64,000 bases of DNA from an uncultured Bacteroidales bacterium (GTDB lineage: Bacteria; Bacteroidota; Bacteroidia; Bacteroidales; UBA932): contig CAMKAJ010000001.1 of the NCBI GenBank assembly GCA_946410455.1, positions 54,336 through 118,335 on the forward strand. The letters run 5' to 3'. A program made the translations under genes and the position numbers. The notes under the pieces are model-generated. The model saw nothing but the letters and a program-made list of their open reading frames with translations. It did not search any database and was not told the origin of the DNA. How positions within the stretch are numbered: position 1 is the first letter of the stretch; the number at the start of each line of letters is the position of its first letter. Shown here piece after piece: positions 1-64,000 of the stretch.

Positions 1-1017
1 GGGCAAGAATTCGTTGCCGGGAAGCACCACCGCCAGAATAAGCGTAACGGGGATGAGCAGCAGGCTGACTACCAGTGTGGTAGGATGGCCGATGACCAGC
101 GCCGGGCTCATGCCGATGTTGATGCCTGCGGAATTCTTGAACTTCTTGCTAACCAGCTCTTTAGTAGCCTCGGCAATGGGCTTGAGGCCCTCGATGAACA
201 GGGCGGTGATACGGGGGATAAGCTCCATCACGGCTCCCATCTTGATGCCAAGGCCGAGTATGGAAGGAATCTTGCTGACCAGCTCCGCCCAGCTGTGGCA
301 TGCCAGGCAGCCGATGATAATGCCCACCAGTACGCCCAGGAACAGCGGCTCGCCCAGGATGCCGAATTTCTTCTTCATTCCTTCTGCGTCGATGTCAAGC
401 TTGTACATACCGGGAATCTTGTCCATGCACCAATTGAGGCCTTCTGCAAAGGGCACGAAGCTCTGGCAGAAGGGCTGTGGAATGGAAATGCCCTCCAGGT
501 CTTTATAGTAGCTCTGGAACTTCTTGGTGGTAAGGTCTGCCATGAACAGGGTGATAATGAAGCAGATAACTGCAGCGAAGAAGCCCCACCAGATGTTCTC
601 TGTAGCAAAGAATACCACGGCGCCGATGAATGCGTAGTGCCAGTAGTTCCAAAGGTCTATGTTGATGGTGTTGGTAGCCTTGACCAGAAGCAGCAGGATG
701 TTGATTCCCAGGCACACCGGGATGATGAATGCACCCACGGTGGTGTTGTATGCCACGCTCGCTGCGGCGGGCCATCCCATGTCGAAGATGCCAAGCTGCA
801 GGTTGTAAATCTCCGTTACGTCTTTGAGCGGACCGCCCAGAGACGATGTGAGCAGCGCTGTGACTACGCTCAGTCCCACGAATCCTACGCCCACCAGCAG
901 GCCGCTCTTGAGGGCCTTGCCAAACTTGATGCCTATGCACAATCCGAGAATCGTGAAGAGTATCGGCATCATTACTGCGGCACCAAGGCCGATGATATAG
1001 CTGAATACGGCTTCCAT
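1..1017 (-). CDS. PTS galactitol-type EIIC (GatC-like) membrane transporter, truncated by the window edge
   Basis: Manual translation from the ATG at 1017 is open to base 1: MEAVFSYIIGLGAAVMMPILFTILGLCIGIKFGKALKSGLLVGVGFVG...DMGWPAAASVAY...NIDLWNYWH...PGNEFLP. Contains GatC-type motifs (DxGWP, N(I/V)D(I/L)WNxW). ATG overlaps the kduD stop (TAATG). Absent from the ORF track because no stop lies in the window. Confidence 0.85.
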   Translation of the reverse strand, partial: MEAVFSYIIGLGAAVMMPILFTILGLCIGIKFGKALKSGLLVGVGFVGLSVVTALLTSSLGGPLKDVTEIYNLQLGIFDMGWPAAASVAYNTTVGAFIIPVCLGINILLLLVKATNTINIDLWNYWHYAFIGAVVFFATENIWWGFFAAVICFIITLFMADLTTKKFQSYYKDLEGISIPQPFCQSFVPFAEGLNWCMDKIPGMYKLDIDAEGMKKKFGILGEPLFLGVLVGIIIGCLACHSWAELVSKIPSILGLGIKMGAVMELIPRITALFIEGLKPIAEATKELVSKKFKNSAGINIGMSPALVIGHPTTLVVSLLLIPVTLILAVVLPGNEFLP

Positions 1018-1820
1018 TACTTGGGTTGTTTACCGATGTACGCAAGGATACCGCCGTCCACGTAGAGAATATGGCCGTTCACGGCGTCAGAAGCCTTGGA
1101 GGCAAGGAACACGGCGGGGCCGGCAAGCTCATCCGGCTCAAGCCAGCGGCCGGCGGGGGTCTTTGCGCAGATGAAGCTGTCGAAGGGATGCCTGCTGCCG
1201 TCGGGCTGGAGCTCGCGGAGCGGAGCCGTTTGCGGAGTTGCAATGTAGCCGGGGCCGATGGCGTTGCACTGGATATTGTACTCTCCGTACTCGGAGCAAA
1301 TGTTACGGGTGAGCATCTTGAGACCTCCCTTTGCTGCAGCGTATGCGCTCACGGTCTCGCGTCCGAGCTCGCTCATCATAGAGCAGATATTGATGATCTT
1401 GCCCTCACGACGCTCCATCATCTCGGGCACCACGGCAGCGGCGCAGATGTACGGAGCGACAAGGTCTACGTCGATAACCCTCTGGAACTCCTCACGCTTC
1501 ATTTCGTGCATGGGGATGCGCTTAATAATGCCGGCGTTGTTTACCAGGATGTGAATAGGGCCAATCTCTTTATGGATGCGCTTTACCAGCTCCGCCACTG
1601 CCTTCTCGTCCGTAACGTCGCACACGTAGCCGTGCACGTTTGTAATGCCGGCCTCCTTGTAGGCCTCAAGGCCCTTGAGCATAGAAGCCTCGTTGGAAGT
1701 ATTGAAGATAACATTGTCTATGCCTGCCTCTACGAAGGCTTTTGCAATTGCGAAGCCAATTCCGTAGGCGGCTCCTGTAACCCAGGCATTCTTGCCCTTG
1801 AGGGAGAAAATATTTGCCAT
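1017..1820 (-). CDS. kduD: 2-dehydro-3-deoxy-D-gluconate 5-dehydrogenase / gluconate 5-dehydrogenase (SDR family)
   Basis: TGAAYGIG Rossmann motif, NNAG, YAAAK catalytic motif, NAIGPGY, VDGG end; next to a pectin locus. Confidence 0.85.
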   Translation of the reverse strand: MANIFSLKGKNAWVTGAAYGIGFAIAKAFVEAGIDNVIFNTSNEASMLKGLEAYKEAGITNVHGYVCDVTDEKAVAELVKRIHKEIGPIHILVNNAGIIKRIPMHEMKREEFQRVIDVDLVAPYICAAAVVPEMMERREGKIINICSMMSELGRETVSAYAAAKGGLKMLTRNICSEYGEYNIQCNAIGPGYIATPQTAPLRELQPDGSRHPFDSFICAKTPAGRWLEPDELAGPAVFLASKASDAVNGHILYVDGGILAYIGKQPK

Positions 1821-1849
1821 ATAGTGTTAAATGATTTGTATGTCTGGCA

Positions 1850-1869
1850 CAAATATACAAACGTTTGCA
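1850..1869 (-). promoter_or_regulatory. Bacteroidetes -7 promoter element with an abutting LacI-type palindromic operator
   Basis: Minus-strand TATATTTG at 1850-1857, 30 bp upstream of kduD; near-perfect palindrome TACAAACGTTTGCA at 1856-1869. Confidence 0.65.
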
Positions 1870-1931
1870 CAATTATGCAAATACTTCCACGTCGCGGTTA
1901 CAGCCAGGAATTTGCTACGAGGTACATCTCA

Positions 1932-2004
1932 CGCCGCCTCAACTACCCGTTCGAAGCGCTCGTTCATCCCTTCCGGCCTACCCGCAAATGTACAACTTTC
2001 CCGG
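1932..2004 (-). pseudogene. 73-bp paralogous fragment of the adjacent Rpn gene
   Basis: Matches 2342-2414 with 4 mismatches; reads RESCTFAGRPEGMNERFERVVEAA* versus RESCTFAGKPEGMNERFDRVVEAAR. Confidence 0.8.
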
Positions 2005-2149
2005 CATCAAAAAGATACCGGTTGCAATGTCATTATGTCAGGTGAACATACTTCATCGCATGCTGACAGTGGGACGGCTTGGGCAATACCATCGCCTAGA
2101 CTTCCGATGACGGGACTGACAGACATTATTCAGTCTTTTCGAGTCAGAC

Positions 2150-3046
2150 TTAAAGTTGTGAAATAATGTCTTCAGATACACCCGCCGATTTGAGTATATC
2201 TGTAATACGCTGCTTTTCTAATGCGGCGCCTTCAATCTTGCCTTCGGCATAACGGTCATCACCGTACTCGAGTCTTTCTTTATCTGAAATCATAGATTTG
2301 AAGTAGTCCATCTTTTCGCTTTCCGGAACCGTTTTCATTCGCGCCGCCTCAACCACCCGGTCGAAGCGCTCGTTCATCCCTTCCGGCTTTCCCGCAAATG
2401 TACAACTTTCCCGGATAATATGCATCCATCCCTCTACAAAATTCATCTCAGACATTGCGACTTTCTGTAGTCTCGGTAGCTCACAGAGGTAAATCGAGAG
2501 CCAGTCGCCGTATACTTCGTGATTCTCCAGCTCCATCATCTGATATTTATAAAGGAGTTGGTTCTTTGAGTGCTTCAGCTTGAAGTCCATGAAACACAGT
2601 ACGTATACCGGCTTAAGCTTGCCGTAGTTGCGCCCTCGCTTTAGCTGACTCCGGACCATGGCGGCGCCGTAGTAAAACATCCTTGCCTTGAAGTCGGTTT
2701 TCTTGAAGCGCTGCATCTCGATAACTATCTCACGATCGTCTTCCGTTCGTGCAACTATATCCATCAACACGGTCTTCTCCGTGCTGTTCAGCCGCTTGGG
2801 TTCGTTGGAAACTGAGACGATGGATGTAATGTTCTCAGGAAGGAAATCGTTCAGGAGGAGCAGCAGGAGTTCCGGGTCAGAGAGAACGTATTTAAACGCC
2901 CAATCACAGCGTAGGTCCAGGAACTCTGTAGAGAGAACTTCTTCTACAATTTGTTCTTTGCGTTCTTCGGGGAGATTTCTGAATTGTTTGATTTTGTTGC
3001 CTTCTGCGATATACTGTCGCATCTTGGCTTCGGATAAGTTTTTCAT
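2150..3046 (-). CDS. Rpn family recombination-promoting nuclease / PD-(D/E)XK putative transposase
   Basis: DLRCDWAFKYV, MDIVARTEDDREIVIEMQ, KPVYVLCFMDF, YLCELPR, EG-rich C-terminus; start set at ATG 3046 (MKNLS). Confidence 0.85.
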   Translation of the reverse strand: MKNLSEAKMRQYIAEGNKIKQFRNLPEERKEQIVEEVLSTEFLDLRCDWAFKYVLSDPELLLLLLNDFLPENITSIVSVSNEPKRLNSTEKTVLMDIVARTEDDREIVIEMQRFKKTDFKARMFYYGAAMVRSQLKRGRNYGKLKPVYVLCFMDFKLKHSKNQLLYKYQMMELENHEVYGDWLSIYLCELPRLQKVAMSEMNFVEGWMHIIRESCTFAGKPEGMNERFDRVVEAARMKTVPESEKMDYFKSMISDKERLEYGDDRYAEGKIEGAALEKQRITDILKSAGVSEDIISQL

Positions 3047-3126
3047 AATTGAAGCAGATTGTTGTTTCTGCTGCAAGTATAGTATAAATCTGGCGATCGC
3101 GAGCGCCCTGAGGGGCGGCGGAATGC

Positions 3127-3165
3127 AGATATTTACGATTCTTTGCAAGATATTTACAATTCTTT
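3127..3165. promoter_or_regulatory. 18-bp direct repeat with 21-bp period upstream of the Rpn gene
   Basis: AGATATTTACGATTCTTT (3127-3144) and AGATATTTACAATTCTTT (3148-3165). Confidence 0.45.
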
Positions 3166-3313
3166 CGATTATTTATGATTCTGTTAAACGGATAGTGTCT
3201 TCCGTGTGTGAATACGCGCATCCTTGCGCCCGGCGTCCTGATAAAAGGGCCGCCAGCCGCAGTCTTTTCAGAGATAGTCCCAGTAGCTGAAGTCTTTTTC
3301 CGGGGACTTAGGA

Positions 3314-3500
3314 CACGAAATACACCAGGACCATCTCCCATTGATTTCGTGGCAGGAAATACGTCGATTTCCTCAGAAATACCGCCACGAGATATACCAG
3401 GGCCTTCTCTCATGGATTTCGTGGCGGGAAAAACGTCAATTCCCTCAGAAAAACTGCCACGAGATACACCAGGACCTTCTCTCATGGTTTTCGTGGCGGG
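3314..3500. repeat. 72-bp tandem repeat (~2.6 units), each unit a hairpin
   Basis: CACGA starts at 3314, 3386 and 3458; arms GCCACGAGAT / ATTTCGTGGC. Confidence 0.9.
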
Positions 3501-3584
3501 ATCCTACTTCACTATACTCCCCGCAGCTAGGACGGGAGAAAACTACCGCGCTGGATTGTGGTTCCGGGATCAAATACCACCCCC

Positions 3585-3750
3585 GGTGACCCCGAAATGC
3601 TATTTTTGATTGGTTTTGGGATCAATGAAGGGGTCTGGTGATCCCGAAAGATGGTTTTTGATGGGTTTGGGGATCAATGAAGGGGTCTGGTGATCCCGGA
3701 TGGTGCTATTTGATGGGTTTCGGGATTATGGGTGGGGGCCGGTGATCCCG
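3585..3750. repeat. 52-bp tandem repeat, family A (GGGATCA...TGATCCC hairpin)
   Basis: GGTGA(T/C)CCCG starts at 3585, 3637, 3689 and 3740. Confidence 0.9.
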
Positions 3751-4046
3751 AATTCTTGTTTTTGATCTGTTTTTGAGGCGGCTGTGTGTAAAAAAACTAC
3801 AGTCTTACATGCGGGATAGCTTGGCGGCACCGCCGCCGCGCGGGAGGCAGGCGAGGCGGCTTCAAGCACGCCGGCTGCGGCGAGCAACACCCGCCAGGCG
3901 GGCTCTCCTCGCCGGCGGCTTGCTGCCGGGGATTCTGCCGAGGACAGATGTTGCCGCTTTTGATATCTGCAGGAGTTCCGACTTGGCGGCCGGCGGCCTG
4001 ATAAAAAGGCCGCCAGCCGCGACCTTCCTCCCAAACAATCCTAAAA

Positions 4047-4190
4047 CCGTTCTTACCCCCTCAGCAGATTGGGACGGCTGGAGCGGAAATGGCCGGTTTC
4101 CGTTCTTACCCCCGCAGCCAACTGGGACGCCGGGAACGGAAATGGCCGAAACCGTTCTTACCCCCGCAACAACAGGGGACAGCAGGAGCG
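4047..4190. repeat. 52/53-bp tandem repeat, family B (CCGTTCYTACCCCC...GGGAC)
   Basis: CCGTTCTTACCCCC starts at 4047, 4100 and 4152. Confidence 0.9.
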
Positions 4191-4347
4191 CATAGTATGG
4201 ATGGCCAACGAGCAGGCAATCATGAGCCCCGAGTGGAGCATCCACGCCGCCGCCGGCACCTCCAATTACATGTTCATCTGGGGCATGGCAGGAGAGAACC
4301 TGGACTACGGCGACATGGACAAAATCGCCTACACGGAGATGAGGTAG
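4177..4347 (+). pseudogene. kduI: 3' remnant (~56 codons) of 5-keto-4-deoxyuronate isomerase
   Basis: [48 protein letters not shown] matches the KduI C-terminus (NEQAxxSPxWSIH...FIWGMxGEN); upstream is repeat DNA with no 5' part of the gene. Confidence 0.85.
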
Positions 4348-4368
4348 GGGGCGCGGCGAGCGGCCCTC

Positions 4369-6129
4369 CTACCACCCCAGCACGGAGGCTTTGGAGGAGT
4401 AGGCCTCGGCCTCGGTGGCGGTGAGCTGTTTGCCGAGCCTGTTGCGGCTGCCCATTACGGATTTGCCGCTGGCATCTACGCTTCCGTACTCTTTCCAGCC
4501 CGATTCTGCCGTGGGGCCTGTAGGGTTGGGAGAAGGGTTGCTGTACCAGCCTGCAGGTGCAATTGCGGGCGCCATAGTGCAGCCAACATAAGTCACATTA
4601 TCGAAGACCTCTGCCTGTCCGGCGCTGCGGGCAAGGTACATGCTGCCGTCTTTAACTCCTTCTTCTGCGGTGAGCGAGCAGTTCAGGAACACAAATCCTT
4701 TGGCTCCGGCCGAGGGGACGCGGGCTTGTACTATGTATCCGCCGGCGCGGGCGCGAATCTCGCAGTTCTCCAGAAGGCAAGCTGTAGGATATCCCCAGAT
4801 AAAGTCTACATGTCCGGCAATCAGGGAGTTATGCACCCATACCGAGCCCTTGCAAAGGAAGGTGTCTTGCCATGAGATAAGCGAGCAGCGTTCCAGTGTA
4901 AGCTTGTAGTTGGAGTTGAAGTAGATGGTCTCTGCCTGTCCCTTATGAGAGGGGATAGAATAGGTGTTTTCTATCGTAATGTTCTCCAGCACCAGATTGT
5001 CGCAACCTTCGACCAAGAAGACGCAGCGCCCGCCAGACTTACCTATGGCCTTGCCGAGCGTAGGGCGCGAAGACAGAGATGCTCCTGAGCCGGTCTCGTA
5101 GCTGTCGTTGTTGGGATAGGCGATGCGCGTCTTCTCGCGGGATACTCCCTTGATTGTTACGTTGTTGCGATTTCTCATGAAGAGCAGTTCGGGGAAGGTT
5201 CCCTCGCCTACCGATATGGTTACGGGGCTGTCTTTCTGAAGGGTAGAAATGTAGCTGATGGCTCCCTGCACCGTGCAGAAGTCGCCGCTGCCGTCGGCTA
5301 GTATGCTGTATTCCGGACCAGAGGGGGCGGATTTTGTGCTGAATGTGAGCTCCCCGGCTGCTATTGCCTTGCCTGCCACACTTTCGTCGAGCGTTACATA
5401 GTATTTCTGGGAGAAGTCGAGCGCCTCGTTGTGCAGCTTGATTTCCAGCGACTTACCCTTTACTCGTACCGGAGTATAATGCACGGGGCGGTACTGGTTG
5501 CTGTGGAGGGCGTCCATGAAGGTATGATAGAGGTAGTCATTCCCTATGGCAATCTTGCCGGCGTCGGCGTCTGCTCCTGCGGGTACGAGGGTGCCGTCCT
5601 CGAGGGCGGTCATCTGCGACATATCTGCCATGTCTATGCGGTCTACTTCTTTTCCGCTCTCTGTAAACACCTTTATAAGTCCGCTGGTGCCCAGCACGGG
5701 GGCGGAGTCGAAGCTAATCACGATTGGAGCATCTATGCATACGGCATCGGCGCCGTCGGGACCTACAGGTCCGGGAGCCGTTCCCAGGGTGCGGCCCTCA
5801 ATGGTGGCGCTATAAGCAGAAGTCTTTCCTGATCCTTCTGCACATACGCAAAAGCTATATGTAGTGCCCTTCTGGAGATTCTCTATCAGCACAAAACGTT
5901 TAGTCTCGGCTCCTTCCCGTACAGAATTATCTTCTCCCTGCAGTTTCCACAAATAGCGAGTCGCTCCCTCTACTGGAGCCCACTGAAACGTCAGCGAGGT
6001 CTCAGTAGCGTTGTGAAGAACTACGTTCTGGGGGATGTCGATATCTTTCTCTTCCGGATTTACCGGTTTCTCCTGACATCCATAAAGGGCCGCAATGAGA
6101 GCGGCAGCAAAAATCAAAAACTTCTTCAT
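4369..6129 (-). CDS. Lipoprotein pectin methylesterase (CE8) with N-terminal FN3 domain
   Basis: Signal ending LYGC; FN3-like segment; DGSGDFCTVQGAI, QAE, QDT, GHVDFIWG motifs; start at ATG 6129. Confidence 0.8.
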   Translation of the reverse strand: MKKFLIFAAALIAALYGCQEKPVNPEEKDIDIPQNVVLHNATETSLTFQWAPVEGATRYLWKLQGEDNSVREGAETKRFVLIENLQKGTTYSFCVCAEGSGKTSAYSATIEGRTLGTAPGPVGPDGADAVCIDAPIVISFDSAPVLGTSGLIKVFTESGKEVDRIDMADMSQMTALEDGTLVPAGADADAGKIAIGNDYLYHTFMDALHSNQYRPVHYTPVRVKGKSLEIKLHNEALDFSQKYYVTLDESVAGKAIAAGELTFSTKSAPSGPEYSILADGSGDFCTVQGAISYISTLQKDSPVTISVGEGTFPELLFMRNRNNVTIKGVSREKTRIAYPNNDSYETGSGASLSSRPTLGKAIGKSGGRCVFLVEGCDNLVLENITIENTYSIPSHKGQAETIYFNSNYKLTLERCSLISWQDTFLCKGSVWVHNSLIAGHVDFIWGYPTACLLENCEIRARAGGYIVQARVPSAGAKGFVFLNCSLTAEEGVKDGSMYLARSAGQAEVFDNVTYVGCTMAPAIAPAGWYSNPSPNPTGPTAESGWKEYGSVDASGKSVMGSRNRLGKQLTATEAEAYSSKASVLGW

Positions 6130-6141
6130 ACTTTTGTGACT

Positions 6142-6229
6142 GTTGCCGGAGGTACAAGCGGATGGACCTCCGGGCGCAAAAATGGCCCAAAATGCTGCCG
6201 GAGGTACATTCGCGTGTACCTCCGGCAAC
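6142..6229. repeat. Double-hairpin REP/BIME-like intergenic element
   Basis: Outer perfect inverted repeat GTTGCCGGAGGTACA (6142-6156) / TGTACCTCCGGCAAC (6215-6229) enclosing two CCGGAGGT...ACCTCCGG hairpins. Confidence 0.8.
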
Positions 6230-6235
6230 GGTAAA

Positions 6236-7684
6236 CTAAATCTCTACCGGCTTGTACTTAGGCACAAGGGACTTCATGATGATCCAGGCAAGGAGGTAAG
6301 CCAGGCCGCAGAAGCAGAACATGATAAAGTAGCCTGCGGGCTTGCCCTCGAAGCCGAGGAAGTGGAATGCGGCGCCTTGACCTTCTGCGTAGGTAAACAG
6401 GTTACCTGCCACCTTCTGGATAATCATTGAGCCTATACCTCCGGCCATTGCTCCGATTCCAGTAATAGAAGCGATGGTGCTCTTGGGGAACATGTCACCT
6501 ACCGTGGAGAAGATGTTGGCGCTCCAGGCTTGATGTCCAGCACCGGCAAGACCGATGAGTATGGCCGGCCACCAGGGGCTGTAGGCTCCCAGAGGCTGGG
6601 CGGCAAGGGCCACCAGCGGGAAGAAGGCAAAGAGCAGCATGGCCAGCATACGTCCGCTGTAAGGATGCATGCCCTTCTTCTCTACAAAGAGCTTGGGCAA
6701 ATATCCTCCGAAGAGCGAAATCACCGTTACAATAGCGTAGAGCGTGAAAATCAGGCCCTGCCCCAGAGGTGAAGACGCAGGAGCGTTGAACTGGTCCTGG
6801 AAGTAGGCGGGAGCCCAGAACAGGAAGAACCACCACACGCCGTCGGTGAGGAATTTGCCGAAGATGAAGCTCCAGGTCTGCTTGTAGCGGAAGCACTGGA
6901 TGAAGGGGATGGATTTCTCCTCCACCGCCGCATTTTTTACTGTGGCTTCCGCCTCCTCATCCTGCCTGATATACGCCAGCTCCGCTTCGTTCACCCTCTT
7001 GCTCTTCTCTGGCTTGTCGTACATAAACTGCCAGAAGAACATCCAGATGAATCCCAGGCCACCGATGATAATGAAAGCCATCTCCCAGCCGAGGTTTTTG
7101 GCCAGCGGCGGGATGAGCAGGGGAGCGGCCAGGGCGCCTACGGAAGCCCCTGCATTGAAGATTGAGGTGGCGAAGGCACGGTCTTTCTTGGGGAAGTATT
7201 CCGCAGTGGTCTTGATGGCGGCGGGGAAGTTGCCGCTCTCGCCGAGAGCCAGGATGCCCCGGCACAGCAAGAACAGGTACACGCTAACCGTGGATATGGT
7301 CAGGGCAACGTTGGAACCGGCCTCCACCGCCCTCAGTGCATCTACGGAATCTACTCCGTCAACAAACCAGGTGGTGGCGATGCCACAGGCTGCGTGCATC
7401 ACGGCGCCGAGCGACCACACTCCAATGGCAATGAGGTAGCCCTTCTTGGTGCCCATCCAGTCTACGAACTTACCGGCAAAGAGGCAGGCGATGGCGTAGA
7501 AGATAGAGAACAGGGAGGTGATGGTGCCGTAGTCGGCATCGGTCCAGTGGAATTCGGGGGCGATGAACTCCTTGTAGGTCAAGGACAGTACCTGACGGTC
7601 GAGGTAGTTCACAGTGGTGGCTACGAACAGCAGGCTGCATATCCACCAGCGCCAGTTGGTCATTAATTTCTTTGTCGTACTCAT
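6236..7684 (-). CDS. exuT: MFS hexuronate transporter
   Basis: RWWICSLLFVATTVNYLDRQVLS, GESGNFPAAIK, WFFLFWAP; follows uxaB. Confidence 0.85.
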   Translation of the reverse strand: MSTTKKLMTNWRWWICSLLFVATTVNYLDRQVLSLTYKEFIAPEFHWTDADYGTITSLFSIFYAIACLFAGKFVDWMGTKKGYLIAIGVWSLGAVMHAACGIATTWFVDGVDSVDALRAVEAGSNVALTISTVSVYLFLLCRGILALGESGNFPAAIKTTAEYFPKKDRAFATSIFNAGASVGALAAPLLIPPLAKNLGWEMAFIIIGGLGFIWMFFWQFMYDKPEKSKRVNEAELAYIRQDEEAEATVKNAAVEEKSIPFIQCFRYKQTWSFIFGKFLTDGVWWFFLFWAPAYFQDQFNAPASSPLGQGLIFTLYAIVTVISLFGGYLPKLFVEKKGMHPYSGRMLAMLLFAFFPLVALAAQPLGAYSPWWPAILIGLAGAGHQAWSANIFSTVGDMFPKSTIASITGIGAMAGGIGSMIIQKVAGNLFTYAEGQGAAFHFLGFEGKPAGYFIMFCFCGLAYLLAWIIMKSLVPKYKPVEI

Positions 7685-7685
7685 A

Positions 7686-9125
7686 CTACAGGATAGACTT
7701 TACTGCGGCACGCATGCCTTCCTTCTGAATAAGTGCCAGGTCGGCTGCGAGCAGCTCGCACAGGCCGGGAATGGCGTTGAGGTCTTCGCCCCAGATAAAC
7801 TCATCTGCGAGCACTCCGGAGGCCACTTTGCGTACGTCGCCGGTAGCCCAGAGGCCAGAAAGCAGCTCTACAATCTTAGGATCGTCGTTGGGAACAATCT
7901 CGTCCTCGCCGCGCTTGCCGCCCTTGTAGTAGGTGCAGATGCCGGCCAGGCCGAGCACCAGCCCCTTGGGCAGCTCGCCCTTGCGCTCCAGATAGGTCTT
8001 GAGGCCGGGCAGGTCGCGTGTTTTGAACTTGGGGAAGGAATTAAGCATGATGGAAGTCACGAAGTGCTTCACGAAGGGATTGCGGAAGCGCTCCAGCACG
8101 TCGCCGGCGAACTTCAGCAACTCTTCCTCGGGCAGATTCAAAGTAGGCAGGAGCTCGTCGTACATGACCTTGTGCACAAAAGCGCCGATCTCGGGATCCT
8201 CGCAGCACTCCTTCACGGTGTTGAGCCCGCTGAGATAGCCAACGGGGCTGAGCACAGTGTGGGGGCCATTGAGAAGCGTAACCTTCCTCTCGTGATAAGG
8301 GGCCTCAGAGGGCACGAAGAGCACGTTGAGCCCGGCCTTGTCGGCAGGGAACTCGGCTGCAACCTCCTTGGGAGCTTCGATTACCCAGAGATGGAAAATC
8401 TCTGCCTTGTCCAGCAGATTGTCCTGATATCCAGCCCTCTCGCAGAGCTGTGCGGCGGTATCTCGGGGGTAACCGGGGACGATACGGTCTACCAAAGTAG
8501 AATAAACACCGCAAGCCTCTTCAAACCATGCACGGAAGTCCTCAGGGAGCTGCCAGAGCTCGATGTACTGGCGTATGCACTCTTTGAGGTGCTTGCCGTT
8601 CTCGAATATGAGCTCGCAAGGGAAGATGATAAGTCCCTTGTCGGCGGCGCCGCCAAAGTGCTCCCAGCGGTGATACAGCAGCTGGGTGAGCTTGCCGGGG
8701 TAGGAGCTGGCAGGGGCATCGCTGAGCTTGCATGCGGGGTCGAAAGCGATGCCGGCCTCGGTGGTGTTGGAAATCACGAAGCGTATCTCGGGCTGCTCGG
8801 CCAGCGCCAGGTACTCCTGGAACTGGGTGTAAGGGTTGAGACCACGGGAGATTACGTCTATGAGGTCTACGCTGTCTACAGGCTCTCCGTTCAGGAGGCC
8901 CTGGAGGTTGAGGTGATACAGGCCGTCCTGCTCGTTGAGCCACTCTACCATGCCCTTCTCGATGGGCTGGACCACCACCACGGAGCCATTGAAATCTGTC
9001 TTCTGGTTGGTCTTCCAGATAATCCACTCGATGAATGCGCGGAGGAAGTTGCCCTCTCCAAACTGGATTACTTTCTCTGTGTAGCGCTTCGCCTGAGGCG
9101 CGGAAGTACGATTTAATCTTTCCAT
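7686..9125 (-). CDS. uxaB: Tagaturonate reductase (altronate oxidoreductase)
   Basis: QFGEGNFLRAF, SNTTEAGI, PCELI, LVDRIVPG, LLNGPHT; ATG 9125 preferred over TTG 9134. Confidence 0.93.
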   Translation of the reverse strand: MERLNRTSAPQAKRYTEKVIQFGEGNFLRAFIEWIIWKTNQKTDFNGSVVVVQPIEKGMVEWLNEQDGLYHLNLQGLLNGEPVDSVDLIDVISRGLNPYTQFQEYLALAEQPEIRFVISNTTEAGIAFDPACKLSDAPASSYPGKLTQLLYHRWEHFGGAADKGLIIFPCELIFENGKHLKECIRQYIELWQLPEDFRAWFEEACGVYSTLVDRIVPGYPRDTAAQLCERAGYQDNLLDKAEIFHLWVIEAPKEVAAEFPADKAGLNVLFVPSEAPYHERKVTLLNGPHTVLSPVGYLSGLNTVKECCEDPEIGAFVHKVMYDELLPTLNLPEEELLKFAGDVLERFRNPFVKHFVTSIMLNSFPKFKTRDLPGLKTYLERKGELPKGLVLGLAGICTYYKGGKRGEDEIVPNDDPKIVELLSGLWATGDVRKVASGVLADEFIWGEDLNAIPGLCELLAADLALIQKEGMRAAVKSIL

Positions 9126-9136
9126 ATTGTCCAATG

Positions 9137-12100
9137 TTATTCAGTTTCTTTAACGATAACCAGCAACAAAGCTTGCTCGCTGTTGCCCTGCGCAATGGTG
9201 TATGCGGTGCCCTTCTCGAGGTTCAGCACCCCGGAGTCTCCGATTTCTGAGTAGGGGGTATCAAAGGTTATTGCATCGCCGCCCGCCGGAGTGATTTTTA
9301 TTTTGGCGGTGCTTGCGCTTTCCTTCCTGCGGATAAACCAGAACTGCACGGTAGAGTTCACGGATGCCGAAGTGGTGAAACTCAGTGAGCCGCCGCTGTT
9401 GAGCTTGAGGCCTTTCTTGGATGAGTAATCCCCAATGGTCCATTCGCTGATGGCGTAGTCGCCTCCCAGGTCGGTCTTGGCTGTAGCGGTGAAGTAGCTG
9501 CCTGCAACTCCGTCTGTGAGGTTCACGGCGGCGTTGCTGGAATCGTAATAGAACACATGGGTGCGTGCTCCTGAAGGATCATCGCCGGGCTGATCGGGAT
9601 CGTCGGGATCGTCAACATCGGGGTTGGTGGGATCGTCGTCGGTGCCGTTGTAATCGCTGATACCTCCGTTGTTCACGGCCACAGGAGCCTCCGTCCAGCC
9701 GAGCTTGCCGTAGCCTGCGTTAGCCTTTACCAGTTCGGGCAGGTCAGCCACCGGAGTCACGGTATAAGCATAAGAAGGCTGGAAGTCGGCGTAGGTGAGA
9801 GGAGTCGCGAGCTTCTCTCCGTTGTACTTCTTGTACTCTACGTTGCTCAGCGGATACGGGTCGCGCGCCTTTGAAGGGCGGTTCATGTAGATATTGCCGG
9901 CGGGGTAGAGATAACCGGCCACGGAACCCTGAAGGTTAGACACGTCACCATCCTTTGCAGGATAGGTGCAGATGTCGGTAGGCAGCTGCACTCCGTCGAA
10001 GTAATTGTATTCTACGAGTACCTTTGCGCCGTATGCGGAACCGGCTCCATAAGTGGTGCAGCCGTCGTAGATGTTGTTGTACACGTGGGCGGTGCCAAAA
10101 CGCACGCGCGGGTGTCGCGAGCTGGAGCCGTCGAACCAGTTGTGATGGAAGGTTGCGGTAATCGCGGCGTCGGCGCTGGCGCTGTTGGAGTGCCCCACGA
10201 GGCAGCTCTTCTGCGTCTTGATATAGCGGCACCAGCTCACGGTAACGTTCTTGCTGGCGTGGGTAATGTCTGTGCTGCCGTCCTCGTAGTCCTTGGTCTG
10301 GTTGAGGGAGGTGAAGGAGCAGTGGTCCACCCACACGCCGTCACACTCCTGCATGCTCACTGCGTCGGCGCCGTTGTTGGCCTTGGGCTGCTGGAAGTTG
10401 ATGTTGCGGATGATAATGTTGCTGGCTCTCACGCAGAAGATGCCTATGCGGTCCATCACGAAGCCGTCGGTGCCGTAGAAGCTGAGGTTGCTTACATCCT
10501 TCACGTCGAACCAGGGGTGGGCTTCAGAGAAGTCGCGTCCATCCTCGGGACCGAAAGTGCCGCTGAGCCATATGGTTACGGGGCTGTGATCGCCCTTCTT
10601 CTCGCTCTTGGTGCGGGCGAGCAGCCAGGTCTGGAGGGCCTTGCCGCTGTTGAAGTGCAGCACGTGGTCGGAGTCTGCTGCGTCACCGCCGGTAACATTA
10701 GCAGCGGCCGCGAAGCCTATCATGGCTGTAGCATCTACGCTGCCTTCCGTGGGCTTAAGATTCTCGGGAATCTCCAGATCGGCGCCCTCGGCAGGCTGGT
10801 CGGGCTGATCGGGATCTTCAGGCTGGTCGGGGTCGTCGGGAGTGACGCTGCCGCTGGTCTCGAATACGAGCTTGTAGAAGCGCAGACCGTTGCCGGACGC
10901 ATACACAGTAACGGTTCCGGCCTTCACGTTGAACTCCCTGGTCTCGAGGTTCCCGTACAGAACTACCTCGCTGGTCACCGTATTCTGTGCGTCCTTGACG
11001 CTTACGGTACGGGTGGAGGATTCGTTCTCCGTGTCCTTGGGATTCCTTACGGATACTGAAAGCTTGCCATCAGCAGGAGCGGTGAAGGTGAAGTAGCGGG
11101 TGCTGGTAGAGCCGGCTCCGTTAGACTGGATATACCCGTCAACGGACCATTTGTCGTCCTTGCCAGCGGCGTAGGAGAGGCCGCCGTATGCGACGCCCCA
11201 GTTGCTCGCCTTGGTGTCCTTGGCTGCCGGAGCCTGTGCCTCCAGGGCTGCCTGCCACTCTGCGGTGGAGAAGTCCCAGGTAAGGGAAGTGACCTCGGAT
11301 TTCTTGCTCACGTCGCCATCGGCGATGTTGAAGGTGAGGGTGGGGATCACGCCGGACTGCAGGGCCACGGGTGCGCTCAGAGTCACAGTCCTGGCAACCA
11401 GGAGGTCATCATCGTCGGTCACAACCTCGGCCGTGAGAGTGCTCCCGGCCGCAAGTGTTACGGGGTTCACGATGACGAAGGCGCCGTTCTTGCCGTCGGC
11501 CGCCCAGTCGTCGCCCTCGTATGCGGCAGTCACGTAGTTGTAGCTTACCTTACTGTCCCAGCCGGTGATTTCTGCAGTCTCGATGTTCACGAGCACGCGT
11601 CCGGTAAGGGTCCCGGTGGAAGACCTGAGCGTAACGCTCTTGATCTTCTTGCCGGCGAGTTTGGACTCATTGGTGGCATCGGCGACGACCACCTTGGCAA
11701 CTGCCAGCACGCGGTTGAAGTGGAGCGTGCCTGCGCTCGCAAGGGCTGCATCTGCAACGGTAACGCTGCAGGCGTCGGAAACCAGAAGGTCGCAGGAAGG
11801 ATCGAAGGTGCTGAGGGAAGGGACGTTCTGCACTGCAGGCAGGGCGAACTTGAATGTCGTCTCTGCGCGACCGTCCTTCATATCTTTGGGATAATAGGCA
11901 TAGATGGTGTGCGTGCCGTCGGTGATTTCGAGATTGCCGGAGAAGGAACCGGTCGTGCCGTCTTCTAAGGTGTTCACGAAACTCTTCTGGGCGGTGTAGT
12001 CGCCATCTACCTTGTAGGTTACGTTCATAGCGTCGCCTTTCTGCCATTTGGGCTGCCAGCCGCCTTCCGCAGCTTCTATGAAGGTGCGGGTGCCGGGCAG

Positions 12101-12229
12101 GTCTGCAGTAAGGGTTACACTGATTTCGTGTACTCCGGAGGGAGTTGCTTTTTCCGCCTGCTCCTTAAGCTGGCAGGCGCTGGTCGCCATTGCGGCGATT
12201 CCGAGAATGGAAACAAGTATCTTTTTCAT
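9137..12229 (-). CDS. Multimodular lipoprotein: fimbrillin-like N-terminus, putative CBM, PL1 pectate lyase, C-terminal putative CBM
   Basis: TSAC lipobox; GTRT..W..GD and YAYYP fimbrillin motifs; PL1 motifs NIIIRN, VWVDH, DGSTD, RHPRVRFG; Pro/Asp linkers. Confidence 0.85.
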   Translation of the reverse strand: MKKILVSILGIAAMATSACQLKEQAEKATPSGVHEISVTLTADLPGTRTFIEAAEGGWQPKWQKGDAMNVTYKVDGDYTAQKSFVNTLEDGTTGSFSGNLEITDGTHTIYAYYPKDMKDGRAETTFKFALPAVQNVPSLSTFDPSCDLLVSDACSVTVADAALASAGTLHFNRVLAVAKVVVADATNESKLAGKKIKSVTLRSSTGTLTGRVLVNIETAEITGWDSKVSYNYVTAAYEGDDWAADGKNGAFVIVNPVTLAAGSTLTAEVVTDDDDLLVARTVTLSAPVALQSGVIPTLTFNIADGDVSKKSEVTSLTWDFSTAEWQAALEAQAPAAKDTKASNWGVAYGGLSYAAGKDDKWSVDGYIQSNGAGSTSTRYFTFTAPADGKLSVSVRNPKDTENESSTRTVSVKDAQNTVTSEVVLYGNLETREFNVKAGTVTVYASGNGLRFYKLVFETSGSVTPDDPDQPEDPDQPDQPAEGADLEIPENLKPTEGSVDATAMIGFAAAANVTGGDAADSDHVLHFNSGKALQTWLLARTKSEKKGDHSPVTIWLSGTFGPEDGRDFSEAHPWFDVKDVSNLSFYGTDGFVMDRIGIFCVRASNIIIRNINFQQPKANNGADAVSMQECDGVWVDHCSFTSLNQTKDYEDGSTDITHASKNVTVSWCRYIKTQKSCLVGHSNSASADAAITATFHHNWFDGSSSRHPRVRFGTAHVYNNIYDGCTTYGAGSAYGAKVLVEYNYFDGVQLPTDICTYPAKDGDVSNLQGSVAGYLYPAGNIYMNRPSKARDPYPLSNVEYKKYNGEKLATPLTYADFQPSYAYTVTPVADLPELVKANAGYGKLGWTEAPVAVNNGGISDYNGTDDDPTNPDVDDPDDPDQPGDDPSGARTHVFYYDSSNAAVNLTDGVAGSYFTATAKTDLGGDYAISEWTIGDYSSKKGLKLNSGGSLSFTTSASVNSTVQFWFIRRKESASTAKIKITPAGGDAITFDTPYSEIGDSGVLNLEKGTAYTIAQGNSEQALLLVIVKETE

Positions 12230-12241
12230 CGCTGCAATGGT

Positions 12242-12379
12242 TTAGAAAGTGAAATCGTCGCCGTCGCCGAGGAAGCCGCCGGCACCGTCGTCAACAAGGT
12301 TACTGTCTGCGAGAAGTCCCGCAAGTTCCCACTGCGAGTCTGACTCGCAGGTGGGAGATATGTAGCTGTGTTTAATCAT
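12242..12379 (-). CDS. Unannotated 45-aa YxxP-family small ORF (sORF1)
   Basis: MIKHSYISPTCESDSQWELAGLLADSNLVDDGAGGFLGDGDDFTF*; fills the gap between two genes (2 bp and 12 bp spacing). Confidence 0.7.
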   Translation of the reverse strand: MIKHSYISPTCESDSQWELAGLLADSNLVDDGAGGFLGDGDDFTF

Positions 12380-12381
12380 TG

Positions 12382-13989
12382 TCAATTGCTTGATTCGACG
12401 AGTTTTACAAGTACAAGGGCAAGTTCCTTATTATCCCTTACGATGGTATATGTAGTGCCCTTCTCAAGTGCTATGTCAGTCTGTGATGATACCGTCCCGT
12501 AAGTGTTGAAATTGCCATATACTACGGCAGTACCGCCTTCGGGGGTCAGCTTTATTCGAGCTCCGGAGTTGTCGCCGGATTTTCTGGCTACGTAATAGAA
12601 TGTTAACTTAGAGTTCAGGGTAGAGGAGGTTGTGAAAGAAACAGATCCGCTTCCGTTGAACTTCAATCCCTTGGTTATTGTTAACGACTCTACAGTAAAT
12701 GAATCAGCACCGCAACCGCTGCTGTCGGAGGCAGAGAAAGATACAAGTCCGTTTTTGAGAGTACCTGTAAACTTGTCATTGGTATTGGTCTCTGTGCCGT
12801 CGCTGTTTATGTAATAAAAATAAGTAGTAGCGGACGTTCCGCCTCCCGCACTGGCCTGAGAGACAACCACATTCTTAGTTACGGTCTTGTCTGTGTCGTA
12901 GGTGTAGGTGAGTGTTACGTAGGCATACTTGACACTTGATTCGGTATTAGCCGAGCAGGTGAAGGGAATGCTTCCGTCTGCTATTTCTCCAAGTGCAAAG
13001 TTACTAATGGTATTAACCTTACCATCTGTTGTAGCTGCGCTGAGCACGCCACCGGTAACGCTATTCGCAATTGAATACTCAATCTTTCCGCTGGTGTCGT
13101 CCTTCTTGATATCAACGCCGTTTGCCGTTATCACGGGAGCTGGGGTGATCACTGGAGGACATCCAAGATCGTAAACATAGCCTACAGAAGGGATCAAATT
13201 CTTTACTGCATCAACGGTAGTTGTTACAGGCTTATCTACTCCATTGTGGGTGTAGGTTATGGTTATACCGTTGAGTTTCTGACTGTTAGCTACTCGGGGA
13301 ATAGCGCAGAAATAGTAGTATGAACCCTTTTTGAAGGAGCCCGCTACAGAGCCCATGTCATTGCTTCCGCTGTTGTTTGCGGTGATACTGCCGTTCTCTG
13401 CAGAATAGGCAGGTCTCTTCTGGAAAGCGTTGCTGGTGGCTGCAATCCTAACCTTGGTGATACCGTCATCGGGAATCTGAATCCTGAAATAGCTCACGCC
13501 ATGCCTGAAAACAAACTTTCCTCCGCTAACGGTAGCAGTCATAATGGCGTGTGCGGGATCGTATCCGTTTTCTACAACTGCCTGGGAGGTATAAGTACTG
13601 ATGTTGGAGGCTATTTCTATTGTTGCAGGCAATGAGGATGTTTTGAGTGCATAGCCGGAAGGATAAATGGCCACGTAGCTATCATATGTCCCGAAACTCT
13701 CTCCTTCCTTGAGCGTGAATGTGCCGTTTTTGGTACCGGCTCCGGCGCTGAGCTCAAATACTGCCTTTGCAGCATAAGCATTGTCGGTGCATCCGTAAAC
13801 GTCTATTTTATCACCTGCAGACCAAAGAACGTTGAAGTCTGTATCTATGCTTGTTTTGGTGATGTCCGGCATAGTTGCTTCAAAAGACATTCTCTGCTCA
13901 GGTACAACAGAGATTTCTATCTGCTTTTGGCAGGAAACGATGCTTGCAATAAATGCAATTGCGCTGAAAATAAAACTTGTTCTTTTCAT
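12382..13989 (-). CDS. Fimbrillin-like lipoprotein with BACON-like and C-terminal putative CBM domains
   Basis: Start set at MKRTSF (13989), VSC lipobox; ITKT..W..GDKIDV and YVAIYP; C-terminus homologous to that of the PL1 gene. Confidence 0.75.
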   Translation of the reverse strand: MKRTSFIFSAIAFIASIVSCQKQIEISVVPEQRMSFEATMPDITKTSIDTDFNVLWSAGDKIDVYGCTDNAYAAKAVFELSAGAGTKNGTFTLKEGESFGTYDSYVAIYPSGYALKTSSLPATIEIASNISTYTSQAVVENGYDPAHAIMTATVSGGKFVFRHGVSYFRIQIPDDGITKVRIAATSNAFQKRPAYSAENGSITANNSGSNDMGSVAGSFKKGSYYYFCAIPRVANSQKLNGITITYTHNGVDKPVTTTVDAVKNLIPSVGYVYDLGCPPVITPAPVITANGVDIKKDDTSGKIEYSIANSVTGGVLSAATTDGKVNTISNFALGEIADGSIPFTCSANTESSVKYAYVTLTYTYDTDKTVTKNVVVSQASAGGGTSATTYFYYINSDGTETNTNDKFTGTLKNGLVSFSASDSSGCGADSFTVESLTITKGLKFNGSGSVSFTTSSTLNSKLTFYYVARKSGDNSGARIKLTPEGGTAVVYGNFNTYGTVSSQTDIALEKGTTYTIVRDNKELALVLVKLVESSN

Positions 13990-14002
13990 GATCTTCTCCT
14001 CC

Positions 14003-14146
14003 CTAATTACTCCATATATCTCCAAGGTCTTGATAAGTAAGACCGTCAAGAGACTCAGCACCTGTTCCACTTTCAGCAAGGAAGCACCAGGCGTTTACTA
14101 CTTCCTCCAGTTCTGCCACCGGGGCAGAGTAAATAATTTTCTTCAT
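14003..14146 (-). CDS. Unannotated 47-aa YxxP-family small ORF (sORF2)
   Basis: MKKIIYSAPVAELEEVVNAWCFLAESGTGAESLDGLTYQDLGDIWSN*; 9 bp after the uxaA stop, 13 bp before the next start. Confidence 0.75.
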   Translation of the reverse strand: MKKIIYSAPVAELEEVVNAWCFLAESGTGAESLDGLTYQDLGDIWSN

Positions 14147-14155
14147 TTCAATTTG

Positions 14156-15634
14156 TTACAGCGTCACGCCGCTCTTGAAGATGGCGATTTCGCGGTAGTT
14201 GTGTTTCTCGTTGTTAACCGGCTCTCCCGAGGCGGCGGCCAGTACGGCCTCTATGAATCGCGGGGCTACCTCTGCCATGGTCTGGTCTTGGGCCAGTACC
14301 CCTGCGTTAAAGTCGATCCATCCGCCCTTGAGTTCGTAGAGCGGGGTGTTGGTAGATATCTTCATGGTGGGCACGAAGCTCCCGAAGGGGGTGCCCCGGC
14401 CTGTAGTGAAGAGCACAATCTGGCAGCCGGCTGCCGCAAGGGCGGTGCTGGCTACAAGGTCGTTGCCGGGGGCGCTCAGCAGGTTGAGACCTTTGACTGA
14501 GAGCCTCTCGCCGTATTTAAGTACGCCGCGCACCGTGCTCTTGCCGCACTTCTGCGTGCATCCGAGGCTCTTTTCTTCCAGCGTAGAGATGCCTCCCGCC
14601 TTGTTGCCCGGCGAGGGATTCTCGTACACCGGCATGCCCTGGGCCATGAAGTACTCCTTGAAGTCGTTGATAAGGGCGACGGTCTTGTCGAATGTAGCCT
14701 CGTCCTGGCAGCGGTTCATGAGTATAGTCTCGGCTCCGAACATTTCGGGTACTTCGGTGAGTACGGTGGTGCCTCCCTGGGCCACGATCCAGTCTGAGAA
14801 TACGCCCAGCAGGGGATTGGCGGTGATGCCGCTAAGTCCGTCGGAGCCGCCGCACTTAAGGCCAACGCGAAGCTCGCTCACGGGCACCTCGGTGCGTTTG
14901 TCCTGGGAGCATACGGCGTAAATCTCGCGTAGCTTCTGCAGTCCGAATTCAACTTCGTTCTCTACCTGCTGGCAGGTGAACATCTTCACGCGTGTCTCGT
15001 CCACGGGGCCCACCAGCTCGCGGAATGCATCCAGCTGGTTGTTCTCGCATCCAAGGCTCACCACCAGCACGCCTCCGGCATTGGGATGATGTACCATGTC
15101 GGCAAGGACGGTGCGGGTGTTCTGGTGGTCGCCTCCCAGCTGCGAGCAGCCGTAATTGTGTGGGAATGCGACGATTGCGTCGATGGAGGATGTGCGTCCG
15201 GCGATCTCTTCTTTGAAGCGGCGGACTATCTCTTCGCACACTCCGTTTACGCAGCCCACGGTGGGGATGACCCAGATCTGGTTGCGTATGCCCACCTGGC
15301 CGTCTGCGCGCTTGAATCCAAGGAAGCTGCGGCGCGTTGCAGAAGGCTCGATATCGGTGAGCGCCGGATTGTACTTATACTCCAGCAGTCCCTCCAGGTT
15401 GGTTTTGATGCACGAATGATCCACCATGGTGCCGGCAGCAGCATCGTGCGTAACGTGACCGATAGGGTAGCCGTACTTTATTACATTGTCTCCGGCCTTG
15501 AGGTCGCGCAGCACCACTTTGTGGCCCCGGGGCACATCCATGGAGAGCTCTAAGCCCTCCACGGATTCGCCCTTGGCCAGGTCTGTCAACGCAACGGCCA
15601 CATTATCGTCGGGATTAATCTTGATGTATTTCAT
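14156..15634 (-). CDS. uxaA: Altronate dehydratase
   Basis: SAF domain (DNVAVAL, GHK), PTVGC, HNYGCSQLG, CGGSD, FTTGRGTP. Confidence 0.93.
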   Translation of the reverse strand: MKYIKINPDDNVAVALTDLAKGESVEGLELSMDVPRGHKVVLRDLKAGDNVIKYGYPIGHVTHDAAAGTMVDHSCIKTNLEGLLEYKYNPALTDIEPSATRRSFLGFKRADGQVGIRNQIWVIPTVGCVNGVCEEIVRRFKEEIAGRTSSIDAIVAFPHNYGCSQLGGDHQNTRTVLADMVHHPNAGGVLVVSLGCENNQLDAFRELVGPVDETRVKMFTCQQVENEVEFGLQKLREIYAVCSQDKRTEVPVSELRVGLKCGGSDGLSGITANPLLGVFSDWIVAQGGTTVLTEVPEMFGAETILMNRCQDEATFDKTVALINDFKEYFMAQGMPVYENPSPGNKAGGISTLEEKSLGCTQKCGKSTVRGVLKYGERLSVKGLNLLSAPGNDLVASTALAAAGCQIVLFTTGRGTPFGSFVPTMKISTNTPLYELKGGWIDFNAGVLAQDQTMAEVAPRFIEAVLAAASGEPVNNEKHNYREIAIFKSGVTL

Positions 15635-17049
15635 CAGAAATTAAAGTAATTCTTTGCGTTGTTGTAGCAAATGTCTTCTACCATCTGGCCGATGAAGGGG
15701 AGCTCGCTGGCGGGCAGCTTGCCTTGCTCGATGTCGGAGCCCAGCACGTCGCAGAGGATGCGGCGGAAGTACTCGTGACGAGGGTAGCTGATGAAGCTGC
15801 GGCTGTCTGTGAGCATACCCACGAAGCGGCTCAGAAGACCGAGTACGCTAAGGGCGTCGAGCTGGCGGCGCATTCCGACCTCCTGGTCCAGGAACCACCA
15901 GCCGCTGCCGAACTGCATCTTGCCGGGCACGGTGCCGTCGTTGAAGGTGTAGAGCATGGTCATCATCACCTCGTTGTCCTTGGGATTGAGGCAATAGAGT
16001 ATGGTCTTGGCCAATTTGTCTTCGCGGGTAAGACGGTCGAAGAAGCGGTGGCCAGCAGCAGCAATCTCCTGGTCGTGAATGGCGTCGAAACCTGTATCGG
16101 CACCAACGAGACCGAACATCTTGCTGTTGTTGTTGCGAATGGCTCCGATGTGGAACTGCTGGGCCCAGCCGGCCTCGGCATCCATGACTGCCTGATCGTG
16201 CAGGAAAGCGCTGCGGAACTTCTCAAGATCCTTGGGACCGGGTGCAATACCCATGAGCACCTTCTTGAAGATGAGCTCTATTTCCAGCTCGGTGTAGTCG
16301 GCTGCGTAGAAGTTCTCCAGACCATGGTCGGAGAGCTTGCAACCATTGGCTGCAAAGTAATCGTGCCTCTTCTTCAGAGCCTCCACGAGGTCGGCGTAGG
16401 AGTCGATTTCCTTGTCTGCGGCCTCTCCGAGCTGCTTGAGGTATGCCTTGTAAGCCTTGGGATCCTCGATGGCCATGGCCTTGTCGGGCCTCCATGCGGG
16501 AATAACCTTGGTCCCGAAAGGATGCTCGGCAATCATCTTGTGCCAGCGAAGGTCGTCTGCCGGATCGTCGGTAGTACAAACTACTTCAACCCCGAACTTG
16601 CGGATGAGAGCCTGTCCGCGGAACTCGGGAGTTGCAAGTTTAGCGTTGCACTCCTCAAAAATCTCGCGGGCGGTAGCGGGGCTCAGGAGCTTGTCTATGC
16701 CGAATACCCTGCTGAGCTCTAGATGAGTCCAGTGGTAAAGAGGGTTGCGCATAGTATAAGGCACGGTCTCGGCCCACTTGCGGAAGGTCTCCCAGGAGTC
16801 GTACTTGCCTCCGGTGAGGTAATCCTCGGACACGCCGTTGGCGCGCATTGCACGCCACTTGTAGTGGTCGCCGTAGTGCCCGTCTACCAGCCAGAGCTGG
16901 GTAATGTCGCGGAACTGGATGTTTTCTGCTATCTGCTGCGGTACAAGGTGGCAGTGATAGTCTATGATGGGCATCTTTGCTGCATGCTCGTGATACAGCC
17001 GGCGGGCTGTATCACTTTGCAGCATAAAGTTATCGTTGATAAAAGACAT
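15634..17049 (-). CDS. uxaC: Glucuronate (uronate) isomerase
   Basis: IIDYHCHL, DHYKWRAMR, WWFLDQ, GMLTDSRSF. Confidence 0.95.
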   Translation of the reverse strand: MSFINDNFMLQSDTARRLYHEHAAKMPIIDYHCHLVPQQIAENIQFRDITQLWLVDGHYGDHYKWRAMRANGVSEDYLTGGKYDSWETFRKWAETVPYTMRNPLYHWTHLELSRVFGIDKLLSPATAREIFEECNAKLATPEFRGQALIRKFGVEVVCTTDDPADDLRWHKMIAEHPFGTKVIPAWRPDKAMAIEDPKAYKAYLKQLGEAADKEIDSYADLVEALKKRHDYFAANGCKLSDHGLENFYAADYTELEIELIFKKVLMGIAPGPKDLEKFRSAFLHDQAVMDAEAGWAQQFHIGAIRNNNSKMFGLVGADTGFDAIHDQEIAAAGHRFFDRLTREDKLAKTILYCLNPKDNEVMMTMLYTFNDGTVPGKMQFGSGWWFLDQEVGMRRQLDALSVLGLLSRFVGMLTDSRSFISYPRHEYFRRILCDVLGSDIEQGKLPASELPFIGQMVEDICYNNAKNYFNF

Positions 17050-17050
17050 A

Positions 17051-20000
17051 TTACTTGCTGTGGAATTCTATCTTGAGGAAACGGAGTCCGTTGCCGGTAG
17101 GATAAATCTTTACTGCGCCGGCATCGATATCAAACTCACAAACCGCAGGAGCGGTGGAGGGTACGCCTCCGGCTATGCTCTGGGGCTCACCGTCGTTTAC
17201 GCTCACAGTAACCATGCGGGTAAGGTCTTCGCTGCTACCGGTGTTGGATGCGGTGACGCTGAGCTTGCCTGCACTATTGGCCGTGAAGCTGAAGAAGCGG
17301 TCGCTGCCGTCGCTCTTGCCGCCAGCCTGGATGTAGTACACAGTCTCCTCGTTGATGGTGGCGGTGTTCCACTTGCTCTTCTGGGTAGATGTCCAGGTGA
17401 GTCCGTCAACGGTTGATACCCAGTTGGTTATGTCTGCACCCTTGGCACCCTTTGCTGCAAGCTCGGTCTGCCAGGCCTCGCTGGAGAAGTCCCACACGTA
17501 GTCTTCCTTTGCAATGGGCGGCTGTCCGCCACCGCTGGTAGTCTCCAGATAAGTGAATTCTATCTTGAGGAAGCGCAGACCGTTGCCGGTAGGATAAATC
17601 TTAACTGCACCAGCCTCGATTTCGAACTCGCACACGGTAGGAGCGGTGGAGGGAGCACCTCCTGCAACGCTCTGGGGCTCACCGCCGTTTACGCTTACGG
17701 TAACCATGCGGGTAAGATCCTCGCTGCTTCCGGTGTTGGAGGCAGTTACGCGGAGCTGTCCGGCTGCAGGAGCGGTGAATCTGAAGAAACGGTCGCTGCC
17801 GTCGCTCTTGCCGCCAGCCTGGATGTAGTACACAGTCTCCTCGTTGATGGTGGCGGTGTTCCACTTACTCTTCTGGGTAGATGTCCAGGTGAGTCCGTCA
17901 ACGGAAGATTCCCAGTTGGTTATGTCTGCACCCTTGGCACCCTTGGATGCAAGCTCGGCCTGCCAGTCCTCGCTGGAGAAGTCCCAGGTGAGAGTCTTCT
18001 CTACCGTTACCTCGCCGCCGCCAGCAGGGGCCATAACTGCGAAAGCTACGGTAGCTGCCTCGGATGCGGTGTTGTAGGTGTCGGCTGCGTCGGGGTTTGC
18101 AACCACGGAGACGGTATAGACGCCAGCGGCAAGTGCTGCGGCAGTCTCGGCGTCGATCACGAAGCTGAGCTCCTCGGTGGTGGTCTTCTTCTTGTTGAAG
18201 GTCACGGTGTAGTTTGCAGCGTTTGCAACTGCGCCCCAGCTTACGCTGATCGGGGTCTCGTCGCCCTCGGTGATGCTCTCTACGTCGATTGCGAGCTTGG
18301 GAGCTGCAAGAGCAGTGTTGACTCCTGCAACATCTGCAGACCATGCGAGTGCGGTAATCTTGGATGCTCCGGTAGGATAGAGATACACGAGGCTCTCTTC
18401 GCTGATGCCGGTAAGCACAACCTTCTGAGGGTCTCCGTTGGCATTGGCCACGGCGCCGCCCTTTACGGTAGCTGCACCGCCGTCGGCGTCACCCACGGCA
18501 ACCACTATCTGGCAGCCGTCGGCATCGGGATCCTCCATCTTAATTACCACGGAGCCGTTTTCTGCGGCCTTGAATGCCACGTAGCCGTCGGTAGGTACGC
18601 CCTTCTTGTTCACTGCAGCTGCAGCATTGAAGGAGATTGCGCCGTCGAGATTCATCTTGCGCTCCTCGGAAGCCACGAAGAGCAGGCCGTCGCGCACTTT
18701 GCTCTTCTCCAGGTCGCCTGCAAACAGGGTAGCGTCGCCCAGGTTCCAAACGTGAGGAGCAGCAGTAACGGCCAGGGTGAGGTCTTCTACCGGCTCCACA
18801 TAAGCGTTCCACCATTTTGCAGCACCGACTTGCTTATCCTGAAGGTCGGCGTTGGACAGATGGAAGTTGTTGCCCTTTGCGTTGAAGCAAGGATCGTCTG
18901 CCAGCACCGTAGCGCCTATCTGCGCAGCGGTGAAGTTCTTGCTCTCGCCGAAGAACTTCTCGCCTATAGCGTAGCAGTAGTTGTTGCTGCCGCTTACGTT
19001 GGCAGGGGCGTTTTCGGGGAGGTTGGTGGTTGCCAGCACGGCCTTCTCGCCCTGCTGATACAGGAAGAGATTGTTCTTTGCGCTAAGCGAAGTCCAGGGG
19101 CAACGGATGTAGAGAATGCCCTTGTCGGGGATAGCCACGTTCTTGATGGTGTTGTTCTCCATCACGAAGGCGTTCAGAGAGGTGCTCTTGTCGTCGATAC
19201 GGAAGAACGAACGGAATGCATCGTAAACCGTATTGTTGCGGAAGGTGATGGTGCCGATGGCTGCTGCGTTACGTACGTCAACGCCGTCGCCGCCGCTTCC
19301 GGGGATGTTGTAGATATCGCATCCCTCGATGAGCAGCTCGCCGAGAGTCAGCTGGTCGGCCACGTTGTCGTAGAAGATACCGCAGTTGTAACCGGTAATC
19401 TCGCAGTTGACGAGGCTGATCTTCTCTATGTTGAGCTCTCCGCCCTTATGGTCGATGATACGGCTGCGGGCGGTGCCGTCGAAGTGGATATTCTCAATGT
19501 GCAGGTCTCCGGTGTAACCGACGTTAAGCACTATGTCGCCCTGTACAACGGGACGGCTGCCGTCTGCGGCGTATTCGCCGAGCATGCGGAATCCCTTGGC
19601 TGGAGTCACGCTGCCAACCACGTAAGGGGAGCCCTCGGCGCCCACGTACACGTCGTCACCTGCTGTCATTGCAGCTATGAGAGCCTCGGAAGTAGTAACT
19701 CTGGACAGCGAACCCTGTGCGGGAGCGGTCCATACGGTCACGGCGCCACGGCTTGCGCTCTTGAAGAAGAGCACGATGTCGTACTCGGCAGAAGGAGCCA
19801 GCCCGCCGATAACGGCTGCCGCCGCCTCTGCCTCGGTTGCGTTGAGCTCTTTGCTCACTGCTGCACCACCGGCAACAGGAGTTGCCTCGATATGGGTAAC
19901 GTCCCTGTAATCAGAAGCATCCTTAGACCAGGTGAGAGATACAGACTCGGCGCTCTTGGCTGCAACTACCAGGAAGAGGTTGTCCTTTACGGCGTATGTC

Positions 20001-20380
20001 TTGAAGCTGCCGTCGTATTCGGCCACTTTAGAATCCTGCAGCTTGGATGATTTTGCGGTAACGCGGAAGGTGTAGGTCCGGTCAGCCTCCAGCTCGTCGG
20101 TCACGAAGGGGACTTCTTTTCCGACAAGCGTTTTGGTGAGGACGGCCTCGCTGGTCTTGGCGTCGAGAACCTCCAGGAGGTATTCTTCGGCGTCGGTAGT
20201 TACATCCCAACGGAAGGTTGTGAGAACGCCGCTGTTGGCATCTACCTTTGCCGACAGGTTCATAGGCTCGAGGCAGCGCTTCAGCGGAACTGAGGTGATT
20301 TCCTCGAACACTTTGTCCTGCAAGCAGGAAACCGCGAACAGGGCGGTAAGTGCCAGAAGGATATATTTAATCTTATTCAT
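17051..20380 (-). CDS. Surface glycan-binding lipoprotein (FN3, beta-helix, DUF4957/DUF5123-like) with a duplicated C-terminal module
   Basis: VSC lipobox; directly after susD; two near-identical ~147-aa modules offset by 492 bp. Confidence 0.75.
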   Translation of the reverse strand: MNKIKYILLALTALFAVSCLQDKVFEEITSVPLKRCLEPMNLSAKVDANSGVLTTFRWDVTTDAEEYLLEVLDAKTSEAVLTKTLVGKEVPFVTDELEADRTYTFRVTAKSSKLQDSKVAEYDGSFKTYAVKDNLFLVVAAKSAESVSLTWSKDASDYRDVTHIEATPVAGGAAVSKELNATEAEAAAAVIGGLAPSAEYDIVLFFKSASRGAVTVWTAPAQGSLSRVTTSEALIAAMTAGDDVYVGAEGSPYVVGSVTPAKGFRMLGEYAADGSRPVVQGDIVLNVGYTGDLHIENIHFDGTARSRIIDHKGGELNIEKISLVNCEITGYNCGIFYDNVADQLTLGELLIEGCDIYNIPGSGGDGVDVRNAAAIGTITFRNNTVYDAFRSFFRIDDKSTSLNAFVMENNTIKNVAIPDKGILYIRCPWTSLSAKNNLFLYQQGEKAVLATTNLPENAPANVSGSNNYCYAIGEKFFGESKNFTAAQIGATVLADDPCFNAKGNNFHLSNADLQDKQVGAAKWWNAYVEPVEDLTLAVTAAPHVWNLGDATLFAGDLEKSKVRDGLLFVASEERKMNLDGAISFNAAAAVNKKGVPTDGYVAFKAAENGSVVIKMEDPDADGCQIVVAVGDADGGAATVKGGAVANANGDPQKVVLTGISEESLVYLYPTGASKITALAWSADVAGVNTALAAPKLAIDVESITEGDETPISVSWGAVANAANYTVTFNKKKTTTEELSFVIDAETAAALAAGVYTVSVVANPDAADTYNTASEAATVAFAVMAPAGGGEVTVEKTLTWDFSSEDWQAELASKGAKGADITNWESSVDGLTWTSTQKSKWNTATINEETVYYIQAGGKSDGSDRFFRFTAPAAGQLRVTASNTGSSEDLTRMVTVSVNGGEPQSVAGGAPSTAPTVCEFEIEAGAVKIYPTGNGLRFLKIEFTYLETTSGGGQPPIAKEDYVWDFSSEAWQTELAAKGAKGADITNWVSTVDGLTWTSTQKSKWNTATINEETVYYIQAGGKSDGSDRFFSFTANSAGKLSVTASNTGSSEDLTRMVTVSVNDGEPQSIAGGVPSTAPAVCEFDIDAGAVKIYPTGNGLRFLKIEFHSK

Positions 20381-22220
20381 AATAGTAGTCGTTTACGAGT
20401 TTGTTCTGGCTGTTGGTAATCTGGTTGGCGAAGATAGGCCAGTACATGTACCATTCCATCAAATCACCATGGGCGTAGATGCCGTTGATGCGTGCATCGT
20501 ACAGGCCGGTGTCTTTACCGTCGTCGCTGGTAACCTTGCCATAGTAGTTCTTGCTCACTTCCCAGTTGCCCTTGGGACGGGTGGTCTCGCCGGCGCGGAA
20601 GCCATATACTGTCAGGCTCTCGGTAGTTTCGTCGTACTGGTAGTAGATGTCCTCGGGGAGGTCGGCGTATGAGCCGGTGTGGTCGCGCAGGGCGCGGAGC
20701 TCGGTCTTGGCCTCGTCGAGCTTGCTCTTGAGCATGTTCCAGCGGATAAGGTCTGCCTTGCGAAGGAACTCGCCGCAGAACTCGAGGGCGCGCTCATCTA
20801 CAATGGCGTTGAAGAAGGCTTCTTTGCTGGAAAGGCCGTTCACATAGGCCTCTGCGGCATCCTCGCTGCCCTTGAAGGCGCGGCGGCGTACCTGCAGCAG
20901 CCAGTCTTTGGCGTCGGAGGTAGCTCCGTTAAGCTCGTTCTCGATTTCGGCTGCCATGAGGAGCACGTCTGAGTAGCGCATCACCACGGGCTTGGCACCG
21001 TCGTCGGAGCTGCTGGCGGGTTTGCCCTGCCAATCGAAGCGGTACTTACCAAAGTACCAGGAGCCTATGCCGGTAGGAATCAGGCCGCCGGTCTTGTTGT
21101 CCCAGCGATAGTTGGCGCAGGTTACGTCGCGGCGGACGTCACGCTCGTCGAATTTCCACCAAAGATAGGGGAGAGGGCCTGCAGAACCGCCACGGGCGCT
21201 GGTGTAGGTGTTGTATTTGGTGCCAGCGTCGGTACGTACGGCAAAGTAGTTGTTCCACTGGCCACGGTTCTCGCCGAAGGGAATCACGAACAGAGTCTCG
21301 CCGTCGAAGTTGAGGTTCGCGCGTGCGCTCTGGCGCTTCCAGTAGCCTTCGTAGTCGCTGTCGAGGGAGCATCCGCCCTTGGCAATCGCATCCTTGAGGT
21401 GAGCGAGGGCCTTGGGATAGAGAACGCTCTTCTGCAGCTGCTCGTCGGTTGCAAGGCGAATGCTGCCGAGGTCGTGCTGGCCCACCATACCCTCCTCGGG
21501 GCGCAGTGCGTAACCCGATGCCATGAGGGCGATGCGGGCGTACAGACCCTCTGCGAAGACCTTGTTGATGCGGTCGGTGCGGCGGGTCTGGGCAGTCTGT
21601 CCGGGATAAGGCAGGTAGCCGATGGCCTCGTCGAGGTCGGTGAGGAGCTGCTTGAAGATGACTTCGCGGCTGCTCTTGGGCAGATAGATAGTCTCGGACA
21701 CCACGGGCTCGAAGCGTGCGGGAACATCGCCCCATGCCTTGCAGAGGTCGTAGTAGATCATGGCGCGCAGAGTGAGCGCTTCGCCCAGCAGGTAGGCCAT
21801 GTCTTCCTTGTTCTGAACGTCGCCGTACTGGCGCAGGCCCTCGATGGCGAGGTTGGCGCGCTCGATAGCGGTGTACATGAGGGTGTAGCAACCTTCGGCC
21901 TCATTGAGCTGGCCGTTGTCGGGACGGCAGTCGTAGATGCCTATGTCGCTCTTTCCTTGGTCGCCGCCGGGATTGTATGTGTTGTACCACTCAATATCGG
22001 TGTTGTAGCCGTACCAGGGGAGGAAACGGTTGCGGTAAGACTTGTCGATGCAGAAGGCCTCGGTGATAGCGAACACGGTTCCCTCTGCGAGATTATAGTT
22101 GGAATACACCGTCTCTGCCTCATAAGAAGAGGGCGATTCGGGCTTAAGCAGACTGTCGCAGGAAGATGCCAGGGCAGAGATTACTGCGATACAAAGGATA
22201 AGATTGAATATCTTTTTCAT
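20373..22220 (-). CDS. susD: SusD/RagB family lipoprotein
   Basis: SSC lipobox; WGDVP, MRYSDVLLMAAE, ERALEFCGEFLRKADLIRW. Confidence 0.9.
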   Translation of the reverse strand: MKKIFNLILCIAVISALASSCDSLLKPESPSSYEAETVYSNYNLAEGTVFAITEAFCIDKSYRNRFLPWYGYNTDIEWYNTYNPGGDQGKSDIGIYDCRPDNGQLNEAEGCYTLMYTAIERANLAIEGLRQYGDVQNKEDMAYLLGEALTLRAMIYYDLCKAWGDVPARFEPVVSETIYLPKSSREVIFKQLLTDLDEAIGYLPYPGQTAQTRRTDRINKVFAEGLYARIALMASGYALRPEEGMVGQHDLGSIRLATDEQLQKSVLYPKALAHLKDAIAKGGCSLDSDYEGYWKRQSARANLNFDGETLFVIPFGENRGQWNNYFAVRTDAGTKYNTYTSARGGSAGPLPYLWWKFDERDVRRDVTCANYRWDNKTGGLIPTGIGSWYFGKYRFDWQGKPASSSDDGAKPVVMRYSDVLLMAAEIENELNGATSDAKDWLLQVRRRAFKGSEDAAEAYVNGLSSKEAFFNAIVDERALEFCGEFLRKADLIRWNMLKSKLDEAKTELRALRDHTGSYADLPEDIYYQYDETTESLTVYGFRAGETTRPKGNWEVSKNYYGKVTSDDGKDTGLYDARINGIYAHGDLMEWYMYWPIFANQITNSQNKLVNDYYYE

Positions 22221-22232
22221 CTTCGGTAGCGT

Positions 22233-25200
22233 TTAGAATGAAAGGTTTACACCGGCTACGAATCCTATGCTCTTGGGGTAGGCGGAATAGTCCACACCGG
22301 GAGTAAGAGGAGTCTTGCGGCGGGTATCGACCTCGGGGTCGTAACCAGAATACTTGGTGAGGCAGAACAGGTTGGTGCCTGTTGCATAAACGCGTAGCTT
22401 GCGGATGTGGATCTTCTCCGTAAGCTTGCTGGGCAGGGTGTAACCGATGGTGGCGTTCTGCAGACGCAGGAAAGAAGCGTCCTCAACAGCCCAGTCGGTG
22501 AATACCGCGTTGGTAATCATAGGGTTCCACATGGTCTTGCCCTGGTTGGCGGCTGCCATGGTCTCCAGGTCGGTGATGAGTTCGCCTGTCTCCCAGTTCA
22601 CTGCGGTCCAGCGCTTATCTACATCCATGGTGTTGATAAGGTTGCGGTTGTAGTACTTGCGGGAAGAGGTGAACTCTATCTTGTTGGCGTTGTACACCTG
22701 GTTGCCAATCATGTAGTTGAAGTTGGCGCTGAAGTCGAAGCCCTTCCAGTAGCCGCTCAGGGAGAAGCCGCCGGTGAAGTCGGGCATTGCGTTGCCAATC
22801 ACGGTCATGTCGGCGGAGGTAACCTTGTTGTCCTCGCTGCCGTCTACGTTCTTGAGCTTGAGGGCGCCGGGCATGAGGTAGTTGCTGCCGATAACCTCGC
22901 TGTCGTCGGCCACGCCTTCTTTAAGAATCCACTTGCCATCTACATAGCCCACGAAGTCGTCGGTGGTGTAGATGCCATCGTACTTGTAGCCGTACATGTT
23001 GCCAAGAGGCTTGCCTTCCTCTACGAGGTAGTCCATAGAGATTTCGTTGGTAGAAACCCACTCGGAACGTGCAGAGATGCTCGGCAGTCCGGCAAGAGAC
23101 GTAACCCTGTTCTGGTTGTAAGCGATATTGGCAGAGATGTTCAGACCGTAGTCTTCCTTGGCGATGATGGGGGCGCTGAGGCTGAGCTCGGCACCACGGT
23201 TGCGTACGCTGCCGGCGTTGCGGTACTGTGACTGGTAGCCTGCGCCGGAGATGGGGAAGTTGATAAGGAGGTCCTTGGTGTCGTTCTGGTACACCTCCAC
23301 GCTACCGTTGAGCTTGCCTTTGAAGAAAGCGAAGTCTACACCGATGTTGTGTGTGTAGGTGGTCTCCCACTTGAGCTCGGGATTGTTCATCACCAGCTTG
23401 CCGTCAGACTTCTTGGTGGTCATGATGGTACCGGTGGTGCTCAGGTAAGAGGTGCCGGATGAGACATACTCCTTGTTGAGCTGCCCCGAGGGGATATTGT
23501 TGTTACCTGCAGTACCGAAGCTGTAACGGAGTTTGAGCTGGTCCATCCAGCTGCGTGAGTTGCTCATCCAGTCTTCGTTGGAGATGTTCCACGCCACGGC
23601 GGCAGAAGGGAAGAAGCCCCAGGGGTTGGCGAACTTGGAAGAACCGTCCACACGCAGGGTTGCGCCGATGCTGTAACGGTGCTTGTAGTCGTAGTTTGCA
23701 CGGCCGAAGAAAGAGAGCAGCACGTCGTTGGGTGCGTACTGGTTGCTCACTGCGGTGTTATTGGAAACGGAGCCGTCGGAGAGAGAAGTTCCGGCTGCGG
23801 AACTCATGAAGTTCCATGCAAGTGCGGAGTTGAAGAAGGTAGGGAAGCCGTCAACCATCATGTCTATGGTGTTAGACTTGGTGATGGTGAGCTCCTCTCC
23901 GAGCATGGCGTTGAGCTGGTGGTCTTCGTTGTTAAGCAACTTCTTGAAGTCGTAGTTCAAGGTGTTGGTGTTGCGGTAACGGGTGCGGAAGATCTCCTGA
24001 TGGTTGCTGGAGGGAGTCCCGGGCACCTTGCTGTCTTGTGCGCTCCACTTAGTGGACAGGCCATAGAAGCGGTCGTCGCTCTGGCGCCAGTCTTCCATAC
24101 CGCCCTCGATCTTGAGCTTGAGGTCGTCGATTATCTCCCAGTTGAATGCGGCATTGGCGTTGAGGCTGGTACGCAGGCGCTTGCTGTCGTTGTCGGCAAT
24201 ACTCTGCAGGGGGCGTACGTTGTCGCCGTAGGTGTCGGCCTCTTCGTCATCGCTGCTGATGGTATTTACGGGGATGGGGGTGTACTGCACAGAGTGCTTC
24301 AGACGGCCGTTGCCAGCCTGGGTGCCCTTGTCGTTCATACTGTTGGCGCCTGCTCCATTCACATGTACGCGGGAATAACGGATGCTCGCGTCGATGCTGG
24401 TGGTCTTGCTGGTCTTGAACTTGCTCTTGAAGCTCAGGTTGTCGCGGGAGTAGTCGCTGCCGTACATGATGGCCTTGTCGCCCACGTGTGCGTAGCCCAG
24501 AGTCCAGTTTACGTTGTCACCGCTTCCGGAAATGGAGAAGTCGGCGGAGAAGGAGTCGCCGGTGCGTCCGAACACTGCGTCAATCCAGTCGTTGCCGGCC
24601 ATTCCGGCGTACTGGTCCATGTCGCTGAAGCGTCCGAAGTAAGGCTCGTACTGAGAAGAAACCTTGTTCTGCACGAGAGCGTTCTCGTACTGGAACTTCA
24701 CGAAGTTCTCTACGTTCATGGGCTGAATGGCGTTCTTGTTGGCCATCCACTTGAGTCCGTAGTAGGTGTTGAGTTTCACGGAGATCTTCTGTCCCTTGTC
24801 TGCGCTCTTGGTGGTCACGATGATAACGCCGTTGGCGCCACGGGAACCGTAGATTGCAGTGGAGAATGCGTCCTTGAGTACGTCGATGGAAGCGATTTCC
24901 GATGAGGGGATGTCGCTGATGGACTCCATGGGGAAACCGTCCACGATGTAGAGGGGAGATACGCTCTGGGTAATGGAACCGCCGCCACGCACGCGGATCT
25001 TGATATCAGCATCAGGATCGCCTTCGGTGGTGACAACGGACACACCGGCCATCTTACCGGCCAGTGCCTGGCTCACGTTGGTAACGGGCTGCTCGCTGAG
25101 CTTGTCGGAGTTTACGGAAGACACCGAGCCAAGGAGGTCGCGGCGCTTAACCGTCTGGTAACCAACCACAACCACCTCGTCGAGGAAGGTCTGGTCTGAG

Positions 25201-25490
25201 GCAAGCTCAACATTGATTTCTGTGCGTCCCTGGATAGGAACCACCTTGTCGGAGAGTCCGAGGAAGGAGAACACCAGGTTCACTGCGTCTGCGGGTACGA
25301 GCAATTCGTAATCGCCGTCGAGACCCGTCACGGTGCCTGTGGTGGTGCCTTCTACAAAGACGCCGGCTCCGATGAGAGGCTCGCCGCTGTCGTCCGTGAC
25401 TATACCTTTAATGGTAGTCTGGGCAGACAGGGTGGCTGCCGTAGCCATTCCGAGCAGTGCAAGAATGAATTTCTTTGCTAGACTGTTCAT
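22233..25490 (-). CDS. susC: SusC/RagA TonB-dependent transporter
   Basis: VVVVGYQT, IDVLKDAFSTAIYGSRGANGVIIVTTK, LKWETT, DASFLRLQN, C-terminal F. Confidence 0.95.
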   Translation of the reverse strand: MNSLAKKFILALLGMATAATLSAQTTIKGIVTDDSGEPLIGAGVFVEGTTTGTVTGLDGDYELLVPADAVNLVFSFLGLSDKVVPIQGRTEINVELASDQTFLDEVVVVGYQTVKRRDLLGSVSSVNSDKLSEQPVTNVSQALAGKMAGVSVVTTEGDPDADIKIRVRGGGSITQSVSPLYIVDGFPMESISDIPSSEIASIDVLKDAFSTAIYGSRGANGVIIVTTKSADKGQKISVKLNTYYGLKWMANKNAIQPMNVENFVKFQYENALVQNKVSSQYEPYFGRFSDMDQYAGMAGNDWIDAVFGRTGDSFSADFSISGSGDNVNWTLGYAHVGDKAIMYGSDYSRDNLSFKSKFKTSKTTSIDASIRYSRVHVNGAGANSMNDKGTQAGNGRLKHSVQYTPIPVNTISSDDEEADTYGDNVRPLQSIADNDSKRLRTSLNANAAFNWEIIDDLKLKIEGGMEDWRQSDDRFYGLSTKWSAQDSKVPGTPSSNHQEIFRTRYRNTNTLNYDFKKLLNNEDHQLNAMLGEELTITKSNTIDMMVDGFPTFFNSALAWNFMSSAAGTSLSDGSVSNNTAVSNQYAPNDVLLSFFGRANYDYKHRYSIGATLRVDGSSKFANPWGFFPSAAVAWNISNEDWMSNSRSWMDQLKLRYSFGTAGNNNIPSGQLNKEYVSSGTSYLSTTGTIMTTKKSDGKLVMNNPELKWETTYTHNIGVDFAFFKGKLNGSVEVYQNDTKDLLINFPISGAGYQSQYRNAGSVRNRGAELSLSAPIIAKEDYGLNISANIAYNQNRVTSLAGLPSISARSEWVSTNEISMDYLVEEGKPLGNMYGYKYDGIYTTDDFVGYVDGKWILKEGVADDSEVIGSNYLMPGALKLKNVDGSEDNKVTSADMTVIGNAMPDFTGGFSLSGYWKGFDFSANFNYMIGNQVYNANKIEFTSSRKYYNRNLINTMDVDKRWTAVNWETGELITDLETMAAANQGKTMWNPMITNAVFTDWAVEDASFLRLQNATIGYTLPSKLTEKIHIRKLRVYATGTNLFCLTKYSGYDPEVDTRRKTPLTPGVDYSAYPKSIGFVAGVNLSF

Positions 25491-25530
25491 TAGTTTTGAT
25501 GATTAATTAATAGATTAGTGTGAGTATCAT

Positions 25531-27408
25531 TTACAAAAGTTCGCGTACCAGGTAGTGGAGGTACATCTCCAGGTTGGTGTAGCGCTTGTTTTTGTCTAAA
25601 GTAGTTGCGTTGCCGTCTGTGGCGTCGGCCTTGTTGAGTCCGAACTGGGTCTCGAACCAGTCTGGCATTCCGTCGCCGTCGGAATCGGTGGATGCCTTGC
25701 TCAGTTCTTCTTCGGTAGCCGTGTATTCCGGCCATCCGCCTACTTGCGACTGGGAATCTATGATGCCCTTGTTGCCGTAGGTGGTGGTGCCGCCCCGGAC
25801 CTCGCTCACCAGGCGCTCGTCTATGCTGTCGCGCTTGAGGCCGCTTCCCCTTGCTCCGGCTTTTGCAAGTACGGCTGCGTATGCGTCTGCGGCCGATTGC
25901 TCGCGCACGCTGCTGCCGTTGATGCTGATATCGAACGCTCCGGCCGTGCGTACGCTCTCGGGGGCGCTGCCGTTGGGCTGCAGGCCTACGTAATTATCGG
26001 CGTTTACATTATCGCAGAGTGTTTTCTGTTTGTCGTTCAGGCTGGGACTGCTGCTGTCGAAGTAGTTCCCGTCCAGGAAGAAGGAACCCCATACGCCCTT
26101 TGCGTTGTTGTTGCTGCCGTCGTCGGCGTTGGGCGCAAAAATACGGTTCACAAGAGAGTTCTTGGTTGCCGTAGAGGGGCCGGGTTTGTAGTAATTGCGC
26201 ACGAAGTTGAAGCTTCCGCCCTCGCCGGCGTATCCGCCGTTGGTAGGCCCCCAGTTGTAGAAGACGTTGTTTACGAGTTCCGTCTTCTCGTTCTCAGGCT
26301 TGCCGGTGTAGCGGCTGCCGCAGAGGCGCGGGGTGCGGGAAGTGTGGTGTGCAATGAGGTTATGCGAGAATGTGGCTCCGTGGCCTCCCCAGATGCCGCC
26401 GTAACCGTGGTTGCCCTTGGGGTGGAAGGAGGCGTTGAGACTCTCGGCCACAATGCAGTACTGCATGGTAAAGGCGTCGTTGTCGTAGAATGATGCAGCC
26501 TCGTCTATGCACCAGCTGAAGGAGCAATGGTCCAGGATTATGTTCTTCTGGTCGCGCCCCCAGATGCAGTCTTCCATGGGGATGCTGGAGAGGGCCTTCC
26601 ACTGGGCCTCGGTCATCGTTTCTTTGTAGGCCTTTGCGCCCTCGTCGCCCATGCGGAAGCGCACGTAGCGGATGATGACGTTGTCTGCGGAAATCTGTGT
26701 GGACCAACCGCTTATGCAGATGCCGCCGCCGGGGGCGGTCTGTCCGGCTATGGTCACGTCGCCCCTGTTGATGCGGAGGTTAGACTGCAGCTCTATGCGC
26801 CCGGCAACGTCGAACACAATTGTCCTGGGGCCGGTCTGGCCAAGGGCCCAGCGCAGTGTGCCGGAGCCGCTGTCGGCCAGGCTCGTGACGTGATAAACCT
26901 TGCCGCCGCGCCCTCCTGTGGTGAACATTCCGCAGCCTTCGGCTCCGGGGAATGCGCGCACCAGGTTATCCTCTTCTGCCTCGGGCATGAGGAAGTCGGC
27001 GTAGTACTTGCTAAGGTCGGGTTCTTCGCCGCCTCCGCCGGGGTTGGGGTCGGTGCTGCCCAACGTCTCGGCGCTCAGCGGCTCGCTGTAGGCAGATGCC
27101 TTGCCGTCCTTGGTGCTCCGCACCTGGAAGCTGTAGGCCGTCTTGGGCTGCAGCTCTTCTATAAGGATGTGGCGTGCAGAGGTGCTGCCGTTGCGGACCT
27201 CATTTGCCCCTTGCAGCAGCTTCCAGTCGTAGCCGGTAGCGTCGCTCACGCTTGTCCATTGAAAGACCAGCGAGCTTTCGGTGGCATTATTGAGTTTGAG
27301 CCCGGCAGGTACTGCGGGTGCTGAATCTTCTGCGGGCTGCTTGGGGGTGCAGCTCATGCTCAGGCACAAAGCCAGGATGGTGGCAGAAATCATAAATCGG
27401 TAGTTCAT
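25531..27408 (-). CDS. Lipoprotein pectate lyase (PL1) with N-terminal FN3 domain
   Basis: AFPGAEGCGMFTTGGRGG, IAGQTAPG, DHCSFSW, RTPR, DSDGDGMPDWFE; start ATG 27408 overlaps the upstream stop (ATGA). Confidence 0.88.
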   Translation of the reverse strand: MNYRFMISATILALCLSMSCTPKQPAEDSAPAVPAGLKLNNATESSLVFQWTSVSDATGYDWKLLQGANEVRNGSTSARHILIEELQPKTAYSFQVRSTKDGKASAYSEPLSAETLGSTDPNPGGGGEEPDLSKYYADFLMPEAEEDNLVRAFPGAEGCGMFTTGGRGGKVYHVTSLADSGSGTLRWALGQTGPRTIVFDVAGRIELQSNLRINRGDVTIAGQTAPGGGICISGWSTQISADNVIIRYVRFRMGDEGAKAYKETMTEAQWKALSSIPMEDCIWGRDQKNIILDHCSFSWCIDEAASFYDNDAFTMQYCIVAESLNASFHPKGNHGYGGIWGGHGATFSHNLIAHHTSRTPRLCGSRYTGKPENEKTELVNNVFYNWGPTNGGYAGEGGSFNFVRNYYKPGPSTATKNSLVNRIFAPNADDGSNNNAKGVWGSFFLDGNYFDSSSPSLNDKQKTLCDNVNADNYVGLQPNGSAPESVRTAGAFDISINGSSVREQSAADAYAAVLAKAGARGSGLKRDSIDERLVSEVRGGTTTYGNKGIIDSQSQVGGWPEYTATEEELSKASTDSDGDGMPDWFETQFGLNKADATDGNATTLDKNKRYTNLEMYLHYLVRELL

Positions 27409-28652
27409 AATGCTTCGTATTCCAGGGAGGCCCAGATGAGCGGACCTATGCCCTTGGGATCGTTTGCGCGTACGCGTTCGTTTATATAATAGGTATAGTC
27501 GCCGCTGCGATTGGTCTTGCCGCCGAGGCCGGCGACTTCGCAGCATTGGTTGAGGTCGAGCAGTCCGTTGTCGTCGTAACTGACAAAGGTGCTGATGAGT
27601 TTCTCGTAGCTCTGCTTGGCGTAGTCGGCGCAGTCCAGGTAGCCCAGGCGGCAGCCCTTGAGAAGGGCGTAGCTGAACATGGCGCTGCAGGATGCCTCTA
27701 CGTAATTACCCTCGGCGCCGGGGCGGTCAAGCACCTGGTACCACATCCCGGTCTGCGGATCTGCGTACTCGGGTAGGCGCCCGGCGATGGCCTGCAGCGT
27801 CTGGAGCATCTGCTCACGGCCGTCGATGTATTCGGGAATGAAGGGCAGCACGTCCACGAGGGCCATTGCGTACCATCCCAGGGCGCGGCCCCATGCGTGG
27901 GCGCTCTGTCCGGTGGTCTTGTCGCACCAGAACATCTCGTGCGTGGAATCCCATGCGTGGCGGTACAGGCCCGTAGCCGGGTCGTATGTCTTTTCTGCCA
28001 CCAGGTTGAACTGGTGAGCTATATCTGTAAAGTTGGCTTCCATCTGCTGCTTGTCCAGATAGCGTGCCGAGTATTCTGCATAGAAGGGCTGGGCCATGTA
28101 AAGGCCGTCCAGCCACATCTGGCCGGGATAAATCTTCTTGTGCCAGAAGCCTCCTTCTGCCGTGCGGGGCATCTCCTGCAGCTGCTCGTAGAGCTTGTCC
28201 ATGGCGAGGCGGTACTTCTCCTTTCCGGTAATGTCGTAAAGCTTGAACAGCGTACGTCCGGGGCAGATATGGTCTGTGGAATAGTTGCTCTTCTTATATT
28301 TGCCGCCAATAGTCCCGTCCTCCGCGATGATGGCGTCGTACCAGGCGTCAACGTACTGCAAAATATTGCTTGAAGCGGAAACAGAGCGCGGCGTCTGCCG
28401 GTCCGGGCGACTTTGGTCCTTACGAACAGGAGCGAGGGCCGGCTGCGCCGCGCCTGCTTCTGCGTCGAGAAAAGCTAAAAGCTCTAATCCGGTCGTGTAA
28501 TTCCACTTAAGAGTACCATTCAGGCCGTCAATATAACTCGCCTCCGGATTACGCGCCATCTCAGAACGCACCACCTCGGAAGACAGCGGAGCCTTGGCCG
28601 CACACGCGGTCAAGGCAAACACTGCAATTATTATTGTTAAACGGGTTTTCAT
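27405..28652 (-). CDS. GH105 unsaturated (rhamno)galacturonyl hydrolase
   Basis: WNYTTG, GGFWHKKIYPGQMWLDGLYMAQPF, WGRALGW, EASCSAMF. Confidence 0.9.
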   Translation of the reverse strand: MKTRLTIIIAVFALTACAAKAPLSSEVVRSEMARNPEASYIDGLNGTLKWNYTTGLELLAFLDAEAGAAQPALAPVRKDQSRPDRQTPRSVSASSNILQYVDAWYDAIIAEDGTIGGKYKKSNYSTDHICPGRTLFKLYDITGKEKYRLAMDKLYEQLQEMPRTAEGGFWHKKIYPGQMWLDGLYMAQPFYAEYSARYLDKQQMEANFTDIAHQFNLVAEKTYDPATGLYRHAWDSTHEMFWCDKTTGQSAHAWGRALGWYAMALVDVLPFIPEYIDGREQMLQTLQAIAGRLPEYADPQTGMWYQVLDRPGAEGNYVEASCSAMFSYALLKGCRLGYLDCADYAKQSYEKLISTFVSYDDNGLLDLNQCCEVAGLGGKTNRSGDYTYYINERVRANDPKGIGPLIWASLEYEAL

Positions 28653-30373
28653 CTATTATCGTAAGGGTTCCAAATAATACCATCCTGCTCCTGGTACATC
28701 ACCTTCTCGAAGCTGTAGTCCTGCAATTGCCTGGGCTTCAAGCTGTGCGCCCACTTTACGCGAGGACCTCGCGCACCCGGGCCGGTGCAACCGTACTCGG
28801 CATAGTAGCTGTTTTTCTTGGTGTCCGGCTTGCCGGGCTTCTCCCAGTCGTGCCATCCTTCCGGCAAGATGTGGCCGCCAAGCTCGCAATCAATAAACAC
28901 TGTCTTGGCGTAAGCGCCCCATGGCCTTCCCAAGTAGCATTTGTCTATTCCGGGATCGGCGGTGAGGGTGCAATTCTTGAACACATAACCATACTTCTGC
29001 CCCTGCAGGGTAGAAGCGGCCGTTACGTAGCTGTTCTTCTTACTGTGTATCCGGCAGTTCTCAAAGTAAGCTATGCTCGTTCCGAAGATAAAGTCGGTGG
29101 TGCCCTCAATGTAGCAGTCCAGGAAGTAGTTGCGCTTGATGCCCCCGAACTTGCCGTAGCGGCCGTAGGTGTAGAGCGTATCCTGATTGCCAATGAAGCG
29201 GCAGCCCTTGAAGAAGAGGAAGTCGCCGTCGGTAAACACGGCCACAGCCTGTCCTATCTGCTTACCCTCGCCGGCGCTGTTCTCGAAGGTGATATCCTCG
29301 AAGGTAATGTAGCTGGCGTGAATATAGATAGTTGCACTGCCTGATGTGCCCACTGCAAAGTCGCGGCCGGGCCAGTTGCGCTTGGCGTAGTTGTCGTTGG
29401 TGATAATGGTGCTCTCTGCATCCTCGCCCTTGAAGTGCACGCGGAACTTGGTGTGAGGGATACTCACGCACTCCTTGTAAACGCCCTTGCGGATGAGCAC
29501 GGTGCTGATTTCTTTGTGGCTGTAGTTGGGAAGGGCGTCCACGGCCTCCTGCACGGTGGTAAAGTCTCCGTGGCCGTCGGCAGAAACCACAAAATGGTAG
29601 GGAGCGATGAGGCGGACCGCAATTTCGGGGAGCTGCTCGCGTATGCATTCGCAAACCAGTTCCGTGACTTTGCGGGCACCGCAGGCCACTGTGTGGGTGT
29701 TGTCGTCCTTGCCTGTAGAAATCATGAAGTAGGCCTTGGAGGCCTCGTCGCCCAGACTCTCAAGCCAGTCGAGGCTCTTGGTGGTAATGTCCAGCAGGGT
29801 GACTCCTGTTTCTTCTGCAACTGCCTTCATGGCGGCAGGATAGTCGCCGTGACAATTCCGGTCGAGATTTTTAGTCGGAGCACCGTCTGTCCTCCCTCCT
29901 TCTCCTGTCGTTCTGAGCGCCAGCGAAGGATCTGCCTCCTTGAACCAGCGGCGGGCCACAGGGGTAAGAAGCACGGGGGTGCCGCCTTTCTCCTTCACTC
30001 CTTTTATGAAGGTTCGCAGGTTATCTTGATATGCGCCCCAGGCTGCTGCGTAGCGGGTGCTGTCGCTCTGTTTGCTGTCGTTGTGCCCGAATTGTATGAA
30101 CACATAGTCGCCGGGCTGTACGGCTTCCTGTACCTTGGCCCATAAGCCAGAGTCTATGAAACTCTTGGTGCTGCGGCCGTTCTGGGCATAGTTGATTACC
30201 TTCGCTCCGTCAGGATCCAGGAAGTTCTGCAACATCATGCCCCATCCGCGCTCGGCTCCCGCTTTGGGCAGATTCTTCTCCGCCATAGTGCTGTCGCCCA
30301 TCAGGTGGATGGTGAAGGAGCTGGCGAGTAGCCAGGTGGCTGCAATCAGTATTGTAGGAGTTATTCGTTTCAT
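28649..30373 (-). CDS. CE12 pectin acetylesterase (GDSL) fused to CE8 pectin methylesterase
   Basis: GDSTMA, GRSTKSF, QFGHND, DNTH; then DGHGDFTTVQEAV, GVYKE, QAVA, QDTL, DFIFG, LGRPW. Confidence 0.9.
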   Translation of the reverse strand: MKRITPTILIAATWLLASSFTIHLMGDSTMAEKNLPKAGAERGWGMMLQNFLDPDGAKVINYAQNGRSTKSFIDSGLWAKVQEAVQPGDYVFIQFGHNDSKQSDSTRYAAAWGAYQDNLRTFIKGVKEKGGTPVLLTPVARRWFKEADPSLALRTTGEGGRTDGAPTKNLDRNCHGDYPAAMKAVAEETGVTLLDITTKSLDWLESLGDEASKAYFMISTGKDDNTHTVACGARKVTELVCECIREQLPEIAVRLIAPYHFVVSADGHGDFTTVQEAVDALPNYSHKEISTVLIRKGVYKECVSIPHTKFRVHFKGEDAESTIITNDNYAKRNWPGRDFAVGTSGSATIYIHASYITFEDITFENSAGEGKQIGQAVAVFTDGDFLFFKGCRFIGNQDTLYTYGRYGKFGGIKRNYFLDCYIEGTTDFIFGTSIAYFENCRIHSKKNSYVTAASTLQGQKYGYVFKNCTLTADPGIDKCYLGRPWGAYAKTVFIDCELGGHILPEGWHDWEKPGKPDTKKNSYYAEYGCTGPGARGPRVKWAHSLKPRQLQDYSFEKVMYQEQDGIIWNPYDNR

Positions 30374-30388
30374 GGTGTTCTTTTATGG

Positions 30389-30482
30389 GATTTCTCCACT
30401 TCGCTTCGCTTCGGTCGAAATGACCTCATCTGTCATTTCGAACGGAGTCGCCATCTGTCATTTCGAGCGGAGTTGAGAAATC
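30389..30482. repeat. REP-like palindromic element (GTCATTTCGA family)
   Basis: GATTTCTC...TCGAAATGAC (30389-30424) can pair with GTCATTTCGA at 30432 or 30457 and with GAGAAATC (30475-30482). Confidence 0.8.
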
Positions 30483-32140
30483 TCCTTTCCATTAATTATC
30501 AAATTCTTAACACTAATATCCTCGCAATTCTGAACCTCTGCACCCTTCTTGGCGGTAAAGACGCAGTTGCTAAAGCTGATGTCGTGCAGCGGCAGCTCAG
30601 GCAGGCCGTTGATGTAGATGGCCTTCTTTGCACCTGCGCACACCAGGTTGTCAAAATAGAAACTGTGGAACACCGGAGTGGTCTCGTCTATTTCCGGCAC
30701 TGCTCCTACTGTCCCGAAATTAGGGACATTGGAAACGTTTTGAGCCGATTTTGCTTCTATCGTCCCTGAATTTGGGACATTGGAAACACCGGAGCCGTTG
30801 CTGTGGTCGCTGTGGCCGACGTTGGAAACACCGGAGCCGTTGCTGGGGCCGCTGTGGCCGACGTTGGAGACACCGGAGCCGTTGCTGGGACCGCCGTTTA
30901 CTGCACTCCCATCGCCGACTGGGGCTTTCTCGGTGGCGGAAACGCCGGCGTAGTACAGATTGAAGGTAACAGCCTCAGCCACAATGTCTTTCATATAGAT
31001 GTTGCGGCACCAGATATTCTTGACCTCGCCACCACGGCCGCGTGTGCTCTTGAATCTCAGGCCCACGTCGGTCCCTATGAAGCAGCATCCGTCCACCAGA
31101 ATGTTCTCTACTCCGCCGGACATCTCGCTCCCCACCACGAATCCGCCGTGTCCGTGGTAAACGGTGCAGTCTTTGATAATCAGATTCTTGCATGCGCGGG
31201 CGTGGCGGCGGCCGTCGGCGTCCTTCCCGGACTTGATGCAGATGGCGTCGTCGCCTACATCAAAAGAAGAACCGGTGAGCACCACGTTCTCGCAGGCGTC
31301 TATGTCTATTCCGTCGCCATTGGCCGAGTAGTGCGGGTTGCGCACAGTTATATTCTTGACTGTGAGGTTCTTGCAATATAGCGGGTGGATGTTCCAGCAG
31401 GGCGAGTTCTGGAAGGTGCAGCCCTCCAGAAGCACTCTCTCGCATTCGCGCAGGCTCACCAGCACAGGCCGCAGGAAGGTTTTGATTTCTTGCTCGTCCA
31501 GCGACGGGTCGGGGTAGTTGAGGCTGCCGGCAGTGAGGCGGGCCTTGTAGTAGCCCTCATCTGGGTACCATCCTTTGCCGTCCTCGGGAATGTATCCGCC
31601 GCGTGCTTTGATGAGTTTCCACTGGTCGTCGGAAACCTTGCGGCGCTTGACTTCGCGCCATGCGTCTCCGTTACCGTCAATGATACCCTCTCCGGTAATT
31701 GCGATGTCGTGCGCGCCGAGGGCGTTGATGGGGGAGAGGCAGCGGCGTACGTCGAGCCCCTCGAAGTTGGTGTCTATGATGGGGTATAGATCCTGGTCTG
31801 TGCTGAAAAGCAGTACCGCATTCTTCTCAAGGTGCAGCTCAGTATTGCTCTCCAGGGTGATGGGGCCGCTGAACCATATACCTGCGGGCACTGTGAGCCG
31901 GCCGCCGCCCTTGCGCACAAGAGCTTGCATGGCGGCTGCGAAAGCCTCGGTGTTGAGAGTCGTTCCGTCGCCAACTCCGCCAAAGTCCACGATGCTGACG
32001 TTTCTTGCCGGAATGGACGGTGTTACCACGCGGGGCATCTCGAAAGGAATACCGTGCGAAGCGCTGCCGGAGCCTTGTGCGGCGCAGCTGATACTGATGG
32101 CGGCAAAGACCGCCAAGGGTGCCGTGAGAGATAGTTTCAT
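30458..32140 (-). CDS. GH28 polygalacturonase with a repeat-derived insertion
   Basis: NSP, NGDGID, GDDAICIKSG, GHGG, RFKS catalytic motifs. Confidence 0.92.
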   Translation of the reverse strand: MKLSLTAPLAVFAAISISCAAQGSGSASHGIPFEMPRVVTPSIPARNVSIVDFGGVGDGTTLNTEAFAAAMQALVRKGGGRLTVPAGIWFSGPITLESNTELHLEKNAVLLFSTDQDLYPIIDTNFEGLDVRRCLSPINALGAHDIAITGEGIIDGNGDAWREVKRRKVSDDQWKLIKARGGYIPEDGKGWYPDEGYYKARLTAGSLNYPDPSLDEQEIKTFLRPVLVSLRECERVLLEGCTFQNSPCWNIHPLYCKNLTVKNITVRNPHYSANGDGIDIDACENVVLTGSSFDVGDDAICIKSGKDADGRRHARACKNLIIKDCTVYHGHGGFVVGSEMSGGVENILVDGCCFIGTDVGLRFKSTRGRGGEVKNIWCRNIYMKDIVAEAVTFNLYYAGVSATEKAPVGDGSAVNGGPSNGSGVSNVGHSGPSNGSGVSNVGHSDHSNGSGVSNVPNSGTIEAKSAQNVSNVPNFGTVGAVPEIDETTPVFHSFYFDNLVCAGAKKAIYINGLPELPLHDISFSNCVFTAKKGAEVQNCEDISVKNLIINGKEISQLRSK

Positions 32141-32198
32141 TGGTTATTCGTCTAGTGTGCGGGCGGTTTTTGTCTTATTATTATATTACCGACCGCTG

Positions 32199-32280
32199 CA
32201 AAGATACAATAATTTTTTAATTCCGTGCACGGTAACGGAAAAAATTTCGTGCACGGGCACGGAAATTTTTTCTATATTTG
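32199..32280. promoter_or_regulatory. Divergent promoters with two CGTGCACG palindromic operators
   Basis: Minus TATCTTTG (32199-32206); CCGTGCACGG (32223-32232); CGTGCACG (32248-32255); plus TATATTTG (32273-32280). Confidence 0.75.
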
Positions 32281-32294
32281 CAAAAAGCAAGTAT

Positions 32295-33347
32295 ATGGCG
32301 CAATCAGAAAGAGTTACCATTTTGGACATCGCCCAGCGCACGGGACTTTCCAAGGGAACCGTGGACAGGGTGTTGCACAACCGTGGGGAAGTATCCAAGA
32401 AGAGCTACGAGGCGGTGATGAAAGCCATCAAGGAGTTGGGGTACGAGCCCAATGTTTATGCATCCTTGCTTGCCCGTGGCGGGAATCATCTGATTGCTGT
32501 GCTTATGCCTGGGGGTGAGCCTGGGAGTTTCTGGGACCTGGCCGCAAGAGGGATGCAGAATGCGAAAGACAGCGTACTAAGTTCCGGCGTAAAGGTGGAA
32601 CACTTCGAATTCGATCCCACCGATATCATGTCCAACCGCGACGCAGCAGTGCGCATGCTCGATGCGAATCCTTCCGGAGTTATTATGGCGCCAATGTACA
32701 GGGAAGGGACAGAAAGCCTAACCGACATTCTCAGGGAGCGCGGCATCCCCTATGTTTTCATTGATTCCAAGATAGAAGATTCCGGATATCTTGCCTACTT
32801 CGGCATGCCAATGTACCGCAGCGGGTATCTGTGTGCCGACATGCTTACCGGCGGTCTGCCGGTGGCTGAAGTGCTGGTGGTGCGAGTGCAGCGCGACTTG
32901 CTGGGGCAGTCAGACCCCACCGTCAACAGGCGTGCCGGTTTTATGGATTATATGCACGAGCATTGCCCGGACTGCATCATTCACAATCTGCTGGTGAATC
33001 CCGCAGATATGGAGGCAGGAGAGAAGGCCCTGGACGAGTTCTTCCTGGATCATCCCGGAGTGCATCACATTGCCATGTTCAACTCCCGTATCCATCTGAT
33101 AGTGCCCTGGTTAGACAGGCACCCTCAGCGCGGCCGCCGCGTAGTCGGCTTCGACAACCTGGACGCCAATATTCAGGCCCTGAGCCGGGGAATAGTATCC
33201 GCCCTCATCTGTCAGCACCCCGACGAACAACTCGCTCTGGCCATCCAAGCCCTCTCAGAATGCATCGTCCTCGGCAAGCACCCCTCCCGCCGCGACAACT
33301 TCATGCACATGGACATCCTCACGCGTTACAACGTGGAGTACTACTAG
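32295..33347 (+). CDS. LacI family transcriptional regulator (UxaR-like by context)
   Basis: VTILDIAQRTGLSKGTVDRVLHNRGEVS HTH, YEPN hinge, VGFD; real start ATG 32295 (the ORF track extends it upstream spuriously). Confidence 0.9.
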   Translation: MAQSERVTILDIAQRTGLSKGTVDRVLHNRGEVSKKSYEAVMKAIKELGYEPNVYASLLARGGNHLIAVLMPGGEPGSFWDLAARGMQNAKDSVLSSGVKVEHFEFDPTDIMSNRDAAVRMLDANPSGVIMAPMYREGTESLTDILRERGIPYVFIDSKIEDSGYLAYFGMPMYRSGYLCADMLTGGLPVAEVLVVRVQRDLLGQSDPTVNRRAGFMDYMHEHCPDCIIHNLLVNPADMEAGEKALDEFFLDHPGVHHIAMFNSRIHLIVPWLDRHPQRGRRVVGFDNLDANIQALSRGIVSALICQHPDEQLALAIQALSECIVLGKHPSRRDNFMHMDILTRYNVEYY

Positions 33348-33351
33348 GGGG

Positions 33352-34062
33352 CTATTTATCCATAATCAGCCGCACTCCGCCGATGGCCAGCAGGGACTGG
33401 GCTAAGAGGTATGTGCTCATGACTCCGAAGCCGTTCATGAAGGGGCTGATGGTGCCGAAGTTGCGGATGGCGATGAGGCTGTCGGAGAAGGTGAACAGCA
33501 GTCCGCCGCAGAAAATCAGAAGCCATGTGAGGGTGTTGCCGCGCTTTACGGCGTTGTGCCTTACAAGTCCGGCGAATCCGCTGAAAATCAGCAAGAACAG
33601 TACAAAGGCATAGACTCCCATTGGGGCGAGCATCACGCCTTCTACCCCGATTGCGAGGGCAAGAGCGACCGTGCAACATAGCAGGACTGCAATTGCTATC
33701 ACCCATTTAACCAGCGAGAGGCCCTTCCAGGAGAAGCCGCCGAAGAGGCAAATGTAGAATATATGACCTGTAAGGAACAGTCCTATGCCTCCTGCAAAGA
33801 ATACGAAGCCGCTTCCCATGAGCATGGTGTCTCCGGCAAAGCCGAAAAGCTGTCCGCAGACCAGCAGAGCTACGTATTTATCCATCTTGGCTCCCTTCCC
33901 GATTAGGTATGATAGAGTGGTGATGCAGAGCAGGGGCATCAGCGCGGGCTTAACCGTGCGCTCCAGTACATTGGAATCGTAGTTAAGGCATCCTATGAGG
34001 TTAAGAACGCAAACGATAAGGAAGAAGCAGGCCGGTACTAGCCAGAAACAGTTCTTTTTCAT
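33352..34062 (-). CDS. YhhN / lysoplasmalogenase-like membrane protein
   Basis: KPALMP, GDTML, FLTGH, LFTFSDSLIA, STYLLAQ. Confidence 0.8.
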   Translation of the reverse strand: MKKNCFWLVPACFFLIVCVLNLIGCLNYDSNVLERTVKPALMPLLCITTLSYLIGKGAKMDKYVALLVCGQLFGFAGDTMLMGSGFVFFAGGIGLFLTGHIFYICLFGGFSWKGLSLVKWVIAIAVLLCCTVALALAIGVEGVMLAPMGVYAFVLFLLIFSGFAGLVRHNAVKRGNTLTWLLIFCGGLLFTFSDSLIAIRNFGTISPFMNGFGVMSTYLLAQSLLAIGGVRLIMDK

Positions 34063-34095
34063 AATGCAAAGTGGTTAGCAGAATACAAATATAAC

Positions 34096-34132
34096 AAAAA
34101 AAGAATGGCCGGAGCTTGCGCCTCGGCCATTC
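34096..34132 (-). terminator. Rho-independent terminator
   Basis: GAATGGCCG-N12-CGGCCATTC stem (34103-34132) followed by T7 on the minus strand. Confidence 0.75.
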
Positions 34133-34167
34133 AATACCAAAAATATAAAAGACAAGTATGTGTTGTC

Positions 34168-36768
34168 TTATTTGTCCAGCCCGGTAAAGGCTATCTTGTA
34201 AATTCTGGAAGAGCTGCCTCGGTCGTCGCCTACCCATACGCAGCTGCGGGCATGATCTACCAGCACTGCCTCGGGGTTGCCGATGAACTTTATGTCGTAC
34301 ATGGCCTTGAGGGTTGTCACGGCTCCGTCGAACACAAAGAGCTTGAAAGCCTCGGAGTCGCTTACCCAAAGCAGGTCTGTAGAAGCATCGTAGTAGAGGT
34401 CTCCAACCTCCAGGATATCAGATGCAATTGCTCCTAATTGCTTCTTCCAGAGCTTGGTGCCGTCCAGATTATAGGCCCACAGTGTTGCTCCGCTCTGGGA
34501 CCCCGTGTAGATGACTCCATCTTTATAGTAAGTAATACCTTCCAGTCCGGAATTATCCATATTAACGGCCTCATCTACCAGGAAGAGGGTGCTGATGCTG
34601 TTGTAGCCGGGTGCGGCTATCTTCTTGATTTTCTGCGGCTCAGTGCACACGTACAAGTCGTTCGTGGACGGATCAAGGGTAATACCTTCGAGGTCGGTTT
34701 CGTAGGTCGCTGCCTTATCCATCTGCACAGAAACGCTCATATCGAATCCGATCTTGTACAATACGCCTCCGTCTCCTACGCCCCACATAAAGTCACCGTC
34801 TTTGCTGAAGCACAAGCCAGACAGCTCGCCCATCTGAGCTTCGGTGAATTCGGTGCGGGTGTAGCTGCCCATAACCGGCATGCCCGCTTCGTTCACGAAG
34901 GGAGCTGCCTGCTCGGAAATGCAGCGCACGCTGCCTCCACGAGCCTTGGGATTGCTCTTCACGGACGATACACCAAGCCGCACATCTTGTGCATAGGCCT
35001 TGGCGGCGCTGCCGTCTGCGCTCCAGAACATCATGCGCTGGCCGGGGTACGAATAAGAGCCGGTCTTGGTGATGTAGTCGTCGATATAACCCGAGTAAGG
35101 GAATACTATTGCGGGGTCGCCTATCTGGAACCATCCCTGGGTGTTGTTGTCTGCCCAGCCGGCTACTCCGGAAAGGTCTGTAAACAGAGCGCCTGCGTCG
35201 GTGCGGCGTGGAACCTTATATCCCGGGGGGCAAGGGTCGTAGATGGTCTTGGTTCCGGAGGTGCCGCCCCAAAGGGTTTCGTCATCTGCGGCAAGCCAGT
35301 TAGAATTGTCCAGAGTGGGGAACACGGTGGGGTTGGCAATACTGAATGCAAGGTCAACCTGCTCTCGGAGTATGCTGGTTGCAGTTCCGGCAACTTTGGT
35401 AACGGCCGTAGACTGTGCCGAGCCCATTCCGGGGAACGGGTCCTTGCGCCCCCATTGGTAGAGGAGGCCGAAGCTGGCAGGATTCACTTCTCCAGACGCC
35501 AGTGTGGTCTGCAGCGCACCCAGGTTCCTGTCCATTACCTCATGGTTGGACAGCTTGCTGGTAGATGCGTAAACAGTCGTGCTGCTTAGCCACACGTGCC
35601 AGCTCCATACTACGTCGCCGCTGCTGTTCTTTGCAGCCAGCAGGGCATTGCCGGCGTGGAAGCTTTCGGGGACCTGGAAGTAAATCCAGCCCTCCTGGAA
35701 ATCAACGGCGCTTACTACACTGCCGGCTGTTACTTCCACGCTACCGCACCATGTTTCCCAGATCACATCTACGGACGCTATATTGCCCAATATGCTGGCA
35801 CTGTTGCCTTTTACGGCCTTGAATTTATATACTCCCGGATCGTACACTACATAGCAGTTGGCAGTGCCTTCCGAGCACAGGTCTATTGCTCCTTCGGTAG
35901 GAATGGTGGACTGGTGTGTGTCGCCCTCGCCCGGATCGCTCAGGTGCGAGTCCAGGCTGCCGAGGCGTTTCATGCAGTTGCGCCCAACTGTCAGAGGCTT
36001 CTCTGAGCAGGCCTTCTTGACCATCTGGCCATCCTTCATCAGCTTAAGCGTGAAGCCGGAGTTCAGCTCAGCGCCGCGCGGAATATAGATGAAGTTGGTG
36101 GTGCTGCCGTCAGCCTTGACCTTGCCGCTGATGCTGGAGAGTGGATTTACGGTGTAGTGGTTGTAGTTTGCACTCTCCTTGCCGTTCTGATAAACGATTT
36201 TTGCCTCGTATGTACCATATCCTATGGTCTCTCCTTCGTTGCCGGAGAACACATACGAGTCGTAGTCGCCGCTCACAGTGAATGATATCACTCCGCAGCA
36301 ATTGTGGAACACCAGCTTGTCTCCTACGTTGTAGGCAGCCATGAGCATGCGGTTGCTGTCTTTGAACGCGGCGTAGTAGTAAAGGTTGCCACCGTTCACA
36401 GCGTCTGCAGGGTAAGCTGCGTAAACGCTGCTGGTAATGCCGTCCGCGCTGCGGTCGTAAGGGGTGATGCCGCTCACATTAATTGTGGCGGATTTGCCGT
36501 CTGCACTGATGTCGCCGGCGCCAAGAGTTACAGTTATCCGGTTAGAAGAGCCTTCTCCGTGCACCAGAATCTGGTCTCCTGGCTCCCAGGTCACTTTCCC
36601 CTCGTTGGAGATGCCGACTTTGGTCATTGCGTCGTCGAAGGAGCAGGTGAAGGTCATTGTCTCGCCTTGCACCAGACGCTCAGTTTCCTGATCCTTAACA
36701 CAAGAAGATGCCTGGCCCGCCGCAAGCGCGGCGAGCACAAGCATCAACGCTATTCTACCGGATGGCAT
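34168..36768 (-). CDS. Fimbrillin-like lipoprotein with DRNLGA/YQWGRKDPF domain and C-terminal beta-propeller (SdiA-regulated-like)
   Basis: Start set at MPSGR (36768), SSC lipobox; MTKV..WEPGDQILV; ANCY, WSWHVW, DRNLGA, YDPCP; ELSGL/DLEGIT repeats. Confidence 0.75.
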   Translation of the reverse strand: MPSGRIALMLVLAALAAGQASSCVKDQETERLVQGETMTFTCSFDDAMTKVGISNEGKVTWEPGDQILVHGEGSSNRITVTLGAGDISADGKSATINVSGITPYDRSADGITSSVYAAYPADAVNGGNLYYYAAFKDSNRMLMAAYNVGDKLVFHNCCGVISFTVSGDYDSYVFSGNEGETIGYGTYEAKIVYQNGKESANYNHYTVNPLSSISGKVKADGSTTNFIYIPRGAELNSGFTLKLMKDGQMVKKACSEKPLTVGRNCMKRLGSLDSHLSDPGEGDTHQSTIPTEGAIDLCSEGTANCYVVYDPGVYKFKAVKGNSASILGNIASVDVIWETWCGSVEVTAGSVVSAVDFQEGWIYFQVPESFHAGNALLAAKNSSGDVVWSWHVWLSSTTVYASTSKLSNHEVMDRNLGALQTTLASGEVNPASFGLLYQWGRKDPFPGMGSAQSTAVTKVAGTATSILREQVDLAFSIANPTVFPTLDNSNWLAADDETLWGGTSGTKTIYDPCPPGYKVPRRTDAGALFTDLSGVAGWADNNTQGWFQIGDPAIVFPYSGYIDDYITKTGSYSYPGQRMMFWSADGSAAKAYAQDVRLGVSSVKSNPKARGGSVRCISEQAAPFVNEAGMPVMGSYTRTEFTEAQMGELSGLCFSKDGDFMWGVGDGGVLYKIGFDMSVSVQMDKAATYETDLEGITLDPSTNDLYVCTEPQKIKKIAAPGYNSISTLFLVDEAVNMDNSGLEGITYYKDGVIYTGSQSGATLWAYNLDGTKLWKKQLGAIASDILEVGDLYYDASTDLLWVSDSEAFKLFVFDGAVTTLKAMYDIKFIGNPEAVLVDHARSCVWVGDDRGSSSRIYKIAFTGLDK

Positions 36769-36782
36769 ATTCTTAGAAGATA

Positions 36783-38693
36783 TTACAATGCTGGTTCTTC
36801 CGATATCGATACGCAACGCACAGATGCACCACGGGCCTTGTATGCGTAAGAAGCTGCAGGAGCTACGCCCTTTGCATACATGCAGCGACCTTTTGAGTGG
36901 TTGCTGGAATAACTGGTAGAGCTCCACCATTCTGCACGAACAGAAGGATAGGAATACGAGCCTCCATTGTCATCCATGTATCCAGCCAGAGGGAACACAA
37001 GGTCGCCAAGTGAGCATACAAGATTCTCCGAATCGTAAACCCAATCGCTGCCTTTCCATGCAGGCTGATTTTCATTACGGGCCGGAACCCTGTATCCTGC
37101 AGGGCATGGATCGTAAATGCTCTTATCGCTATCGCTCCATGCAGTGCTGATTTCATCGACGCACCAGTTTCCGCCCTCATAATCTACGTCAGCCTTATCT
37201 TTATCGTAAGCGAACATCGTAGGATTTGCAATAGCCTCGGCAATGGTTATTTGTACGGTAGATTTGCTTGTCGCGGTTCCTGCAATGACAGCCGCAGAAC
37301 TGCTTTTCACAGCTTGGGGACCCGGGAACGGATCCTTGCGGCCCCACTGGTAGAACAAACCGAATGATTCAACTGTGGCGGGTTCGTCGATCTTGGCAGG
37401 TACAAGGGCGCCGAGGTTACGGTCCATTGCTTTGTAGAAACCATACGCGTTGGCATAGAGATCAGAGTTGATGCTGGTCTCGGGAATCCAGATGTGCCAG
37501 CTCCAAATGATATTACCCTCAGAGTCCTTTGCGGCAATGAGGGCGTTGCCGGGCTTGAGGGTTTCGGGAGTGGAGAAGTAGATATAGTTCTCAGGTCCGT
37601 CGAAGTCAACGGCTGCAATAACAGACTTGGCTTCAACTTCAGTGTCGTTGTTGTACGTTTCCCACAGAACTTCTGCACCGAATACATTACCTGCCGAAAT
37701 CTCTTTGTTGTTACCCTTAACAACGGGAAGTTTGTAGGAGCCGGCCGACGTGATTACATAGCAGTTGGCGGCACCGCTTTCGCTGAGGTCTTTCGCATTG
37801 CTGATCCCGGACACGTGGTCGCTGGTGGTAGGAGCCTCGTAATCTTCGAGATTGGTGATTTTGCCAAGATTGAGAAGGCCGTTGCGGGGGATGGTTACAG
37901 TTTTTTCAGTCTTTTTTATCTTGACTGTGCTGTTACCATCTTTGAACTTGAATGTGAAACCCTTGGTGAAGGTTACTCCGTTCGGAATGCAGGCATAGTG
38001 GACGGTGGTGCCGTCGGCATTCAGGGGGGCGCTTATTGAGGTGAGGGGTGTGCCTCCTTTGGTGAGGTTTGTGGACTGGGTACCGTTGGTAGTCCAGTAC
38101 ACCTCTGCCTGATAGCCGTCATAACCAACGACCTCATCATTGTTGCCGTGCAACTCGTAATTGTCGAATTCGCCCTCGACAGAGAATGCTATGAGTCCGC
38201 ACAGGTTGATAAATGTGAATGAGGTTCCATCGGTCTCTTTGTTGTAACCTACCATGAGGGGCGCATTGGAGGTGTTGAAGGGGTGTGTCGCCCTCCAGTT
38301 GGTCGCTCCGTTGTCAGCGGCAACAGCACTGGCCGGATAGATGGCGTAGATATTGGAAGCCTGGTCTCCGGTGGGGGAACCCTTGGTGAAGTCCTCAATG
38401 GTCACGGTTGCTGTTTTACCATCCTGGCTGATATTCGCTTCGCTGAGGGTGGCAGTATAGGAATACTGTCCGCCTATCCATTTGCCGTGGAAAAGAATCT
38501 GGTCGTTGACTTCCCAGGTGACTTTACCGGTGTCAGAAATACCAAGCTTGGTACCTGAGTCTGCAATAGTGCAGGTCATGGTGATGGTCTTGGCGGAAGG
38601 AGTCACATTGATTTCAATGTCATTCTTGTTGCAAGAAATTGCAAGGGCAGCGGCGCAAAGGGCTACGGCTGCAAATTTGATAGCTTTCTTCAT
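36783..38693 (-). CDS. Fimbrillin-like lipoprotein with DRNLGA/YQWGRKDPF domain
   Basis: Start MKKAIK (38693), ISC lipobox; GTKL..WEVNDQIL; ANCY, WSWHIW, MDRNLGA, YDPCP. Confidence 0.78.
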   Translation of the reverse strand: MKKAIKFAAVALCAAALAISCNKNDIEINVTPSAKTITMTCTIADSGTKLGISDTGKVTWEVNDQILFHGKWIGGQYSYTATLSEANISQDGKTATVTIEDFTKGSPTGDQASNIYAIYPASAVAADNGATNWRATHPFNTSNAPLMVGYNKETDGTSFTFINLCGLIAFSVEGEFDNYELHGNNDEVVGYDGYQAEVYWTTNGTQSTNLTKGGTPLTSISAPLNADGTTVHYACIPNGVTFTKGFTFKFKDGNSTVKIKKTEKTVTIPRNGLLNLGKITNLEDYEAPTTSDHVSGISNAKDLSESGAANCYVITSAGSYKLPVVKGNNKEISAGNVFGAEVLWETYNNDTEVEAKSVIAAVDFDGPENYIYFSTPETLKPGNALIAAKDSEGNIIWSWHIWIPETSINSDLYANAYGFYKAMDRNLGALVPAKIDEPATVESFGLFYQWGRKDPFPGPQAVKSSSAAVIAGTATSKSTVQITIAEAIANPTMFAYDKDKADVDYEGGNWCVDEISTAWSDSDKSIYDPCPAGYRVPARNENQPAWKGSDWVYDSENLVCSLGDLVFPLAGYMDDNGGSYSYPSVRAEWWSSTSYSSNHSKGRCMYAKGVAPAASYAYKARGASVRCVSISEEPAL

Positions 38694-38709
38694 AATGCAG
38701 TCCTCCTTT

Positions 38710-38838
38710 TTACCAAGAAAAATCACTAATGAGTTCATAATCCTCTGTGGTTGCAGAGTCGCTCTCACAGAGCATGTCCAGATAAGACATAGGCAGCAAG
38801 TCTATATCCGGGCTTACATAACGTTGTTCTTTTTTCAT
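38710..38838 (-). CDS. Unannotated 42-aa YxxP-family small ORF (sORF3)
   Basis: MKKEQRYVSPDIDLLPMSYLDMLCESDSATTEDYELISDFSW*; A-rich initiation region; first gene after a promoter-like element. Confidence 0.8.
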   Translation of the reverse strand: MKKEQRYVSPDIDLLPMSYLDMLCESDSATTEDYELISDFSW

Positions 38839-38874
38839 TTTGGTATAATTATTAATTGGTTACAATTAGCATTG

Positions 38875-38897
38875 TTGCAAAATTATTTGTTTTGCAA
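38875..38897 (-). promoter_or_regulatory. -7 promoter element within an inverted repeat, upstream of sORF3
   Basis: Minus TAATTTTG (38878-38885) inside TTGCAAAA-N7-TTTTGCAA. Confidence 0.55.
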
Positions 38898-39018
38898 CCC
38901 ACCCGAGCGCATAATGCGTATTTGTACTCCCATATCGCGCAAATTTAAGATCCGATAAGCTTATTAAGGGTCAGCGGAAGAAGTGGATGGAGTAGCTTTA
39001 GGAATAAATGACCTCTCT

Positions 39019-39132
39019 GGTGATCCCGTAGGAAGGACTTGGGGTTGATTTGGGATCACTGGAGGGTCCTGGTGATCCCGTTTGCCATGTTTTCTGCCGT
39101 TTTGGGATCACTGGAGGGTCCTGGTGATCCCG
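39019..39132. repeat. 52-bp tandem repeat, family A (second locus)
   Basis: GGTGATCCCG at 39019, 39071 and 39123; GGGATCAC-N12-GTGATCCC hairpins. Confidence 0.9.
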
Positions 39133-39172
39133 TAGGATATTCCGGAGCGGCACCGCCGCCGCGACTGCGGAT

Positions 39173-39347
39173 GTTTCCGTTCCTACCCCCTCAGCAACAT
39201 GGGACGGCGGGCGCAAAAATGCCGGTTTCCGTTCCTACCCCCTCGGCAATATGGGACGGTGGGCGCAAAAATGCCGTTTTCCGTTCCTACCCCCTCGGCA
39301 ACATGGGACGGTGGGCGCAAAAATGCCGGTTTCCGTTCCTACCCCCT
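39173..39347. repeat. 52-bp tandem repeat, family B (second locus), ~3.4 near-identical units
   Basis: TTTCCGTTCCTACCCCCT...GGGACGG..GGGCGCAAAAATGCCG with units at 39173, 39225, 39277 and 39329. Confidence 0.92.
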
Positions 39348-39515
39348 TCGTTTCGCCGCGGCGGGAGTGTCGCTGGCGGCTAAACCGCAGTCAATCACGG
39401 TGTTATGGCTTTTGCCTGCAAGAAAAAACGTGCAGGCAAAAACAATAATTGGCTAATAATCAGTATGTTGCGCGCCAGGGCAGCATTTTTTATTCTTCCG
39501 TAAGTTTGCAAATGG

Positions 39516-41441
39516 TTATTCTGCCGTCATGAGGGAGTGGAGGGCTTTGCGGAGGGTGCCGGAGGTGTCGTCTTCGCGGTACTCCCAGGCAAAGGCGCCT
39601 AGCATGCCCTTGGATTTGACGAAGGCTACCCTGTAGGCCAGGGATTCTGCGTCCTCGTAGCTGGCGTACATGGTGCCGGAGGCGTCTCCGAGGTAGCAGT
39701 TCTTGCCAACGTTGTCCCAGTGGCGGATATTGTAACCGGCTACGCTTTTGCCGTTTACCGTACCTTTATTAAGGGCCTCTGCAGCCATGGCGTAAGACAC
39801 AGAAGATGGATATACGCTGCCGTCTCCGTGTCCGTAGAAACCAAGTCCGAAGGCCATCCGGTTGTATGGCACGCCCTGGTTATGGAATATCTCGATACTT
39901 TCCTCGCATGAACGCTTGCGGGTGAGAGAAGAACGGTACAGCGGCGAGTTATGATAGGGAGGGTCTCCCATGGAGTAGGTCATCACGTTGATGTAGTCTA
40001 CCCATTCAAGCACGGCGGCGTTGTCTATGTAATTGCCGCTGTCGGATGCAGCATAACTGATGAGACGCTTGCGGCCCAGGGCCTCGCGCAGTTCCTTTAC
40101 CAAAGTGGTAAAGTTCTTTGTATCAGAAGGATCGGCGCCGTTGTAATAGTATGTGCCGTCGTCCAGTTTGGTAGAGGCCGCGTAGGTGGGGTACTCCCAG
40201 TCCAGGTCTACTCCGTCCAGATTGTACTCATCGCAAAGACGCACGCACTCGCTGCAGAAAAGCGCACGCTTCTCGGGACTCTGCGCCATCTGCGAGAAGC
40301 CGTCGGCATTCTTGCCCCAGCCTCCGATAAAGAGCAGGAGCTTGAGCTCGGGGTAATCTTTCTTGTAGGCTGCCAGCTTGGTGAGATAGGAGGGCCCGGG
40401 CGATTTGATCTCCAGGCCTCCGTCGCCGGTAGTCTTGTTTACAAAGCGGGCATGGCCCACGTTGATGTGCGTAAAGCACTTGACGTCTTCCAGGGTGGGG
40501 AAGACAGAGGATGAGGTGTACTCCGTAAAGTAGCAGCTGATTATAGGAGTCTGGCCCAGGCGGGCGAGCCTCTCGGCCTCGGGGTCTGACGGCTGGTCGC
40601 CTCCGGACGAGATATCGCTTAATCTCGGTCCTATGTCTCCCAGGGGCAACAGGCGGTTCCTCTTTACATTGACGGCAGTGCCCGTAGTGGCCTGCGCTAC
40701 TGCTTTTTCGTCCTTCAGAAGCTTAATCGTGAAGCCCGATTTGAAGTCTGCGCCGGCAGGAAGGCAGATATAATTAAGCGTACTGCCGTCGGCTGTGACT
40801 GCACCGCTGATGACAGTGGCGGGATCCTTTGTATAGTGCGTGTATTCTGCTACCTCTTTGCCTTTCTTGTAGATGATTTTAGCTTCGTAGGTGCCGTATC
40901 CCACCGTCTCGCCGGAGTTCCCTGAGAAAAGGTACGAGTCGTAATCGCCGCTCACGCTGAAAGATATCACTCCGCAGCAATTGCGGAAAATCAGCTTGTC
41001 CTCTATGTTGTAGGCGGCCATGAGAGGGCGGTTGCTGTCTTTGAACGGGGTGTAGTATGACAGGTCGCCACTGCTCACGGCGTCTGCGGGGTACGCAGCG
41101 TAAATGCTGCTGGTAATGCCGTCGGCGCTGCGGTCGTAAGGAGTTATACCGCTTACAGTTATGGTTGCAGACTTGCCGTCTGCGCTGATGTTGCCGGAGG
41201 TGAGCGTTACGGTTGCGCGGTTAGAAGAACCCTTGCCGTGCACCAATATCTGATCGCCTGGCTCCCAGCGGGTCTTGCCGGCAGCATCTATACTCAATTT
41301 GCTGTCGCCTTCGAGAACGCAGCAGAAAGTGAGCGATTGCGGCTCCCTGCCAGAATCGGGCTCCGGAGAACCCTCTTTCTGGCAGGAAGTTGCAATCACG
41401 CCCAACAGCAGGGCCGCGAGAAATATCTTGAAATACTTCAC
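39516..41441 (-). CDS. Fimbrillin-like lipoprotein fused to a GH18 chitinase-like domain
   Basis: GTG start, TSC lipobox; DSKL..WEPGDQILV; FIGGWG, LDGVDLDWEYP (DxxDxDxE). Confidence 0.85.
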   Translation of the reverse strand: MKYFKIFLAALLLGVIATSCQKEGSPEPDSGREPQSLTFCCVLEGDSKLSIDAAGKTRWEPGDQILVHGKGSSNRATVTLTSGNISADGKSATITVSGITPYDRSADGITSSIYAAYPADAVSSGDLSYYTPFKDSNRPLMAAYNIEDKLIFRNCCGVISFSVSGDYDSYLFSGNSGETVGYGTYEAKIIYKKGKEVAEYTHYTKDPATVISGAVTADGSTLNYICLPAGADFKSGFTIKLLKDEKAVAQATTGTAVNVKRNRLLPLGDIGPRLSDISSGGDQPSDPEAERLARLGQTPIISCYFTEYTSSSVFPTLEDVKCFTHINVGHARFVNKTTGDGGLEIKSPGPSYLTKLAAYKKDYPELKLLLFIGGWGKNADGFSQMAQSPEKRALFCSECVRLCDEYNLDGVDLDWEYPTYAASTKLDDGTYYYNGADPSDTKNFTTLVKELREALGRKRLISYAASDSGNYIDNAAVLEWVDYINVMTYSMGDPPYHNSPLYRSSLTRKRSCEESIEIFHNQGVPYNRMAFGLGFYGHGDGSVYPSSVSYAMAAEALNKGTVNGKSVAGYNIRHWDNVGKNCYLGDASGTMYASYEDAESLAYRVAFVKSKGMLGAFAWEYREDDTSGTLRKALHSLMTAE

Positions 41442-41448
41442 TTTAGAA

Positions 41449-43257
41449 CTATTCTGTTACACAACGGACGCTTCCCAGACGAGCCTTGGGAGCAGAGCCC
41501 AACTTGAATGAACTCTTATCGTAGCGGAGGTCTGCACAAGCTGCCTTGGCCTCGCTGCCATGCGCAGTCCAGTACAGAGTACGGGCTCCCACCTTGGACA
41601 TTCCGGATACGCTGTAGTCGTCACGGTATCCGGCAATGGGGAAGACAGCCTTGGGTTCGCCTATGGTGAGCCAGCCGTTGACACCGTCAACAGCCCAACC
41701 GGCCGCTGAGGTTAAATTGCTGCCCCAGAAAGGCTTGTTGGTGTTGCGGGCAGGCACACGGTATCCCGGAGGGCAGGGGTCGTAGATGGTTTTCTCCGTG
41801 TCGCTCCAGAGCGTCTCGTCCACCTTATCCATCCAGTTGCCGTCGTTTATGTGGCCGAGCAGACGGGGATTAGCAATAGCGTCGGCAAGCGAAATCTGGC
41901 CGGGAGCCACTTCTTCATCGGCCCCCGCCCAGGTGGCCAGGGTGTTCTTCAGGGCAGTATGGGAGTTCACGAACGGATCTTTGCGTCCCCACTGGTACAC
42001 AAGACCATAGGACAGAGGATCTACCGGCTCTGCGGCGGCCTGGGTTTCTACCAGCGCGCCGAGGTTGAGGTTCATCAGGGGAGCTCCCATAATGTCTCCG
42101 TAAGAATCGGAAGTCACGGTAACCTGGGGAATCCAGATATGCCAGCTCCACATTATCTCGCCGCTCTCTTTGTGTGCTGCCACTACGGCGTTGCCGGAAT
42201 GCAGTTCGTCCGGAGTCTTGATGATGATGTAGTCTTCTGCAAAGGTCGCCGAGGCAACCACGCTGCCAGGCACCACTTCTTCTGCATTGTTCCAGGTCTC
42301 CCAAAGCACTACAGCGTCTGCAACATCTTCAAAGAATGAAGTAGAGATGTTGCCAAGAACGGCCTTGAACTTGTATTTTCCGGGCTCGGAGACGATATAG
42401 CAGTTTGCATTGCCGTTGGTGTCGAGGTCGCGCACATCGTCCGAGAACGGGTTTACGTAGTCTTTAACCTCAGCGGAGATATTGCCGAGGTCTATAGTCT
42501 GCGCCCCTTCAAATGCGAGTGACTCCTTGTAGTAGTAGGCCTTCACAAAGTCGCCATTCTTGCGGAACTTGATGGTGAAACCTTTAGAGATATCGGTATT
42601 GGCCGGGAGGTACACAGTATTGTCGGCCTTTCCCGACGCAAGATCCAGCTCTATGATGGGATCGCCGGCGTACTGCTTGAGGTTCTGCTCTTTGTCTGTG
42701 AGCTTTACCTGCATGAATCCGTAACCCAGATTCTCCTTCTTGGTGGTCATGATGGTGAATGAGTCGTAAACCTCGTCTCCGGTATTGAAGCTAAGTTTGC
42801 TTAACAATTCCTGGAAGTGGAAGGTGTTGGACGCATCGTTGCATGCCGCAAGAATTTCAGTGGAAGTTGTATTGAACTTGCTGTAAAAGAAGCAGTGCTT
42901 AAGGTTATCTACGCAAGAGGCGGGGTAGGCTGCATAAAGCGAGCTTGCGCAGTCTTCGCGCTCGTAAGGATACAGGCCTTCGACCTCGAGCGAGGCGCTC
43001 TTGCCGTCGGCTTTAATATCCGCTGCGGAAAGCTTTACCACAACTTGCTGCGCTGCGTATTCGCCATGCACTACAATCTCGTCGCCGGCCACCCAGGCGC
43101 TTTTCTCAGCGCCTTCGGGCAGCACAAACGTAAGCTGGAGTGTAACAGGCTCCACTACGGGTTCCGGCTCGGGCTCCGGTTCGGGTTGCGGCTTCTCTAC
43201 ACAGGCATAAGTGAGGAAAGCGGTCAAAAGGAGGGCCAGTCTATAAATCTTTTTCAT
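41449..43257 (-). CDS. Fimbrillin-like lipoprotein with DRNLGA/YQWGRKDPF-type domain
   Basis: YAC lipobox, PE repeats, WVAGDEIVV, ANCY, WSWHIW, MNLNLGA, YQWGRKDPF, YDPCP. Confidence 0.78.
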   Translation of the reverse strand: MKKIYRLALLLTAFLTYACVEKPQPEPEPEPEPVVEPVTLQLTFVLPEGAEKSAWVAGDEIVVHGEYAAQQVVVKLSAADIKADGKSASLEVEGLYPYEREDCASSLYAAYPASCVDNLKHCFFYSKFNTTSTEILAACNDASNTFHFQELLSKLSFNTGDEVYDSFTIMTTKKENLGYGFMQVKLTDKEQNLKQYAGDPIIELDLASGKADNTVYLPANTDISKGFTIKFRKNGDFVKAYYYKESLAFEGAQTIDLGNISAEVKDYVNPFSDDVRDLDTNGNANCYIVSEPGKYKFKAVLGNISTSFFEDVADAVVLWETWNNAEEVVPGSVVASATFAEDYIIIKTPDELHSGNAVVAAHKESGEIMWSWHIWIPQVTVTSDSYGDIMGAPLMNLNLGALVETQAAAEPVDPLSYGLVYQWGRKDPFVNSHTALKNTLATWAGADEEVAPGQISLADAIANPRLLGHINDGNWMDKVDETLWSDTEKTIYDPCPPGYRVPARNTNKPFWGSNLTSAAGWAVDGVNGWLTIGEPKAVFPIAGYRDDYSVSGMSKVGARTLYWTAHGSEAKAACADLRYDKSSFKLGSAPKARLGSVRCVTE

Positions 43258-43275
43258 AATGTCTTCCTTTTAAGA

Positions 43276-44805
43276 TTATTCTCCCCAGTCAATGGGTTTG
43301 GTGTATTCATACCATTCGAGCACTGCGCTGCCGGTCTTGTCTGCACCAATGTACATGTTGATATCGGCGCCCCAGGTAACGGTGCGGAGCAGGCTCTCGG
43401 AGGTGTCGAAGCTTCCGGCTTCTACTCCATTCACCAAGTATGTGACATGGCAATAAGTAGCGCCGCTCGGGTCGAACTTGTAGGTGATATCCACAGGTTG
43501 AGAGAAGTCCAGGTCTGTAAATGAGCTCACAGTGGGCTTGTTGCCGTCGCCTGCAGCGTTGAATTCATAACCTATCTTCCCGTCTGCCGGACGAATGTCA
43601 GCCTTGAGCTCGCATCCTTCGCTGAAGCAGAACCAGTGCCTTACGCGAAGTCCTTCACCGGATCCCAGGCTAAGGTCTTTCCAGTGGAAGGTGTAAGTAC
43701 CGAAAGGCATGGAGCTGCGGTTCAGACGACATCTGGCCTCGAACAATGCACCCACCCCACTGGTATAAACAGGAGCGTTGTCCCAGTCGGACTTCCATAA
43801 TCCAATTTCTGCGTTATCTACAATATGGCGCTCGGGAGCAATAGGATAGGCCTGCTTCACTATGATGGTCTTCTGCACCTTGGGGTCTGACTCGTTGGCG
43901 CTTACAGAGCTGATGGTGATGCTTCCTATGCGGAGCGAGCTGCCCGCAGAGTTGTCCTGGAACTTGAGGTTCAGGGTACCGTCTCCGTCGTGTCCGTCGG
44001 GGTTCAGGATTTCGAACCAGGTATCTGCGCTGCTGCCTTTAGCAGCTGTCCACTTAGTGTTGGACGATACCAGCAGCGAAGATGATTCCTGATCGTAGCC
44101 GGCGCGGACCTCAAGAGCTTCCGGATCCAGCAGCACGCCGTCCTGCGTAAGCCTGATGATGGCGCGCTCCTCGCCGTTGCGGTCGTAAACAGCCACGGCG
44201 CCATAGCGCATTTCTCCGGTATTGTCCGGAGCGCTCAGGGTAACGGTACCGTTCTTCTCACCGGTAGCACCGTTGGCAATTGTAATCCACTCGCCCTCAA
44301 TAACCTTAGTGCTCCATGGCTGGTTGGAGATGACGCTGAATGATACTTCTCCGCCGGATTTGTCCAGCATAAGGGCCTGCTCGTCTTCCGGGACACGGAG
44401 GAAAGCGGTACCCTTCTGGTACACCATTACGGTCTTGCCAACAAAACCGTCGCTGGCAATCACTATCTGGTCTGTGCGGTCGTCAAGGTCGGTATTGTCG
44501 TAATACTGAACCTTGATGTTGGTATTCTCGCCTTTGCCCACGTGTACCAGTTCTTCAGGCTGGGCTTCACCCTCTTCTTCGCTGATTATACACCAGTCCG
44601 GGTGTTTGCTCTGTACGGTCCAGGGCTTGGTGGACTTTACTACGATTGTAAATGCTTGCGGGGAAATGGCGTCAAGCTCATATTTGTCGTTGGCGCGATA
44701 GCGGAGCTCAACGGTATCTATGGGCTCGGCAGGTTTTTCCTCGCAGGCCGACAGTCCCGCCATGAGGGCGAATCCTGCCAGAATGATATATAAGGTCTTT
44801 TTCAT
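43276..44805 (-). CDS. BACON-domain lipoprotein
   Basis: LSAC lipobox; repeated S-N-x-x-W / W-I-T-I beta-sandwich segments; downstream of susD. Confidence 0.7.
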   Translation of the reverse strand: MKKTLYIILAGFALMAGLSACEEKPAEPIDTVELRYRANDKYELDAISPQAFTIVVKSTKPWTVQSKHPDWCIISEEEGEAQPEELVHVGKGENTNIKVQYYDNTDLDDRTDQIVIASDGFVGKTVMVYQKGTAFLRVPEDEQALMLDKSGGEVSFSVISNQPWSTKVIEGEWITIANGATGEKNGTVTLSAPDNTGEMRYGAVAVYDRNGEERAIIRLTQDGVLLDPEALEVRAGYDQESSSLLVSSNTKWTAAKGSSADTWFEILNPDGHDGDGTLNLKFQDNSAGSSLRIGSITISSVSANESDPKVQKTIIVKQAYPIAPERHIVDNAEIGLWKSDWDNAPVYTSGVGALFEARCRLNRSSMPFGTYTFHWKDLSLGSGEGLRVRHWFCFSEGCELKADIRPADGKIGYEFNAAGDGNKPTVSSFTDLDFSQPVDITYKFDPSGATYCHVTYLVNGVEAGSFDTSESLLRTVTWGADINMYIGADKTGSAVLEWYEYTKPIDWGE

Positions 44806-44821
44806 TGTGTCACCGTTTTAA

Positions 44822-46321
44822 TTAGAGGACAGTCAGTTCGCAAGACTTCACTATGTACCAGGTGCCGTCCGTGGTGGCCTTGTCGGTGCCGAACCAGTAC
44901 TTGCCTGCGGCCTCGGGGTTGTCGGCGAACACGGAACGGTAGTTCAGGGTAGTGTTGAGAACGCCGTTGTACCAGAAGTTCACCACATGCCACCATACGC
45001 CCGGATAGTCGGGATCGGCGCTAAGCTGCGGCAGTACCTCGAAGCGATACTCCTTCATGGCGTTCAGTGCGGCTTTGTCGATGCCGTTGAGCGAGACGTT
45101 CTGATAGGTAGAAACTGCATCGCCATTAGGCTTATGGGTGACGGTCAGCGAGCCGTCCTGGCGCAGGCGCACATTGTCGCCCAGGCCAATCTGGCTGTAG
45201 ATGTTGCAGCCGTCGGCATTCACTGCGCACCACATGCGAGCCTTGTCGCCAAATGCAACCTGGCCCATAGTGAGCACTATAGATACGTAGCGGAAGTCGT
45301 CCAGAGTACTGACCTTCGAGACCTTGTCGGTATAAATCTTCACGCTGCCGTCCGATTGCACTTCGCAGTTGCCGGAGAAGCTGAAGTTGATGCCCTGCTT
45401 GAGCTCTACCGAGCGGCTGATGCTCTCGTCTGCACTGGCGGTGGGCTTGATGGTCAGTTTGATTTTGCGCTCTTTGAAATACTTGTTCCAGGGGATGCTG
45501 AGTTTTATCTTGTCGTCCCCGACTTTCTCTGCGCTGAATTCCGAGTTGTCGCACTCGACCTTCCAGTCCATGGTAGCATCCACATCAATCATCAGCTCTC
45601 CGCCCCTGCGGTCTAGCTCGGTAGTCTCGTCGATACCCACGAATTCGAGCGACTGGCCGTTCTGCCTTACGAGGAACTCGTATTTCTGGTCTGCGGCCGT
45701 AACTGTTACAGTAGTGCTGCGCTTGATGGAGCTGTTGGCCTCTGCGGTAGCAGTGACTGTGAATGACTGTATGGTGCCATCTGAGCTTCCCTTTGCGGGG
45801 TTGAGGCTGAGCCAAGGGTCGGCAGCTTTAGCTTCCCAGTCGATATTGGTTTCTAGCTGGAAATCTTTGGTGCCGCCGGCAACCGGCAGAAGTTCTGTAT
45901 CTGCAATGGGAATCACCACGAGCGACGGCTGGCGCAGCTGGGTGATGAGCACTTTGCGGACGAGATCGGAATTCTCGCTCCGGATACTGAGGGTTACAGA
46001 ACGGTCGAGAGCGTCGGGGTTCACAACCGTCTGGATGCGGATATCTTCAGACAAGCTGGAAACGGCGCTGGAAACTGGCGATACGCTTATCCAAGCCTCG
46101 TTCTCGAATCCGGTAATCGTCCAAGGTGTATTGGAGGATACCCTGAACGAAATGTCCTGCGGGATGTTGGCCTGGATGGTATAGCTCTCCAGGGCGTCGC
46201 AGTCCAGACGAGGAGCCGGCGTGGGCTGGGAATCTATCTGGTCCAGTACGCAAGATGCGGCTGCAAGCAGTGCACCCAGGTACAGGACTGTTTTGAATAT
46301 GCTTTTCATAATGCTTTTCAT
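44822..46321 (-). CDS. BACON-domain lipoprotein
   Basis: ASC lipobox; SNTPWTI and TNIDWEA BACON-type repeats; start could be 46309. Confidence 0.7.
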   Translation of the reverse strand: MKSIMKSIFKTVLYLGALLAAASCVLDQIDSQPTPAPRLDCDALESYTIQANIPQDISFRVSSNTPWTITGFENEAWISVSPVSSAVSSLSEDIRIQTVVNPDALDRSVTLSIRSENSDLVRKVLITQLRQPSLVVIPIADTELLPVAGGTKDFQLETNIDWEAKAADPWLSLNPAKGSSDGTIQSFTVTATAEANSSIKRSTTVTVTAADQKYEFLVRQNGQSLEFVGIDETTELDRRGGELMIDVDATMDWKVECDNSEFSAEKVGDDKIKLSIPWNKYFKERKIKLTIKPTASADESISRSVELKQGINFSFSGNCEVQSDGSVKIYTDKVSKVSTLDDFRYVSIVLTMGQVAFGDKARMWCAVNADGCNIYSQIGLGDNVRLRQDGSLTVTHKPNGDAVSTYQNVSLNGIDKAALNAMKEYRFEVLPQLSADPDYPGVWWHVVNFWYNGVLNTTLNYRSVFADNPEAAGKYWFGTDKATTDGTWYIVKSCELTVL

Positions 46322-46336
46322 CTTTGGGTTAAACCA

Positions 46337-48022
46337 CTACCATCCGGGATTCTGGGGCCCCAGGTTGGTGTTGCAGAACAGTTCGGACTGAGGAATGGGG
46401 TACAGGTACATCCGATCGGCCCATGTACGGTTCTCTACGAGCACGCGGCTGTAATCTTTGCCGTCGGCACCTGCGAGAATCTGAACTCCGTAGATTGCTT
46501 TCTGGCTGTCGGCCGCAATCTTCCAGCGGCGCACATCCCAGAAGCGGTGGTCTTCGAATGCGAACTCAACTCTCCATTCCCTCTGTATGGCATTGCGGAA
46601 GGCTTCCTGGCCGGAAACCTCAACACCGGGCATTCCTGCATTCTCGCGCACCTGATTGAGGGCGGCGCGGGCGCTGATGTTGAAGGGCCCGTCTGTTGCG
46701 TCGGGATTCCCGAGATACTCGTTAAGCGCCTCGGCATAGCTCAGCAGCACTTCTGCGTAGCGGAACACAATCCAGCTGTGCTTGAGCTTGATGTTGGCCT
46801 CGGGAGTGAAGTCGGTGTCTTCCAGAATGTAGCGGCGCAGGTAGTAGCCGGTAGGGGTGCCGAGGTCCTGGCGGGTGGCGGAATAGTCTGCACCTCCCAC
46901 GAAGGTCTCGATTACCGAACTCTTGAACGGCATGCCGTCTGCAAGGATGGTGCGGGCAAAGCGAGGGTCTCGTCCGTCGTAGGGATTCTCTACATCGAAG
47001 TTGGGGTCGTCTGTCTGCCATCCGTCTGCGCCGAGCACTATGTCGTAACCGCCTGCGGTCTGGAATGCGTCAACCAGGTTCTGGGTGGGATAGGTGCCAG
47101 ACATATAAGTACGCTGGCCCATCGTGAAGCGCACCGGGAAGTTGTACTTCTCGAAGCTCTGGCTCTCGGAACGAAGAATCTGGAAGATAACCTCCGGAGA
47201 AGCGTTGGCTGCGCTGTTTGCCTTCTCGGCAGGATCCAGGCGGAAGAGCCCGAGGTCCATGATGTCTTTGGCGGCCTGTGCGGCTTTCTGCCACTTGGTT
47301 TTGTCGCCGCTCTCGTTGAACAGAGGGCTGGCGGCATAGAGGAGGGCCTTAGCCTTGAGGGCCATGGCGAAGCCCCTGGTAACGCGGCCGTATTCGCTTG
47401 CGAGCATGTTCATGTAGGAATCGGGAAGATTCTGGGCGCACTCATCACACTCGGAGACCACGAAGTCGATTACCTCATCGAAGGGGGTCTTTGCCATGGA
47501 ATTGGCTTCTTCTATGCTGAGCATGGTGGTGGGCATGACAATGTCGCCGTAGCGGCGGGCAAGCTCGAATATGTAGTATGCCCTCAAGGCTCGTGCCTGA
47601 TAAGGATATAGCGCGATGTGCTCCATCCACTGGCCGTACCTGTTATCGTACTGGTTCACAGACAGGTCTACCGTCTTTATAGATTCCAGGAACTCGTTGG
47701 CACTGCGGATAGCGTTGTACAAGCTCCACTTGGTATCTACGGTAGTGATGGCGCTCCAGTTGCCGTTGCCGAAGCGCTGCACAGAAGCGTCGGGGTCGCC
47801 GAATTCGGCGTCGTCACATCCGCACTCGCGCATTGCGTCGGACACATCTACGATGTCCTTGGAAGGCATGTAACCGTAGATGTTGGTGAGCATCTTCTGG
47901 ATGTTATCGTAGCTCTTGTACATGTCTTCGCGGGTGTAGTCGCCGGAGGTCTCGTCAAAATCCAGGAAATTGCAGCCTGCAAGCAGCAGGGCGGCGGTCA
48001 GAAGGTAAAATAACTTTTTCAT
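46337..48022 (-). CDS. susD: SusD/RagB family lipoprotein
   Basis: LAGC lipobox; FRYAEVLLSYAEA, EFAFEDHRFWDVRRW, LYPIP, QNPGW. Confidence 0.92.
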   Translation of the reverse strand: MKKLFYLLTAALLLAGCNFLDFDETSGDYTREDMYKSYDNIQKMLTNIYGYMPSKDIVDVSDAMRECGCDDAEFGDPDASVQRFGNGNWSAITTVDTKWSLYNAIRSANEFLESIKTVDLSVNQYDNRYGQWMEHIALYPYQARALRAYYIFELARRYGDIVMPTTMLSIEEANSMAKTPFDEVIDFVVSECDECAQNLPDSYMNMLASEYGRVTRGFAMALKAKALLYAASPLFNESGDKTKWQKAAQAAKDIMDLGLFRLDPAEKANSAANASPEVIFQILRSESQSFEKYNFPVRFTMGQRTYMSGTYPTQNLVDAFQTAGGYDIVLGADGWQTDDPNFDVENPYDGRDPRFARTILADGMPFKSSVIETFVGGADYSATRQDLGTPTGYYLRRYILEDTDFTPEANIKLKHSWIVFRYAEVLLSYAEALNEYLGNPDATDGPFNISARAALNQVRENAGMPGVEVSGQEAFRNAIQREWRVEFAFEDHRFWDVRRWKIAADSQKAIYGVQILAGADGKDYSRVLVENRTWADRMYLYPIPQSELFCNTNLGPQNPGW

Positions 48023-48035
48023 AACGTTTCCCGGT

Positions 48036-50765
48036 TTAGAAGTTGAACTTTACGCTTGCCCAGAAAACTCTGGTAGTGGGATAATAGGCTCCGAGCTGCT
48101 CGGGATCGGCAAACTGTATGTTGTCGAAGCAGAAGAGGTTGGTGCCGTTTACAGATACGGTGGCGTCGCAAAGCTTGAGCGCGCTCTTGGGGATGGTGTA
48201 GGAAATACCCACGTTGCGCAGCTTCAAGAACGAGCCGTCACGCAGCCAAAGATTGCTTGTACGGAAGTTGTTCTCTCCACCTTCCGTAGTGAGGCGCGGC
48301 ATTGTGGCCTTGTCGGCATTATCCGGAGTCCAGGGGGTCTCGCGCTTCAGGAAAGTGTTGGAGATGGTGTAGTTGTTGGCAATAGGCTGATACAGAGGAG
48401 AATCCAGCAGGCTAAGGGTAACGCCCGTTACGCCCTGGAAGTCTGCATAAATCTTAAGCCCCTTCCATCCGGCGTGGAGACCAAATCCGTACTGCAGCAT
48501 AGGAGTGGTAGAGCCGAACATCTTCACGCGGTCTTCGTTATTGATGACTCCGTCTCCGTTCTGGTCTTTATACTTGATGTCTCCGGGCTTTACGTCGCCG
48601 AAGGTCTGCTTGGGGGAGTTGTTAATATCTGCCTGGTCCTGGAAGAATCCAATAGCCTCAAGACCATAGTACTGCCCCACGGGGTTGCCCTTGTGGTAGA
48701 GGTAGGAGTACTGCTGGTATGCCTGGCCGTCATCTACTACCTCAGTAAACAGCCAGCCGGCGTTTCCATAAACTCCATACTCGAAGTCCCCGAGCTTGTC
48801 GTTCCATGCAAGGCTGAGGTCTATACCATTGTATTTATACTCACCAATGCTCTGCTCCTTGAGGTCTATACCCAGGATACCGGACACATTGGAAGGCTCT
48901 ACAAGGATATTGGTGCGGTCTTCCCAGAATGCCTCGGCGCTTGCGCGCAGGCGGTTCTTGAACAGCTTGGTTTCTACTCCGCCGTTCAGGGTGAGAGCCC
49001 TCTCGGGAGCCAGAGTCAGAGCTGCCATGGAGCCCTCGGCGCGTCCGGAGTAACCGGAAACGTTAGCTCCGAAGTTGTAACTGTGGCCGTTGGAAGAGCC
49101 ATAAGCCTGGCGCCAGAGTTCGTGGTACAGGTCTCCGTCGGAGCCGGAAAGGCCTCCGGAGGCGTAAACCTTAATGTACGGTTCTGTAGAAACGATACCG
49201 GCCAGACTCAGAGCGGGATACAAATTGAAGCGTTTGCCGGGAGCCAGATATGCCGAGCCGGAATAGTTCACCACTGCGTCTGCAAATAGGCGGTCGTTCC
49301 AGTTGTAGCTGGCTGTGGCAATGAGTTCCTGTGTCTTGGATGAGCCGTTGCGGCTGTTCTCGATCCATGAGCGCTGGCGATAGCCCAGGTTTGCTCCAAC
49401 TTTGTGCTTGCCGAAGCTGCGGGAGTAATTAACCCGTGCATTCAGCTCGAACTTCATGCTGAGGCTGTTGAACCAGTGGCTGAACTCTACAACCTTGGAA
49501 TTGATGCCGTAGCGCTGCATCATACCACCCACAAGCTCTGCGTACTGGTACTCTTTCTCGCCGCTTTCCGTCATCTTGCCAATGTAGTCGAAGGCCACGG
49601 AAGCCTCTGCGCTCAGTCCCTCTACAAGGGAGCTGAAGTCCTGGCGCAAGGTCAGGTCTGCCAGCACTTTGGTCTGGTTGTAGGTGTGAGAGCCAGTGTC
49701 GAAGAGCTGGGCTACCGGGTTTACGTTACCGTAGATGGAGCTGCCGCCGTAGGTGCCGTCTGCGTGCTTAACGGGGAAGGCGCTTGCGGGCAGCTTGTAG
49801 AGCGCTTTCTCCAGGCGCTCGTCCCAGTTGGGGCGGTTGAACTCCGACAGGCGTGCCATTACGCCCACTTTCATTGCGGTGCTGTTGGTGATGTTCACAT
49901 CTACATTTGCCCTGATGCCAAGTCGGTTGTCGTAAACGTGCGCGTTGTAGCGGTCATCCGTGTCGGGCCTTATGTACATGGCGTCATCTTTCAGGTAATC
50001 CACGGCTGCAAAGTAACGGAAGTTGAGGTTGCCGCCGGTGAACGTGAACTCTGCGCGATGGTTGTCTCCGTGATTGCGGTAAATCTGGTTCCACCAGTTC
50101 ACGTTGGGATACGCATAAACGTCGTCAGGCTGTGAGCCCTGGGTGTATGCGTAGAACGCGTTGAGGTCTGCATTGCTGTAGCGGGCGGGCAGGCCGTCAA
50201 GCTCTCGTGCCTGGTTTACGTAATATGCATAAGTATAGGCATCGGAGAACTCAGGTGTGCGGGTTGCCATGGCCAGTCCGTACTGGTACTTTGCAGTTAC
50301 GTGCAGGGGAGTGGCCTTGCCTCGCTTGGTCTTGATGTTTATCACGCCGTTAGCACCTTTGATGCCGTACAGGGCAGCGGCAGCGGCGTCTTTAAGGATT
50401 TCTATGGATTCTATTTCGAGTCCGTTTATGTCGTCCAGTTCGCGCGGGAAGCCATCTACCAACAGGAGCGGACTGTGACCATGGAGGCGCAGCTTGGACT
50501 GGTTTTCCTCGCTGCGGCCGGTCCCTTGCTTCACAAGCAGGCCCGAGAACTGTCCGTAGAGGGCTTTTGCGATATCTACTTCCGGGCTGCGCTCGAAGAG
50601 CTCGGAGCCGCCGGCAGCATTCCCGTTCGCATACAAGCCGTAGGAGTTGCCCAGGACTATGGAGTCCATCTGCGACACAGCGCTATTCTGGGCGTATGCT
50701 GAGAAGCCGGCCAGAAGCAGCGATATAATCGTAAGTGTCAATATTTTTTTCATCTTCGGGTACAT
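48036..50765 (-). CDS. susC: Short SusC-like TonB-dependent transporter lacking the N-terminal extension
   Basis: LKDAAAAALYGIKGANGVINIKTKRG, DGSFLKLRN, C-terminal F; 909 aa; start could be 50753. Confidence 0.88.
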   Translation of the reverse strand: MYPKMKKILTLTIISLLLAGFSAYAQNSAVSQMDSIVLGNSYGLYANGNAAGGSELFERSPEVDIAKALYGQFSGLLVKQGTGRSEENQSKLRLHGHSPLLLVDGFPRELDDINGLEIESIEILKDAAAAALYGIKGANGVINIKTKRGKATPLHVTAKYQYGLAMATRTPEFSDAYTYAYYVNQARELDGLPARYSNADLNAFYAYTQGSQPDDVYAYPNVNWWNQIYRNHGDNHRAEFTFTGGNLNFRYFAAVDYLKDDAMYIRPDTDDRYNAHVYDNRLGIRANVDVNITNSTAMKVGVMARLSEFNRPNWDERLEKALYKLPASAFPVKHADGTYGGSSIYGNVNPVAQLFDTGSHTYNQTKVLADLTLRQDFSSLVEGLSAEASVAFDYIGKMTESGEKEYQYAELVGGMMQRYGINSKVVEFSHWFNSLSMKFELNARVNYSRSFGKHKVGANLGYRQRSWIENSRNGSSKTQELIATASYNWNDRLFADAVVNYSGSAYLAPGKRFNLYPALSLAGIVSTEPYIKVYASGGLSGSDGDLYHELWRQAYGSSNGHSYNFGANVSGYSGRAEGSMAALTLAPERALTLNGGVETKLFKNRLRASAEAFWEDRTNILVEPSNVSGILGIDLKEQSIGEYKYNGIDLSLAWNDKLGDFEYGVYGNAGWLFTEVVDDGQAYQQYSYLYHKGNPVGQYYGLEAIGFFQDQADINNSPKQTFGDVKPGDIKYKDQNGDGVINNEDRVKMFGSTTPMLQYGFGLHAGWKGLKIYADFQGVTGVTLSLLDSPLYQPIANNYTISNTFLKRETPWTPDNADKATMPRLTTEGGENNFRTSNLWLRDGSFLKLRNVGISYTIPKSALKLCDATVSVNGTNLFCFDNIQFADPEQLGAYYPTTRVFWASVKFNF

Positions 50766-50772
50766 TTTAAGT

Positions 50773-52671
50773 TTACCAGCCCGGATTCTGTGTCATGCCA
50801 TAGCCCTTCTGGATCTCTTCGTTGGGTATGGGGCACAGGTACCATTTAGTGTCGAAGTCGGTATACCATTTACGAGTCTGGGGAGCATCGTAAACGGGTT
50901 CTGCTCCGGTGTTGGGGTTGCCATAGGTGATGACAGTAGGATTGCGGCTGTCGTTACCCCACGACAGAAGGCCGTGGAGCCTGGTGGTAAAGGCCTCCTT
51001 AAGGCCCCAGCGCACCATGTCGAACCAGCGCACTTCCTCGAATCCGAATTCCAGTTCGCGCTCAAGGATGAGGGCGGCGCGGAATTCCTCCTTGCTCATG
51101 CCTTCTGCAAGGCCTGGCAGGCCCACGCGGGCACGCACTGCGTTAACCCAGGCGTATGCTTGCTCGGAAGGAGCCCCGTCTGCCTCGTTGTAGGCCTCGG
51201 CCGCATTGAGGAAGACCTCTGCAAGGCGCATTGCGCACCAGTGAGGAGGTACGTCGCGGTCGGAGTTCTCCTGAAGCACATATTTCATGATAATGAATCC
51301 GGTTCCCAGACCCTGGTTGTTCCAGTGGTTGTAGAAAGATTTGCCGGGAGCGCCGTTCTTCCATTTGTCGCCGGGGGCGCAGACAGTCTCGTACAGACGG
51401 GGGTCACGGGTCTCCGTGAAGGTTCCGGAACCAACTTTCAGTGTGCCGTTAGGGTCGGGCACGAAGAAAGGCTGCTGCGGAGGATTCTTCCAGTCGAAGT
51501 CGGCTGGGAAGGGAGTTCCGTCTGCCCAAGGGAACTTGTTTACATATTCCAGGGGCGCACCGCTGGTGTAGTTGTCGATTACGTCGATGTACTTGCTGTG
51601 GAAGCTCGTGCTGTTGCTCTTGCGTATAGAGATTATGCACTCGATGCTTTCGCGGCTGTAGTATGCCTTCCTGAAGGCCAGACGGTAGTCGCGGGGCGTC
51701 GTGGTAGTGAGGCCGCTCACGGGGTCCTTGCCGGTGGGCGTTGCCTGTACGAGTCCGTAGCCGCCATAAACGGCAAGCAGGCTCATGAATTCATCGGCTG
51801 CTTCTTTTGCCTTCTGCCACAGGCCCTGGTCGTAGTGCTGGCCGTAGCGAACATATTTGCCCATGTTCTCCCAATCGGCAGCGTCGGGGTGCCAGGGGGT
51901 GTCTGAGTTGAAGGTAGAAGAGGCTGCAAAGCAGAGTACGCGAAGCTTGAGTCCCAGGGCTGCTGCCTTGGTGAGGCGTCCGCTTTCTGTGGCTCCTACA
52001 GACCAGGGGAGATCCTTTGCCGCTTCGTCGCATAGCTGTACTATGTAATCTACGGTCTGTGCAAAAGTAGCGCGGGGGAATTTGAGCTCCTGGTCCAGAT
52101 CTACTGTGTGGTCTATCAGAGGTACGCCGCCTACATAGCGGAACATGTTGGCGTAGGCGATGGCTATGCACATCTTGGCCTCCGCTTTCTTGCGGTCTAT
52201 CTCTGTCTTTGTTCCGTCGGGGATGCGGTCTGCATTCTCCAGGAAGAACCAAGCGTAACGTATTGCGGTGTAGTCCTTTTCTGTTTTACTGGAGCTGCCG
52301 CCGAAGCGGTAGGCTTCACCTCCAACCACGTCGCCGCTAATGCTGGCACTCAGACCTCCGTTGTAATAGAGGTTTATGGGGCCGTTGCCCTCGGTACTCT
52401 TCTTGGATACGAAATGGTCTGTAATGGATTCCAGAATTTCGGAGCCGAGTTTGCTGTCCAGCTCTGTGTTGAGGCCGTAAGGCAGATAGTAGTATGCTGT
52501 GGTGAGCACCTTGTCGGCATCTTTGAGGGAAGCAAAGAGTGTGTCGAGCGTTGCTCCGGAAGTCTCGGGAGCCTTGCTCAGGCCTTCGTCGCCAAGCTTC
52601 AGGCTTTCGCAGGAAACGCCCAGGCACGCGCCCAGAAGGACAATCGAGAGAAGTGTAAATATCTTTTTCAT
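50773..52671 (-). CDS. susD: SusD/RagB family lipoprotein
   Basis: VSC lipobox; YVGGVP, RLAEVFLNAAEA, ERELEFGFEEVRWFDMVRW, QNPGW. Confidence 0.92.
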   Translation of the reverse strand: MKKIFTLLSIVLLGACLGVSCESLKLGDEGLSKAPETSGATLDTLFASLKDADKVLTTAYYYLPYGLNTELDSKLGSEILESITDHFVSKKSTEGNGPINLYYNGGLSASISGDVVGGEAYRFGGSSSKTEKDYTAIRYAWFFLENADRIPDGTKTEIDRKKAEAKMCIAIAYANMFRYVGGVPLIDHTVDLDQELKFPRATFAQTVDYIVQLCDEAAKDLPWSVGATESGRLTKAAALGLKLRVLCFAASSTFNSDTPWHPDAADWENMGKYVRYGQHYDQGLWQKAKEAADEFMSLLAVYGGYGLVQATPTGKDPVSGLTTTTPRDYRLAFRKAYYSRESIECIISIRKSNSTSFHSKYIDVIDNYTSGAPLEYVNKFPWADGTPFPADFDWKNPPQQPFFVPDPNGTLKVGSGTFTETRDPRLYETVCAPGDKWKNGAPGKSFYNHWNNQGLGTGFIIMKYVLQENSDRDVPPHWCAMRLAEVFLNAAEAYNEADGAPSEQAYAWVNAVRARVGLPGLAEGMSKEEFRAALILERELEFGFEEVRWFDMVRWGLKEAFTTRLHGLLSWGNDSRNPTVITYGNPNTGAEPVYDAPQTRKWYTDFDTKWYLCPIPNEEIQKGYGMTQNPGW

Positions 52672-52683
52672 ATTGTCTCCGGT

Positions 52684-55600
52684 TTAGAAGGTTACGTTCA
52701 ATGCAAGGTTGTAGGTCTTTACGAGAGGATAACTACCCTTGGAGGTGTCAGACAGGGCTTCCGGGTCCTGAAGAGTCATGGGAGACAATGTAAATAGGTT
52801 GTATCCCGTAAACATGAGGCTCAGGGCGCGGATTCCCAGGGTCTCCATGAGTTTACCCCTTGAGAAGGTATAACCGAAGCTGGCGCTCTTCAGACGCACA
52901 TAACTTGCATCTTGTACTGTAAGAGAAGACAGATATGAGTTCCATTCGTAATTGGTATGCGTAAAACGCGGCAGGGTGCCGTCTTCGCGGCCGGGAACCC
53001 ATGGATTGTCGTTGTCTATCCAGCAATTGTCGGCAAGGTACTGAAGCAGGCCTCGGCCGTGGGAAGAGCTGGTAAAAGGTACGTAGTAGTCGGAGAACAA
53101 CTTACGGTTTACGTTGGTAGCTCCAACCCAGTTGAGGGTGAGGTTGAACCCCTTCCATCCAAACTTCCAGTTAGAACCTATCACATATTCGGGACGGTCG
53201 GGGTAACCGTTGTAACGCCAGTCGTTTCCGTCTATGATATGGTCTCCGTTAAGGTCGGCGTACATTGCATCTCCGGGATAGACTGTCTGGTTGGGCTGAG
53301 GAAGCTCGGGTTTGAGCCTCTGTATGCCGTTCTCGTCGATGTAGAAGTCGCTCTTCTGGTACAGACGCACGTACTCGTACATTTTGTAGCGGTGTGTAGA
53401 GCCGCCTGTCTGCTTCTGATACTCGTAGAGAGGTTCTACTTCGTCCATGTTGATAATCTTGTTGCGGGCGAAGGTTATGTTGGCGTTGAGGTCGTAGGTG
53501 AAGTCACCGATATGGTCGCGCCAACCGAGTTCGATTTCGTAACCGTTGTTTTCAACCTCTCCGAGGTTCATGTTTGGGAGATTGATGGCAATGATGGTAG
53601 GGAGCGAAGTAGGGGAAACCAGAATTCCCGAGCGATACTCGTGGAAAAGGTCTCCGGAGAAGTGGAGCCGTTTGTTGAAGAACTCGAAGTCCACACCCAC
53701 GTTGCTCTTTACGGAGGTTTCCCAGGTAACGGTGCTGTTGCCTATTGTGCCCTGCTCGTAGCGGGGAACTCCGCCGGAGTTGGTGTTGCCGAAGTAGTAA
53801 GAACCGGCGTCGTTCCAGGTGCCTTCCATATACATGAATCGGTTGTCACCTATATCGTTACCAACCTTTCCTATGGAACCTCTGAGCTTGAGGTAGTCTA
53901 TCCAGGTCGCCTTCTTCATCCAAGGTTCCTCGCTGATTACCCAACCCAGGGAGAGCGAAGGGAAGAAGCCGTAACGGGTCTTGCCGGGAGCGAAGTTCTC
54001 GGAGCCGTTGTATCCGGCGCTCACGTCTATGAGGTACTTGTCTTTGTAACCGTATGTTGCACGGCCCACGAATCCCACGTAACCGCGCGGCAGCCAGCTG
54101 AACTTGCTGGGATAGTAGTCGCGGCTCTGGTTGTAGAGCAGCAGTCCGCTAACGGCATGCTTGCCTGCGAACTTGCGGTTGTAGTCTACTCGTCCTTCCA
54201 GGTACCAGGCCTTGTCGTCGTCGTGAGACTCAGAATAGCTCAGAGGAGTCCGTACGCCGGAGCCAAGGGTATAAACGATGGTACGGTCGAAGTCGGGATC
54301 GTTTGGATCCATAGTGGAGTCCAGCCACGATGCATAAGTTACCGTCTGGTGTATAGGGCCTCCTCCGGTATGTTTCTTGGTAATAGACATGGAGGTGTCG
54401 TAACTGCCCTTTACGCCCACGCTCAGGCCTTCTGTGAGGAAGTCCAGGCGCTGGGTGATGGTCATGTCCATGCCCAGGGTGGTCTTGTACTTATCTGTAT
54501 AACCTGTGTCGTAAAGGTAAGCGTAAGCATTCCAGGTGGTAAGGGCCGGAAGCACCTTATCTGCAACCGTGGTATAAGGGAATCCGTTGAGAATACCCGG
54601 TGAGGTAACAGGCGGCGTCCAGATGAGAGTCTTGAGCCAGATGTCGCTCTGGGTAGAGATAGGCTCATGCTGGTTGCCGATAACTCCGCTGATGTTGAAC
54701 TTCATGTCGGTGGTTTCCGTGAGCTTGAAGTCCAGGTTGGCGCGGTAGTTATAACGGTTGTAGGAGTAGTTGTTGTCGTATTCCAGACCGGGCATCTGCT
54801 TGAGCAGACCGTTCTGGAACATGTAACCCATTGATACAAAGTAACGTACTTTGTCTGAACCGCCGGAGATGTTGATGTTGTTCTTGGTCTGCATGAAGGC
54901 CTTGCGGAACATCACCTCGTTCATGCGCACGTCGGGATACATAAGAGGGTCGGAGCCGGTGCGGTATGCCTCGATTGCTTCGTCCGAGAAGAAGTCGCTG
55001 AAACCGTCGTTCCACTTCCAGACGTTGAAGTAGCGGGCAAAGTCGTAGCTGGAGACCTGTGTTACATAAGCCAGAGGCACCTGCAGACCAGTGATGGAGC
55101 TTGCAGAAATCTTTGGCTTGCCGGCGTCGCCACGCTTGGTGGTCACGATAATCACACCGTTGGCGCCTCGCACACCGAACACTGCCGTGGAGGCTGCGTC
55201 CTTAAGCACGGAGAGGCTTTCGATTTCGTTGGGGTCTACGGTGTTGAGCGGACGCTCCACGCCATCTACCAGAATAAGGGGAGTAGAGGCACTCTCGTTG
55301 AGCGAACTCACACCACGGATGTAAATCTTGGCGTAGTCGTCACCGGGCTGTCCGGTCTCCTGAACGGTTGACACACCGGGCATCTGGCCGGCGAGCACGT
55401 TGGTGACGTCGGCCACAGGCGCCTTTACGAGAGCCTTGGAGTCGATGGTGGTAAGGGCTCCAGTAACGGTTGCCTTTCTCTGAGTACCGTAGGCCACCAC
55501 TACGGTAGCCTCGAGCGACTCGGAGTCCTCATCGAGAATAATTACCAGATCGCGCTGTTTGCCCACCTTCACTTCTTTTGCTGTGTAGCCGAGCGAAACG

Positions 55601-55848
55601 GCGACCAGTACGGTATTTTCGTCAGGGACGGTCATGGAGAACTCTCCGTCCAGTCCCGTTGCGACGCCGGTAGTCGTGCCCTTGATGGTCACGCCTGCAC
55701 CGATTACCGGCAGCGACTGGTTGTCCAGAACCTTGCCTTTCACGGTGAAGCCTCGGGACTGCGCAAATGCGCCCCCGCTGCCCGTCAGGCACAGTACCGT
55801 GCAGACCAGTGCGGCCAGCGTTGAGAATCGTACTGCTTTAAGTTTCAT
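52684..55848 (-). CDS. susC: SusC/RagA TonB-dependent transporter
   Basis: VVVAYGTQ, VLKDAASTAVFGVRGANGVIIVTTKRG, VTWETS, DASYVRLKS. Confidence 0.95.
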   Translation of the reverse strand: MKLKAVRFSTLAALVCTVLCLTGSGGAFAQSRGFTVKGKVLDNQSLPVIGAGVTIKGTTTGVATGLDGEFSMTVPDENTVLVAVSLGYTAKEVKVGKQRDLVIILDEDSESLEATVVVAYGTQRKATVTGALTTIDSKALVKAPVADVTNVLAGQMPGVSTVQETGQPGDDYAKIYIRGVSSLNESASTPLILVDGVERPLNTVDPNEIESLSVLKDAASTAVFGVRGANGVIIVTTKRGDAGKPKISASSITGLQVPLAYVTQVSSYDFARYFNVWKWNDGFSDFFSDEAIEAYRTGSDPLMYPDVRMNEVMFRKAFMQTKNNINISGGSDKVRYFVSMGYMFQNGLLKQMPGLEYDNNYSYNRYNYRANLDFKLTETTDMKFNISGVIGNQHEPISTQSDIWLKTLIWTPPVTSPGILNGFPYTTVADKVLPALTTWNAYAYLYDTGYTDKYKTTLGMDMTITQRLDFLTEGLSVGVKGSYDTSMSITKKHTGGGPIHQTVTYASWLDSTMDPNDPDFDRTIVYTLGSGVRTPLSYSESHDDDKAWYLEGRVDYNRKFAGKHAVSGLLLYNQSRDYYPSKFSWLPRGYVGFVGRATYGYKDKYLIDVSAGYNGSENFAPGKTRYGFFPSLSLGWVISEEPWMKKATWIDYLKLRGSIGKVGNDIGDNRFMYMEGTWNDAGSYYFGNTNSGGVPRYEQGTIGNSTVTWETSVKSNVGVDFEFFNKRLHFSGDLFHEYRSGILVSPTSLPTIIAINLPNMNLGEVENNGYEIELGWRDHIGDFTYDLNANITFARNKIINMDEVEPLYEYQKQTGGSTHRYKMYEYVRLYQKSDFYIDENGIQRLKPELPQPNQTVYPGDAMYADLNGDHIIDGNDWRYNGYPDRPEYVIGSNWKFGWKGFNLTLNWVGATNVNRKLFSDYYVPFTSSSHGRGLLQYLADNCWIDNDNPWVPGREDGTLPRFTHTNYEWNSYLSSLTVQDASYVRLKSASFGYTFSRGKLMETLGIRALSLMFTGYNLFTLSPMTLQDPEALSDTSKGSYPLVKTYNLALNVTF

Positions 55849-55881
55849 GTTGAATAGTTAATGGTTAGTATTATTAGATAT

Positions 55882-57114
55882 TTATTGTAAAACGGTATCT
55901 TTTCCGTAGAGCACTCTTACCAGGGACTTGATGAGGGAACGCTCTGCGTCGTCGTAGCGGTATTCCCAGAACATTCCGCCGAGTTCTCCGTCGGTCTTGA
56001 TGTATTCACCCTTTGCAGTTACAGACTCTGTGTCGTCGTAAGAGAGCACGTTCACTCCGCCAGCATCTACCAGATAGGGCACCTTAGAAGTCTCTTCCCA
56101 TCTTCTGTAAACGGGGCGGGCCAGCTTTTTGCCTTTGTAGGTACCCTTTACAAGGATGTCGTTTATCTCGTTGTACTTAACGGAGTAATCGAAAATCTTC
56201 TCTGCAGCGGAGGGGTCTTTCTTTGCCTTGCCGTAGCAGGGGATACCCATCACCTGGCGGTTTTTGGGCACGCCGCCTTTTACGTGGGCCGCTACGCTCT
56301 CGTCCCAGCTGCGCTGGTTGAACATGGCGCTCTTGTGCAGGGGCGAGTTGTGCCCGTTGGGCGCGGCCCCCATGTCGTAGGTCATCACGTTCACGTAGTC
56401 CATGTATTGCATTGCGGTCTTCCAATCTACGTACTTGGCGCTGGAAGAGGATGCAAAGGAGATTATCTTATCTGTGCCCAGAGTTTCACGTAACTCCTTG
56501 AGTACCAGGTTGAAATTCTGAGTATCGGAAGGGTCGCAGCCGGTTTCTCCGTCGGCGCTCTGGGTAGGGTACTCCCAGTCTATATCTACGCCGTCGAGCT
56601 TGTGATAGTCCAGAAGTTCCTTCACCGACTGGCAGAACGCAGTGCGCTTGGCGGCGTCGCGGGCCATCATGGAGAAGCCGTCAGCGTGGCCTCCCCAACC
56701 GCCTATCATCAGACAGACTTTGAGTTTGGGGTTTACGCTCTTGAGGGCTACCACCTTGCTTATTGGGGCCTTCTCAGATTCGGTTATCACTATTCCGCCG
56801 TCGCCGGTAGAAGGATTGCCGAAGCGGCCGTGGGCGTAATTGATGTGGGTTAAAATGCTAGGGTCGGGCAGCTCTGTGTTGTACTCGGTAAAGTAGGTGA
56901 GTACAATAGGAGTCTGACCAATATCGGTGCAAGGGAATTCGGCTTTCCCGGTATCAGGTTTTTCTTCCCCGCCTTCACCTTCTCCGCCCTGCTGCTCGTC
57001 TCCGCCTCCGGAGGGGGGTGGCGGTGGCACTACAGAACCTCCGTTACTTTCTTTGTCGCAGGCTCCTATGGCCAGGAATGCAGCGCAGAGCAATATACTG
57101 AGTTTCTTTATCAT
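55882..57114 (-). CDS. GH18 chitinase-like lipoprotein
   Basis: GAC lipobox, P/G/E linker, MIGGWG, LDGVDIDWEYP, VMTYD. Confidence 0.9.
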   Translation of the reverse strand: MIKKLSILLCAAFLAIGACDKESNGGSVVPPPPPSGGGDEQQGGEGEGGEEKPDTGKAEFPCTDIGQTPIVLTYFTEYNTELPDPSILTHINYAHGRFGNPSTGDGGIVITESEKAPISKVVALKSVNPKLKVCLMIGGWGGHADGFSMMARDAAKRTAFCQSVKELLDYHKLDGVDIDWEYPTQSADGETGCDPSDTQNFNLVLKELRETLGTDKIISFASSSSAKYVDWKTAMQYMDYVNVMTYDMGAAPNGHNSPLHKSAMFNQRSWDESVAAHVKGGVPKNRQVMGIPCYGKAKKDPSAAEKIFDYSVKYNEINDILVKGTYKGKKLARPVYRRWEETSKVPYLVDAGGVNVLSYDDTESVTAKGEYIKTDGELGGMFWEYRYDDAERSLIKSLVRVLYGKDTVLQ

Positions 57115-59261
57115 AGACTAATGGGTTTTATTGTTCTCCATTCCTCTTCGCCTGCACGGCGTATTGCTACGTCGGTCTTGTTGCGGAGGTCGTTCCAGCC
57201 GCCCACCACATTGAAGATAAATACCGCCTTGACCTTGTGGATTCCGGCTTCGAGCGCCAGCTCAGTGTCGTTGCGCGAATAGCGCTTTACGGGCTCGCGA
57301 GAGTTATCTATAATGAGCTTGCCGTCGATATACACGGCATCTGTATCAGAAGAGAATCGGTAAACGCCAGTCTTGCGCACCTTGAAGCAGCACTCTGCTT
57401 CGGCTGCGTAGAAGCGTGTGGAGTCTGGCAGGTTGCGGTTGTACGGCTCCAGGGTTACCAGGTCGCGCAGGCGCCCCAGAGGATTCTGGAGTTCTACCCA
57501 ATTGCAACCCTCCAAATCACCGATAGTCAGGAACTTGCCATCTGTGCGGCGGGCCTTGATTCCGGAGAACACATCGGACTCCGACATTGCCGCCATGGGC
57601 TGCATCTTATTTATATTTATGGTACGTACGTTGCTCAGGCGGCCGTAGGATGTAACGGACGCGGTCTTGAGCACTGCGCTATCGGTAAAAATGAGCGGCT
57701 CCTTGTATTCAGCCGATGCTGCGGTGGGCTCGCTGCCGTCCAGGGTATAAACTATGCGCTCCGGGCGGGTGGTGCAGAGTTCTACGCTGGTCTTGTCTAT
57801 GAGGGCCAGATTGCTGCACGATCCGCCTGGCTGCTCGGGCAGTGGAATATGGTACACGATGCCGCGCTCGTCGAGCCTCTGGCATGCAGAATCTACGCGC
57901 CTGCTGAAGCTCTCCCAGTTCTTGCGCTCCAGCGGTGTCCATGCAATCTCTGCAAGGGCGAATGCACGCGGGAAGAGCATGTATTCGCGCTGCCATGGCT
58001 CGTACATATACTCCGACCAATTGTTGCACTGCACGCCCAGTACGTGGTGGGCCTTGCCGTTCTTGAGGAGCTCCGAGGGTACCGGATTGTAGTTATAGAC
58101 CGTTTCCAGCAGGGTGTAGTGCCCGATGGTGTGCGGCTCCGCTTTGGGGTCGCCCTGGAAGGCGTCGAAGTACATGCCTCCGCTGCTCGGGGTCATGATT
58201 ACGTCGTGCCCGTCGGCCGCCGACTTTATTCCACCCTCTTCGCCTCTCCAGCTCATCACGGTGGCGTTGGGGCTCAGGCCGCCCTCAAGAATCTCGTCCC
58301 AGCCTATAAGTTTGCGTCCGTACTTGGCAAGAATGCCCTCCATGCGGTGTACGGCATAGCTTTGCAGCTTCTCCTCCGCCGTGCCCTTCTCGTCTTTGGT
58401 TAGACCGAGTTCTGTGATGCGTGCCTGGCAGTGAGGACAGTTTTCCCAGCGGTTCTTGCGGCATTCGTCGCCACCTATATGTATATACTCGCTGGGGAAG
58501 AGCTCCACCACCTCGGAAATCACGTCGTCAAGGAACTCGAAGGTGGAATCTTTACCCACGCACAGAGCTATGTCCGGGGTGCCCCAGGTGTAGAAGGTCT
58601 TCACCTCCTCGCCGGTGCAGCTGAGCCACGGGTAAGCGCGGATAGCCGATATGGCATGGCCCGGCATTTCGATTTCGGGGACAACGGTTACGAAGCGCTC
58701 TGCCGCATAAGCCACCACCTCGCGAATCTGCTCCTGGGTGTAGTATCCGCCGTGCACGCTGCCGTCAAACTCCGTGCGCCATGCTGCAACCTCCATGAGT
58801 TTGGGATACTTCTTGATTTCTATGCGCCAGCCCTGGTCGTCGGTGAGGTGCCAGTGCATGCGGTTGATTTTGTACTGGCACAGCACGTCAATCTGCTTCT
58901 TGACATCTTCTACAGACATAAAGTGGCGGCAGGGATCAAGATGGAAGCCGCGCCAACGGAACCTGGGGTAGTCGTTGATGACTACGCAGGGTACGGTACC
59001 GTCCGGCTGCACCAGCTGGGCGAGGGTCTGCCTGGCGTAGAATGCGCCGGCCTCGTCGGAAGAGAGAATCTTTACTCCCTTGCGGCTGACACTCAGCCTG
59101 TACCCTTCGGGAGCTATCCCCGAGGCCGGGTCTATCTTGCATTGTACGCGGTTTGGATGCTTGGATATATCAAAGCAGCCATCCTGAACCTGTACGGATA
59201 CGGGTTCAGGAATGATGTTGATGAGGGCAGTAGCCAGAAGTGTAATCAAGAGCTTCATCAT
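57111..59261 (-). CDS. GH20 beta-N-acetylhexosaminidase with C-terminal PA14-like domain
   Basis: DYPRFRWRGFHLD, HWHLTDDQGWR, PEIEMPGH, HIGGDE, WDE. Confidence 0.93.
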   Translation of the reverse strand: MMKLLITLLATALINIIPEPVSVQVQDGCFDISKHPNRVQCKIDPASGIAPEGYRLSVSRKGVKILSSDEAGAFYARQTLAQLVQPDGTVPCVVINDYPRFRWRGFHLDPCRHFMSVEDVKKQIDVLCQYKINRMHWHLTDDQGWRIEIKKYPKLMEVAAWRTEFDGSVHGGYYTQEQIREVVAYAAERFVTVVPEIEMPGHAISAIRAYPWLSCTGEEVKTFYTWGTPDIALCVGKDSTFEFLDDVISEVVELFPSEYIHIGGDECRKNRWENCPHCQARITELGLTKDEKGTAEEKLQSYAVHRMEGILAKYGRKLIGWDEILEGGLSPNATVMSWRGEEGGIKSAADGHDVIMTPSSGGMYFDAFQGDPKAEPHTIGHYTLLETVYNYNPVPSELLKNGKAHHVLGVQCNNWSEYMYEPWQREYMLFPRAFALAEIAWTPLERKNWESFSRRVDSACQRLDERGIVYHIPLPEQPGGSCSNLALIDKTSVELCTTRPERIVYTLDGSEPTAASAEYKEPLIFTDSAVLKTASVTSYGRLSNVRTININKMQPMAAMSESDVFSGIKARRTDGKFLTIGDLEGCNWVELQNPLGRLRDLVTLEPYNRNLPDSTRFYAAEAECCFKVRKTGVYRFSSDTDAVYIDGKLIIDNSREPVKRYSRNDTELALEAGIHKVKAVFIFNVVGGWNDLRNKTDVAIRRAGEEEWRTIKPISL

Positions 59262-62200
59262 TTAATGTATTTAAGAACCAGTTGACCTATCTCCGCGTTT
59301 TCATGTATGCCTGCAAAGTCTTCTGCATGAGGACCGTACGCATATACCGGCACAAGTATTCCGTTATGCCCCTTGCTAGAGAAGTTCACCTGCACAGTGC
59401 GCTCCTCAAGGCTACCCTTGAGCAGGGTGAGGCCTCCGCAGGCGTGGTCGGCCGTCACAACTACGAGGGTCTGCCCGTCTTTCTCTGCCCATTTGAGCAC
59501 TTCGCCTACGGTGCGGTCGAAGTCGAAGAGTTCCTCCACCACCTGGCCTATCTTGTGACGATGCCCGTAATCGTCTATCTGCGAGCCTTCTACCATGAGG
59601 AAGAAACCTTTGGGGTTGTCGAGCATCTCTATGGCCTTCATGGTGCATTCCTGGAGTACGGGGCCGCGCTCTGTGCACGGAGGCAGGTCCAGGGGACCGA
59701 ATAAGCCCAGGAACTTGTCGCCGCGAGCGCCGCGAATGTCTTCCAACTTATCTACGAAGGTGTAGCCCTTCCCTTGCATCTCGCTTACGAGGTTGCGGCC
59801 GTCGGAACGGGAGGTCCAGAACTGCAGGCCGCCGCCGGCAATGAAATCTACGCCCGAATCTATATATTGGGCAGCAAGGCCTTCCTCGTCACGTACGGTG
59901 GGGGAGTGGCCGCAGAAGTCGGCGGGCGTGGCGTCATTGATGCGGCAGACCACGGCAACGCCTGTCTTCTTGCCCTTTTTCTGTGCCGCCTTGAGAGTGG
60001 ATTCTGCCGGGTTGCCGTCCTTATCCAGGCCTATGTAGCGGTATCTTGTCTTCTCTCCGATAGCCAGCGCAGTGCCTCCGGCGCAGGAATCGGTGATAAG
60101 GGCGTCATAAGCGTAGGTGCGTGAGGTGCCGAAGTAGGGCATCTGCTCCATGTTGAGTTTGCCACCGTTGCACACCCAGCCGCAGCTCACCTGCTCGAAG
60201 CCCATCCCGTCTCCTATCATGAAGATTATGTTCTTGACTTTCTTGCCTTTAGGCTGCTGCACGGATACTACATCGTAGGTCTCGTCCTTGGTGTACTGGT
60301 CGTCCTTGCTGAAGTTGTAGGTGGCAAAGCGCGAACGGTCGCGTGAGAGCGAGTCGGGCGAGTGCACCATCTCTGCACTGGCGTTCCACCCCTCCAGGGA
60401 GAGGACTGCGCTGCTGCATCCCTCGGGGAGGCGGCATTTGAGCGTCTTGCTTTCTCCGGGGCACAGAGTTACAAAGTTATCTGACCAGATGACGGCTGGT
60501 ATGAGCTGCCCGTCCTTGTCTTTGGCCTTGAGAATATTCTGATAGGCAATCACTTCGCTGTTGTTGCCCAGGCTCACCTCATAGCCTCCCTTCACGGCCT
60601 TGGTCTGCATGGAAAGCTGGGTAGCCGGAAGAGCAGACACGAAGTTCAGGTCGGGATACCTATTTATAGGGGTACCGCACCAGTCGGTCTTCTTCCAATT
60701 GTAGTCTGTATATTCTTCCGGGATGCAGTAGAAATTGTCGGCTATGCGCTTGCCGTCTTTGTCGAGCACTTCCAGGCTCACGAAGCAGGGGCCTTCAATG
60801 TTCTCAAACACCTTCCTGGGGCTGCGGCGGCGGAATTTCGCTACCGCAGCCTCGCTGCGGGTGAGCTTGCCGTCGGGGCCGTAAACCTTCATGCGTACGG
60901 GAAGCTCGCAGCCAGACACAGCGTCATCTACGCTGTAAACGCAGCGATCTTTGAAGTTATAGACAAGCTGCAGGGGAGCGCAGGCCTTCTTGGTGCCGTA
61001 GTAAGCGGCGGTGGGTACCATGTACCAGTCGTACAGCTGCCAGTAAAGCGAGGGCCATGCGGAATTCAGCATCCACTGTACAATTCCGGTGGTCTTATGC
61101 ACGTTGCAGCGGAATGCCTCGTACATTGCTCGGGTGCCGTCGTAATCTACTGCGTGGGCCTTGCGCATAAAGTCTTCTATGTTCTCCGGCTTGCCGTATT
61201 CGCCGCTCACCGTGCTCATTATCACGGAGGTGTTGTTCATGTGCGACGAGGAAGCGGTGCAATGGTAGTCCCACACTTCATCCAGCGGCCAGAGGTGATC
61301 GGCTCCAACCATGCGCCGCACAGATTCGAGCTGGGGAATGTTGGTGCCTATGCCGGTCTCTGTGTTGAAGCCGTAGGCTCCGCCGTGCTTGCGGTCCAGG
61401 TACCAGTAGTCAGGCGCTACATATTCGTAGGGCCCTTCCATCTTCATGCCCGACGGGCCTCCGAATTTGCTGCTCAGTCCCTTTGCAGAGCACACGTACG
61501 GGCGGTATTCCAGCTTCTCATACGCTTTCATGTACTCCTCTTCCAGCCTTGCGTTGGGGATGCGGTCGCTTCCGGTGAGCCAGCAGATCATGGCAGGATG
61601 GTTGCGCAGGCGCAGTATCTGGTCGTGGAAGTAGCGGGCTGCGAGCACCTCGGCCTCGGGCGTGTTGATGCAGCCGAAGCCTCTAACCTCGTCGTAGCCG
61701 CAGTAGTCTTTCCATTCCCACTGGCAGCTGAAGCCCATGATTACGAGGATGCCGAGCTCGTCGCAGCAGTCGTACACGTAGTCATCTTTGCCCCATACGT
61801 TCTCGAAGCGTATGCTGTTGAGGCCCATGTCTGCTACATATTCGACTTGTGCACGTATGCGATTGTGCGTGTCCTGCATGAAGATATCGTCTGTCCATCC
61901 GGCCGATTTCACGAGTACGTCGCGGCCGTTGAGAGTAAACTGGCGATGCCCTCTGTCGGTGATGCGTGAGCTTATATTGCGCAGGCCGAAGCGCACGCTC
62001 TTGCTGTGCGATACTTTGTCGCCTCCGCTCAGGAACGAGCTCTTGAGGGTGTACATTTCCGGCTTGCCCAGGTCGCGGCTCCACCAGATGCGGGGATGGC
62101 GAATCTCCTCAGTGAAGCTGAGCACCTTGGTCTCGCGGGGCGCAAGTTCTACATCCTTGCGATAGCCGCCTCCGTCGTAAACACCCTGCAATACGCCTTT

Positions 62201-62848
62201 GATTGATGAGTCTGAATGGTTTACCAGGGTGGTAACTACAGTGATAGACGCATGCTTGAGGTCTTCCGGATTCACCTCCGGCTTCACAAAAACGTCTTGC
62301 ACCTGCACGTCGGGCGTAGTGATGAGCTCCACCTTGCGCAGGATGCCCATGCTCTCGTCTACCGGCCTGGGGTTCCAGTCCACGTAGCCGTGGTTGAGGG
62401 ACTTGGCGGGAGCCTTGAACACGGTAACCTGCAGCTTGTTCTGCTTTTTGGCAAGTAACGTGGTTACATCGAATTCGCGAACGCAGAAAGGACCCACGGT
62501 AGTATCGGCAGCAGCGATTATGTTGCCGTTGAGCTTGATTTCGGCGGAATATCCTAGCGACTCAAATCGAAGCACGTGCTTCATCCCTTTAGCGGTAGGG
62601 AAGGTGGTGCTGAATACCCAGGGGCTGTCGAAGAGGCTCTTGTCTATGCTTTTGTAGTTGAGCCCTTCCAGAGCTTCGCCGTTGCACAGAACGCCGGCCT
62701 CGTTGAGGGCTCCGGCTACGGTGCAGGGGACGGTTACGTCGTAAGACTTGGCCTCGCCGCGGCGCTGCATCTTCCAGGAGCTGAGTTCCTGGGCCTGAGC
62801 TGCGAGGGCAAGGCAGAGTATTGAAATTATGCTGAGGAATCGTTTCAT
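59258..62848 (-). CDS. GH2 exo-beta-D-glucosaminidase-like enzyme fused to alkaline phosphatase
   Basis: WLTGSD, GPYEYVAPDYWY, GGAYGFNTE (CsxA-type); C-terminal IGDGMG, TDSCAGGTA, EGSQID, TADH, HNG. Confidence 0.85.
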   Translation of the reverse strand: MKRFLSIISILCLALAAQAQELSSWKMQRRGEAKSYDVTVPCTVAGALNEAGVLCNGEALEGLNYKSIDKSLFDSPWVFSTTFPTAKGMKHVLRFESLGYSAEIKLNGNIIAAADTTVGPFCVREFDVTTLLAKKQNKLQVTVFKAPAKSLNHGYVDWNPRPVDESMGILRKVELITTPDVQVQDVFVKPEVNPEDLKHASITVVTTLVNHSDSSIKGVLQGVYDGGGYRKDVELAPRETKVLSFTEEIRHPRIWWSRDLGKPEMYTLKSSFLSGGDKVSHSKSVRFGLRNISSRITDRGHRQFTLNGRDVLVKSAGWTDDIFMQDTHNRIRAQVEYVADMGLNSIRFENVWGKDDYVYDCCDELGILVIMGFSCQWEWKDYCGYDEVRGFGCINTPEAEVLAARYFHDQILRLRNHPAMICWLTGSDRIPNARLEEEYMKAYEKLEYRPYVCSAKGLSSKFGGPSGMKMEGPYEYVAPDYWYLDRKHGGAYGFNTETGIGTNIPQLESVRRMVGADHLWPLDEVWDYHCTASSSHMNNTSVIMSTVSGEYGKPENIEDFMRKAHAVDYDGTRAMYEAFRCNVHKTTGIVQWMLNSAWPSLYWQLYDWYMVPTAAYYGTKKACAPLQLVYNFKDRCVYSVDDAVSGCELPVRMKVYGPDGKLTRSEAAVAKFRRRSPRKVFENIEGPCFVSLEVLDKDGKRIADNFYCIPEEYTDYNWKKTDWCGTPINRYPDLNFVSALPATQLSMQTKAVKGGYEVSLGNNSEVIAYQNILKAKDKDGQLIPAVIWSDNFVTLCPGESKTLKCRLPEGCSSAVLSLEGWNASAEMVHSPDSLSRDRSRFATYNFSKDDQYTKDETYDVVSVQQPKGKKVKNIIFMIGDGMGFEQVSCGWVCNGGKLNMEQMPYFGTSRTYAYDALITDSCAGGTALAIGEKTRYRYIGLDKDGNPAESTLKAAQKKGKKTGVAVVCRINDATPADFCGHSPTVRDEEGLAAQYIDSGVDFIAGGGLQFWTSRSDGRNLVSEMQGKGYTFVDKLEDIRGARGDKFLGLFGPLDLPPCTERGPVLQECTMKAIEMLDNPKGFFLMVEGSQIDDYGHRHKIGQVVEELFDFDRTVGEVLKWAEKDGQTLVVVTADHACGGLTLLKGSLEERTVQVNFSSKGHNGILVPVYAYGPHAEDFAGIHENAEIGQLVLKYIK

Positions 62849-62853
62849 GGCTG

Positions 62854-63678
62854 TTAGTTAAGTAGAGATGCGCCGAGCAGGGCTACGTCTTCCTGCGGCA
62901 TTACTTGAATGACCAGCTTGTCCAGCACATGGCGGTAAGGATAGCTGTTGCTTAGAGACTTATGCATAGAGTCCTTGAAGTGCTTGTACGTATTGGCAAT
63001 GCCGCCGCCCAGCACTATGCAGCCGGGGTCGTATGCGTAGAGCACAATAGACAGAAAGGTTCCGAGGTGATGCCCGAATTCGTCGAAAAAGTCAAGGGCC
63101 CTCTGATCTCCGGCTTCTGCAGCTGCGCTGGCCTCCTTGGGGCTCCAGCCAAAGTCTGTAAAGAACTTCTTGGAGCAGAAAGACTCGTAGTCCTTGCCGT
63201 TGTACGGGGCGGAGCCAAGCTCGCCCGCACCGCAGTTCTCGCCGCAGAGCAGTTCGTCCTCGTTCATGATTCCGAGTCCGGTGCCGGTTCCGAGGGTGAC
63301 TCCTGCTACAACGCTGGGGCGGTCCTCAAGTCTTGCGGCTGCTCCGAGGGCAAAGCAGTTGGCATCGTTGTTCACGCTCGCGGGTATGTCGAAGCGCGCC
63401 TCCAGAAGGTCTTTCAGGTGCACTTCTTTCCAGGACGCGATGTTGGTGGCCTCATATACGATGCCCCGCTTTACATCTACGACGGTGGGAACGCCAATCC
63501 CTATGCGCTCGACTTCGGGTGTAATGATTTCTTGGATGCGGCTGCAGAGGTAATCTATAGTCTGCTGAAGACTTGCATCTTTTGGGAACGAGGGCACGCG
63601 TTTGAGCTTAACAATCCGGGTGCCCTCTACGAGGCCCAGACTGATAGTGGTGCCACCAATGTCTATTCCTAGTAACAT
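62854..63678 (-). CDS. ROK family sugar kinase
   Basis: GIDIGGT, NNDANCFALG, TLGTGTGLG, GELG; no HTH. Confidence 0.9.
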   Translation of the reverse strand: MLLGIDIGGTTISLGLVEGTRIVKLKRVPSFPKDASLQQTIDYLCSRIQEIITPEVERIGIGVPTVVDVKRGIVYEATNIASWKEVHLKDLLEARFDIPASVNNDANCFALGAAARLEDRPSVVAGVTLGTGTGLGIMNEDELLCGENCGAGELGSAPYNGKDYESFCSKKFFTDFGWSPKEASAAAEAGDQRALDFFDEFGHHLGTFLSIVLYAYDPGCIVLGGGIANTYKHFKDSMHKSLSNSYPYRHVLDKLVIQVMPQEDVALLGASLLN

Positions 63679-63707
63679 TCTAAGAGTGGTTTTAGTGTGG
63701 TCTATCG

Positions 63708-63776
63708 CAAAAATAAATAGAAGTGCGCCTGCATGGGTGCGAGATTTGCGTAATTAAGCGCCCAATTTGCGTAATT
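63708..63776 (-). promoter_or_regulatory. -7 promoter element plus tandem 12-bp direct repeats with 21-bp period
   Basis: Minus TATTTTTG (63708-63715); ATTTGCGTAATT exact at 63744-63755 and 63765-63776. Confidence 0.65.
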
Positions 63777-63999
63777 CTCGCTGACGGAATTCGGAAGGTG
63801 TGCATCCCTTGATGGCCTGGAAGCGGCGCGAGATGCTCTTGGTGTCCGGTTCGTCCATGCGAGCGGCTATATTTGCAATCGAATCTTTACTCGCAAGCAG
63901 GAGCTCGGCAAATCGGTTCATGCGCAACTCGCTAATGTAGCGGTAGATAGTTGTTCCCGTAACCTTCAGGAAACGTTGCTCCAGCAGACGCCTAGACAG
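63754..63999 (-). CDS. C-terminal AraC-type HTH of a XylR-like regulator (5' end outside the window)
   Basis: Manual translation LSRRLLEQRFLKVTGTTIYRYISELRMNRFAELLL...SRRFQAIKGCTPSEFRQRELRKLGA*. Confidence 0.8.
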   Translation of the reverse strand: MSRRLLEQRFLKVTGTTIYRYISELRMNRFAELLLASKDSIANIAARMDEPDTKSISRRFQAIKGCTPSEFRQRELRKLGA

Positions 64000-64000
64000 A

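Follow-up and report, generated by a model that had tools for sequence, protein, structure and literature searches.

Lipoprotein genes and their loci

The window, namely the whole stretch of 64,000 nucleotides analyzed in this study, came from an uncultured rumen-type Bacteroidales bacterium and contained six lipoprotein genes with a common N-terminal domain, designated A to F. All six ORFs lie on the minus strand, and each encodes a signal peptide with lipobox Cys, with true starts at 12229 (A), 13989 (B), 36768 (C), 38693 (D), 41441 (E, GTG), and 43257 (F) and the lipoboxes TSAC, IVSC, ASSC, AISC, ATSC, and TYAC, respectively. The charged residues that follow the Cys (QLKEQAEK, QKQIE, VKDQETE, NKNDIE, QKEGSPEPD, and VEKPQPEPE in A to F) are compatible with, and at most suggestive of, export to the cell surface.

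Gene A (9137..12229, on the minus strand like all features described here) encodes a lipoprotein of 1030 aa, composed of a signal peptide with lipobox Cys19, a pilin-like N-terminal domain (N-domain), a CBM-like module, a PL1 pectate lyase, and a CBM77-like C-terminus. The fimbrillin-like N-domain (aa 20-305, 11315..12172; Pfam PF13149, Mfa_like_1) carries a TR/T site (R48, 12086-12088), WQKGDAM from 12046, and then YAYYP. The middle module (aa 306-470, 10820..11314) is a putative CBM and is homologous to the two C-terminal repeats (aa 798-943 and 957-1109, 48-57% identity) of the protein encoded at 17051-20380 and to the C-termini of B orthologues. The PL1 catalytic region (9650..10792; Pfam Pectate_lyase_4, aa 586-744, E 3.9e-33) keeps the vWVDH and RxPxxR (RHPRVR) motifs, and the C-terminal module (aa 880-1030, 9140..9592) showed a sub-threshold match to CBM77 and homology to the C-terminus of B. 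Gene B (12382..13989, 535 aa) encodes an N-domain (13150-13929), assigned by alignment with A and C to F and by hhalign, followed by a BACON-like middle domain (12835-13149; domain match) and a CBM77-like domain (12385-12834; sub-threshold match). Gene B likely encodes a pectin-binding surface protein.

Based on domain annotation, A and B belong to a pectin/galacturonan PUL (4369..32140) with genes for fn3-CE8, MFS, a UxaB-like dehydrogenase, A, B, UxaA, UxaC, an fn3-DUF4957-DUF5123 lipoprotein, SusD, SusC, an fn3 lipoprotein, a GH88-type enzyme (Pfam Glyco_hydro_88), GDSL-CE8, and GH28. The PL1 module of A and the CBM77-like modules of A and B fit the substrate of the locus, given the neighboring CE8, GH28, GH88-type enzyme, and UxaABC. 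The same gene order is kept in two metagenome contigs (L076 and L077), and the A/B pair is conserved within a pectin PUL. The neighboring lipoproteins of this PUL start with an fn3 domain instead of the pilin-like N-domain.

The other four genes lie at an N-glycan-like locus. Gene C (34168..36768, 866 aa) combines an N-domain (35938-36699; alignment), a connector with a FISUMP/C-lectin-like head (34894-35937; sub-threshold Fib_succ_major match), and a beta-propeller (34171-34893; Phytase-like/NHL propeller match). Gene D (36783..38693, 636 aa) encodes an N-domain (37839-38630; alignment) and a connector with a FISUMP head (36786-37838), again a sub-threshold Fib_succ_major match. In gene E (39516..41441, 641 aa), the N-domain (40614-41381; alignment and AF2 model) is joined to a GH18 domain (39570-40541; Pfam E 1.5e-49) with an intact DGVDLDWE motif. 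Gene F (41449..43257, 602 aa) encodes a PE-repeat linker, an N-domain without the T-K/R loop (42460-43200; alignment and AF2 model), and a connector with a FISUMP head (41452-42459; sub-threshold Fib_succ_major match). The cargo listed for these proteins in the first-pass annotation was correct as to PL1, GH18, propeller, and CBM-like modules, but it had missed that C bears the DRNLGA/FISUMP region besides its propeller.

The upstream part of this N-glycan-type PUL (43276..55848; domain annotation and synteny) consists of two BACON lipoproteins (43276-44805 and 44822-46321), a first SusD/SusC pair (46337-48022/48036-50765), and a second one (50773-52671/52684-55848). Further enzymes of the PUL follow at 55882..63678, namely GH18 (55882-57114), GH20 (57111-59261), GH2 fused to alkaline phosphatase (59258-62848), and a ROK kinase (62854-63678). 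The GH18 head of E fits the substrate of the locus, with GH20, GH2, ROK, and a second GH18 as neighbors. Gene F is the syntenically conserved member, and the order SusC-SusD-BACON-BACON-F type is kept in approximately 40 loci of rumen MAGs.

Shared N-terminal domain and its relation to type V pilins

Across A to F, the N-terminal 260-300 aa could be aligned, and the columns of W, D, A, Y, and P did not vary; the shared domain is ~260-290 aa long, and the C-terminal cargo differs from protein to protein. N-domain identity to E was 63% for C, 37-39% for D, ~33% for F, and 19-22% for A and B. The combined signature, W..[GN]D.[IM] and then A.YP, occurred exactly six times in the six-frame translation of the window, once per protein, against a mean of 0.02 expected by chance (50 codon shuffles). 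The ORFs, lipoboxes, alignment, and signature count thus confirm the earlier claim of six lipoproteins with a common N-terminal domain and divergent cargo. As for the motifs reported for all six, W-x-x-[GN]-D-x-[IM] was found throughout, but Y-A-x-Y-P was not, since B reads V-A-I-Y-P.

The isolated N-domain of A matched Mfa_like_1 (PF13149) with an E-value of 7.8e-8 (3.5e-8 in a second scan) and 33.1 bits at a cut-off of 27, covering nearly the whole model (positions 7-233 of 246). This match was obtained only with the isolated domain: full-length Pfam and NCBIfam scans of A to F left the N-domain unmatched, and no relevant NCBIfam family matched the six proteins of the window. The N-domains of B to F had no direct Mfa_like_1 match in Pfam, and the C-F type domain matched no Pfam family in 85 of the 86 sequences tested. 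A relative, P0009, also carries PF13149. Profile-profile comparison by hhalign connected the A-type with the B-type domain (probability 96.7%) and the B-type with the C-F type (97.5%); the C-F type is joined to the family only by this comparison and by fold.

The AF2 model of the E N-domain (pLDDT 92.6) was all-beta with two beta-sandwiches, and whole mature F was modeled with a pLDDT of 95.4; the predicted first (anchor) strand spans residues 16-23 in the E model and 19-26 in the F model. Foldseek with the E model retrieved the Bacteroides pilin-superfamily structures 3ufi, 3up6, 4dgu, 3pay, 3gf8, and 4eps at probabilities of 0.91-1.0, the values for 3ufi being E 1.2e-6 and TMq 0.44. Gram-positive pilins reached E-values as good as those of Bacteroides pilins, so the fold match alone is supportive and not specific. 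With the full-length F model, the Foldseek matches were for the most part generic multi-Ig structures, and this model also resembled the tandem-Ig SGBP-B of B. ovatus (6e57, E 4e-4). Sequence searches of the PDB with a single domain, a 6-sequence profile, and an 86-sequence profile found nothing meaningful. Both comparisons proposed in the first-pass annotation, an HMM search against Mfa_like_1/fimbrillin and a structure prediction, agree with its reading of the N-domains as pilin-like: A passes the cut-off, B to F are tied in by hhalign, and the double beta-sandwich of E matches Bacteroides pilins, if Gram-positive ones equally well. These results indicate that the N-domain of A to F, with its predicted fold, belongs to the superfamily of type V pilins (FimA/Mfa, fimbrillin-like), within which it is divergent.

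Distribution and cargo of the domain family

An exhaustive profile search with the N-domain yielded 5390 representative proteins, of which 137 fell below 1e-30. In the best 150 of the 5390, the domain nearly always occupied ~aa 20-320 of proteins 600-1200 aa long. Word-indexed homologue searches returned only 3 and 8 matches, mostly fragments, and the NCBI records label the relatives as 'hypothetical protein' or 'GH18'. In MAGs of ruminant-gut Bacteroidales, the C-F type is a large family whose members are fused to many other enzymes. The cargo of the relatives included FISUMP heads, GH18, propeller, PL1, GDSL esterase, phosphoesterase, peptidase M60, X25 domains, and DUF4874/DUF4832, and the role first suggested for the N-domain in the window, a modular carrier for enzymes and binding heads, thus holds family-wide. 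Identical heads also occur on a DUF4988 coiled-coil stalk or with no stalk.

Across very diverged relatives, W and D were invariant and K, Y, and P nearly so. Such conservation might mean that the N-domain is itself a docking or ligand-binding module for a glycan or for SusC/SusD, with the W..GD.I and YAxYP motifs forming the binding surface, and the assembly of PUL lipoproteins on SusCD is established. However, the conserved residues are located in or next to predicted core strands, as would be expected of fold determinants, and the domain is paired with cargo whose substrates are unrelated (pectin, N-glycan, starch-binding X25, and peptidase M60), which argues against a single glycan ligand. 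We regard a binding function as quite improbable.

Basic residue after the anchor strand

Of 108 diverse representatives, 95 (88%; Lys 82, Arg 13) have a K or R after the first strand, and all four A-type relatives P0001, P0002, P0003, and P0008 keep TRT. The basic-residue motif that had been reported for all six proteins was verified in A to E as a T-K/R site. In F, the Lys of 'AEKS' aligns instead with a second conserved Lys (GKxxW), which is retained 3 residues before the invariant Trp, and most F-type orthologues likewise have no T-K/R site. The basic residue of the E model falls in a low-confidence, presumably flexible loop, whereas in the F model the anchor strand is followed by an ordered loop. 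In the F subfamily, the canonical cleavage loop is lost. A conserved K/R in a flexible loop would be the expected appearance of a retained protease site, for which a passive spacer would have no obvious need.

One reading of this site is a release switch, by which a surface protease would weaken the lipid tether and shed enzymes and lectins into the medium or vesicles, with no pili involved. The conservation of the basic residue in an exposed loop is in line with this idea, as are the lack of any partner pilin detected nearby and the common occurrence of Bacteroides surface lipoproteins in vesicles (PMC12632263). In Mfa1, however, the cleaved anchor strand remains in place until it is displaced by a donor strand (PMC13655056), so cleavage alone should not release the protein, and we consider such a switch highly improbable.

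The site also bears on a second reading, in which A to F would be true type V tip pilins: after export as lipoproteins and the cut at R/K, the lipidated anchor strand would give way to the donor strand of a stalk or anchor pilin whose gene lies elsewhere, so that short pili would end in PL1, GH18, and lectin heads (enzyme-tipped pili). The membership of the N-domain in the pilin superfamily, the T-K/R in 88% of relatives with its flexible loop, and the invariant TRT of the A-type relatives speak for it. Furthermore, A to F have no C-terminal donor strand, their N-domain running directly into cargo that ends in GH18, FISUMP, propeller, or CBM-like modules; stalk, adaptor, and anchor subunits need such a strand, so within a pilus only a tip role would be possible, and tip pilins likewise have no donor strand (PMC13655056). 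BfrT and BthT, two tip adhesins of Bacteroides with cleavage at R43, have the same three-part plan (10.1101/2024.11.15.621889). Against these points stand the F subfamily with no T-K/R site, the heads that are interchangeable with non-pilin stalks, and the genomic context.

Genomic context and comparison with known systems

We examined 81 related loci (75 from genomes and 6 from metagenomes) with flanks of 8-10 kb for N-domain-related and pilin-sized genes rather than for other pilin families (FimA, Mfa2). Their contents were SusC, SusD, BACON, GH18, and sugar-acid genes. Beyond A to F, neither the window nor these loci contained a detectable N-domain-related or pilin-sized gene, and hence no stalk or anchor pilin was detected by these two features alongside A to F or in the related loci. 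The two BACON lipoproteins upstream of F were considered as hidden pilin partners and rejected (hhalign probability <4% against the N-domain). Stalk or anchor genes could sit elsewhere in the genome, beyond the window. The genes A to F are encoded in the same orientation as the adjoining SusC/SusD genes, with conserved synteny.

This context differs from that of known tip adhesins, which directly follow stalk and anchor genes, close such operons, and undergo cleavage, whereas A to F are fixed in SusC/SusD operons. On balance, true tip pilins are unlikely. The display on pili put forward in the first-pass annotation, as an analogue of the cellulosome, is not borne out by the PUL membership, the window and 81 loci with no further N-domain-related or pilin-sized gene detected, the missing donor strand, the lost site of F, and the heads on non-pilin stalks. 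The N-terminal fn3 domains of the neighboring lipoproteins in the pectin PUL and the resemblance of the full-length F model to SGBP-B likewise speak against a pilus.

Close counterparts in architecture are the type V tip adhesins known from Bacteroides, namely BovFim1C/4EPS as well as the DGR-diversified BfrT, BthT, and BunT. Like A to F, they are made as lipoprotein precursors with a double beta-sandwich N-terminal part of pilin type, a C-terminal head, and no donor strand, and they share with A to E a basic residue after the anchor strand. Their arrangement of pilin NTD, connector, and C-lectin head is very like that of C, D, and F (10.1101/2024.11.15.621889). In contrast, some of A to F carry enzymes (PL1 and GH18) where the tip adhesins carry lectin heads, and the relatives of the N-domain favor Lys over Arg at the site, unlike the Bacteroides tip adhesins.

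PUL enzymes and SGBPs with an N-terminal beta-sandwich spacer, such as BT3987 and the SGBP-B of the B. ovatus MLGUL, resemble A to F in being SusC/SusD-adjoining lipoproteins with a non-catalytic N-terminal beta-sandwich before a substrate-matched head. BT3987 itself has the architecture DUF1735 plus GH18, and Pfam contains a BT_3987-like_N model. The spacer of A to F differs in being pilin-derived, with two sandwiches and the pilin signature of anchor strand and basic loop kept.

In the literature searched, no paper on pilin-fold domains on PUL enzymes was found, the nearest being a fusion of Mfa_like_1 to His-Me nucleases (PMC5714182) and the DGR tip adhesins (10.1101/2024.11.15.621889). Type V pilin-superfamily proteins with large extra domains, or encoded outside fim/mfa operons, have precedents, and the two considered here, unlike A to F, neither carry a carbohydrate-active enzyme nor belong to a PUL.

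Proposed role and implications

Beyond the shared domain, pilin homology, predicted fold, modular cargo, and conserved PUL membership that A to F display, we lean towards a pilin-derived, lipid-anchored pedestal for PUL surface proteins, rather than a part of a pilus. Ig-like, fn3, BACON, and DUF1735 domains are the spacers of other PUL lipoproteins. On this pedestal model, A to F would be surface-exposed lipoproteins of a pectin PUL and an N-glycan-like PUL, each protein starting with a lipidated Cys, a short linker, and the double beta-sandwich of 260-290 aa. The membrane-proximal N-domain, acting with no pilus partner, would hold a catalytic (PL1 or GH18) or glycan-binding (CBM-like, C-lectin/FISUMP, or propeller) head off the outer membrane and beside the SusC/SusD transporter, and the proteins would be monomeric and possibly docked on SusCD. 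Points against the pedestal are the conserved K/R in a flexible loop and the fact that tip pilins likewise have C-terminal heads and no donor strand.

A simple pedestal and enzyme-tipped pili differ in whether the retained R/K is cut. It is unlikely that the short type V pili of rumen Bacteroidales bear PL1, GH18, esterases, M60 peptidase, and lectin heads as their tip subunits; if they do, enzyme-tipped pili would be a strand-exchange way to project PUL enzymes off the cell and, for Bacteroidota, a new way of displaying enzymes. The present results define a large, currently unannotated domain family that, in ruminant-gut Bacteroidales, is the standard module at the N-terminus of many PUL-encoded surface enzymes and binders; its recognition improves the annotation of rumen MAGs. 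As a member of the pilin superfamily, this module shows that the fold of a pilus subunit was recruited into the glycan-harvesting machinery.

Six lipoproteins sharing a pilin-like N-terminal domain

Six lipoprotein genes on the minus strand, A (9137-12229), B (12382-13989), C (34168-36768), D (36783-38693), E (39516-41441), and F (41449-43257), encode proteins with a signal peptide ending in a lipobox cysteine (6/6). Their first 260-300 residues (the N-domain) could be aligned, the alignment having invariant columns of W, D, A, Y, and P, and identity to the N-domain of E was 63% for C, 37-39% for D, about 33% for F, and 19-22% for A and B. The pattern W..[GN]D.[IM] followed by A.YP within 20-90 residues occurred six times over all six frames, once in each protein, versus a mean of 0.02 in fifty codon shuffles. 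These results confirm the common N-terminus described in the first-pass annotation, with two corrections: the Y-A-x-Y-P motif attributed to all six reads VAIYP in B, and the basic motif does not extend to F. The AEKS lysine of F aligns with the GKxxW lysine of the C-F group, not with the basic residue after the first (anchor) strand, which is the candidate pilin-type cleavage position (T-K/R site).

The isolated N-domain of A matched the Pfam family Mfa_like_1 (E = 7.8e-8; 33.1 bits, cut-off 27; model positions 7-233 of 246), a match not found in the Pfam scan of full-length A. No Pfam family matched the N-domains of B-F or 85 of 86 related domains, and no relevant NCBIfam family matched the A-F proteins. 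Compared profile to profile with hhalign, alignments built separately for each subfamily linked the C-F type to the B type (probability 97.5%, E = 6e-12, 215 aligned columns), the A type to the B type (96.7%, 5e-10, 161 columns), and the C-F type to the A type (60%, 9e-5, 215 columns); the B-type alignment takes in P0009, a database relative carrying a precomputed PF13149 assignment. The AlphaFold2 model of the E N-domain (108 sequences; mean pLDDT 92.6, pTM 0.87) was all-beta with two sandwiches, and its Foldseek matches in the PDB included Bacteroides 'putative cell adhesion/fimbrial' structures (probability 0.91-1.0): 3ufi (E = 1.2e-6, TMq 0.44), 3up6, 4dgu, 3pay, 3gf8, and 4eps, which we take to be members of the type V pilin structure set of Xu et al. 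2016. Gram-positive two-domain pilins matched with equally good E-values but a TM of about 0.2, and the fold match is therefore supportive but not specific. Additionally, K or R directly follows the first strand in 95 of 108 diverse relatives, and in the E model this residue falls in the sole low-confidence stretch (residues 28-30). Sequence profile and predicted fold together place the N-domain in the type V pilin superfamily, as a divergent member. The proposed pilin-like character was thus borne out by both HMM search and structure prediction, with A above the Mfa_like_1 cut-off and E modeled as two beta-sandwiches resembling Bacteroides pilin-type structures.

Cargo and distribution of the family

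Domain matches also supported the differing cargo (PL1, CBM-like, propeller, GH18, and DRNLGA domain) reported for these proteins. A carries PL1 (Pfam, E = 3.9e-33) and E carries GH18 (E = 1.5e-49) with an intact DGVDLDWE motif, while B contains a BACON-like domain and the C-terminal modules of A and B were CBM77-like, below threshold. C, D, and F gave below-threshold matches to Fib_succ_major (FISUMP, a C-lectin-like head), a family placed among DGR targets in a weak and mixed group of C-lectin type (PMC5758913). C ends in a Phytase-like/NHL propeller, as had been described, and its FISUMP region completes that description. A 150-aa module of A (aa 306-470; 10820-11314) recurs as tandem C-terminal repeats (aa 798-943 and 957-1109) in the fn3-DUF4957-DUF5123 lipoprotein (17051-20380) and at the C-termini of B orthologues elsewhere (L076, L077), with 48-57% identity and weak PPC/DUF5077 matches; it is probably a pectin-binding CBM outside the current classification.

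A profile of the six N-domains, searched against 1.84 billion representative proteins, gave 5390 matches at E <= 1e-3, 668 at <= 1e-10, and 137 at <= 1e-30. Nearly all of the best 150 of 5390 have the N-domain at about residues 20-320 of a protein of 600-1200 aa. The majority of these 150 combine it with a connector/FISUMP head, and others carry GH18, propeller, head plus propeller plus GH18, or PL1, the last in the A-type relatives P0014 and P0140. GDSL esterase, calcineurin-like phosphoesterase, peptidase M60, pullulanase X25, and DUF4874/DUF4832 domains were additional cargo in relatives. This variety strongly supports the earlier idea of a modular carrier and makes it valid for the entire family. 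A reading of the N-domain itself as a docking or binding module appears improbable to us. The 75 loci of the genome scan were, except for one, in uncultured Bacteroidales-type MAGs, from ruminant guts wherever a source was stated and with several labelled Candidatus Cryptobacteroides; named members of these clusters were 'hypothetical protein' or 'glycoside hydrolase family 18'.

Genomic context

The window holds two polysaccharide utilisation loci (PULs), with every gene discussed for A-F on the minus strand. The first (4369-32140), a pectin/galacturonan PUL by domain content, encodes in order an fn3-CE8 lipoprotein, MFS transporter, mannitol-dehydrogenase-family (UxaB-like) enzyme, A, B, UxaA, UxaC, the fn3-DUF4957-DUF5123 lipoprotein, SusD, SusC, a second fn3 lipoprotein, GH88-type enzyme, GDSL-CE8 esterase, and GH28. 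Three other lipoproteins of this PUL have an N-terminal fn3 domain instead of the N-domain; one (25531-27411, minus strand, 626 aa) has about 500 residues without other Pfam match and could represent a pectin-active enzyme or binder that is not yet classified. Close to the left end of the window is a transposase-like gene of the PD-(D/E)XK family (2150-3148, minus strand; PDDEXK_2, E = 2.7e-37). Between both PULs is a plus-strand LacI-type regulator (~32316-33347); its ORF (31575-33347) is over-extended, the LacI-family match being limited to aa 248-562.

The second PUL (34168-63678, minus strand) comprises ROK kinase, a GH2-alkaline phosphatase fusion, GH20, GH18, SusC, SusD, SusC, SusD, two BACON lipoproteins, F, E, D, and C. 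Its enzyme families are typical of N-glycan-type loci and make it a probable member of that type. Of its two successive SusC/SusD pairs (46337-55848), the second SusC (48036-50765, 909 aa) has no N-terminal CarboxypepD_reg-like domain, in contrast to the other two SusC proteins. The fusion (59258-62848, minus strand, 1196 aa) combines an alkaline phosphatase domain with GH2 domains of the beta-mannosidase/exo-glucosaminidase type, and a stand-alone alkaline phosphatase (L058:9403-10551) adjoins N-domain-propeller genes in related PULs, which hints at an action of these loci on phosphorylated glycans. The E-D gap is about 820 nt (38694-39515), versus 8-15 nt for F-E and D-C, and a transcription unit of their own is possible for C and D.

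About 40 of the 75 loci keep the order SusC, SusD, BACON lipoprotein, BACON lipoprotein, F-type protein, usually with GH18 genes close by. A second subfamily, N-domain plus propeller of about 525 aa, is encoded a few genes downstream of a different SusC/SusD pair and adjoined by DUF4874/DUF4832 and alkaline phosphatase genes. The pectin PUL is reproduced on metagenome contigs L076 and L077 (SusC, SusD, fn3-DUF4957, UxaC, UxaA, B-like, A, UxaB, MFS, CE8). Neither a further N-domain-related gene nor a pilin-sized gene was found in the window or in the 8-10 kb flanks of 81 related loci (75 from genomes and 6 from metagenomes), and the two BACON lipoproteins were ruled out as N-domain relatives (hhalign probability below 4%).

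Surface pedestal or pilus subunit

Export of type V pilins takes place in lipoprotein form; a protease then cuts the loop after the anchor strand, and the next subunit displaces this lipidated strand with its own donor strand. Donor strands are absent from tip subunits, and stalk and anchor genes normally share an operon (PMC13655056; PMC12632263). Known Bacteroides tip adhesins consist of a pilin NTD, connector, and C-lectin head, their genes come directly after those for anchor and stalk, and cleavage of BfrT occurs at R43 (10.1101/2024.11.15.621889). C, D, and F share this plan (N-domain, connector, FISUMP head) but are PUL-encoded; they look like tip adhesins relocated into PULs, with A and E as the same carrier bearing enzymes in place of lectin heads.

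Since A-F lack donor strands, a tip subunit captured by pilins encoded elsewhere is their sole possible pilus role. The basic residue strongly conserved in a flexible loop of subfamilies other than F, and the TRT motif invariant among A-type relatives, would fit such a role, which we nevertheless consider rather unlikely because PUL membership is fixed, partner genes were not detected in the flanks, unlike the operon setting of functional type V pilus subunits, and the heads are also mounted on non-pilin stalks. In many F-type loci, the F-type gene is followed by one for a DUF4988 coiled-coil lipoprotein bearing one or two connector/FISUMP heads (e.g., L018:9770-12907; likewise L017, L025, L030, L034), and L013 has a GH18-head-propeller protein without N-domain; FISUMP heads are thus shuffled between pilin-like and coiled-coil stalks. 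Furthermore, F-type N-domains (window 42460-43200; L007, L016, L023-L046) have the T-K/R loop replaced by a very short loop or an acidic insert (e.g., EEGEEAPAALK), well ordered in the F model (pLDDT 96-97). They retain a second conserved lysine three residues before the invariant tryptophan (95 of 108 relatives). These observations argue against the pilus display first envisaged, and the analogy to a cellulosome was not supported. Cleavage-dependent release of A-F seems very improbable to us.

On balance, we lean towards the N-domain of A-F being a lipid-anchored pedestal of PUL surface proteins. A-F behave like PUL surface enzymes and surface glycan-binding proteins (SGBPs) with N-terminal beta-sandwich spacers, and the full-length F model matched B. 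ovatus SGBP-B (6e57, E = 4e-4). In the literature, we found no paper on this N-domain architecture in PULs. For annotation, the N-domain of A-F is a genuine and useful result, and it poses a single well-defined question for experiment.

Follow-up and report, generated by a model that had tools for sequence, protein, structure and literature searches.

Three short open reading frames (sORFs s1, s2, and s3), each lying directly ahead of a lipoprotein gene in a 64-kb stretch of DNA from an uncultured Bacteroidales bacterium (hereafter the window), encode what sequence comparison confirms as a real, conserved, and unnamed micropeptide family of ruminant-gut Bacteroidales. In the s2 and s3 types, a GGAGGA box lies between the sORF stop and the lipoprotein ATG, and this box is a new finding. 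The original prediction had placed the three sORFs 12–16 bp ahead of lipoprotein genes, and both the coordinates and the gaps were reproduced (Table 1); the motifs it had quoted (YxxP, L-[AC]-[DE]-S, Ser26, and acidic tails with aromatic residues) were all correct on re-reading. Specifically, Y-x-[SA]-P occupies residues 6–9 in s1 and s2 and residues 7–10 in s3, the third residue past the motif Pro is Glu or Asp in all three peptides, the Ser of L-[AC]-[DE]-S is residue 26 throughout, and the acidic tails have the C-terminal ends FTF (s1), WSN (s2), and FSW (s3). The sequence upstream of the sORFs (43% A, 12% G) is A/T-rich and has no Shine-Dalgarno (SD) box, as is ordinary for gene starts in Bacteroidia. 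A profile scan of the window in all six frames found no fourth copy of the family, upholding the earlier observation that none of the SusC/D, BACON, or plain CAZyme genes in the window has such an sORF ahead of it. All three sORFs were left uncalled in the source assembly.

Table 1. Positions of the sORFs, their junctions, and the associated lipoprotein genes within the window.
Feature	Position	Strand	Description
sORF s1	12242-12379	minus	ATG 12379, stop 12244-12242; 45 aa (MIKHSYISPTCESDSQWELAGLLADSNLVDDGAGGFLGDGDDFTF) followed by TAA
s1-lipoprotein junction	12230..12241	minus	ACCATTGCAGCG; 12-nt gap from stop to ATG 12229; no Shine-Dalgarno box
1030-aa lipoprotein behind s1	9137..12229	minus	N-terminal Mfa_like_1 (fimbrillin-like) domain and PL1 pectate lyase
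sORF s2	14003-14146	minus	47 aa (MKKIIYSAPVAELEEVVNAWCFLAESGTGAESLDGLTYQDLGDIWSN) followed by TAG; 10 nt past the uxaA stop
s2-lipoprotein junction	13990..14002	minus	13-nt gap; GGAGG 14002-13998 right after the stop, 8-nt spacer, ATG 13989
535-aa surface lipoprotein behind s2	12382..13989	minus	Signal peptide and Cys20, Mfa-like N-terminus, CBM77-like C-terminus
sORF s3	38710-38838	minus	42 aa (MKKEQRYVSPDIDLLPMSYLDMLCESDSATTEDYELISDFSW) followed by TAA; first ORF behind the promoter-like box
Promoter-like box	38878..38885	minus	TAATTTTG, matching the Bacteroides -7 promoter consensus TAnnTTTG; kept in locus L016; the s3 ATG follows 40 nt downstream
s3-lipoprotein junction	38694..38709	minus	16-nt gap; GGAGG 38706-38702, 8-nt spacer, ATG 38693
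636-aa lipoprotein behind s3	36783..38693	minus	Homologous N-terminal domain, weak C-terminal Fib_succ_major match
Paralogous lipoprotein without sORF	41449-43257		Same N-terminal domain
Paralogous lipoprotein without sORF	39516-41441		Same N-terminal domain
Paralogous lipoprotein without sORF	34168 to ~36768		Same N-terminal domain

About 75 distinct relatives of 42–50 aa were found, all from ruminant-gut Bacteroidales and either without a database name or listed as 'hypothetical protein'. Neither Pfam nor NCBIfam returned a match for the three peptides, even at an E-value of 10, and the family is thus unannotated, as had been proposed. Word-indexed protein searches retrieved near-identical relatives only, whereas an exhaustive profile search gave 10 matches, two of which (P0010 and P0014) were dropped as unrelated repeat artefacts. 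The s1 type, with about 58 distinct relatives and the core LLxGSDLTDDGAGxFLxxGxE[FY]x[FL], is the best conserved of the three and carries a conserved Cys. The peptide tail is rich in Asp, Glu, and Thr. The s2 type has orthologues in 13 lineages, and the s3 type has the orthologues P0006, P0045, and P0047 along with those of loci L015–L018. A profile built from the s1 type alone recovers s2 (E=1e-3), and the search in the opposite direction reaches E=9e-5. The weakest link is s3, which is missed by a profile built without s3-type sequences and is related to the s2 type at 70% probability (P=4e-5) in a profile-profile comparison. Across 54 aligned peptides, Y6 and P9 are invariant, and E12, L23, and S26 are nearly so. 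The C-terminal 15–20 residues differ among the three types, the terminal aromatic residue varies between the last and the third-from-last position, and the stop codon varies. Reading by eye revealed no hydrophobic segment or signal sequence in any of the roughly 75 peptides, all of which are acidic. The AlphaFold2 model of the peptide is non-globular, a single helix flanked by extended ends (pLDDT 65, pTM 0.18).

Because the frames are intact in 27 distinct lineages (those with DNA fetched) and their substitutions follow a coding pattern, the sORFs are more than chance ORFs. Identity at the first, second, and third codon positions is 0.66/0.62/0.52 among the 13 s2-type lineages, with further comparisons giving 0.70/0.69/0.46 and 0.86/0.81/0.52, and pN among sORF relatives amounts to 0.2–0.45 against a pS of 0.5–0.87. 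Selection on the peptide, for which the original prediction had argued, is therefore borne out by the dN/dS-type check: pN is below pS, and third positions are the least conserved. The idea that the sORFs are not genes, being instead chance ORFs, remnants of decayed genes, or a conserved RNA element, could draw on their very short, uncalled frames and on the weak profile link of s3, but it is largely refuted by these patterns and has become highly improbable. As to an RNA element, Rfam gave no match across the whole window, and the s2 and s3 regions, folded as single sequences, did not outperform shuffled sequence (z=-1.36 and -1.03); this candidate was dropped.

The proteins encoded downstream of the sORFs all start with MKK, followed by a hydrophobic stretch and [AS]C[QN], the signature of a lipoprotein signal peptide with its Cys. 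The lipoprotein behind s1 matches both PF00544 (E=3.9e-33) and PF13149 (E=7.8e-8; 33.1 bits, with the cut-off at 27). It is the only one to pass the PF13149 threshold; the other five N-terminal domains have no match and are tied to this pectate-lyase lipoprotein by a BLAST chain with E-values of 1e-4 to 1e-9. The 535-aa lipoprotein behind s2, whose Mfa-like domain is assigned through this homology chain and whose C-terminal CBM77-like match is weak, is probably a pectin-binding surface protein. An AlphaFold2 model of the N-terminal domain (six window paralogues) was poor (pLDDT 48.7), and its best Foldseek match, the Bacteroides BF1858 'cell adhesion protein' (3t2l; E=0.012, TM 0.31), is for that reason to be read as a hint only. 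A PDB sequence search with the alignment of these domains returned nothing significant. The sORFs had been described as sitting ahead of fimbrillin-like lipoproteins: a lipoprotein does always follow, but only one passes PF13149.

Every relative examined, in the window and in independent assemblies, lies directly ahead of a gene with a lipoprotein signal peptide. A scan for homologues and their downstream genes had been named beforehand as a check, and the lipoprotein gene came next each time. The tie proposed between the sORFs and pilin-like lipoproteins is supported, but the association is restricted to a single lineage, where it occupies no more than three or four orthologous positions, and in the window every second lipoprotein of the sORF-linked type has no sORF. 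Two of these three paralogues are 35–39% identical to the lipoprotein behind s3; because the paralogues manage without an sORF, a dedicated escort is no general need of the Mfa-like N-terminal domain. Paralogues that lie behind another lipoprotein gene at a gap of 14–18 nt need no sORF. Scanning a genome collection with the 535-aa lipoprotein yielded one locus, and scanning metagenomes with the s2-type alignment yielded five, these five all being at the same pectin locus; neither scan added a new genomic context. Metatranscriptome contigs span uxaA to s2 and s2 to the lipoprotein gene, indicating co-transcription. The C-terminal half of the peptide differs by lipoprotein type and is swapped together with the lipoprotein gene between near-identical strains. 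Plain linkage would give the same pattern of co-inheritance of peptide tail and lipoprotein type. A search of the literature for small ORFs tied to lipoproteins of polysaccharide utilization loci (PULs) or to fimbrillin-like proteins found nothing relevant.

The junctions between the sORFs and the lipoprotein genes are strongly patterned. In the s2 type, GGAGGA is followed after 6–8 nt by the MKK or MKR ATG of the lipoprotein gene in 13 of 13 lineages, and the order of stop, GGAGGA, about 8 nt, and ATG holds in all 15 of the s2- and s3-type junctions. In the s1 type, CAGCG-ATGAAAAAG is kept in 11 of 12 lineages. The s3 junction, from TAA to ATG, equals that of L016 except for one base before GGAGG (A versus T), and the third codon positions of the two sORFs differ despite this near-identity. 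Across the window and 33 loci, GGAGG-N5-10-ATG marks 19 distinct true gene starts, all belonging to sORF-preceded lipoprotein genes; the remaining four sites are internal ATGs. Eighteen of the 19 upstream sORFs are recognizable family members, and the other is a 60-aa sORF in L008 that has the same stop-GGAGGA-ATG layout and encodes a peptide that the family profile does not detect. Because this sORF keeps the layout and has lost the peptide similarity, it offers a hint that layout may outweigh peptide sequence. Within the window, some 28 further gene starts lack GGAGG. G/C-rich sequence characterizes the lipoprotein start regions, which lack the A-rich Bacteroidia signals seen upstream of the sORFs, and the distance from the stop to the true MKK start is 9–16 nt in all lineages, within the range of coupled gene pairs (a few to about 20 nt). 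A frameshift or read-through fusion product was rejected on the grounds that the frame relation varies: s2 and s3 are out of frame with the lipoprotein, read-through of s1 would be in frame, and s1-type gaps measure 11, 12, or 13 nt.

The explanation that we prefer, tentatively and on comparative grounds, is a coupled two-cistron module in which the peptide would be a cytoplasmic partner of the pre-lipoprotein. Here, the sORF would form the first cistron, and ribosomes finishing it would re-start on the lipoprotein gene, such that peptide and pre-lipoprotein would be co-produced in a fixed ratio. The functional peptide would then act in the cytoplasm, either on its cognate pre-lipoprotein or on the delivery of the latter to the export machinery. 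The N-terminal half that all types share (K-x-x-Y-x-x-P-x-x-E, a helix spanning about residues 11–24, and then LLxxS) may provide a generic contact, and the acidic tail, which is type-specific and has a terminal aromatic residue, a cognate-specific one. The peptides would be expected to stay in the cytoplasm because they are strongly acidic and have no signal sequence, and the predicted single helix fits a peptide that folds on partner binding. Small dedicated partners are familiar from other systems, including the signal-peptide-binding export chaperones NapD and TorD and subunits such as KdpF. As proposed here, the sORF peptides would resemble these in being small, encoded beside a presumed client, and co-translated with that client at a fixed ratio; in contrast, they share no sequence or fold similarity with them, are far smaller, and are predicted to be largely disordered.

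Next in standing is a purely cis-acting leader, in which the sORF would matter only through its translation: on reaching the stop, its ribosome would govern re-initiation at the lipoprotein ATG, perhaps by being slowed or sensed via the nascent peptide, and the released peptide would have no role. This translational-leader option, already named in the original prediction, gained the most new support through the fixed spacing and the conserved SD box, but it ranks below a peptide partner and strikes us as rather unlikely. In its favor, the stop-to-start distance is held at 9–16 nt, the SD box lies a strict 7–8 nt from the ATG in every s2- and s3-type junction and CAGCG is nearly as constant in the s1 type, peptide length is conserved (42–48 aa), the L008 sORF retains the layout without the peptide similarity, and the paralogues 14–18 nt behind another lipoprotein gene need no sORF. 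Amino-acid selection, however, extends along the entire peptide, and Y6, P9, and E12 would be at or beyond the tunnel exit at termination. The variable C-terminal residues and stop codons leave no common arrest motif, there is no RNA structure to remodel (z=-1.4 and -1.0), and s1 already lies behind a lipoprotein gene able to serve as an upstream cistron. A function of the peptide itself is favored over a pure leader because the invariant residues are N-terminal, far from the peptidyl-transferase center at the stop, because the terminal aromatic residue shifts in position, and because the C-terminal half differs by lipoprotein type and is exchanged with the lipoprotein gene.

Regulatory leader peptides and upstream cistrons are exemplified by SecM-secA, TnaC-tnaA, and SpeFL-speF. 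As in these systems, the lipoprotein gene is directly preceded in its transcript by a short ORF, translation of which is expected to govern that of the gene; with SecM, there is the additional likeness of a link to protein export. Unlike them, the sORFs share no arrest motif placed at a set distance from the stop, their spacer of only 9–16 nt leaves no intervening hairpin or Rho site, and conservation extends along the entire peptide, peaking at the N-terminus. Moreover, SecM carries a signal sequence, which the sORF peptides lack.

The GGAGGA box deserves separate consideration. GGAGG(A) is complementary to CCUCC at canonical spacing, with a visible SD core of 6–8 nt (GGAGGA, GGGAGGAG). According to published work, SD sequences are ignored by the ribosomes of Bacteroidia and counter-selected in their genomes (PMC7797042, PMC9976891, PMC6728339), and Bacteroidetes do not use them even at coupled gene pairs, where the frequency is below 10% (PMC6728339). 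Termination-reinitiation coupling at such pairs resembles the present case in its very short gap and in a downstream start without fresh-initiation signals (PMC6728339); the difference is that here the SD box is invariant in the s2- and s3-type junctions (15/15). SD-dependent translation by specialized ribosomes is on record in Bacteroidia for rpsU and rpsR (PMC9976891, PMC7797042, PMC13000453). Outside the autoregulation of ribosomal protein genes, SD pairing is reported to go unused in Bacteroidia. The likeness consists in a rare, conserved, and canonically spaced SD box in a class with ribosomes that are normally unable to use it. In contrast to rpsU, for which extended pairing (below -13 kcal/mol) is typical, only the GGAGGA core is visible here; in contrast to both genes, the box always directly follows the stop of a dedicated sORF, and the genes served are those of surface lipoproteins. 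The module, arranged as micropeptide ORF, stop, GGAGGA, 8 nt, and ATG, may conceivably harness SD pairing, with ribosomes that have made the peptide, or been altered by it, starting the lipoprotein gene; judged from sequence, we regard this as doubtful. If true, it would amount to a new gating of lipoprotein synthesis in an SD-blind lineage.

A related possibility is that the peptide modulates the ribosome, for example by binding the very basic bS21 or otherwise freeing the anti-SD, so that the SD-led lipoprotein message becomes readable. Acidic peptides and an SD box do co-occur in a lineage reported to be SD-blind, and ribosomes without bS21 translate SD-led messages (PMC9976891). However, the best-conserved peptide, that of the s1 type, has no SD box, and the type-specific tails do not fit one common target; we consider ribosome modulation improbable.

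Still less probable is a RiPP-like or secreted signaling precursor whose YxxP would be read by a maturase encoded elsewhere in the genome. In lasso peptide systems, a YxxP motif in the leader is bound by RRE/PqqD domains, and the sORF peptides likewise carry an invariant Y-x-x-P near the N-terminus of a short peptide; the conserved Cys of the s1 type and the peptide tail rich in Asp, Glu, and Thr would also suit a precursor. Unlike lasso peptide leaders, however, they have no RRE, leader peptidase, cyclase, or exporter nearby, and their context is a PUL. Pfam scans of the large ORFs in the 64-kb window detected no gene for an RRE/PqqD domain, protease, cyclase, radical-SAM or ATP-grasp enzyme, or exporter, and none of these is among the called genes of the related neighborhoods; only PUL and hexuronate genes were seen. 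The three dispersed copies are each tied to a lipoprotein gene and not to an enzyme. The remark that the window contains no RiPP maturase was thereby upheld, and a lasso-like role is left unsupported. An in-trans donor strand or periplasmic chaperone completing the pilin-like fold of the lipoprotein, which the original prediction had also suggested, would accord with the Mfa-like domain of the downstream proteins and with the aromatic ends of the peptides, but it is very unlikely indeed: the peptides are strongly acidic, have neither a signal peptide nor a hydrophobic segment, are predicted to form a helix and not a strand, and are dispensable to the paralogous lipoproteins.

Taken as a whole, the original interpretation held in its core, a selected and unannotated family tied to lipoprotein genes, but not in several of its proposed functions or in the breadth of the association: the family belongs to one uncultured ruminant-gut lineage, in which it occupies just three or four loci. 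Annotation routinely overlooks small proteins, of which s1, s2, and s3 are an example. They provide a clean, conserved case from gut Bacteroidales of a micropeptide gene welded to surface-lipoprotein genes inside PULs. As such, they constitute a natural test bed both for when Bacteroidia ribosomes read SD sequences and for the way in which large surface lipoproteins are produced or accompanied prior to export. Even with a peptide that acts only as a leader, the layout would be a new regulatory one; as a dedicated partner, the peptide would add a new player to the lipoprotein biogenesis of the phylum.

Three short ORFs in the window, s1, s2 and s3, encode acidic peptides with a YxxP motif and stop 12, 13 and 16 nt, respectively, before the ATG of a lipoprotein gene. 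All of the motifs listed in the original prediction were found in the three peptides, and a peptide profile returned no fourth copy from the six-frame translation of the window. Pfam scans delineated two polysaccharide utilisation loci. s2 and s1 are flanked by the cytoplasmic hexuronate genes uxaC-uxaA and a mannitol-dehydrogenase-family gene, an arrangement that sets two surface lipoprotein genes amid cytoplasmic hexuronate catabolism and whose gene order is kept in all related loci compared. A 680-nt intergenic region precedes s3; here, an insertion of ~570 bp with two different 52-bp tandem repeat arrays lies between the stop of the GH18 lipoprotein gene and a promoter-like box of s3. The orthologous locus L016 lacks this insertion, and the corresponding gap measures 112 nt. 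Elsewhere, an ORF bordering the pectin locus matches a PD-(D/E)XK nuclease family transposase (PF12784, E=2.7e-37), and a 1196-aa ORF joins GH2-type domains (residues 25-430) and Ig-fold domains (to about 820) to a C-terminal alkaline phosphatase domain (residues 872-1140, E=4e-68), a fusion unusual in a glycan locus.

Coordinates of the sORFs, their lipoprotein genes and other features (window positions unless a locus from another assembly is named)
Feature	Position	Strand	Description
s1	ATG 12379 to stop 12244-12242	minus	45 aa
s2	14146-14003	minus	47 aa
s3	38838-38710	minus	42 aa
Lipoprotein after s1	9137-12229	minus	1030 aa, PL1 pectate lyase
Lipoprotein after s2	12382-13989	minus	535 aa
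Lipoprotein after s3	36783-38693	minus	636 aa, weak Fib_succ_major match
Lipoproteins lacking a sORF	41449-43257; 39516-41441; 34168 to about 36768		
Closing modules	12382-12820; 9137-9570	minus	~145 aa
DUF4957/DUF5123 protein	17051-18000 (stretch related to the closing modules)	minus	
Hexuronate gene region	7686-17049	minus	
Insertion ahead of s3	38960-39515		
Tandem repeat arrays	39017-39137; 39173-39347		2.3 copies; 3.4 copies
Substitution patch	12837-13194		360 bp
GH2/phosphatase ORF	59258-62848	minus	
Transposase-like ORF	2150-3148	minus	
Pectin locus	roughly 4.3-33 kb		includes LacI-type regulator
N-glycan/chitin-type locus	34-63 kb		
Stretches compared for gene swap	window 12382-14100; L001 1730-3450		
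Divergent sORF	L008 3123-3305		60 aa
Terminator-like hairpin and divergent sORF	L008 3040-3330		

Database searches uncovered about 75 different relatives, each 42-50 aa long and all unnamed or labelled 'hypothetical protein [Bacteroidales bacterium]', and no Pfam or NCBIfam model covers the s1, s2 and s3 peptides, in agreement with the proposal of an unannotated family. Among 54 aligned peptides, Y6 and P9 never vary, and E12, L23 and S26 almost never do. When relatives are grouped by resemblance to s1, s2 or s3, those of the s1 type share a highly conserved core, LLxGSDLTDDGAGxFLxxGxE[FY]x[FL]. The sORF DNA evolves with a coding signature: among 27 distinct lineages, mean pairwise identities at codon positions 1/2/3 were 0.70/0.69/0.46 across 12 s1-type lineages, 0.66/0.62/0.52 across 13 of the s2 type and 0.86/0.81/0.52 between two of the s3 type, and pS reached 0.5-0.87, with synonymous sites near saturation, versus a pN of 0.2-0.45. 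Selection on the peptide, as originally suggested, is thus borne out by pN below pS and by third positions being the most divergent. This signature also makes it exceedingly improbable that the sORFs are not genes.

Homology between types was assessed with profiles from which the target type was left out. The s1-only profile detected s2 (E=1e-3) and the s2-only profile detected s1 (E=9e-5). Because a profile lacking s3-type sequences did not pick up s3, and profile-profile comparison of the s3 and s2 types gave 70% probability (P=4e-5), the membership of s3 is probable rather than proven; a genomic layout identical to that of s1 and s2 provides further backing. Structure prediction on the 54 sequences yielded a single helix (residues 11-24) with extended ends (pLDDT 65, pTM 0.18), and the peptide is accordingly modelled as having no globular fold.

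A lipoprotein signal peptide with its Cys opens every downstream protein. In the PL1 lipoprotein, the first 310 residues match PF13149 (Mfa_like_1, 'Fimbrillin-like'; E=7.8e-8, 33.1 bits, cut-off 27). The N-terminal domains of the other lipoproteins have no Pfam match, and BLAST ties them to the PL1 domain and to one another. Modelling on the six paralogues in the window gave a poor structure (pLDDT 48.7), and the top Foldseek hit for that model, 3t2l, a Bacteroides 'cell adhesion protein' (E=0.012), offers no more than a hint. No sORF precedes three further lipoproteins of the window that share the N-terminal domain; their genes start 14-18 nt after the preceding gene. At the other end, both sORF-linked lipoproteins of the pectin locus close with a ~145-aa module (37% identity between the two); the DUF4957/DUF5123 protein contains two related repeats, and a further one lies midway along the pectate lyase. 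In the 535-aa protein the module matches CBM77 weakly (E=0.01), and it probably binds pectin.

Family DNA is present in sequencing runs from ruminant (bovine, goat and sheep) and other gut metagenomes, and a family locus was found in the MAG Bacteroidales bacterium UBA1197. Four independent DNA runs yielded contigs that cover s2, the lipoprotein gene and s1 in full, with no differences listed inside s1 or s2. The contexts inspected reduce to three orthologous positions plus one fragment. In the first context, the order is DUF4957 protein, uxaC, uxaA, [s2 type], lipoprotein of ~530 aa, [s1 type], PL1 lipoprotein of 1000-1230 aa, mannitol-dehydrogenase-family gene and MFS transporter; in the second, BACON, BACON, 611-aa protein, GH18, [s3 type] and lipoprotein of 643-847 aa. 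The fragment, L007, has an s1/s2-like peptide ahead of a different lipoprotein. The expectation that a fimbrillin-like lipoprotein always follows was supported in part: a lipoprotein gene lies downstream in every case inspected, but few independent events stand behind the rule, and only the PL1 protein passes the Pfam fimbrillin threshold.

Examination of the junctions, from sORF stop to lipoprotein ATG, extended the original observation with a new one, a Shine-Dalgarno (SD) box. In 13/13 s2-type and 2/2 s3-type lineages, the stop is followed by 0-5 nt, GGAGG(A), 7-8 nt (6 nt in one lineage) and the true ATG-AAR-AAR start; L007 shares this layout. The box is notable because Bacteroidia ribosomes reportedly disregard SD sequences, which are counter-selected in the genomes of this class, with autoregulated ribosomal protein genes as the exceptions known so far (PMC7797042, PMC9976891, PMC13000453), and because, in one survey, Bacteroidetes did not rely on SD even where overlapping genes re-initiate translation (PMC6728339). 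A scan of the window together with 33 loci for GGAGG-N5-10-ATG sites that begin ORFs of 100 aa or more gave 19 distinct true gene starts, every one a lipoprotein gene with a sORF ahead; the remaining four sites are internal ATGs. GGAGG is absent from the ~28 other gene starts in the window and, across seven related loci, from the remaining called genes. The window and L016 have the same s3 junction from TAA stop to ATG except for one base just before the box (A vs T), despite many third-position changes in the sORF. Junctions of the s1 type have no SD box; instead, CAGCG-ATGAAAAAG is kept in 11/12 lineages. Sequence ahead of the sORFs is A/T-rich (43% A, 12% G), and the lipoprotein start regions are G/C-rich.

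Eighteen of the 19 sORFs at GGAGG starts are recognisable family members. The other, a 60-aa sORF in locus L008, comes after a terminator-like hairpin and is joined to the gene of a second lipoprotein (546 aa) by the familial junction TAA-GGAGGA-ATG. The family profile does not detect this sORF, which nevertheless carries Y..P then L..S at the exact family spacing and ends in IWS; as a divergent case, it supports the layout.

Low-depth metatranscriptome contigs bridge uxaA to s2 and s2 to the lipoprotein gene, showing co-transcription while being silent on translation. In L001, from a near-identical strain, the middle lipoprotein gene is swapped for a 32%-identical homologue, with crossover points within s2 and s1. 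In s2, codons 1-16 match at the DNA level and the remainder has diverged; in s1, the first 8 codons differ and the remainder is identical. The s2 tail therefore travels with its own lipoprotein, a co-inheritance that plain linkage would also produce. The middle lipoprotein behaves as an exchangeable cassette with sORFs on both sides. Inside its gene, DNA runs X4 and X12 carry a patch of ~30 clustered substitutions, often spaced by multiples of 3 nt between nearly identical flanks, which looks like a short recombination tract.

The bicistronic layout is thus conserved, selected and tightly spaced, with an ordinary start region for the sORF and an atypical one for the lipoprotein. Ribosomes finishing the sORF may re-start on the lipoprotein gene, aided by the SD or CAGCG box, such that peptide and lipoprotein would be made together. 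We tentatively favour, at somewhat less than even chances, a released peptide that serves as a cytoplasmic partner, escorting the pre-lipoprotein or its delivery to export, because the peptide is under selection along its full length, its invariant residues sit towards the N-terminus, distant from where an arrest motif would act, and the tail is type-specific, with a terminal aromatic residue at varying distance from the stop. Against such a partner stand the paralogous lipoproteins lacking a sORF, the retention in L008 of layout rather than peptide similarity, and the small number of independent contexts. A leader acting purely in cis is the less likely account, though one to be taken seriously. 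Modulation of the ribosome by the peptide is improbable. The peptides differ from the arrest-peptide class in having neither a common arrest motif nor an RNA switch. Rfam gave no match in the window, and predicted folds of the s2 and s3 regions are no more stable than those of shuffled sequence (z=-1.36 and -1.03). Donor-strand complementation has very little to commend it, since every peptide is acidic and lacks a hydrophobic segment.

The YxxP motif is common to lasso-peptide leaders, but the neighbouring maturases that define such systems are missing at the sORF loci, and a RiPP is most improbable. The original interpretation was upheld in part, for a selected family before lipoproteins; the underlying observation was real in its coordinates and motifs. 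With rpsU/rpsR the junctions share a rare SD box in Bacteroidia, but differ in gene class, in their obligatory sORF and probably in SD strength. The closest likeness in how the sORFs would work is to a coupled upstream cistron or leader peptide. We place them with a known kind of element, the upstream coupled small ORF, in this case encoding peptides of a family not described before.

Follow-up and report, generated by a model that had tools for sequence, protein, structure and literature searches.

Our best explanation for the small open reading frame sORF3, to which we give about an even chance, is that it forms the first cistron of a promoter-to-terminator unit, sORF3–lipoA–lipoB, that it acts there as a translationally coupled leader for the lipoprotein genes behind it, and that its product belongs to a peptide family not previously described. 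The gene was studied in a window of 64 000 nucleotides, the whole stretch of DNA analysed here, from an uncultured Bacteroidales bacterium. The finding adds an unannotated, evolutionarily constrained family of small proteins to the abundant, uncultured Bacteroidales of the ruminant gut. A canonical, strictly spaced Shine–Dalgarno sequence on non-ribosomal genes is furthermore unexpected for a class with a hidden anti-Shine–Dalgarno tail, and the question of why and when Bacteroidia retain and use that tail has so far been addressed almost only via rpsU. The loci provide dozens of natural, mutually comparable test cases tied to surface lipoproteins that bind or degrade glycans; gene callers and annotators of polysaccharide utilization loci (PULs) should expect a mini-gene before operon-first pilin-like lipoproteins.

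A constrained peptide gene and its family

sORF3 occupies positions 38710..38838 of the minus strand and, read directly, encodes an acidic peptide of 42 residues (translation MKKEQRYVSPDIDLLPMSYLDMLCESDSATTEDYELISDFSW); the coordinates of the initial annotation were all correct, and its view of sORF3 as a coding gene is borne out by the orthologs. The frame is intact in three database orthologs with 98, 70 and 67% identity (P0001–P0003), dN/dS lies between 0.07 and 0.28 (about 0.1–0.2 for orthologs at 67–70% identity) with synonymous sites saturated, and the indels found among orthologs and variants are all in frame, as is an 18-nt duplication in one strain variant of the peptide gene. The start region is rich in A and poor in G, and its profile holds no Shine–Dalgarno sequence. 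Judged by its sequence evolution, sORF3 is a genuine coding gene under purifying selection. The opposite proposal, that sORF3 is a chance open frame in the 5' leader and is not translated, can point to the four RNA runs examined, in which no RNA contig covers sORF3 (runs X6, X8 and X9 are shallow and of unknown type); it is effectively refuted by the comparative data, namely a frame kept at 67–70% identity, a dN/dS of about 0.1–0.2, the in-frame indels and a family of 35 members.

This family was delimited by a model search of related loci, about 0.9 Mb in all, which yielded 35 non-redundant members. It comprises at least 35 non-redundant acidic peptides of 40–59 residues from metagenome-assembled genomes (MAGs) of ruminant-gut Bacteroidales, all unannotated, the annotation of cluster members offering nothing beyond 'hypothetical protein'. 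The members follow the pattern MKKxxYxxP-x12-hCxSG..DY..W, in which Y-x-x-P is invariant (35/35), most members have C-x-S at an equal distance behind it, and acidic and aromatic residues mark the C-terminus. Without exception the 35 members lie 1–28 nt upstream of a lipoprotein gene, and those caught by the peptide profile alone likewise have a lipoprotein gene downstream. The family search found no peptide fused to a larger protein or ORF. Eleven diverse members matched no family in Pfam-A or NCBIfam (E <= 1–10), and neither the family profile nor a single member found a match among PDB sequences. A whole-library HMMER search with a nine-sequence profile returned only seven small relatives, because the peptide is too short for deep detection, and a strict DNA pattern (small ORF plus Shine–Dalgarno sequence) run on JGI metagenomes gave ten hits, three of them true and two of those new; the family is rare in that collection. 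Our literature search on such small ORFs in Bacteroides or in PULs found nothing relevant. Gene conversion between the 5' ends of the small ORF and of the lipoprotein gene was considered and rejected, as the two show no excess DNA identity (p = 0.43).

The same family features invite comparison with ribosomally synthesized precursors. The peptide could be a RiPP-type precursor or ligand whose N-terminal YxxPx[LVIFA] is bound by a RiPP recognition element (RRE, a PqqD-like domain) encoded elsewhere; its variable, acidic, aromatic C-terminal half would then be the modified or active part, and the lipoprotein neighbour would reflect co-expression only. The invariant Y-x-x-P suits this proposal, sORF3 having YVSPDI where the leader motif is [Y/W]xxPx[L/V/I/F/A] (PMC13381572), and so do the contrast between a conserved N-terminus and a variable C-terminus, the total length of 40–59 residues and a Gly/Ser junction (C-x-S-G-G) with D-Y-[DE] behind it in many members. 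Nevertheless, Pfam scans of the window genes revealed no RRE, protease, cyclase, kinase, radical SAM enzyme or exporter, no maturase occurred among the cases examined while all 35 members directly precede a lipoprotein gene, the hydrophobic residue at P+2 is present in only about half of the members, and no curated RiPP model matched. Since it also leaves the Shine–Dalgarno sequence and the operon-first rule described below unexplained, we regard it as improbable.

The predicted transcription unit and its pilin-like lipoproteins

The independent unit proposed by the initial annotation, with sORF3 behind a promoter element and a terminator at the end of a two-gene run, was recovered. The promoter is a Bacteroides-type −7 box, TAATTTTG, read directly at 38878..38885 (minus strand) inside the conserved stretch AATAATTTTGCAAC and 40 nt upstream of the sORF3 ATG; the box is unchanged in three orthologous loci (L001, L002 and L007). 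Across the family, TAnnTTTG occurs no more than 120 nt upstream in 15 of 34 members versus 2% of random 120-nt windows, and promoter boxes are about 20-fold enriched 5' of the small ORFs. The presumed 5' leader contains the motif TAACCAAT (38855..38862, minus strand), in keeping with an enrichment of AACCA, which is found within 45 nt upstream of 15/35 family small ORFs versus 55/568 other gene starts (p = 1e-6). Relatives have a GH18 (family 18 glycoside hydrolase) gene whose end forms a hairpin of −20 kcal/mol with a U-run; the conserved TAATTTTGCAAC box comes next, and after it the small ORF. The hairpin 5' of the window promoter scored no better than shuffled sequence. The terminator at the far end of the unit (34095..34132, minus strand) is intrinsic, a GC-rich hairpin with a U7 tail (−21.1 kcal/mol, z −3.9).

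Between these signals, a spacer of 16 nt, AAAGGAGGACTGCATT, leads from the sORF3 stop codon TAA (38712..38710) to the ATG of lipoA (36783..38693, minus strand), which encodes a lipoprotein of 636 residues. Its N-terminus, MKKAIKFAAVALCAAALAISC, is a signal peptide with the lipobox cysteine at position 21; a two-domain type V pilin-like module is predicted at approximately residues 22–300, and the C-terminal domain weakly resembles FISUMP (Fibrobacter succinogenes major paralogous domain). The second gene, lipoB (34168..36768, minus strand), encodes an 866-residue paralog of lipoA (blastp 39% identity, E 1e-128) whose signal peptide ends in ...GQASSC; it starts 14 nt past lipoA, with no small ORF or Shine–Dalgarno sequence of its own. 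More than 2,700 homologs of lipoA exist, none of them named.

The initial annotation called these genes fimbrillin-like, and this label can hold for part of the protein at most. AlphaFold2 gave lipoprotein models with mean pLDDT of 85.8 and 88.6. With a query model of mean pLDDT 88.6, Foldseek matched the first ~280 residues to type V pilin structures (3ufi, 3t2l, 3r4r, 4rdb, 4dgu, 3gf8 and 5nfi) with probabilities of 0.97–1.0, yet with TM-scores of only 0.3–0.47. For these residues, the label may stand at the level of fold. It fails for sequence models, as no fimbrillin model of Pfam or NCBIfam matched the N-terminal 330 residues even at E <= 10, and it fails for the remainder of the chain, where the C-terminal modules vary among the lipoproteins and are weakly FISUMP-like, GH18 or pectate lyase. 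A PDB sequence search with the lipoprotein profile returned nothing useful. The structural models suggest, at the fold level only, that the lipoproteins after all three small ORFs of the window have an N-terminal domain of the type V pilin (Mfa2-like) fold; the downstream proteins are multidomain surface proteins, not classical fimbrillins.

The other two small ORFs with a YxxP motif lie 24–26 kb away in a pectin locus, as described earlier, and sORF3 sits in a non-pectin context, a SusC/SusD–BACON–GH18 PUL. sORF2 (14003..14146, minus strand) encodes a 47-residue paralog and begins 9 nt after the uxaA stop codon; it is followed by GGAGGAGAAGATC and the ATG of a lipoprotein gene (13989..12382), and its ortholog (P0007) retains the same neighbours. 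sORF1 (12242..12379, minus strand) encodes a 45-residue paralog; 2 nt separate its start from the lipoprotein gene before it, and 12 nt lie between its end and the gene for a pectate-lyase lipoprotein (12229..9137), a junction without a Shine–Dalgarno sequence. P0004–P0006 and P0130–P0133 are its orthologs, and gene order is kept in L094–L096. RNA-seq contigs bridge sORF2 to the lipoC start and sORF1 to the pectate-lyase start, at shallow coverage and with DNA carry-over possible. The lipoproteins that follow the three small ORFs share one N-terminal domain (hhalign 96.5% and 89.6%), and the claim that the small ORFs track the class of protein rather than the substrate is upheld.

The paralogs internal to gene runs, at 34168, 39516 and 41449, indeed have no small ORF of their own. 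Two of them, at 43257..41449 and 41441..39516 on the minus strand, are the final genes of the upstream SusC/SusD PUL, and each combines a predicted pilin-like N-terminal domain with a different C-terminus, weakly FISUMP-like in the former and GH18 in the latter. Position in the operon appears to govern where the peptide gene is found: a small ORF precedes 13 of the 15 paralogs that lie at least 150 nt from the previous long ORF, and none of the 54 that lie within 30 nt of one. The earlier suggestion that one peptide may serve several proteins fits this distribution, and so, equally well, does a positional rule by which the small ORF flags whichever cistron comes first behind a promoter or gap. 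sORF1 and sORF2 begin 2 and 9 nt behind long genes and are thus mid-operon, and the need for a leader is not obvious there; this counts against a coupled leader.

An alternative that places the function in the peptide itself, and would be compatible with coupling, is that the peptide is a free cytoplasmic partner dedicated to the pilin-like lipoprotein precursors encoded in its operon, which it would escort or keep from folding and with which it would be made in a fixed ratio. Purifying selection over the whole peptide would be expected of such a factor, and divergence among the peptide paralogs parallels that among the N-terminal domains of the lipoproteins behind them. Furthermore, the two divergent lipoproteins of the pectin locus each have their own small ORF in spite of being mid-operon, and the N-termini encoded by the small ORFs are slightly closer to cognate than to non-cognate signal peptides (permutation p = 0.006), although this similarity is weak and the pairs are not phylogenetically independent. 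The internal paralogs, which carry the same domain without a peptide gene (0/54), speak against the escort, and it counts further against it that we know of no precedent for a 42-residue acidic escort of Sec substrates. We consider it rather unlikely. A role for the peptide as a donor strand in the envelope was rejected on the argument that it has no signal sequence.

A Shine–Dalgarno sequence at the junction

The Shine–Dalgarno sequence AAAGGAGG at 38702..38709 (minus strand) is the most unusual feature of the locus, and was missing from the initial annotation. It is unchanged in eight orthologous loci, and its GGAGG core, which begins 3 nt past the sORF3 stop codon, ends 8 nt short of the lipoA ATG. 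Of the 27 junctions between a small ORF and a lipoprotein gene, 18 carry GGAGG, versus 0 of 225 other lipoprotein starts (p = 3e-21). Within the window it is present at two of 34 gene starts, only those of the genes after sORF3 and sORF2, and in about 0.9 Mb all real gene starts with GGAGG-N7-9-ATG follow a small ORF of the family. In the position profile GGAGGA takes up −13 to −8, in place of the A-rich −12/−13 of other starts, and the small-ORF starts retain the A-rich, G-poor profile. For an anti-Shine–Dalgarno tail assumed from the literature, which may differ from the host's own 16S 3' end, predicted duplexes reach −12.2 (sORF3–lipoA) and −17.5 kcal/mol versus about −1.5 kcal/mol at neighbouring starts. 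The gaps from small ORF to lipoprotein gene are mostly 12–17 nt (16 nt for sORF3–lipoA), and the family uses TAA (28) and TAG (7) as stop codons and never TGA. About a third of the junctions, that of sORF1 included, are without the Shine–Dalgarno sequence. Joining of the small ORF to the lipoprotein by read-through, frameshift or bypass was rejected: the gaps are of mixed phase, no landing codon matches, and a fusion would be expected to bury the signal peptide.

Such a sequence is out of place in this class. Bacteroidia ribosomes are reported to be blind to Shine–Dalgarno sequences, with no use of them by Bacteroidetes either in de novo initiation or in re-initiation (PMC6728339, PMC7797042); the anti-Shine–Dalgarno tail is sequestered by the ribosome (PMC7797042, PMC13000453); when bS21 is absent, pairing between the two becomes possible (PMC9976891, PMC13000457). 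In Bacteroidales, strong Shine–Dalgarno sequences have otherwise been reported for rpsR and for some operon-internal ribosomal protein genes (PMC7797042). Because of the reported blindness, use of the junction sequence is an assumption of our reading. The sequestered tail, together with the third of junctions in which GGAGGA is missing, could be taken to mean that GGAGGA is not a ribosome-binding site at all but is instead bound by a small RNA or a protein, or has arisen through a constraint on the junction, and that the small ORF is an ordinary small gene located upstream by chance. This would leave the strict spacing of exactly 8 nt to the ATG in 16 of the 18 cases to be accounted for, as well as complementarity that often reaches AAAGGAGG and the restriction of GGAGGA to gene starts after a terminating ORF; Bacteroidales moreover have Shine–Dalgarno sequences at the operon-internal ribosomal protein genes cited above. 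We judge it very unlikely.

The position of the small ORF is also what a regulatory arrest peptide of the SecM, MifM, VemP or TnaC type would require, the nascent chain stalling on a signal and the stalled ribosome governing access to the Shine–Dalgarno sequence and start codon or blocking Rho-dependent termination. The peptide is conserved at the amino-acid level directly 5' of a Shine–Dalgarno-led gene, and with a gap of 12–17 nt a ribosome at the small-ORF stop would cover both the Shine–Dalgarno sequence and the ATG; at 40–47 residues, YxxP would be just leaving the exit tunnel upon termination. In known arrest peptides, the critical residues lie at a fixed distance from the stall site. 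Here conservation is strongest at the N-terminus, at a distance from the stop that varies between about 30 and 50 residues, and the last residues are heterogeneous. The peptide also carries no signal sequence with which to sense export, and no conserved hairpin sequesters the Shine–Dalgarno sequence: RNAalifold on eight orthologs gave a consensus of −5.6 kcal/mol with no covariation support and no pairing over that sequence. An arrest peptide is, on balance, quite unlikely.

We infer instead that coupling by re-initiation occurs at the junction. In the coupled-leader mechanism, ribosomes would load on the small ORF via a start typical of the class, A-rich, G-poor and devoid of a Shine–Dalgarno sequence, and would terminate at TAA or TAG, 12–17 nt before the lipoprotein ATG. 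The lipoprotein would then be initiated via the canonical Shine–Dalgarno sequence (GGAGG, 8 nt from the ATG), which takes the place of the adenines found upstream of other starts. Consequently, the operon would yield its first surface lipoprotein only as the small ORF is translated or, alternatively, only from ribosomes with a free anti-Shine–Dalgarno tail. Several observations stand against the coupled leader. Besides the reported blindness of the ribosomes, the third of junctions without the sequence, the mid-operon sites of sORF1 and sORF2 and the lack of RNA contigs over sORF3, a pure coupling device needs no conserved peptide, yet the entire peptide is constrained. Conservation along its full length means that the peptide must also play a part that depends on its sequence; our guess is that it helps to produce the precursors of the pilin-like lipoproteins, acting in trans or, on the ribosome, in cis. 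In a bolder form, which we hold to be a long shot, the loci would constitute the first Shine–Dalgarno regulon of Bacteroidia outside ribosomal protein genes, with the conserved acidic, aromatic peptide as the enabling cis-acting factor. For example, on the ribosome that has just synthesized the peptide, either the peptide or its termination could release the 16S anti-Shine–Dalgarno tail held in the bS21/bS18/bS6 pocket. Another possibility is that the module would confine surface lipoprotein production to ribosomes depleted of bS21 or bS18.

Comparison with known systems

A close parallel within the class is the way in which the Bacteroidia genes rpsU (bS21) and rpsR (bS18) regulate themselves through Shine–Dalgarno sequences (PMC7797042, PMC9976891, PMC13000453, PMC13000457). 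As in rpsU and rpsR, a rare strong Shine–Dalgarno sequence stands at the correct spacing in a class that otherwise ignores such sequences, and the pairing predicted here with the assumed tail sequence, −12 to −17 kcal/mol, falls inside the range reported for the rpsR type. The systems also differ. The genes concerned here encode surface lipoproteins and not ribosomal proteins, and a conserved small ORF always ends 0–5 nt before the Shine–Dalgarno sequence.

Termination/re-initiation coupling (PMC6728339) is alike in having a stop codon 12–17 nt before the start codon, a Shine–Dalgarno sequence between them and perhaps a single transcript; in the same survey, Bacteroidetes were the sole group not using Shine–Dalgarno sequences for re-initiation. 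Unlike in ordinary coupled pairs, the upstream cistron here is a dedicated, sequence-conserved mini-gene. In the arrest leaders SecM–secA, MifM–yidC2, VemP–secDF2 and TnaC–tnaA, a small upstream ORF controls a Shine–Dalgarno-led gene with an export-linked product. The conserved upstream peptide, the Shine–Dalgarno-led next gene and the export-linked product are all found here, whereas a signal or transmembrane segment, a masking hairpin and a fixed distance from the conserved residues to the end of the peptide are not.

The leaders of lasso and linear polyphosphorylated peptides, in which [Y/W]xxPx[LVIFA] is bound by RREs (PMC13381572), share with the present family an N-terminal YxxP with a strand-like stretch behind it, a size of ~40–60 residues, a conserved N-terminus and a variable C-terminus. 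They differ in that no biosynthetic genes lie near the present loci, where the constant neighbour is a lipoprotein gene. The core pattern of lasso peptides (penultimate Thr, Gly1 or else Ala, Ser or Cys there, Asp/Glu7–9) is not consistent here: many members have G-x-x-x-D-Y-[DE], but a residue other than Thr stands at −2 and not all members fit the pattern.

Finally, the downstream proteins have in common with type V pilins and their anchors (FimA/Mfa; Mfa2 5nfi, BT1062 3gf8 and BACOVA_04980 3ufi) a two-domain beta-sandwich, tentatively predicted here for the first ~280 residues, and both groups include lipoproteins. Unlike type V pilins, they match no fimbrillin model, carry large C-terminal modules and are sited in PULs, and they look more like surface glycan-binding or enzyme lipoproteins than like pilus subunits.

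The sORF3 unit and its surroundings

The small open reading frame under study, sORF3 (38838..38710, minus strand), is a 42-codon frame running from ATG to TAA, with the product MKKEQRYVSPDIDLLPMSYLDMLCESDSATTEDYELISDFSW. A Bacteroides-type -7 promoter box, TAATTTTG (38885..38878, minus strand), lies 40 nt upstream of it. The gene of the 636-aa lipoprotein lipoA (38693..36783, minus strand) begins 16 nt past the sORF3 stop, across the spacer AAAGGAGGACTGCATT, and is followed after 14 nt by that of lipoB (36768..34168, minus strand), an 866-aa paralog with 39% identity to lipoA. The unit ends at a terminator hairpin with a U7 tail (34132..34095, minus strand; -21.1 kcal/mol, z -3.9). All coordinates in the initial annotation were correct on rechecking.

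The source Bacteroidales genome has a G+C content of ~55%, and two polysaccharide loci share the window with sORF3. The first, a pectin utilization locus at 4-32 kb, carries SusC/SusD, GH28, GH88, pectinesterases, uxaC, uxaA, a pectate lyase, a mannitol-dehydrogenase-family oxidoreductase and an MFS transporter; a PD-(D/E)XK-family transposase-like ORF (2150-3148, minus strand) stands at its edge. The second, at 39.5-62.8 kb and immediately upstream of sORF3, comprises a GH2/alkaline-phosphatase fusion, GH20, GH18, two SusC/SusD pairs, two BACON proteins, one unknown protein and a second GH18. The fusion that heads this GH20/GH18 locus is unusual: in a protein of 1196 aa (59258-62848, minus strand), a GH2-type glycosidase that includes an exo-beta-D-glucosaminidase Ig-fold domain is joined to a complete alkaline-phosphatase domain. 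The two SusC/SusD pairs stand in succession (46337-55848). Of their SusC-like proteins, the downstream one (50765..48036, 909 aa) has no carboxypeptidase-regulatory-like N-terminal domain, unlike its upstream counterpart, and scores only weakly on the barrel model.

In related contigs the GH18 stop and the small-ORF start are only 113 nt apart, and between them lie a -20 kcal/mol hairpin and its U-run, then an invariant AATAATTTTGCAAC box. Taken together, these elements suggest that the sORF3 unit is driven from a promoter of its own, with insulation from the upstream locus. Sequence features, among them the terminal hairpin with U7, to that extent support the proposal of an independent operon led by sORF3. 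In the window the spacer is ~680 nt long and is filled by 52-nt tandem repeats that fall into two families, one of 2.3 copies with GGGATCAC..GTGATCCC palindromes (39017-39137) and one of 3.4 copies, 95% alike (39173-39347). Both families, within 38960-39420, are multi-copy in metagenomes, with a depth of 15-75x against ~8x in the flanks, and assemblies break there. The region looks like an inserted multi-copy REP- or MITE-like element.

A peptide family and its lipoproteins

The observation of sORF3 is confirmed far beyond chance. Three database proteins match it, with 98, 70 and 67% identity and lengths of 42, 43 and 45 aa; the frame is kept, since they differ in length by in-frame insertions or deletions. 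Across nine orthologs synonymous sites are saturated (pS 0.5-0.9) and dN/dS is 0.07-0.28 in comparisons with measurable dS; the flanking leader diverges freely except at the promoter box and the junction. One goat-gut strain variant (run X6) has an in-frame 18-nt tandem duplication at 38745 that adds SDSATT.

The gene also belongs to a family. Two further small ORFs of the window, sORF1 (12379..12242, minus strand) and sORF2 (14146..14003, minus strand), share with it the pattern Y-x-x-P, 12 residues, h-[CL]-x-[SD]-S with identical spacing. We fetched 72 loci via the lipoprotein paralogs from ruminant-gut Bacteroidales MAGs, several of them labelled Candidatus Cryptobacteroides, and scanned them by regular expression and then by HMM, which together gave 35 non-redundant members. 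These are 40 to 59 aa long (median 44) with a median net charge of -6, and none is part of a larger ORF. The Tyr and Pro of YxxP are invariant in all 35, most carry C-x-S-(G) and a D-Y motif, and 32 have Trp or Phe within the last six residues. No matching entry was found in Pfam, NCBIfam or the PDB, and database copies are named solely 'hypothetical protein'. Only seven small relatives emerged when 1.84 billion representative proteins were searched with a profile; those looked up lie upstream of lipoproteins in the same pectin-locus gene order as in the window. Two further members came from JGI metagenomes, scanned with a strict pattern, and the family looks confined to herbivore-gut Bacteroidales on these sequences. 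A divergent 60-aa member, MKQITFTERSRAAYECPETRTIEV...IIWS, lies directly upstream of the gene starting at 4324 in the fetched locus L094; its YxxP is further in from the N-terminus, and GGAGG-N7-ATG and a lipoprotein gene follow. It suggests that the family may be broader than the HMM captures.

In the leaders of lasso peptides and of linear polyphosphorylated peptides, RiPP recognition elements bind the motif YxxPx[LVIFA] (PMC13381572), which here stands at the N-terminus. Such a domain may possibly bind the peptide, although Pfam scans of the window's genes showed no gene for a maturase or a recognition element.

Every family member is followed at 1-28 nt by a gene whose product has both a signal peptide and a lipobox cysteine. 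The proteins lipoA, lipoB, that of 43257..41449 and the first 300 residues of the GH18 of 41441..39516 are paralogs, and the N-terminal parts of both pectin-locus lipoproteins fit the lipoA-group profile (hhalign 96.5% and 89.6%). This shared profile across the window's loci bears out the idea that the small ORF tracks the lipoprotein class and not the substrate. AlphaFold2 gave confident models, with a mean pLDDT of 85.8 over the full protein and 88.6 over residues 22-300. With the N-terminal module Foldseek returned the Bacteroidales type V pilin superfamily (probability 0.97-1.0, TM-scores only 0.3-0.47), matching BACOVA_04980, BF1858, BDI_3522, PG_0181, BT0320, BT1062 and the Mfa2 anchor. 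No fimbrillin sequence model of Pfam or NCBIfam fits these lipoproteins, and their C-terminal halves vary, being weakly FISUMP-like (Fibrobacter succinogenes major paralogous domain), GH18 or pectate lyase. The description 'fimbrillin-like' therefore holds for the predicted fold of one module and misleads as a protein name; the lipoproteins look like surface glycan-binding or enzyme proteins on a pilin-like stalk.

The first ~12 small-ORF residues resemble the signal-peptide start of their own lipoprotein (e.g. MKKTYRYSAP and MKKTFKFAAL). Cognate likeness slightly exceeds non-cognate likeness (permutation p = 0.006), the pairs not being phylogenetically independent; the 5' ends show no excess identity at the DNA level (p = 0.43).

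Operon position and the Shine-Dalgarno sequence

Matched paralogs in the 72 loci were scored by distance to the previous long ORF. A family small ORF precedes 13 of the 15 that lie 150-900 nt past it and none of the 54 within 30 nt. Of 34 small ORFs, 15 have TAnnTTTG in the 120 nt ahead of their start; among random windows the share is 2%. On these counts, the small ORF is as a rule the promoter-proximal cistron. The exceptions are sORF1 and sORF2, 2 and 9 nt after long genes, and this mid-operon placing is itself conserved in distant relatives. The notion that one peptide serves several proteins thus competes with a simple first-cistron rule, and overall the initial interpretation has partial support. 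The peptide may possibly be a private cytoplasmic partner of the lipoprotein precursors: peptides and lipoproteins diverge in parallel and the two mid-operon copies fit, but the 54 internal paralogs without a peptide gene do not. Another upstream motif, (T/A)TAACCAA(T/A), occurs at 12-29 nt from the ATG of 15 of 35 members, compared with 55 of 568 other gene starts (p = 1e-6); it is found at 38855-38862 in the sORF3 leader and in the 5' leaders of small ORFs in loci L012-L043.

The spacer between small ORF and lipoprotein gene contains a canonical Shine-Dalgarno sequence. GGAGG precedes only two of 34 gene starts in the window, both after a small ORF. Over all loci it lies within 25 nt of the lipoprotein start in 18 of 27 cases after a family small ORF versus 0 of 225 others (Fisher p = 3e-21), and in 16 of the 18 the spacing from the end of the core to the ATG is exactly 8 nt; correcting six mis-called starts gives GGAGG at about 24 of 35 junctions. 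Every GGAGG-N7-9-ATG at a genuine start in ~0.9 Mb is behind a family small ORF, and TGG-TAA-A(A/G)(A/T)-GGAGGAC is invariant in the lipoA group. In the position profile GGAGGA occupies -13..-8 and replaces the adenines by which other starts are marked at about -12 to -14; the starts of the small ORFs themselves are A-rich and G-poor. With the 16S 3' tail (anti-Shine-Dalgarno) assumed to have the sequence given in the literature, rather than one read from this genome, predicted pairing is -12.2 kcal/mol from sORF3 to lipoA, -17.5 kcal/mol from sORF2 to lipoC (13989..12382) and ~-1.5 kcal/mol at neighbouring starts. Small ORFs stop at TAA (28), TAG (7) and never TGA (0/35), the stop codon that ends 24% of the long ORFs of these loci. 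The stop codon often lengthens the complementarity, as in TAAAAAGGAGG and TAGGAGG.

Proposed translational coupling and known systems

Judged from sequence, small ORF and lipoprotein gene have the anatomy of a translationally coupled pair, and coupling is the most likely way for them to work. Ribosomes would load at the good, class-typical start of the small ORF; its stop would be followed by the Shine-Dalgarno and by a lipoprotein start whose usual adenines the latter has displaced. Most ribosomes that translate the first lipoprotein gene would then come from the small ORF or have a free anti-Shine-Dalgarno tail. RNA-seq contigs bridge sORF2 to lipoC and sORF1 to the pectate-lyase gene (12229..9137); none was found over sORF3. 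Coupling leaves the conservation of the peptide over its whole length unexplained. Possible additions to the coupling model are the binding by a RiPP recognition element and the private partner described above, and an arrest peptide. Against the last, no hairpin hides the Shine-Dalgarno sequence, and the conserved residues lie at varying distance from the stop. Hypothetically, the anti-Shine-Dalgarno tail could be freed locally, either by termination itself or by the peptide with its acidic and aromatic residues.

Ribosomes of Bacteroidia reportedly ignore Shine-Dalgarno sequences. Their anti-Shine-Dalgarno tail sits in a bS21/bS18/bS6 pocket and its pairing needs bS21 loss, and strong Shine-Dalgarno sequences are known from rpsU, rpsR and a few operon-internal ribosomal protein genes (PMC7797042; PMC9976891; PMC13000453; PMC13000457). 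A survey of 720 genomes found Bacteroidetes to be without Shine-Dalgarno use in initiation and re-initiation (PMC6728339). A leader cistron with translational coupling is a known type of arrangement. The new elements are the unannotated small-protein family and a Shine-Dalgarno sequence, of predicted use, outside ribosomal protein genes in Bacteroidia.
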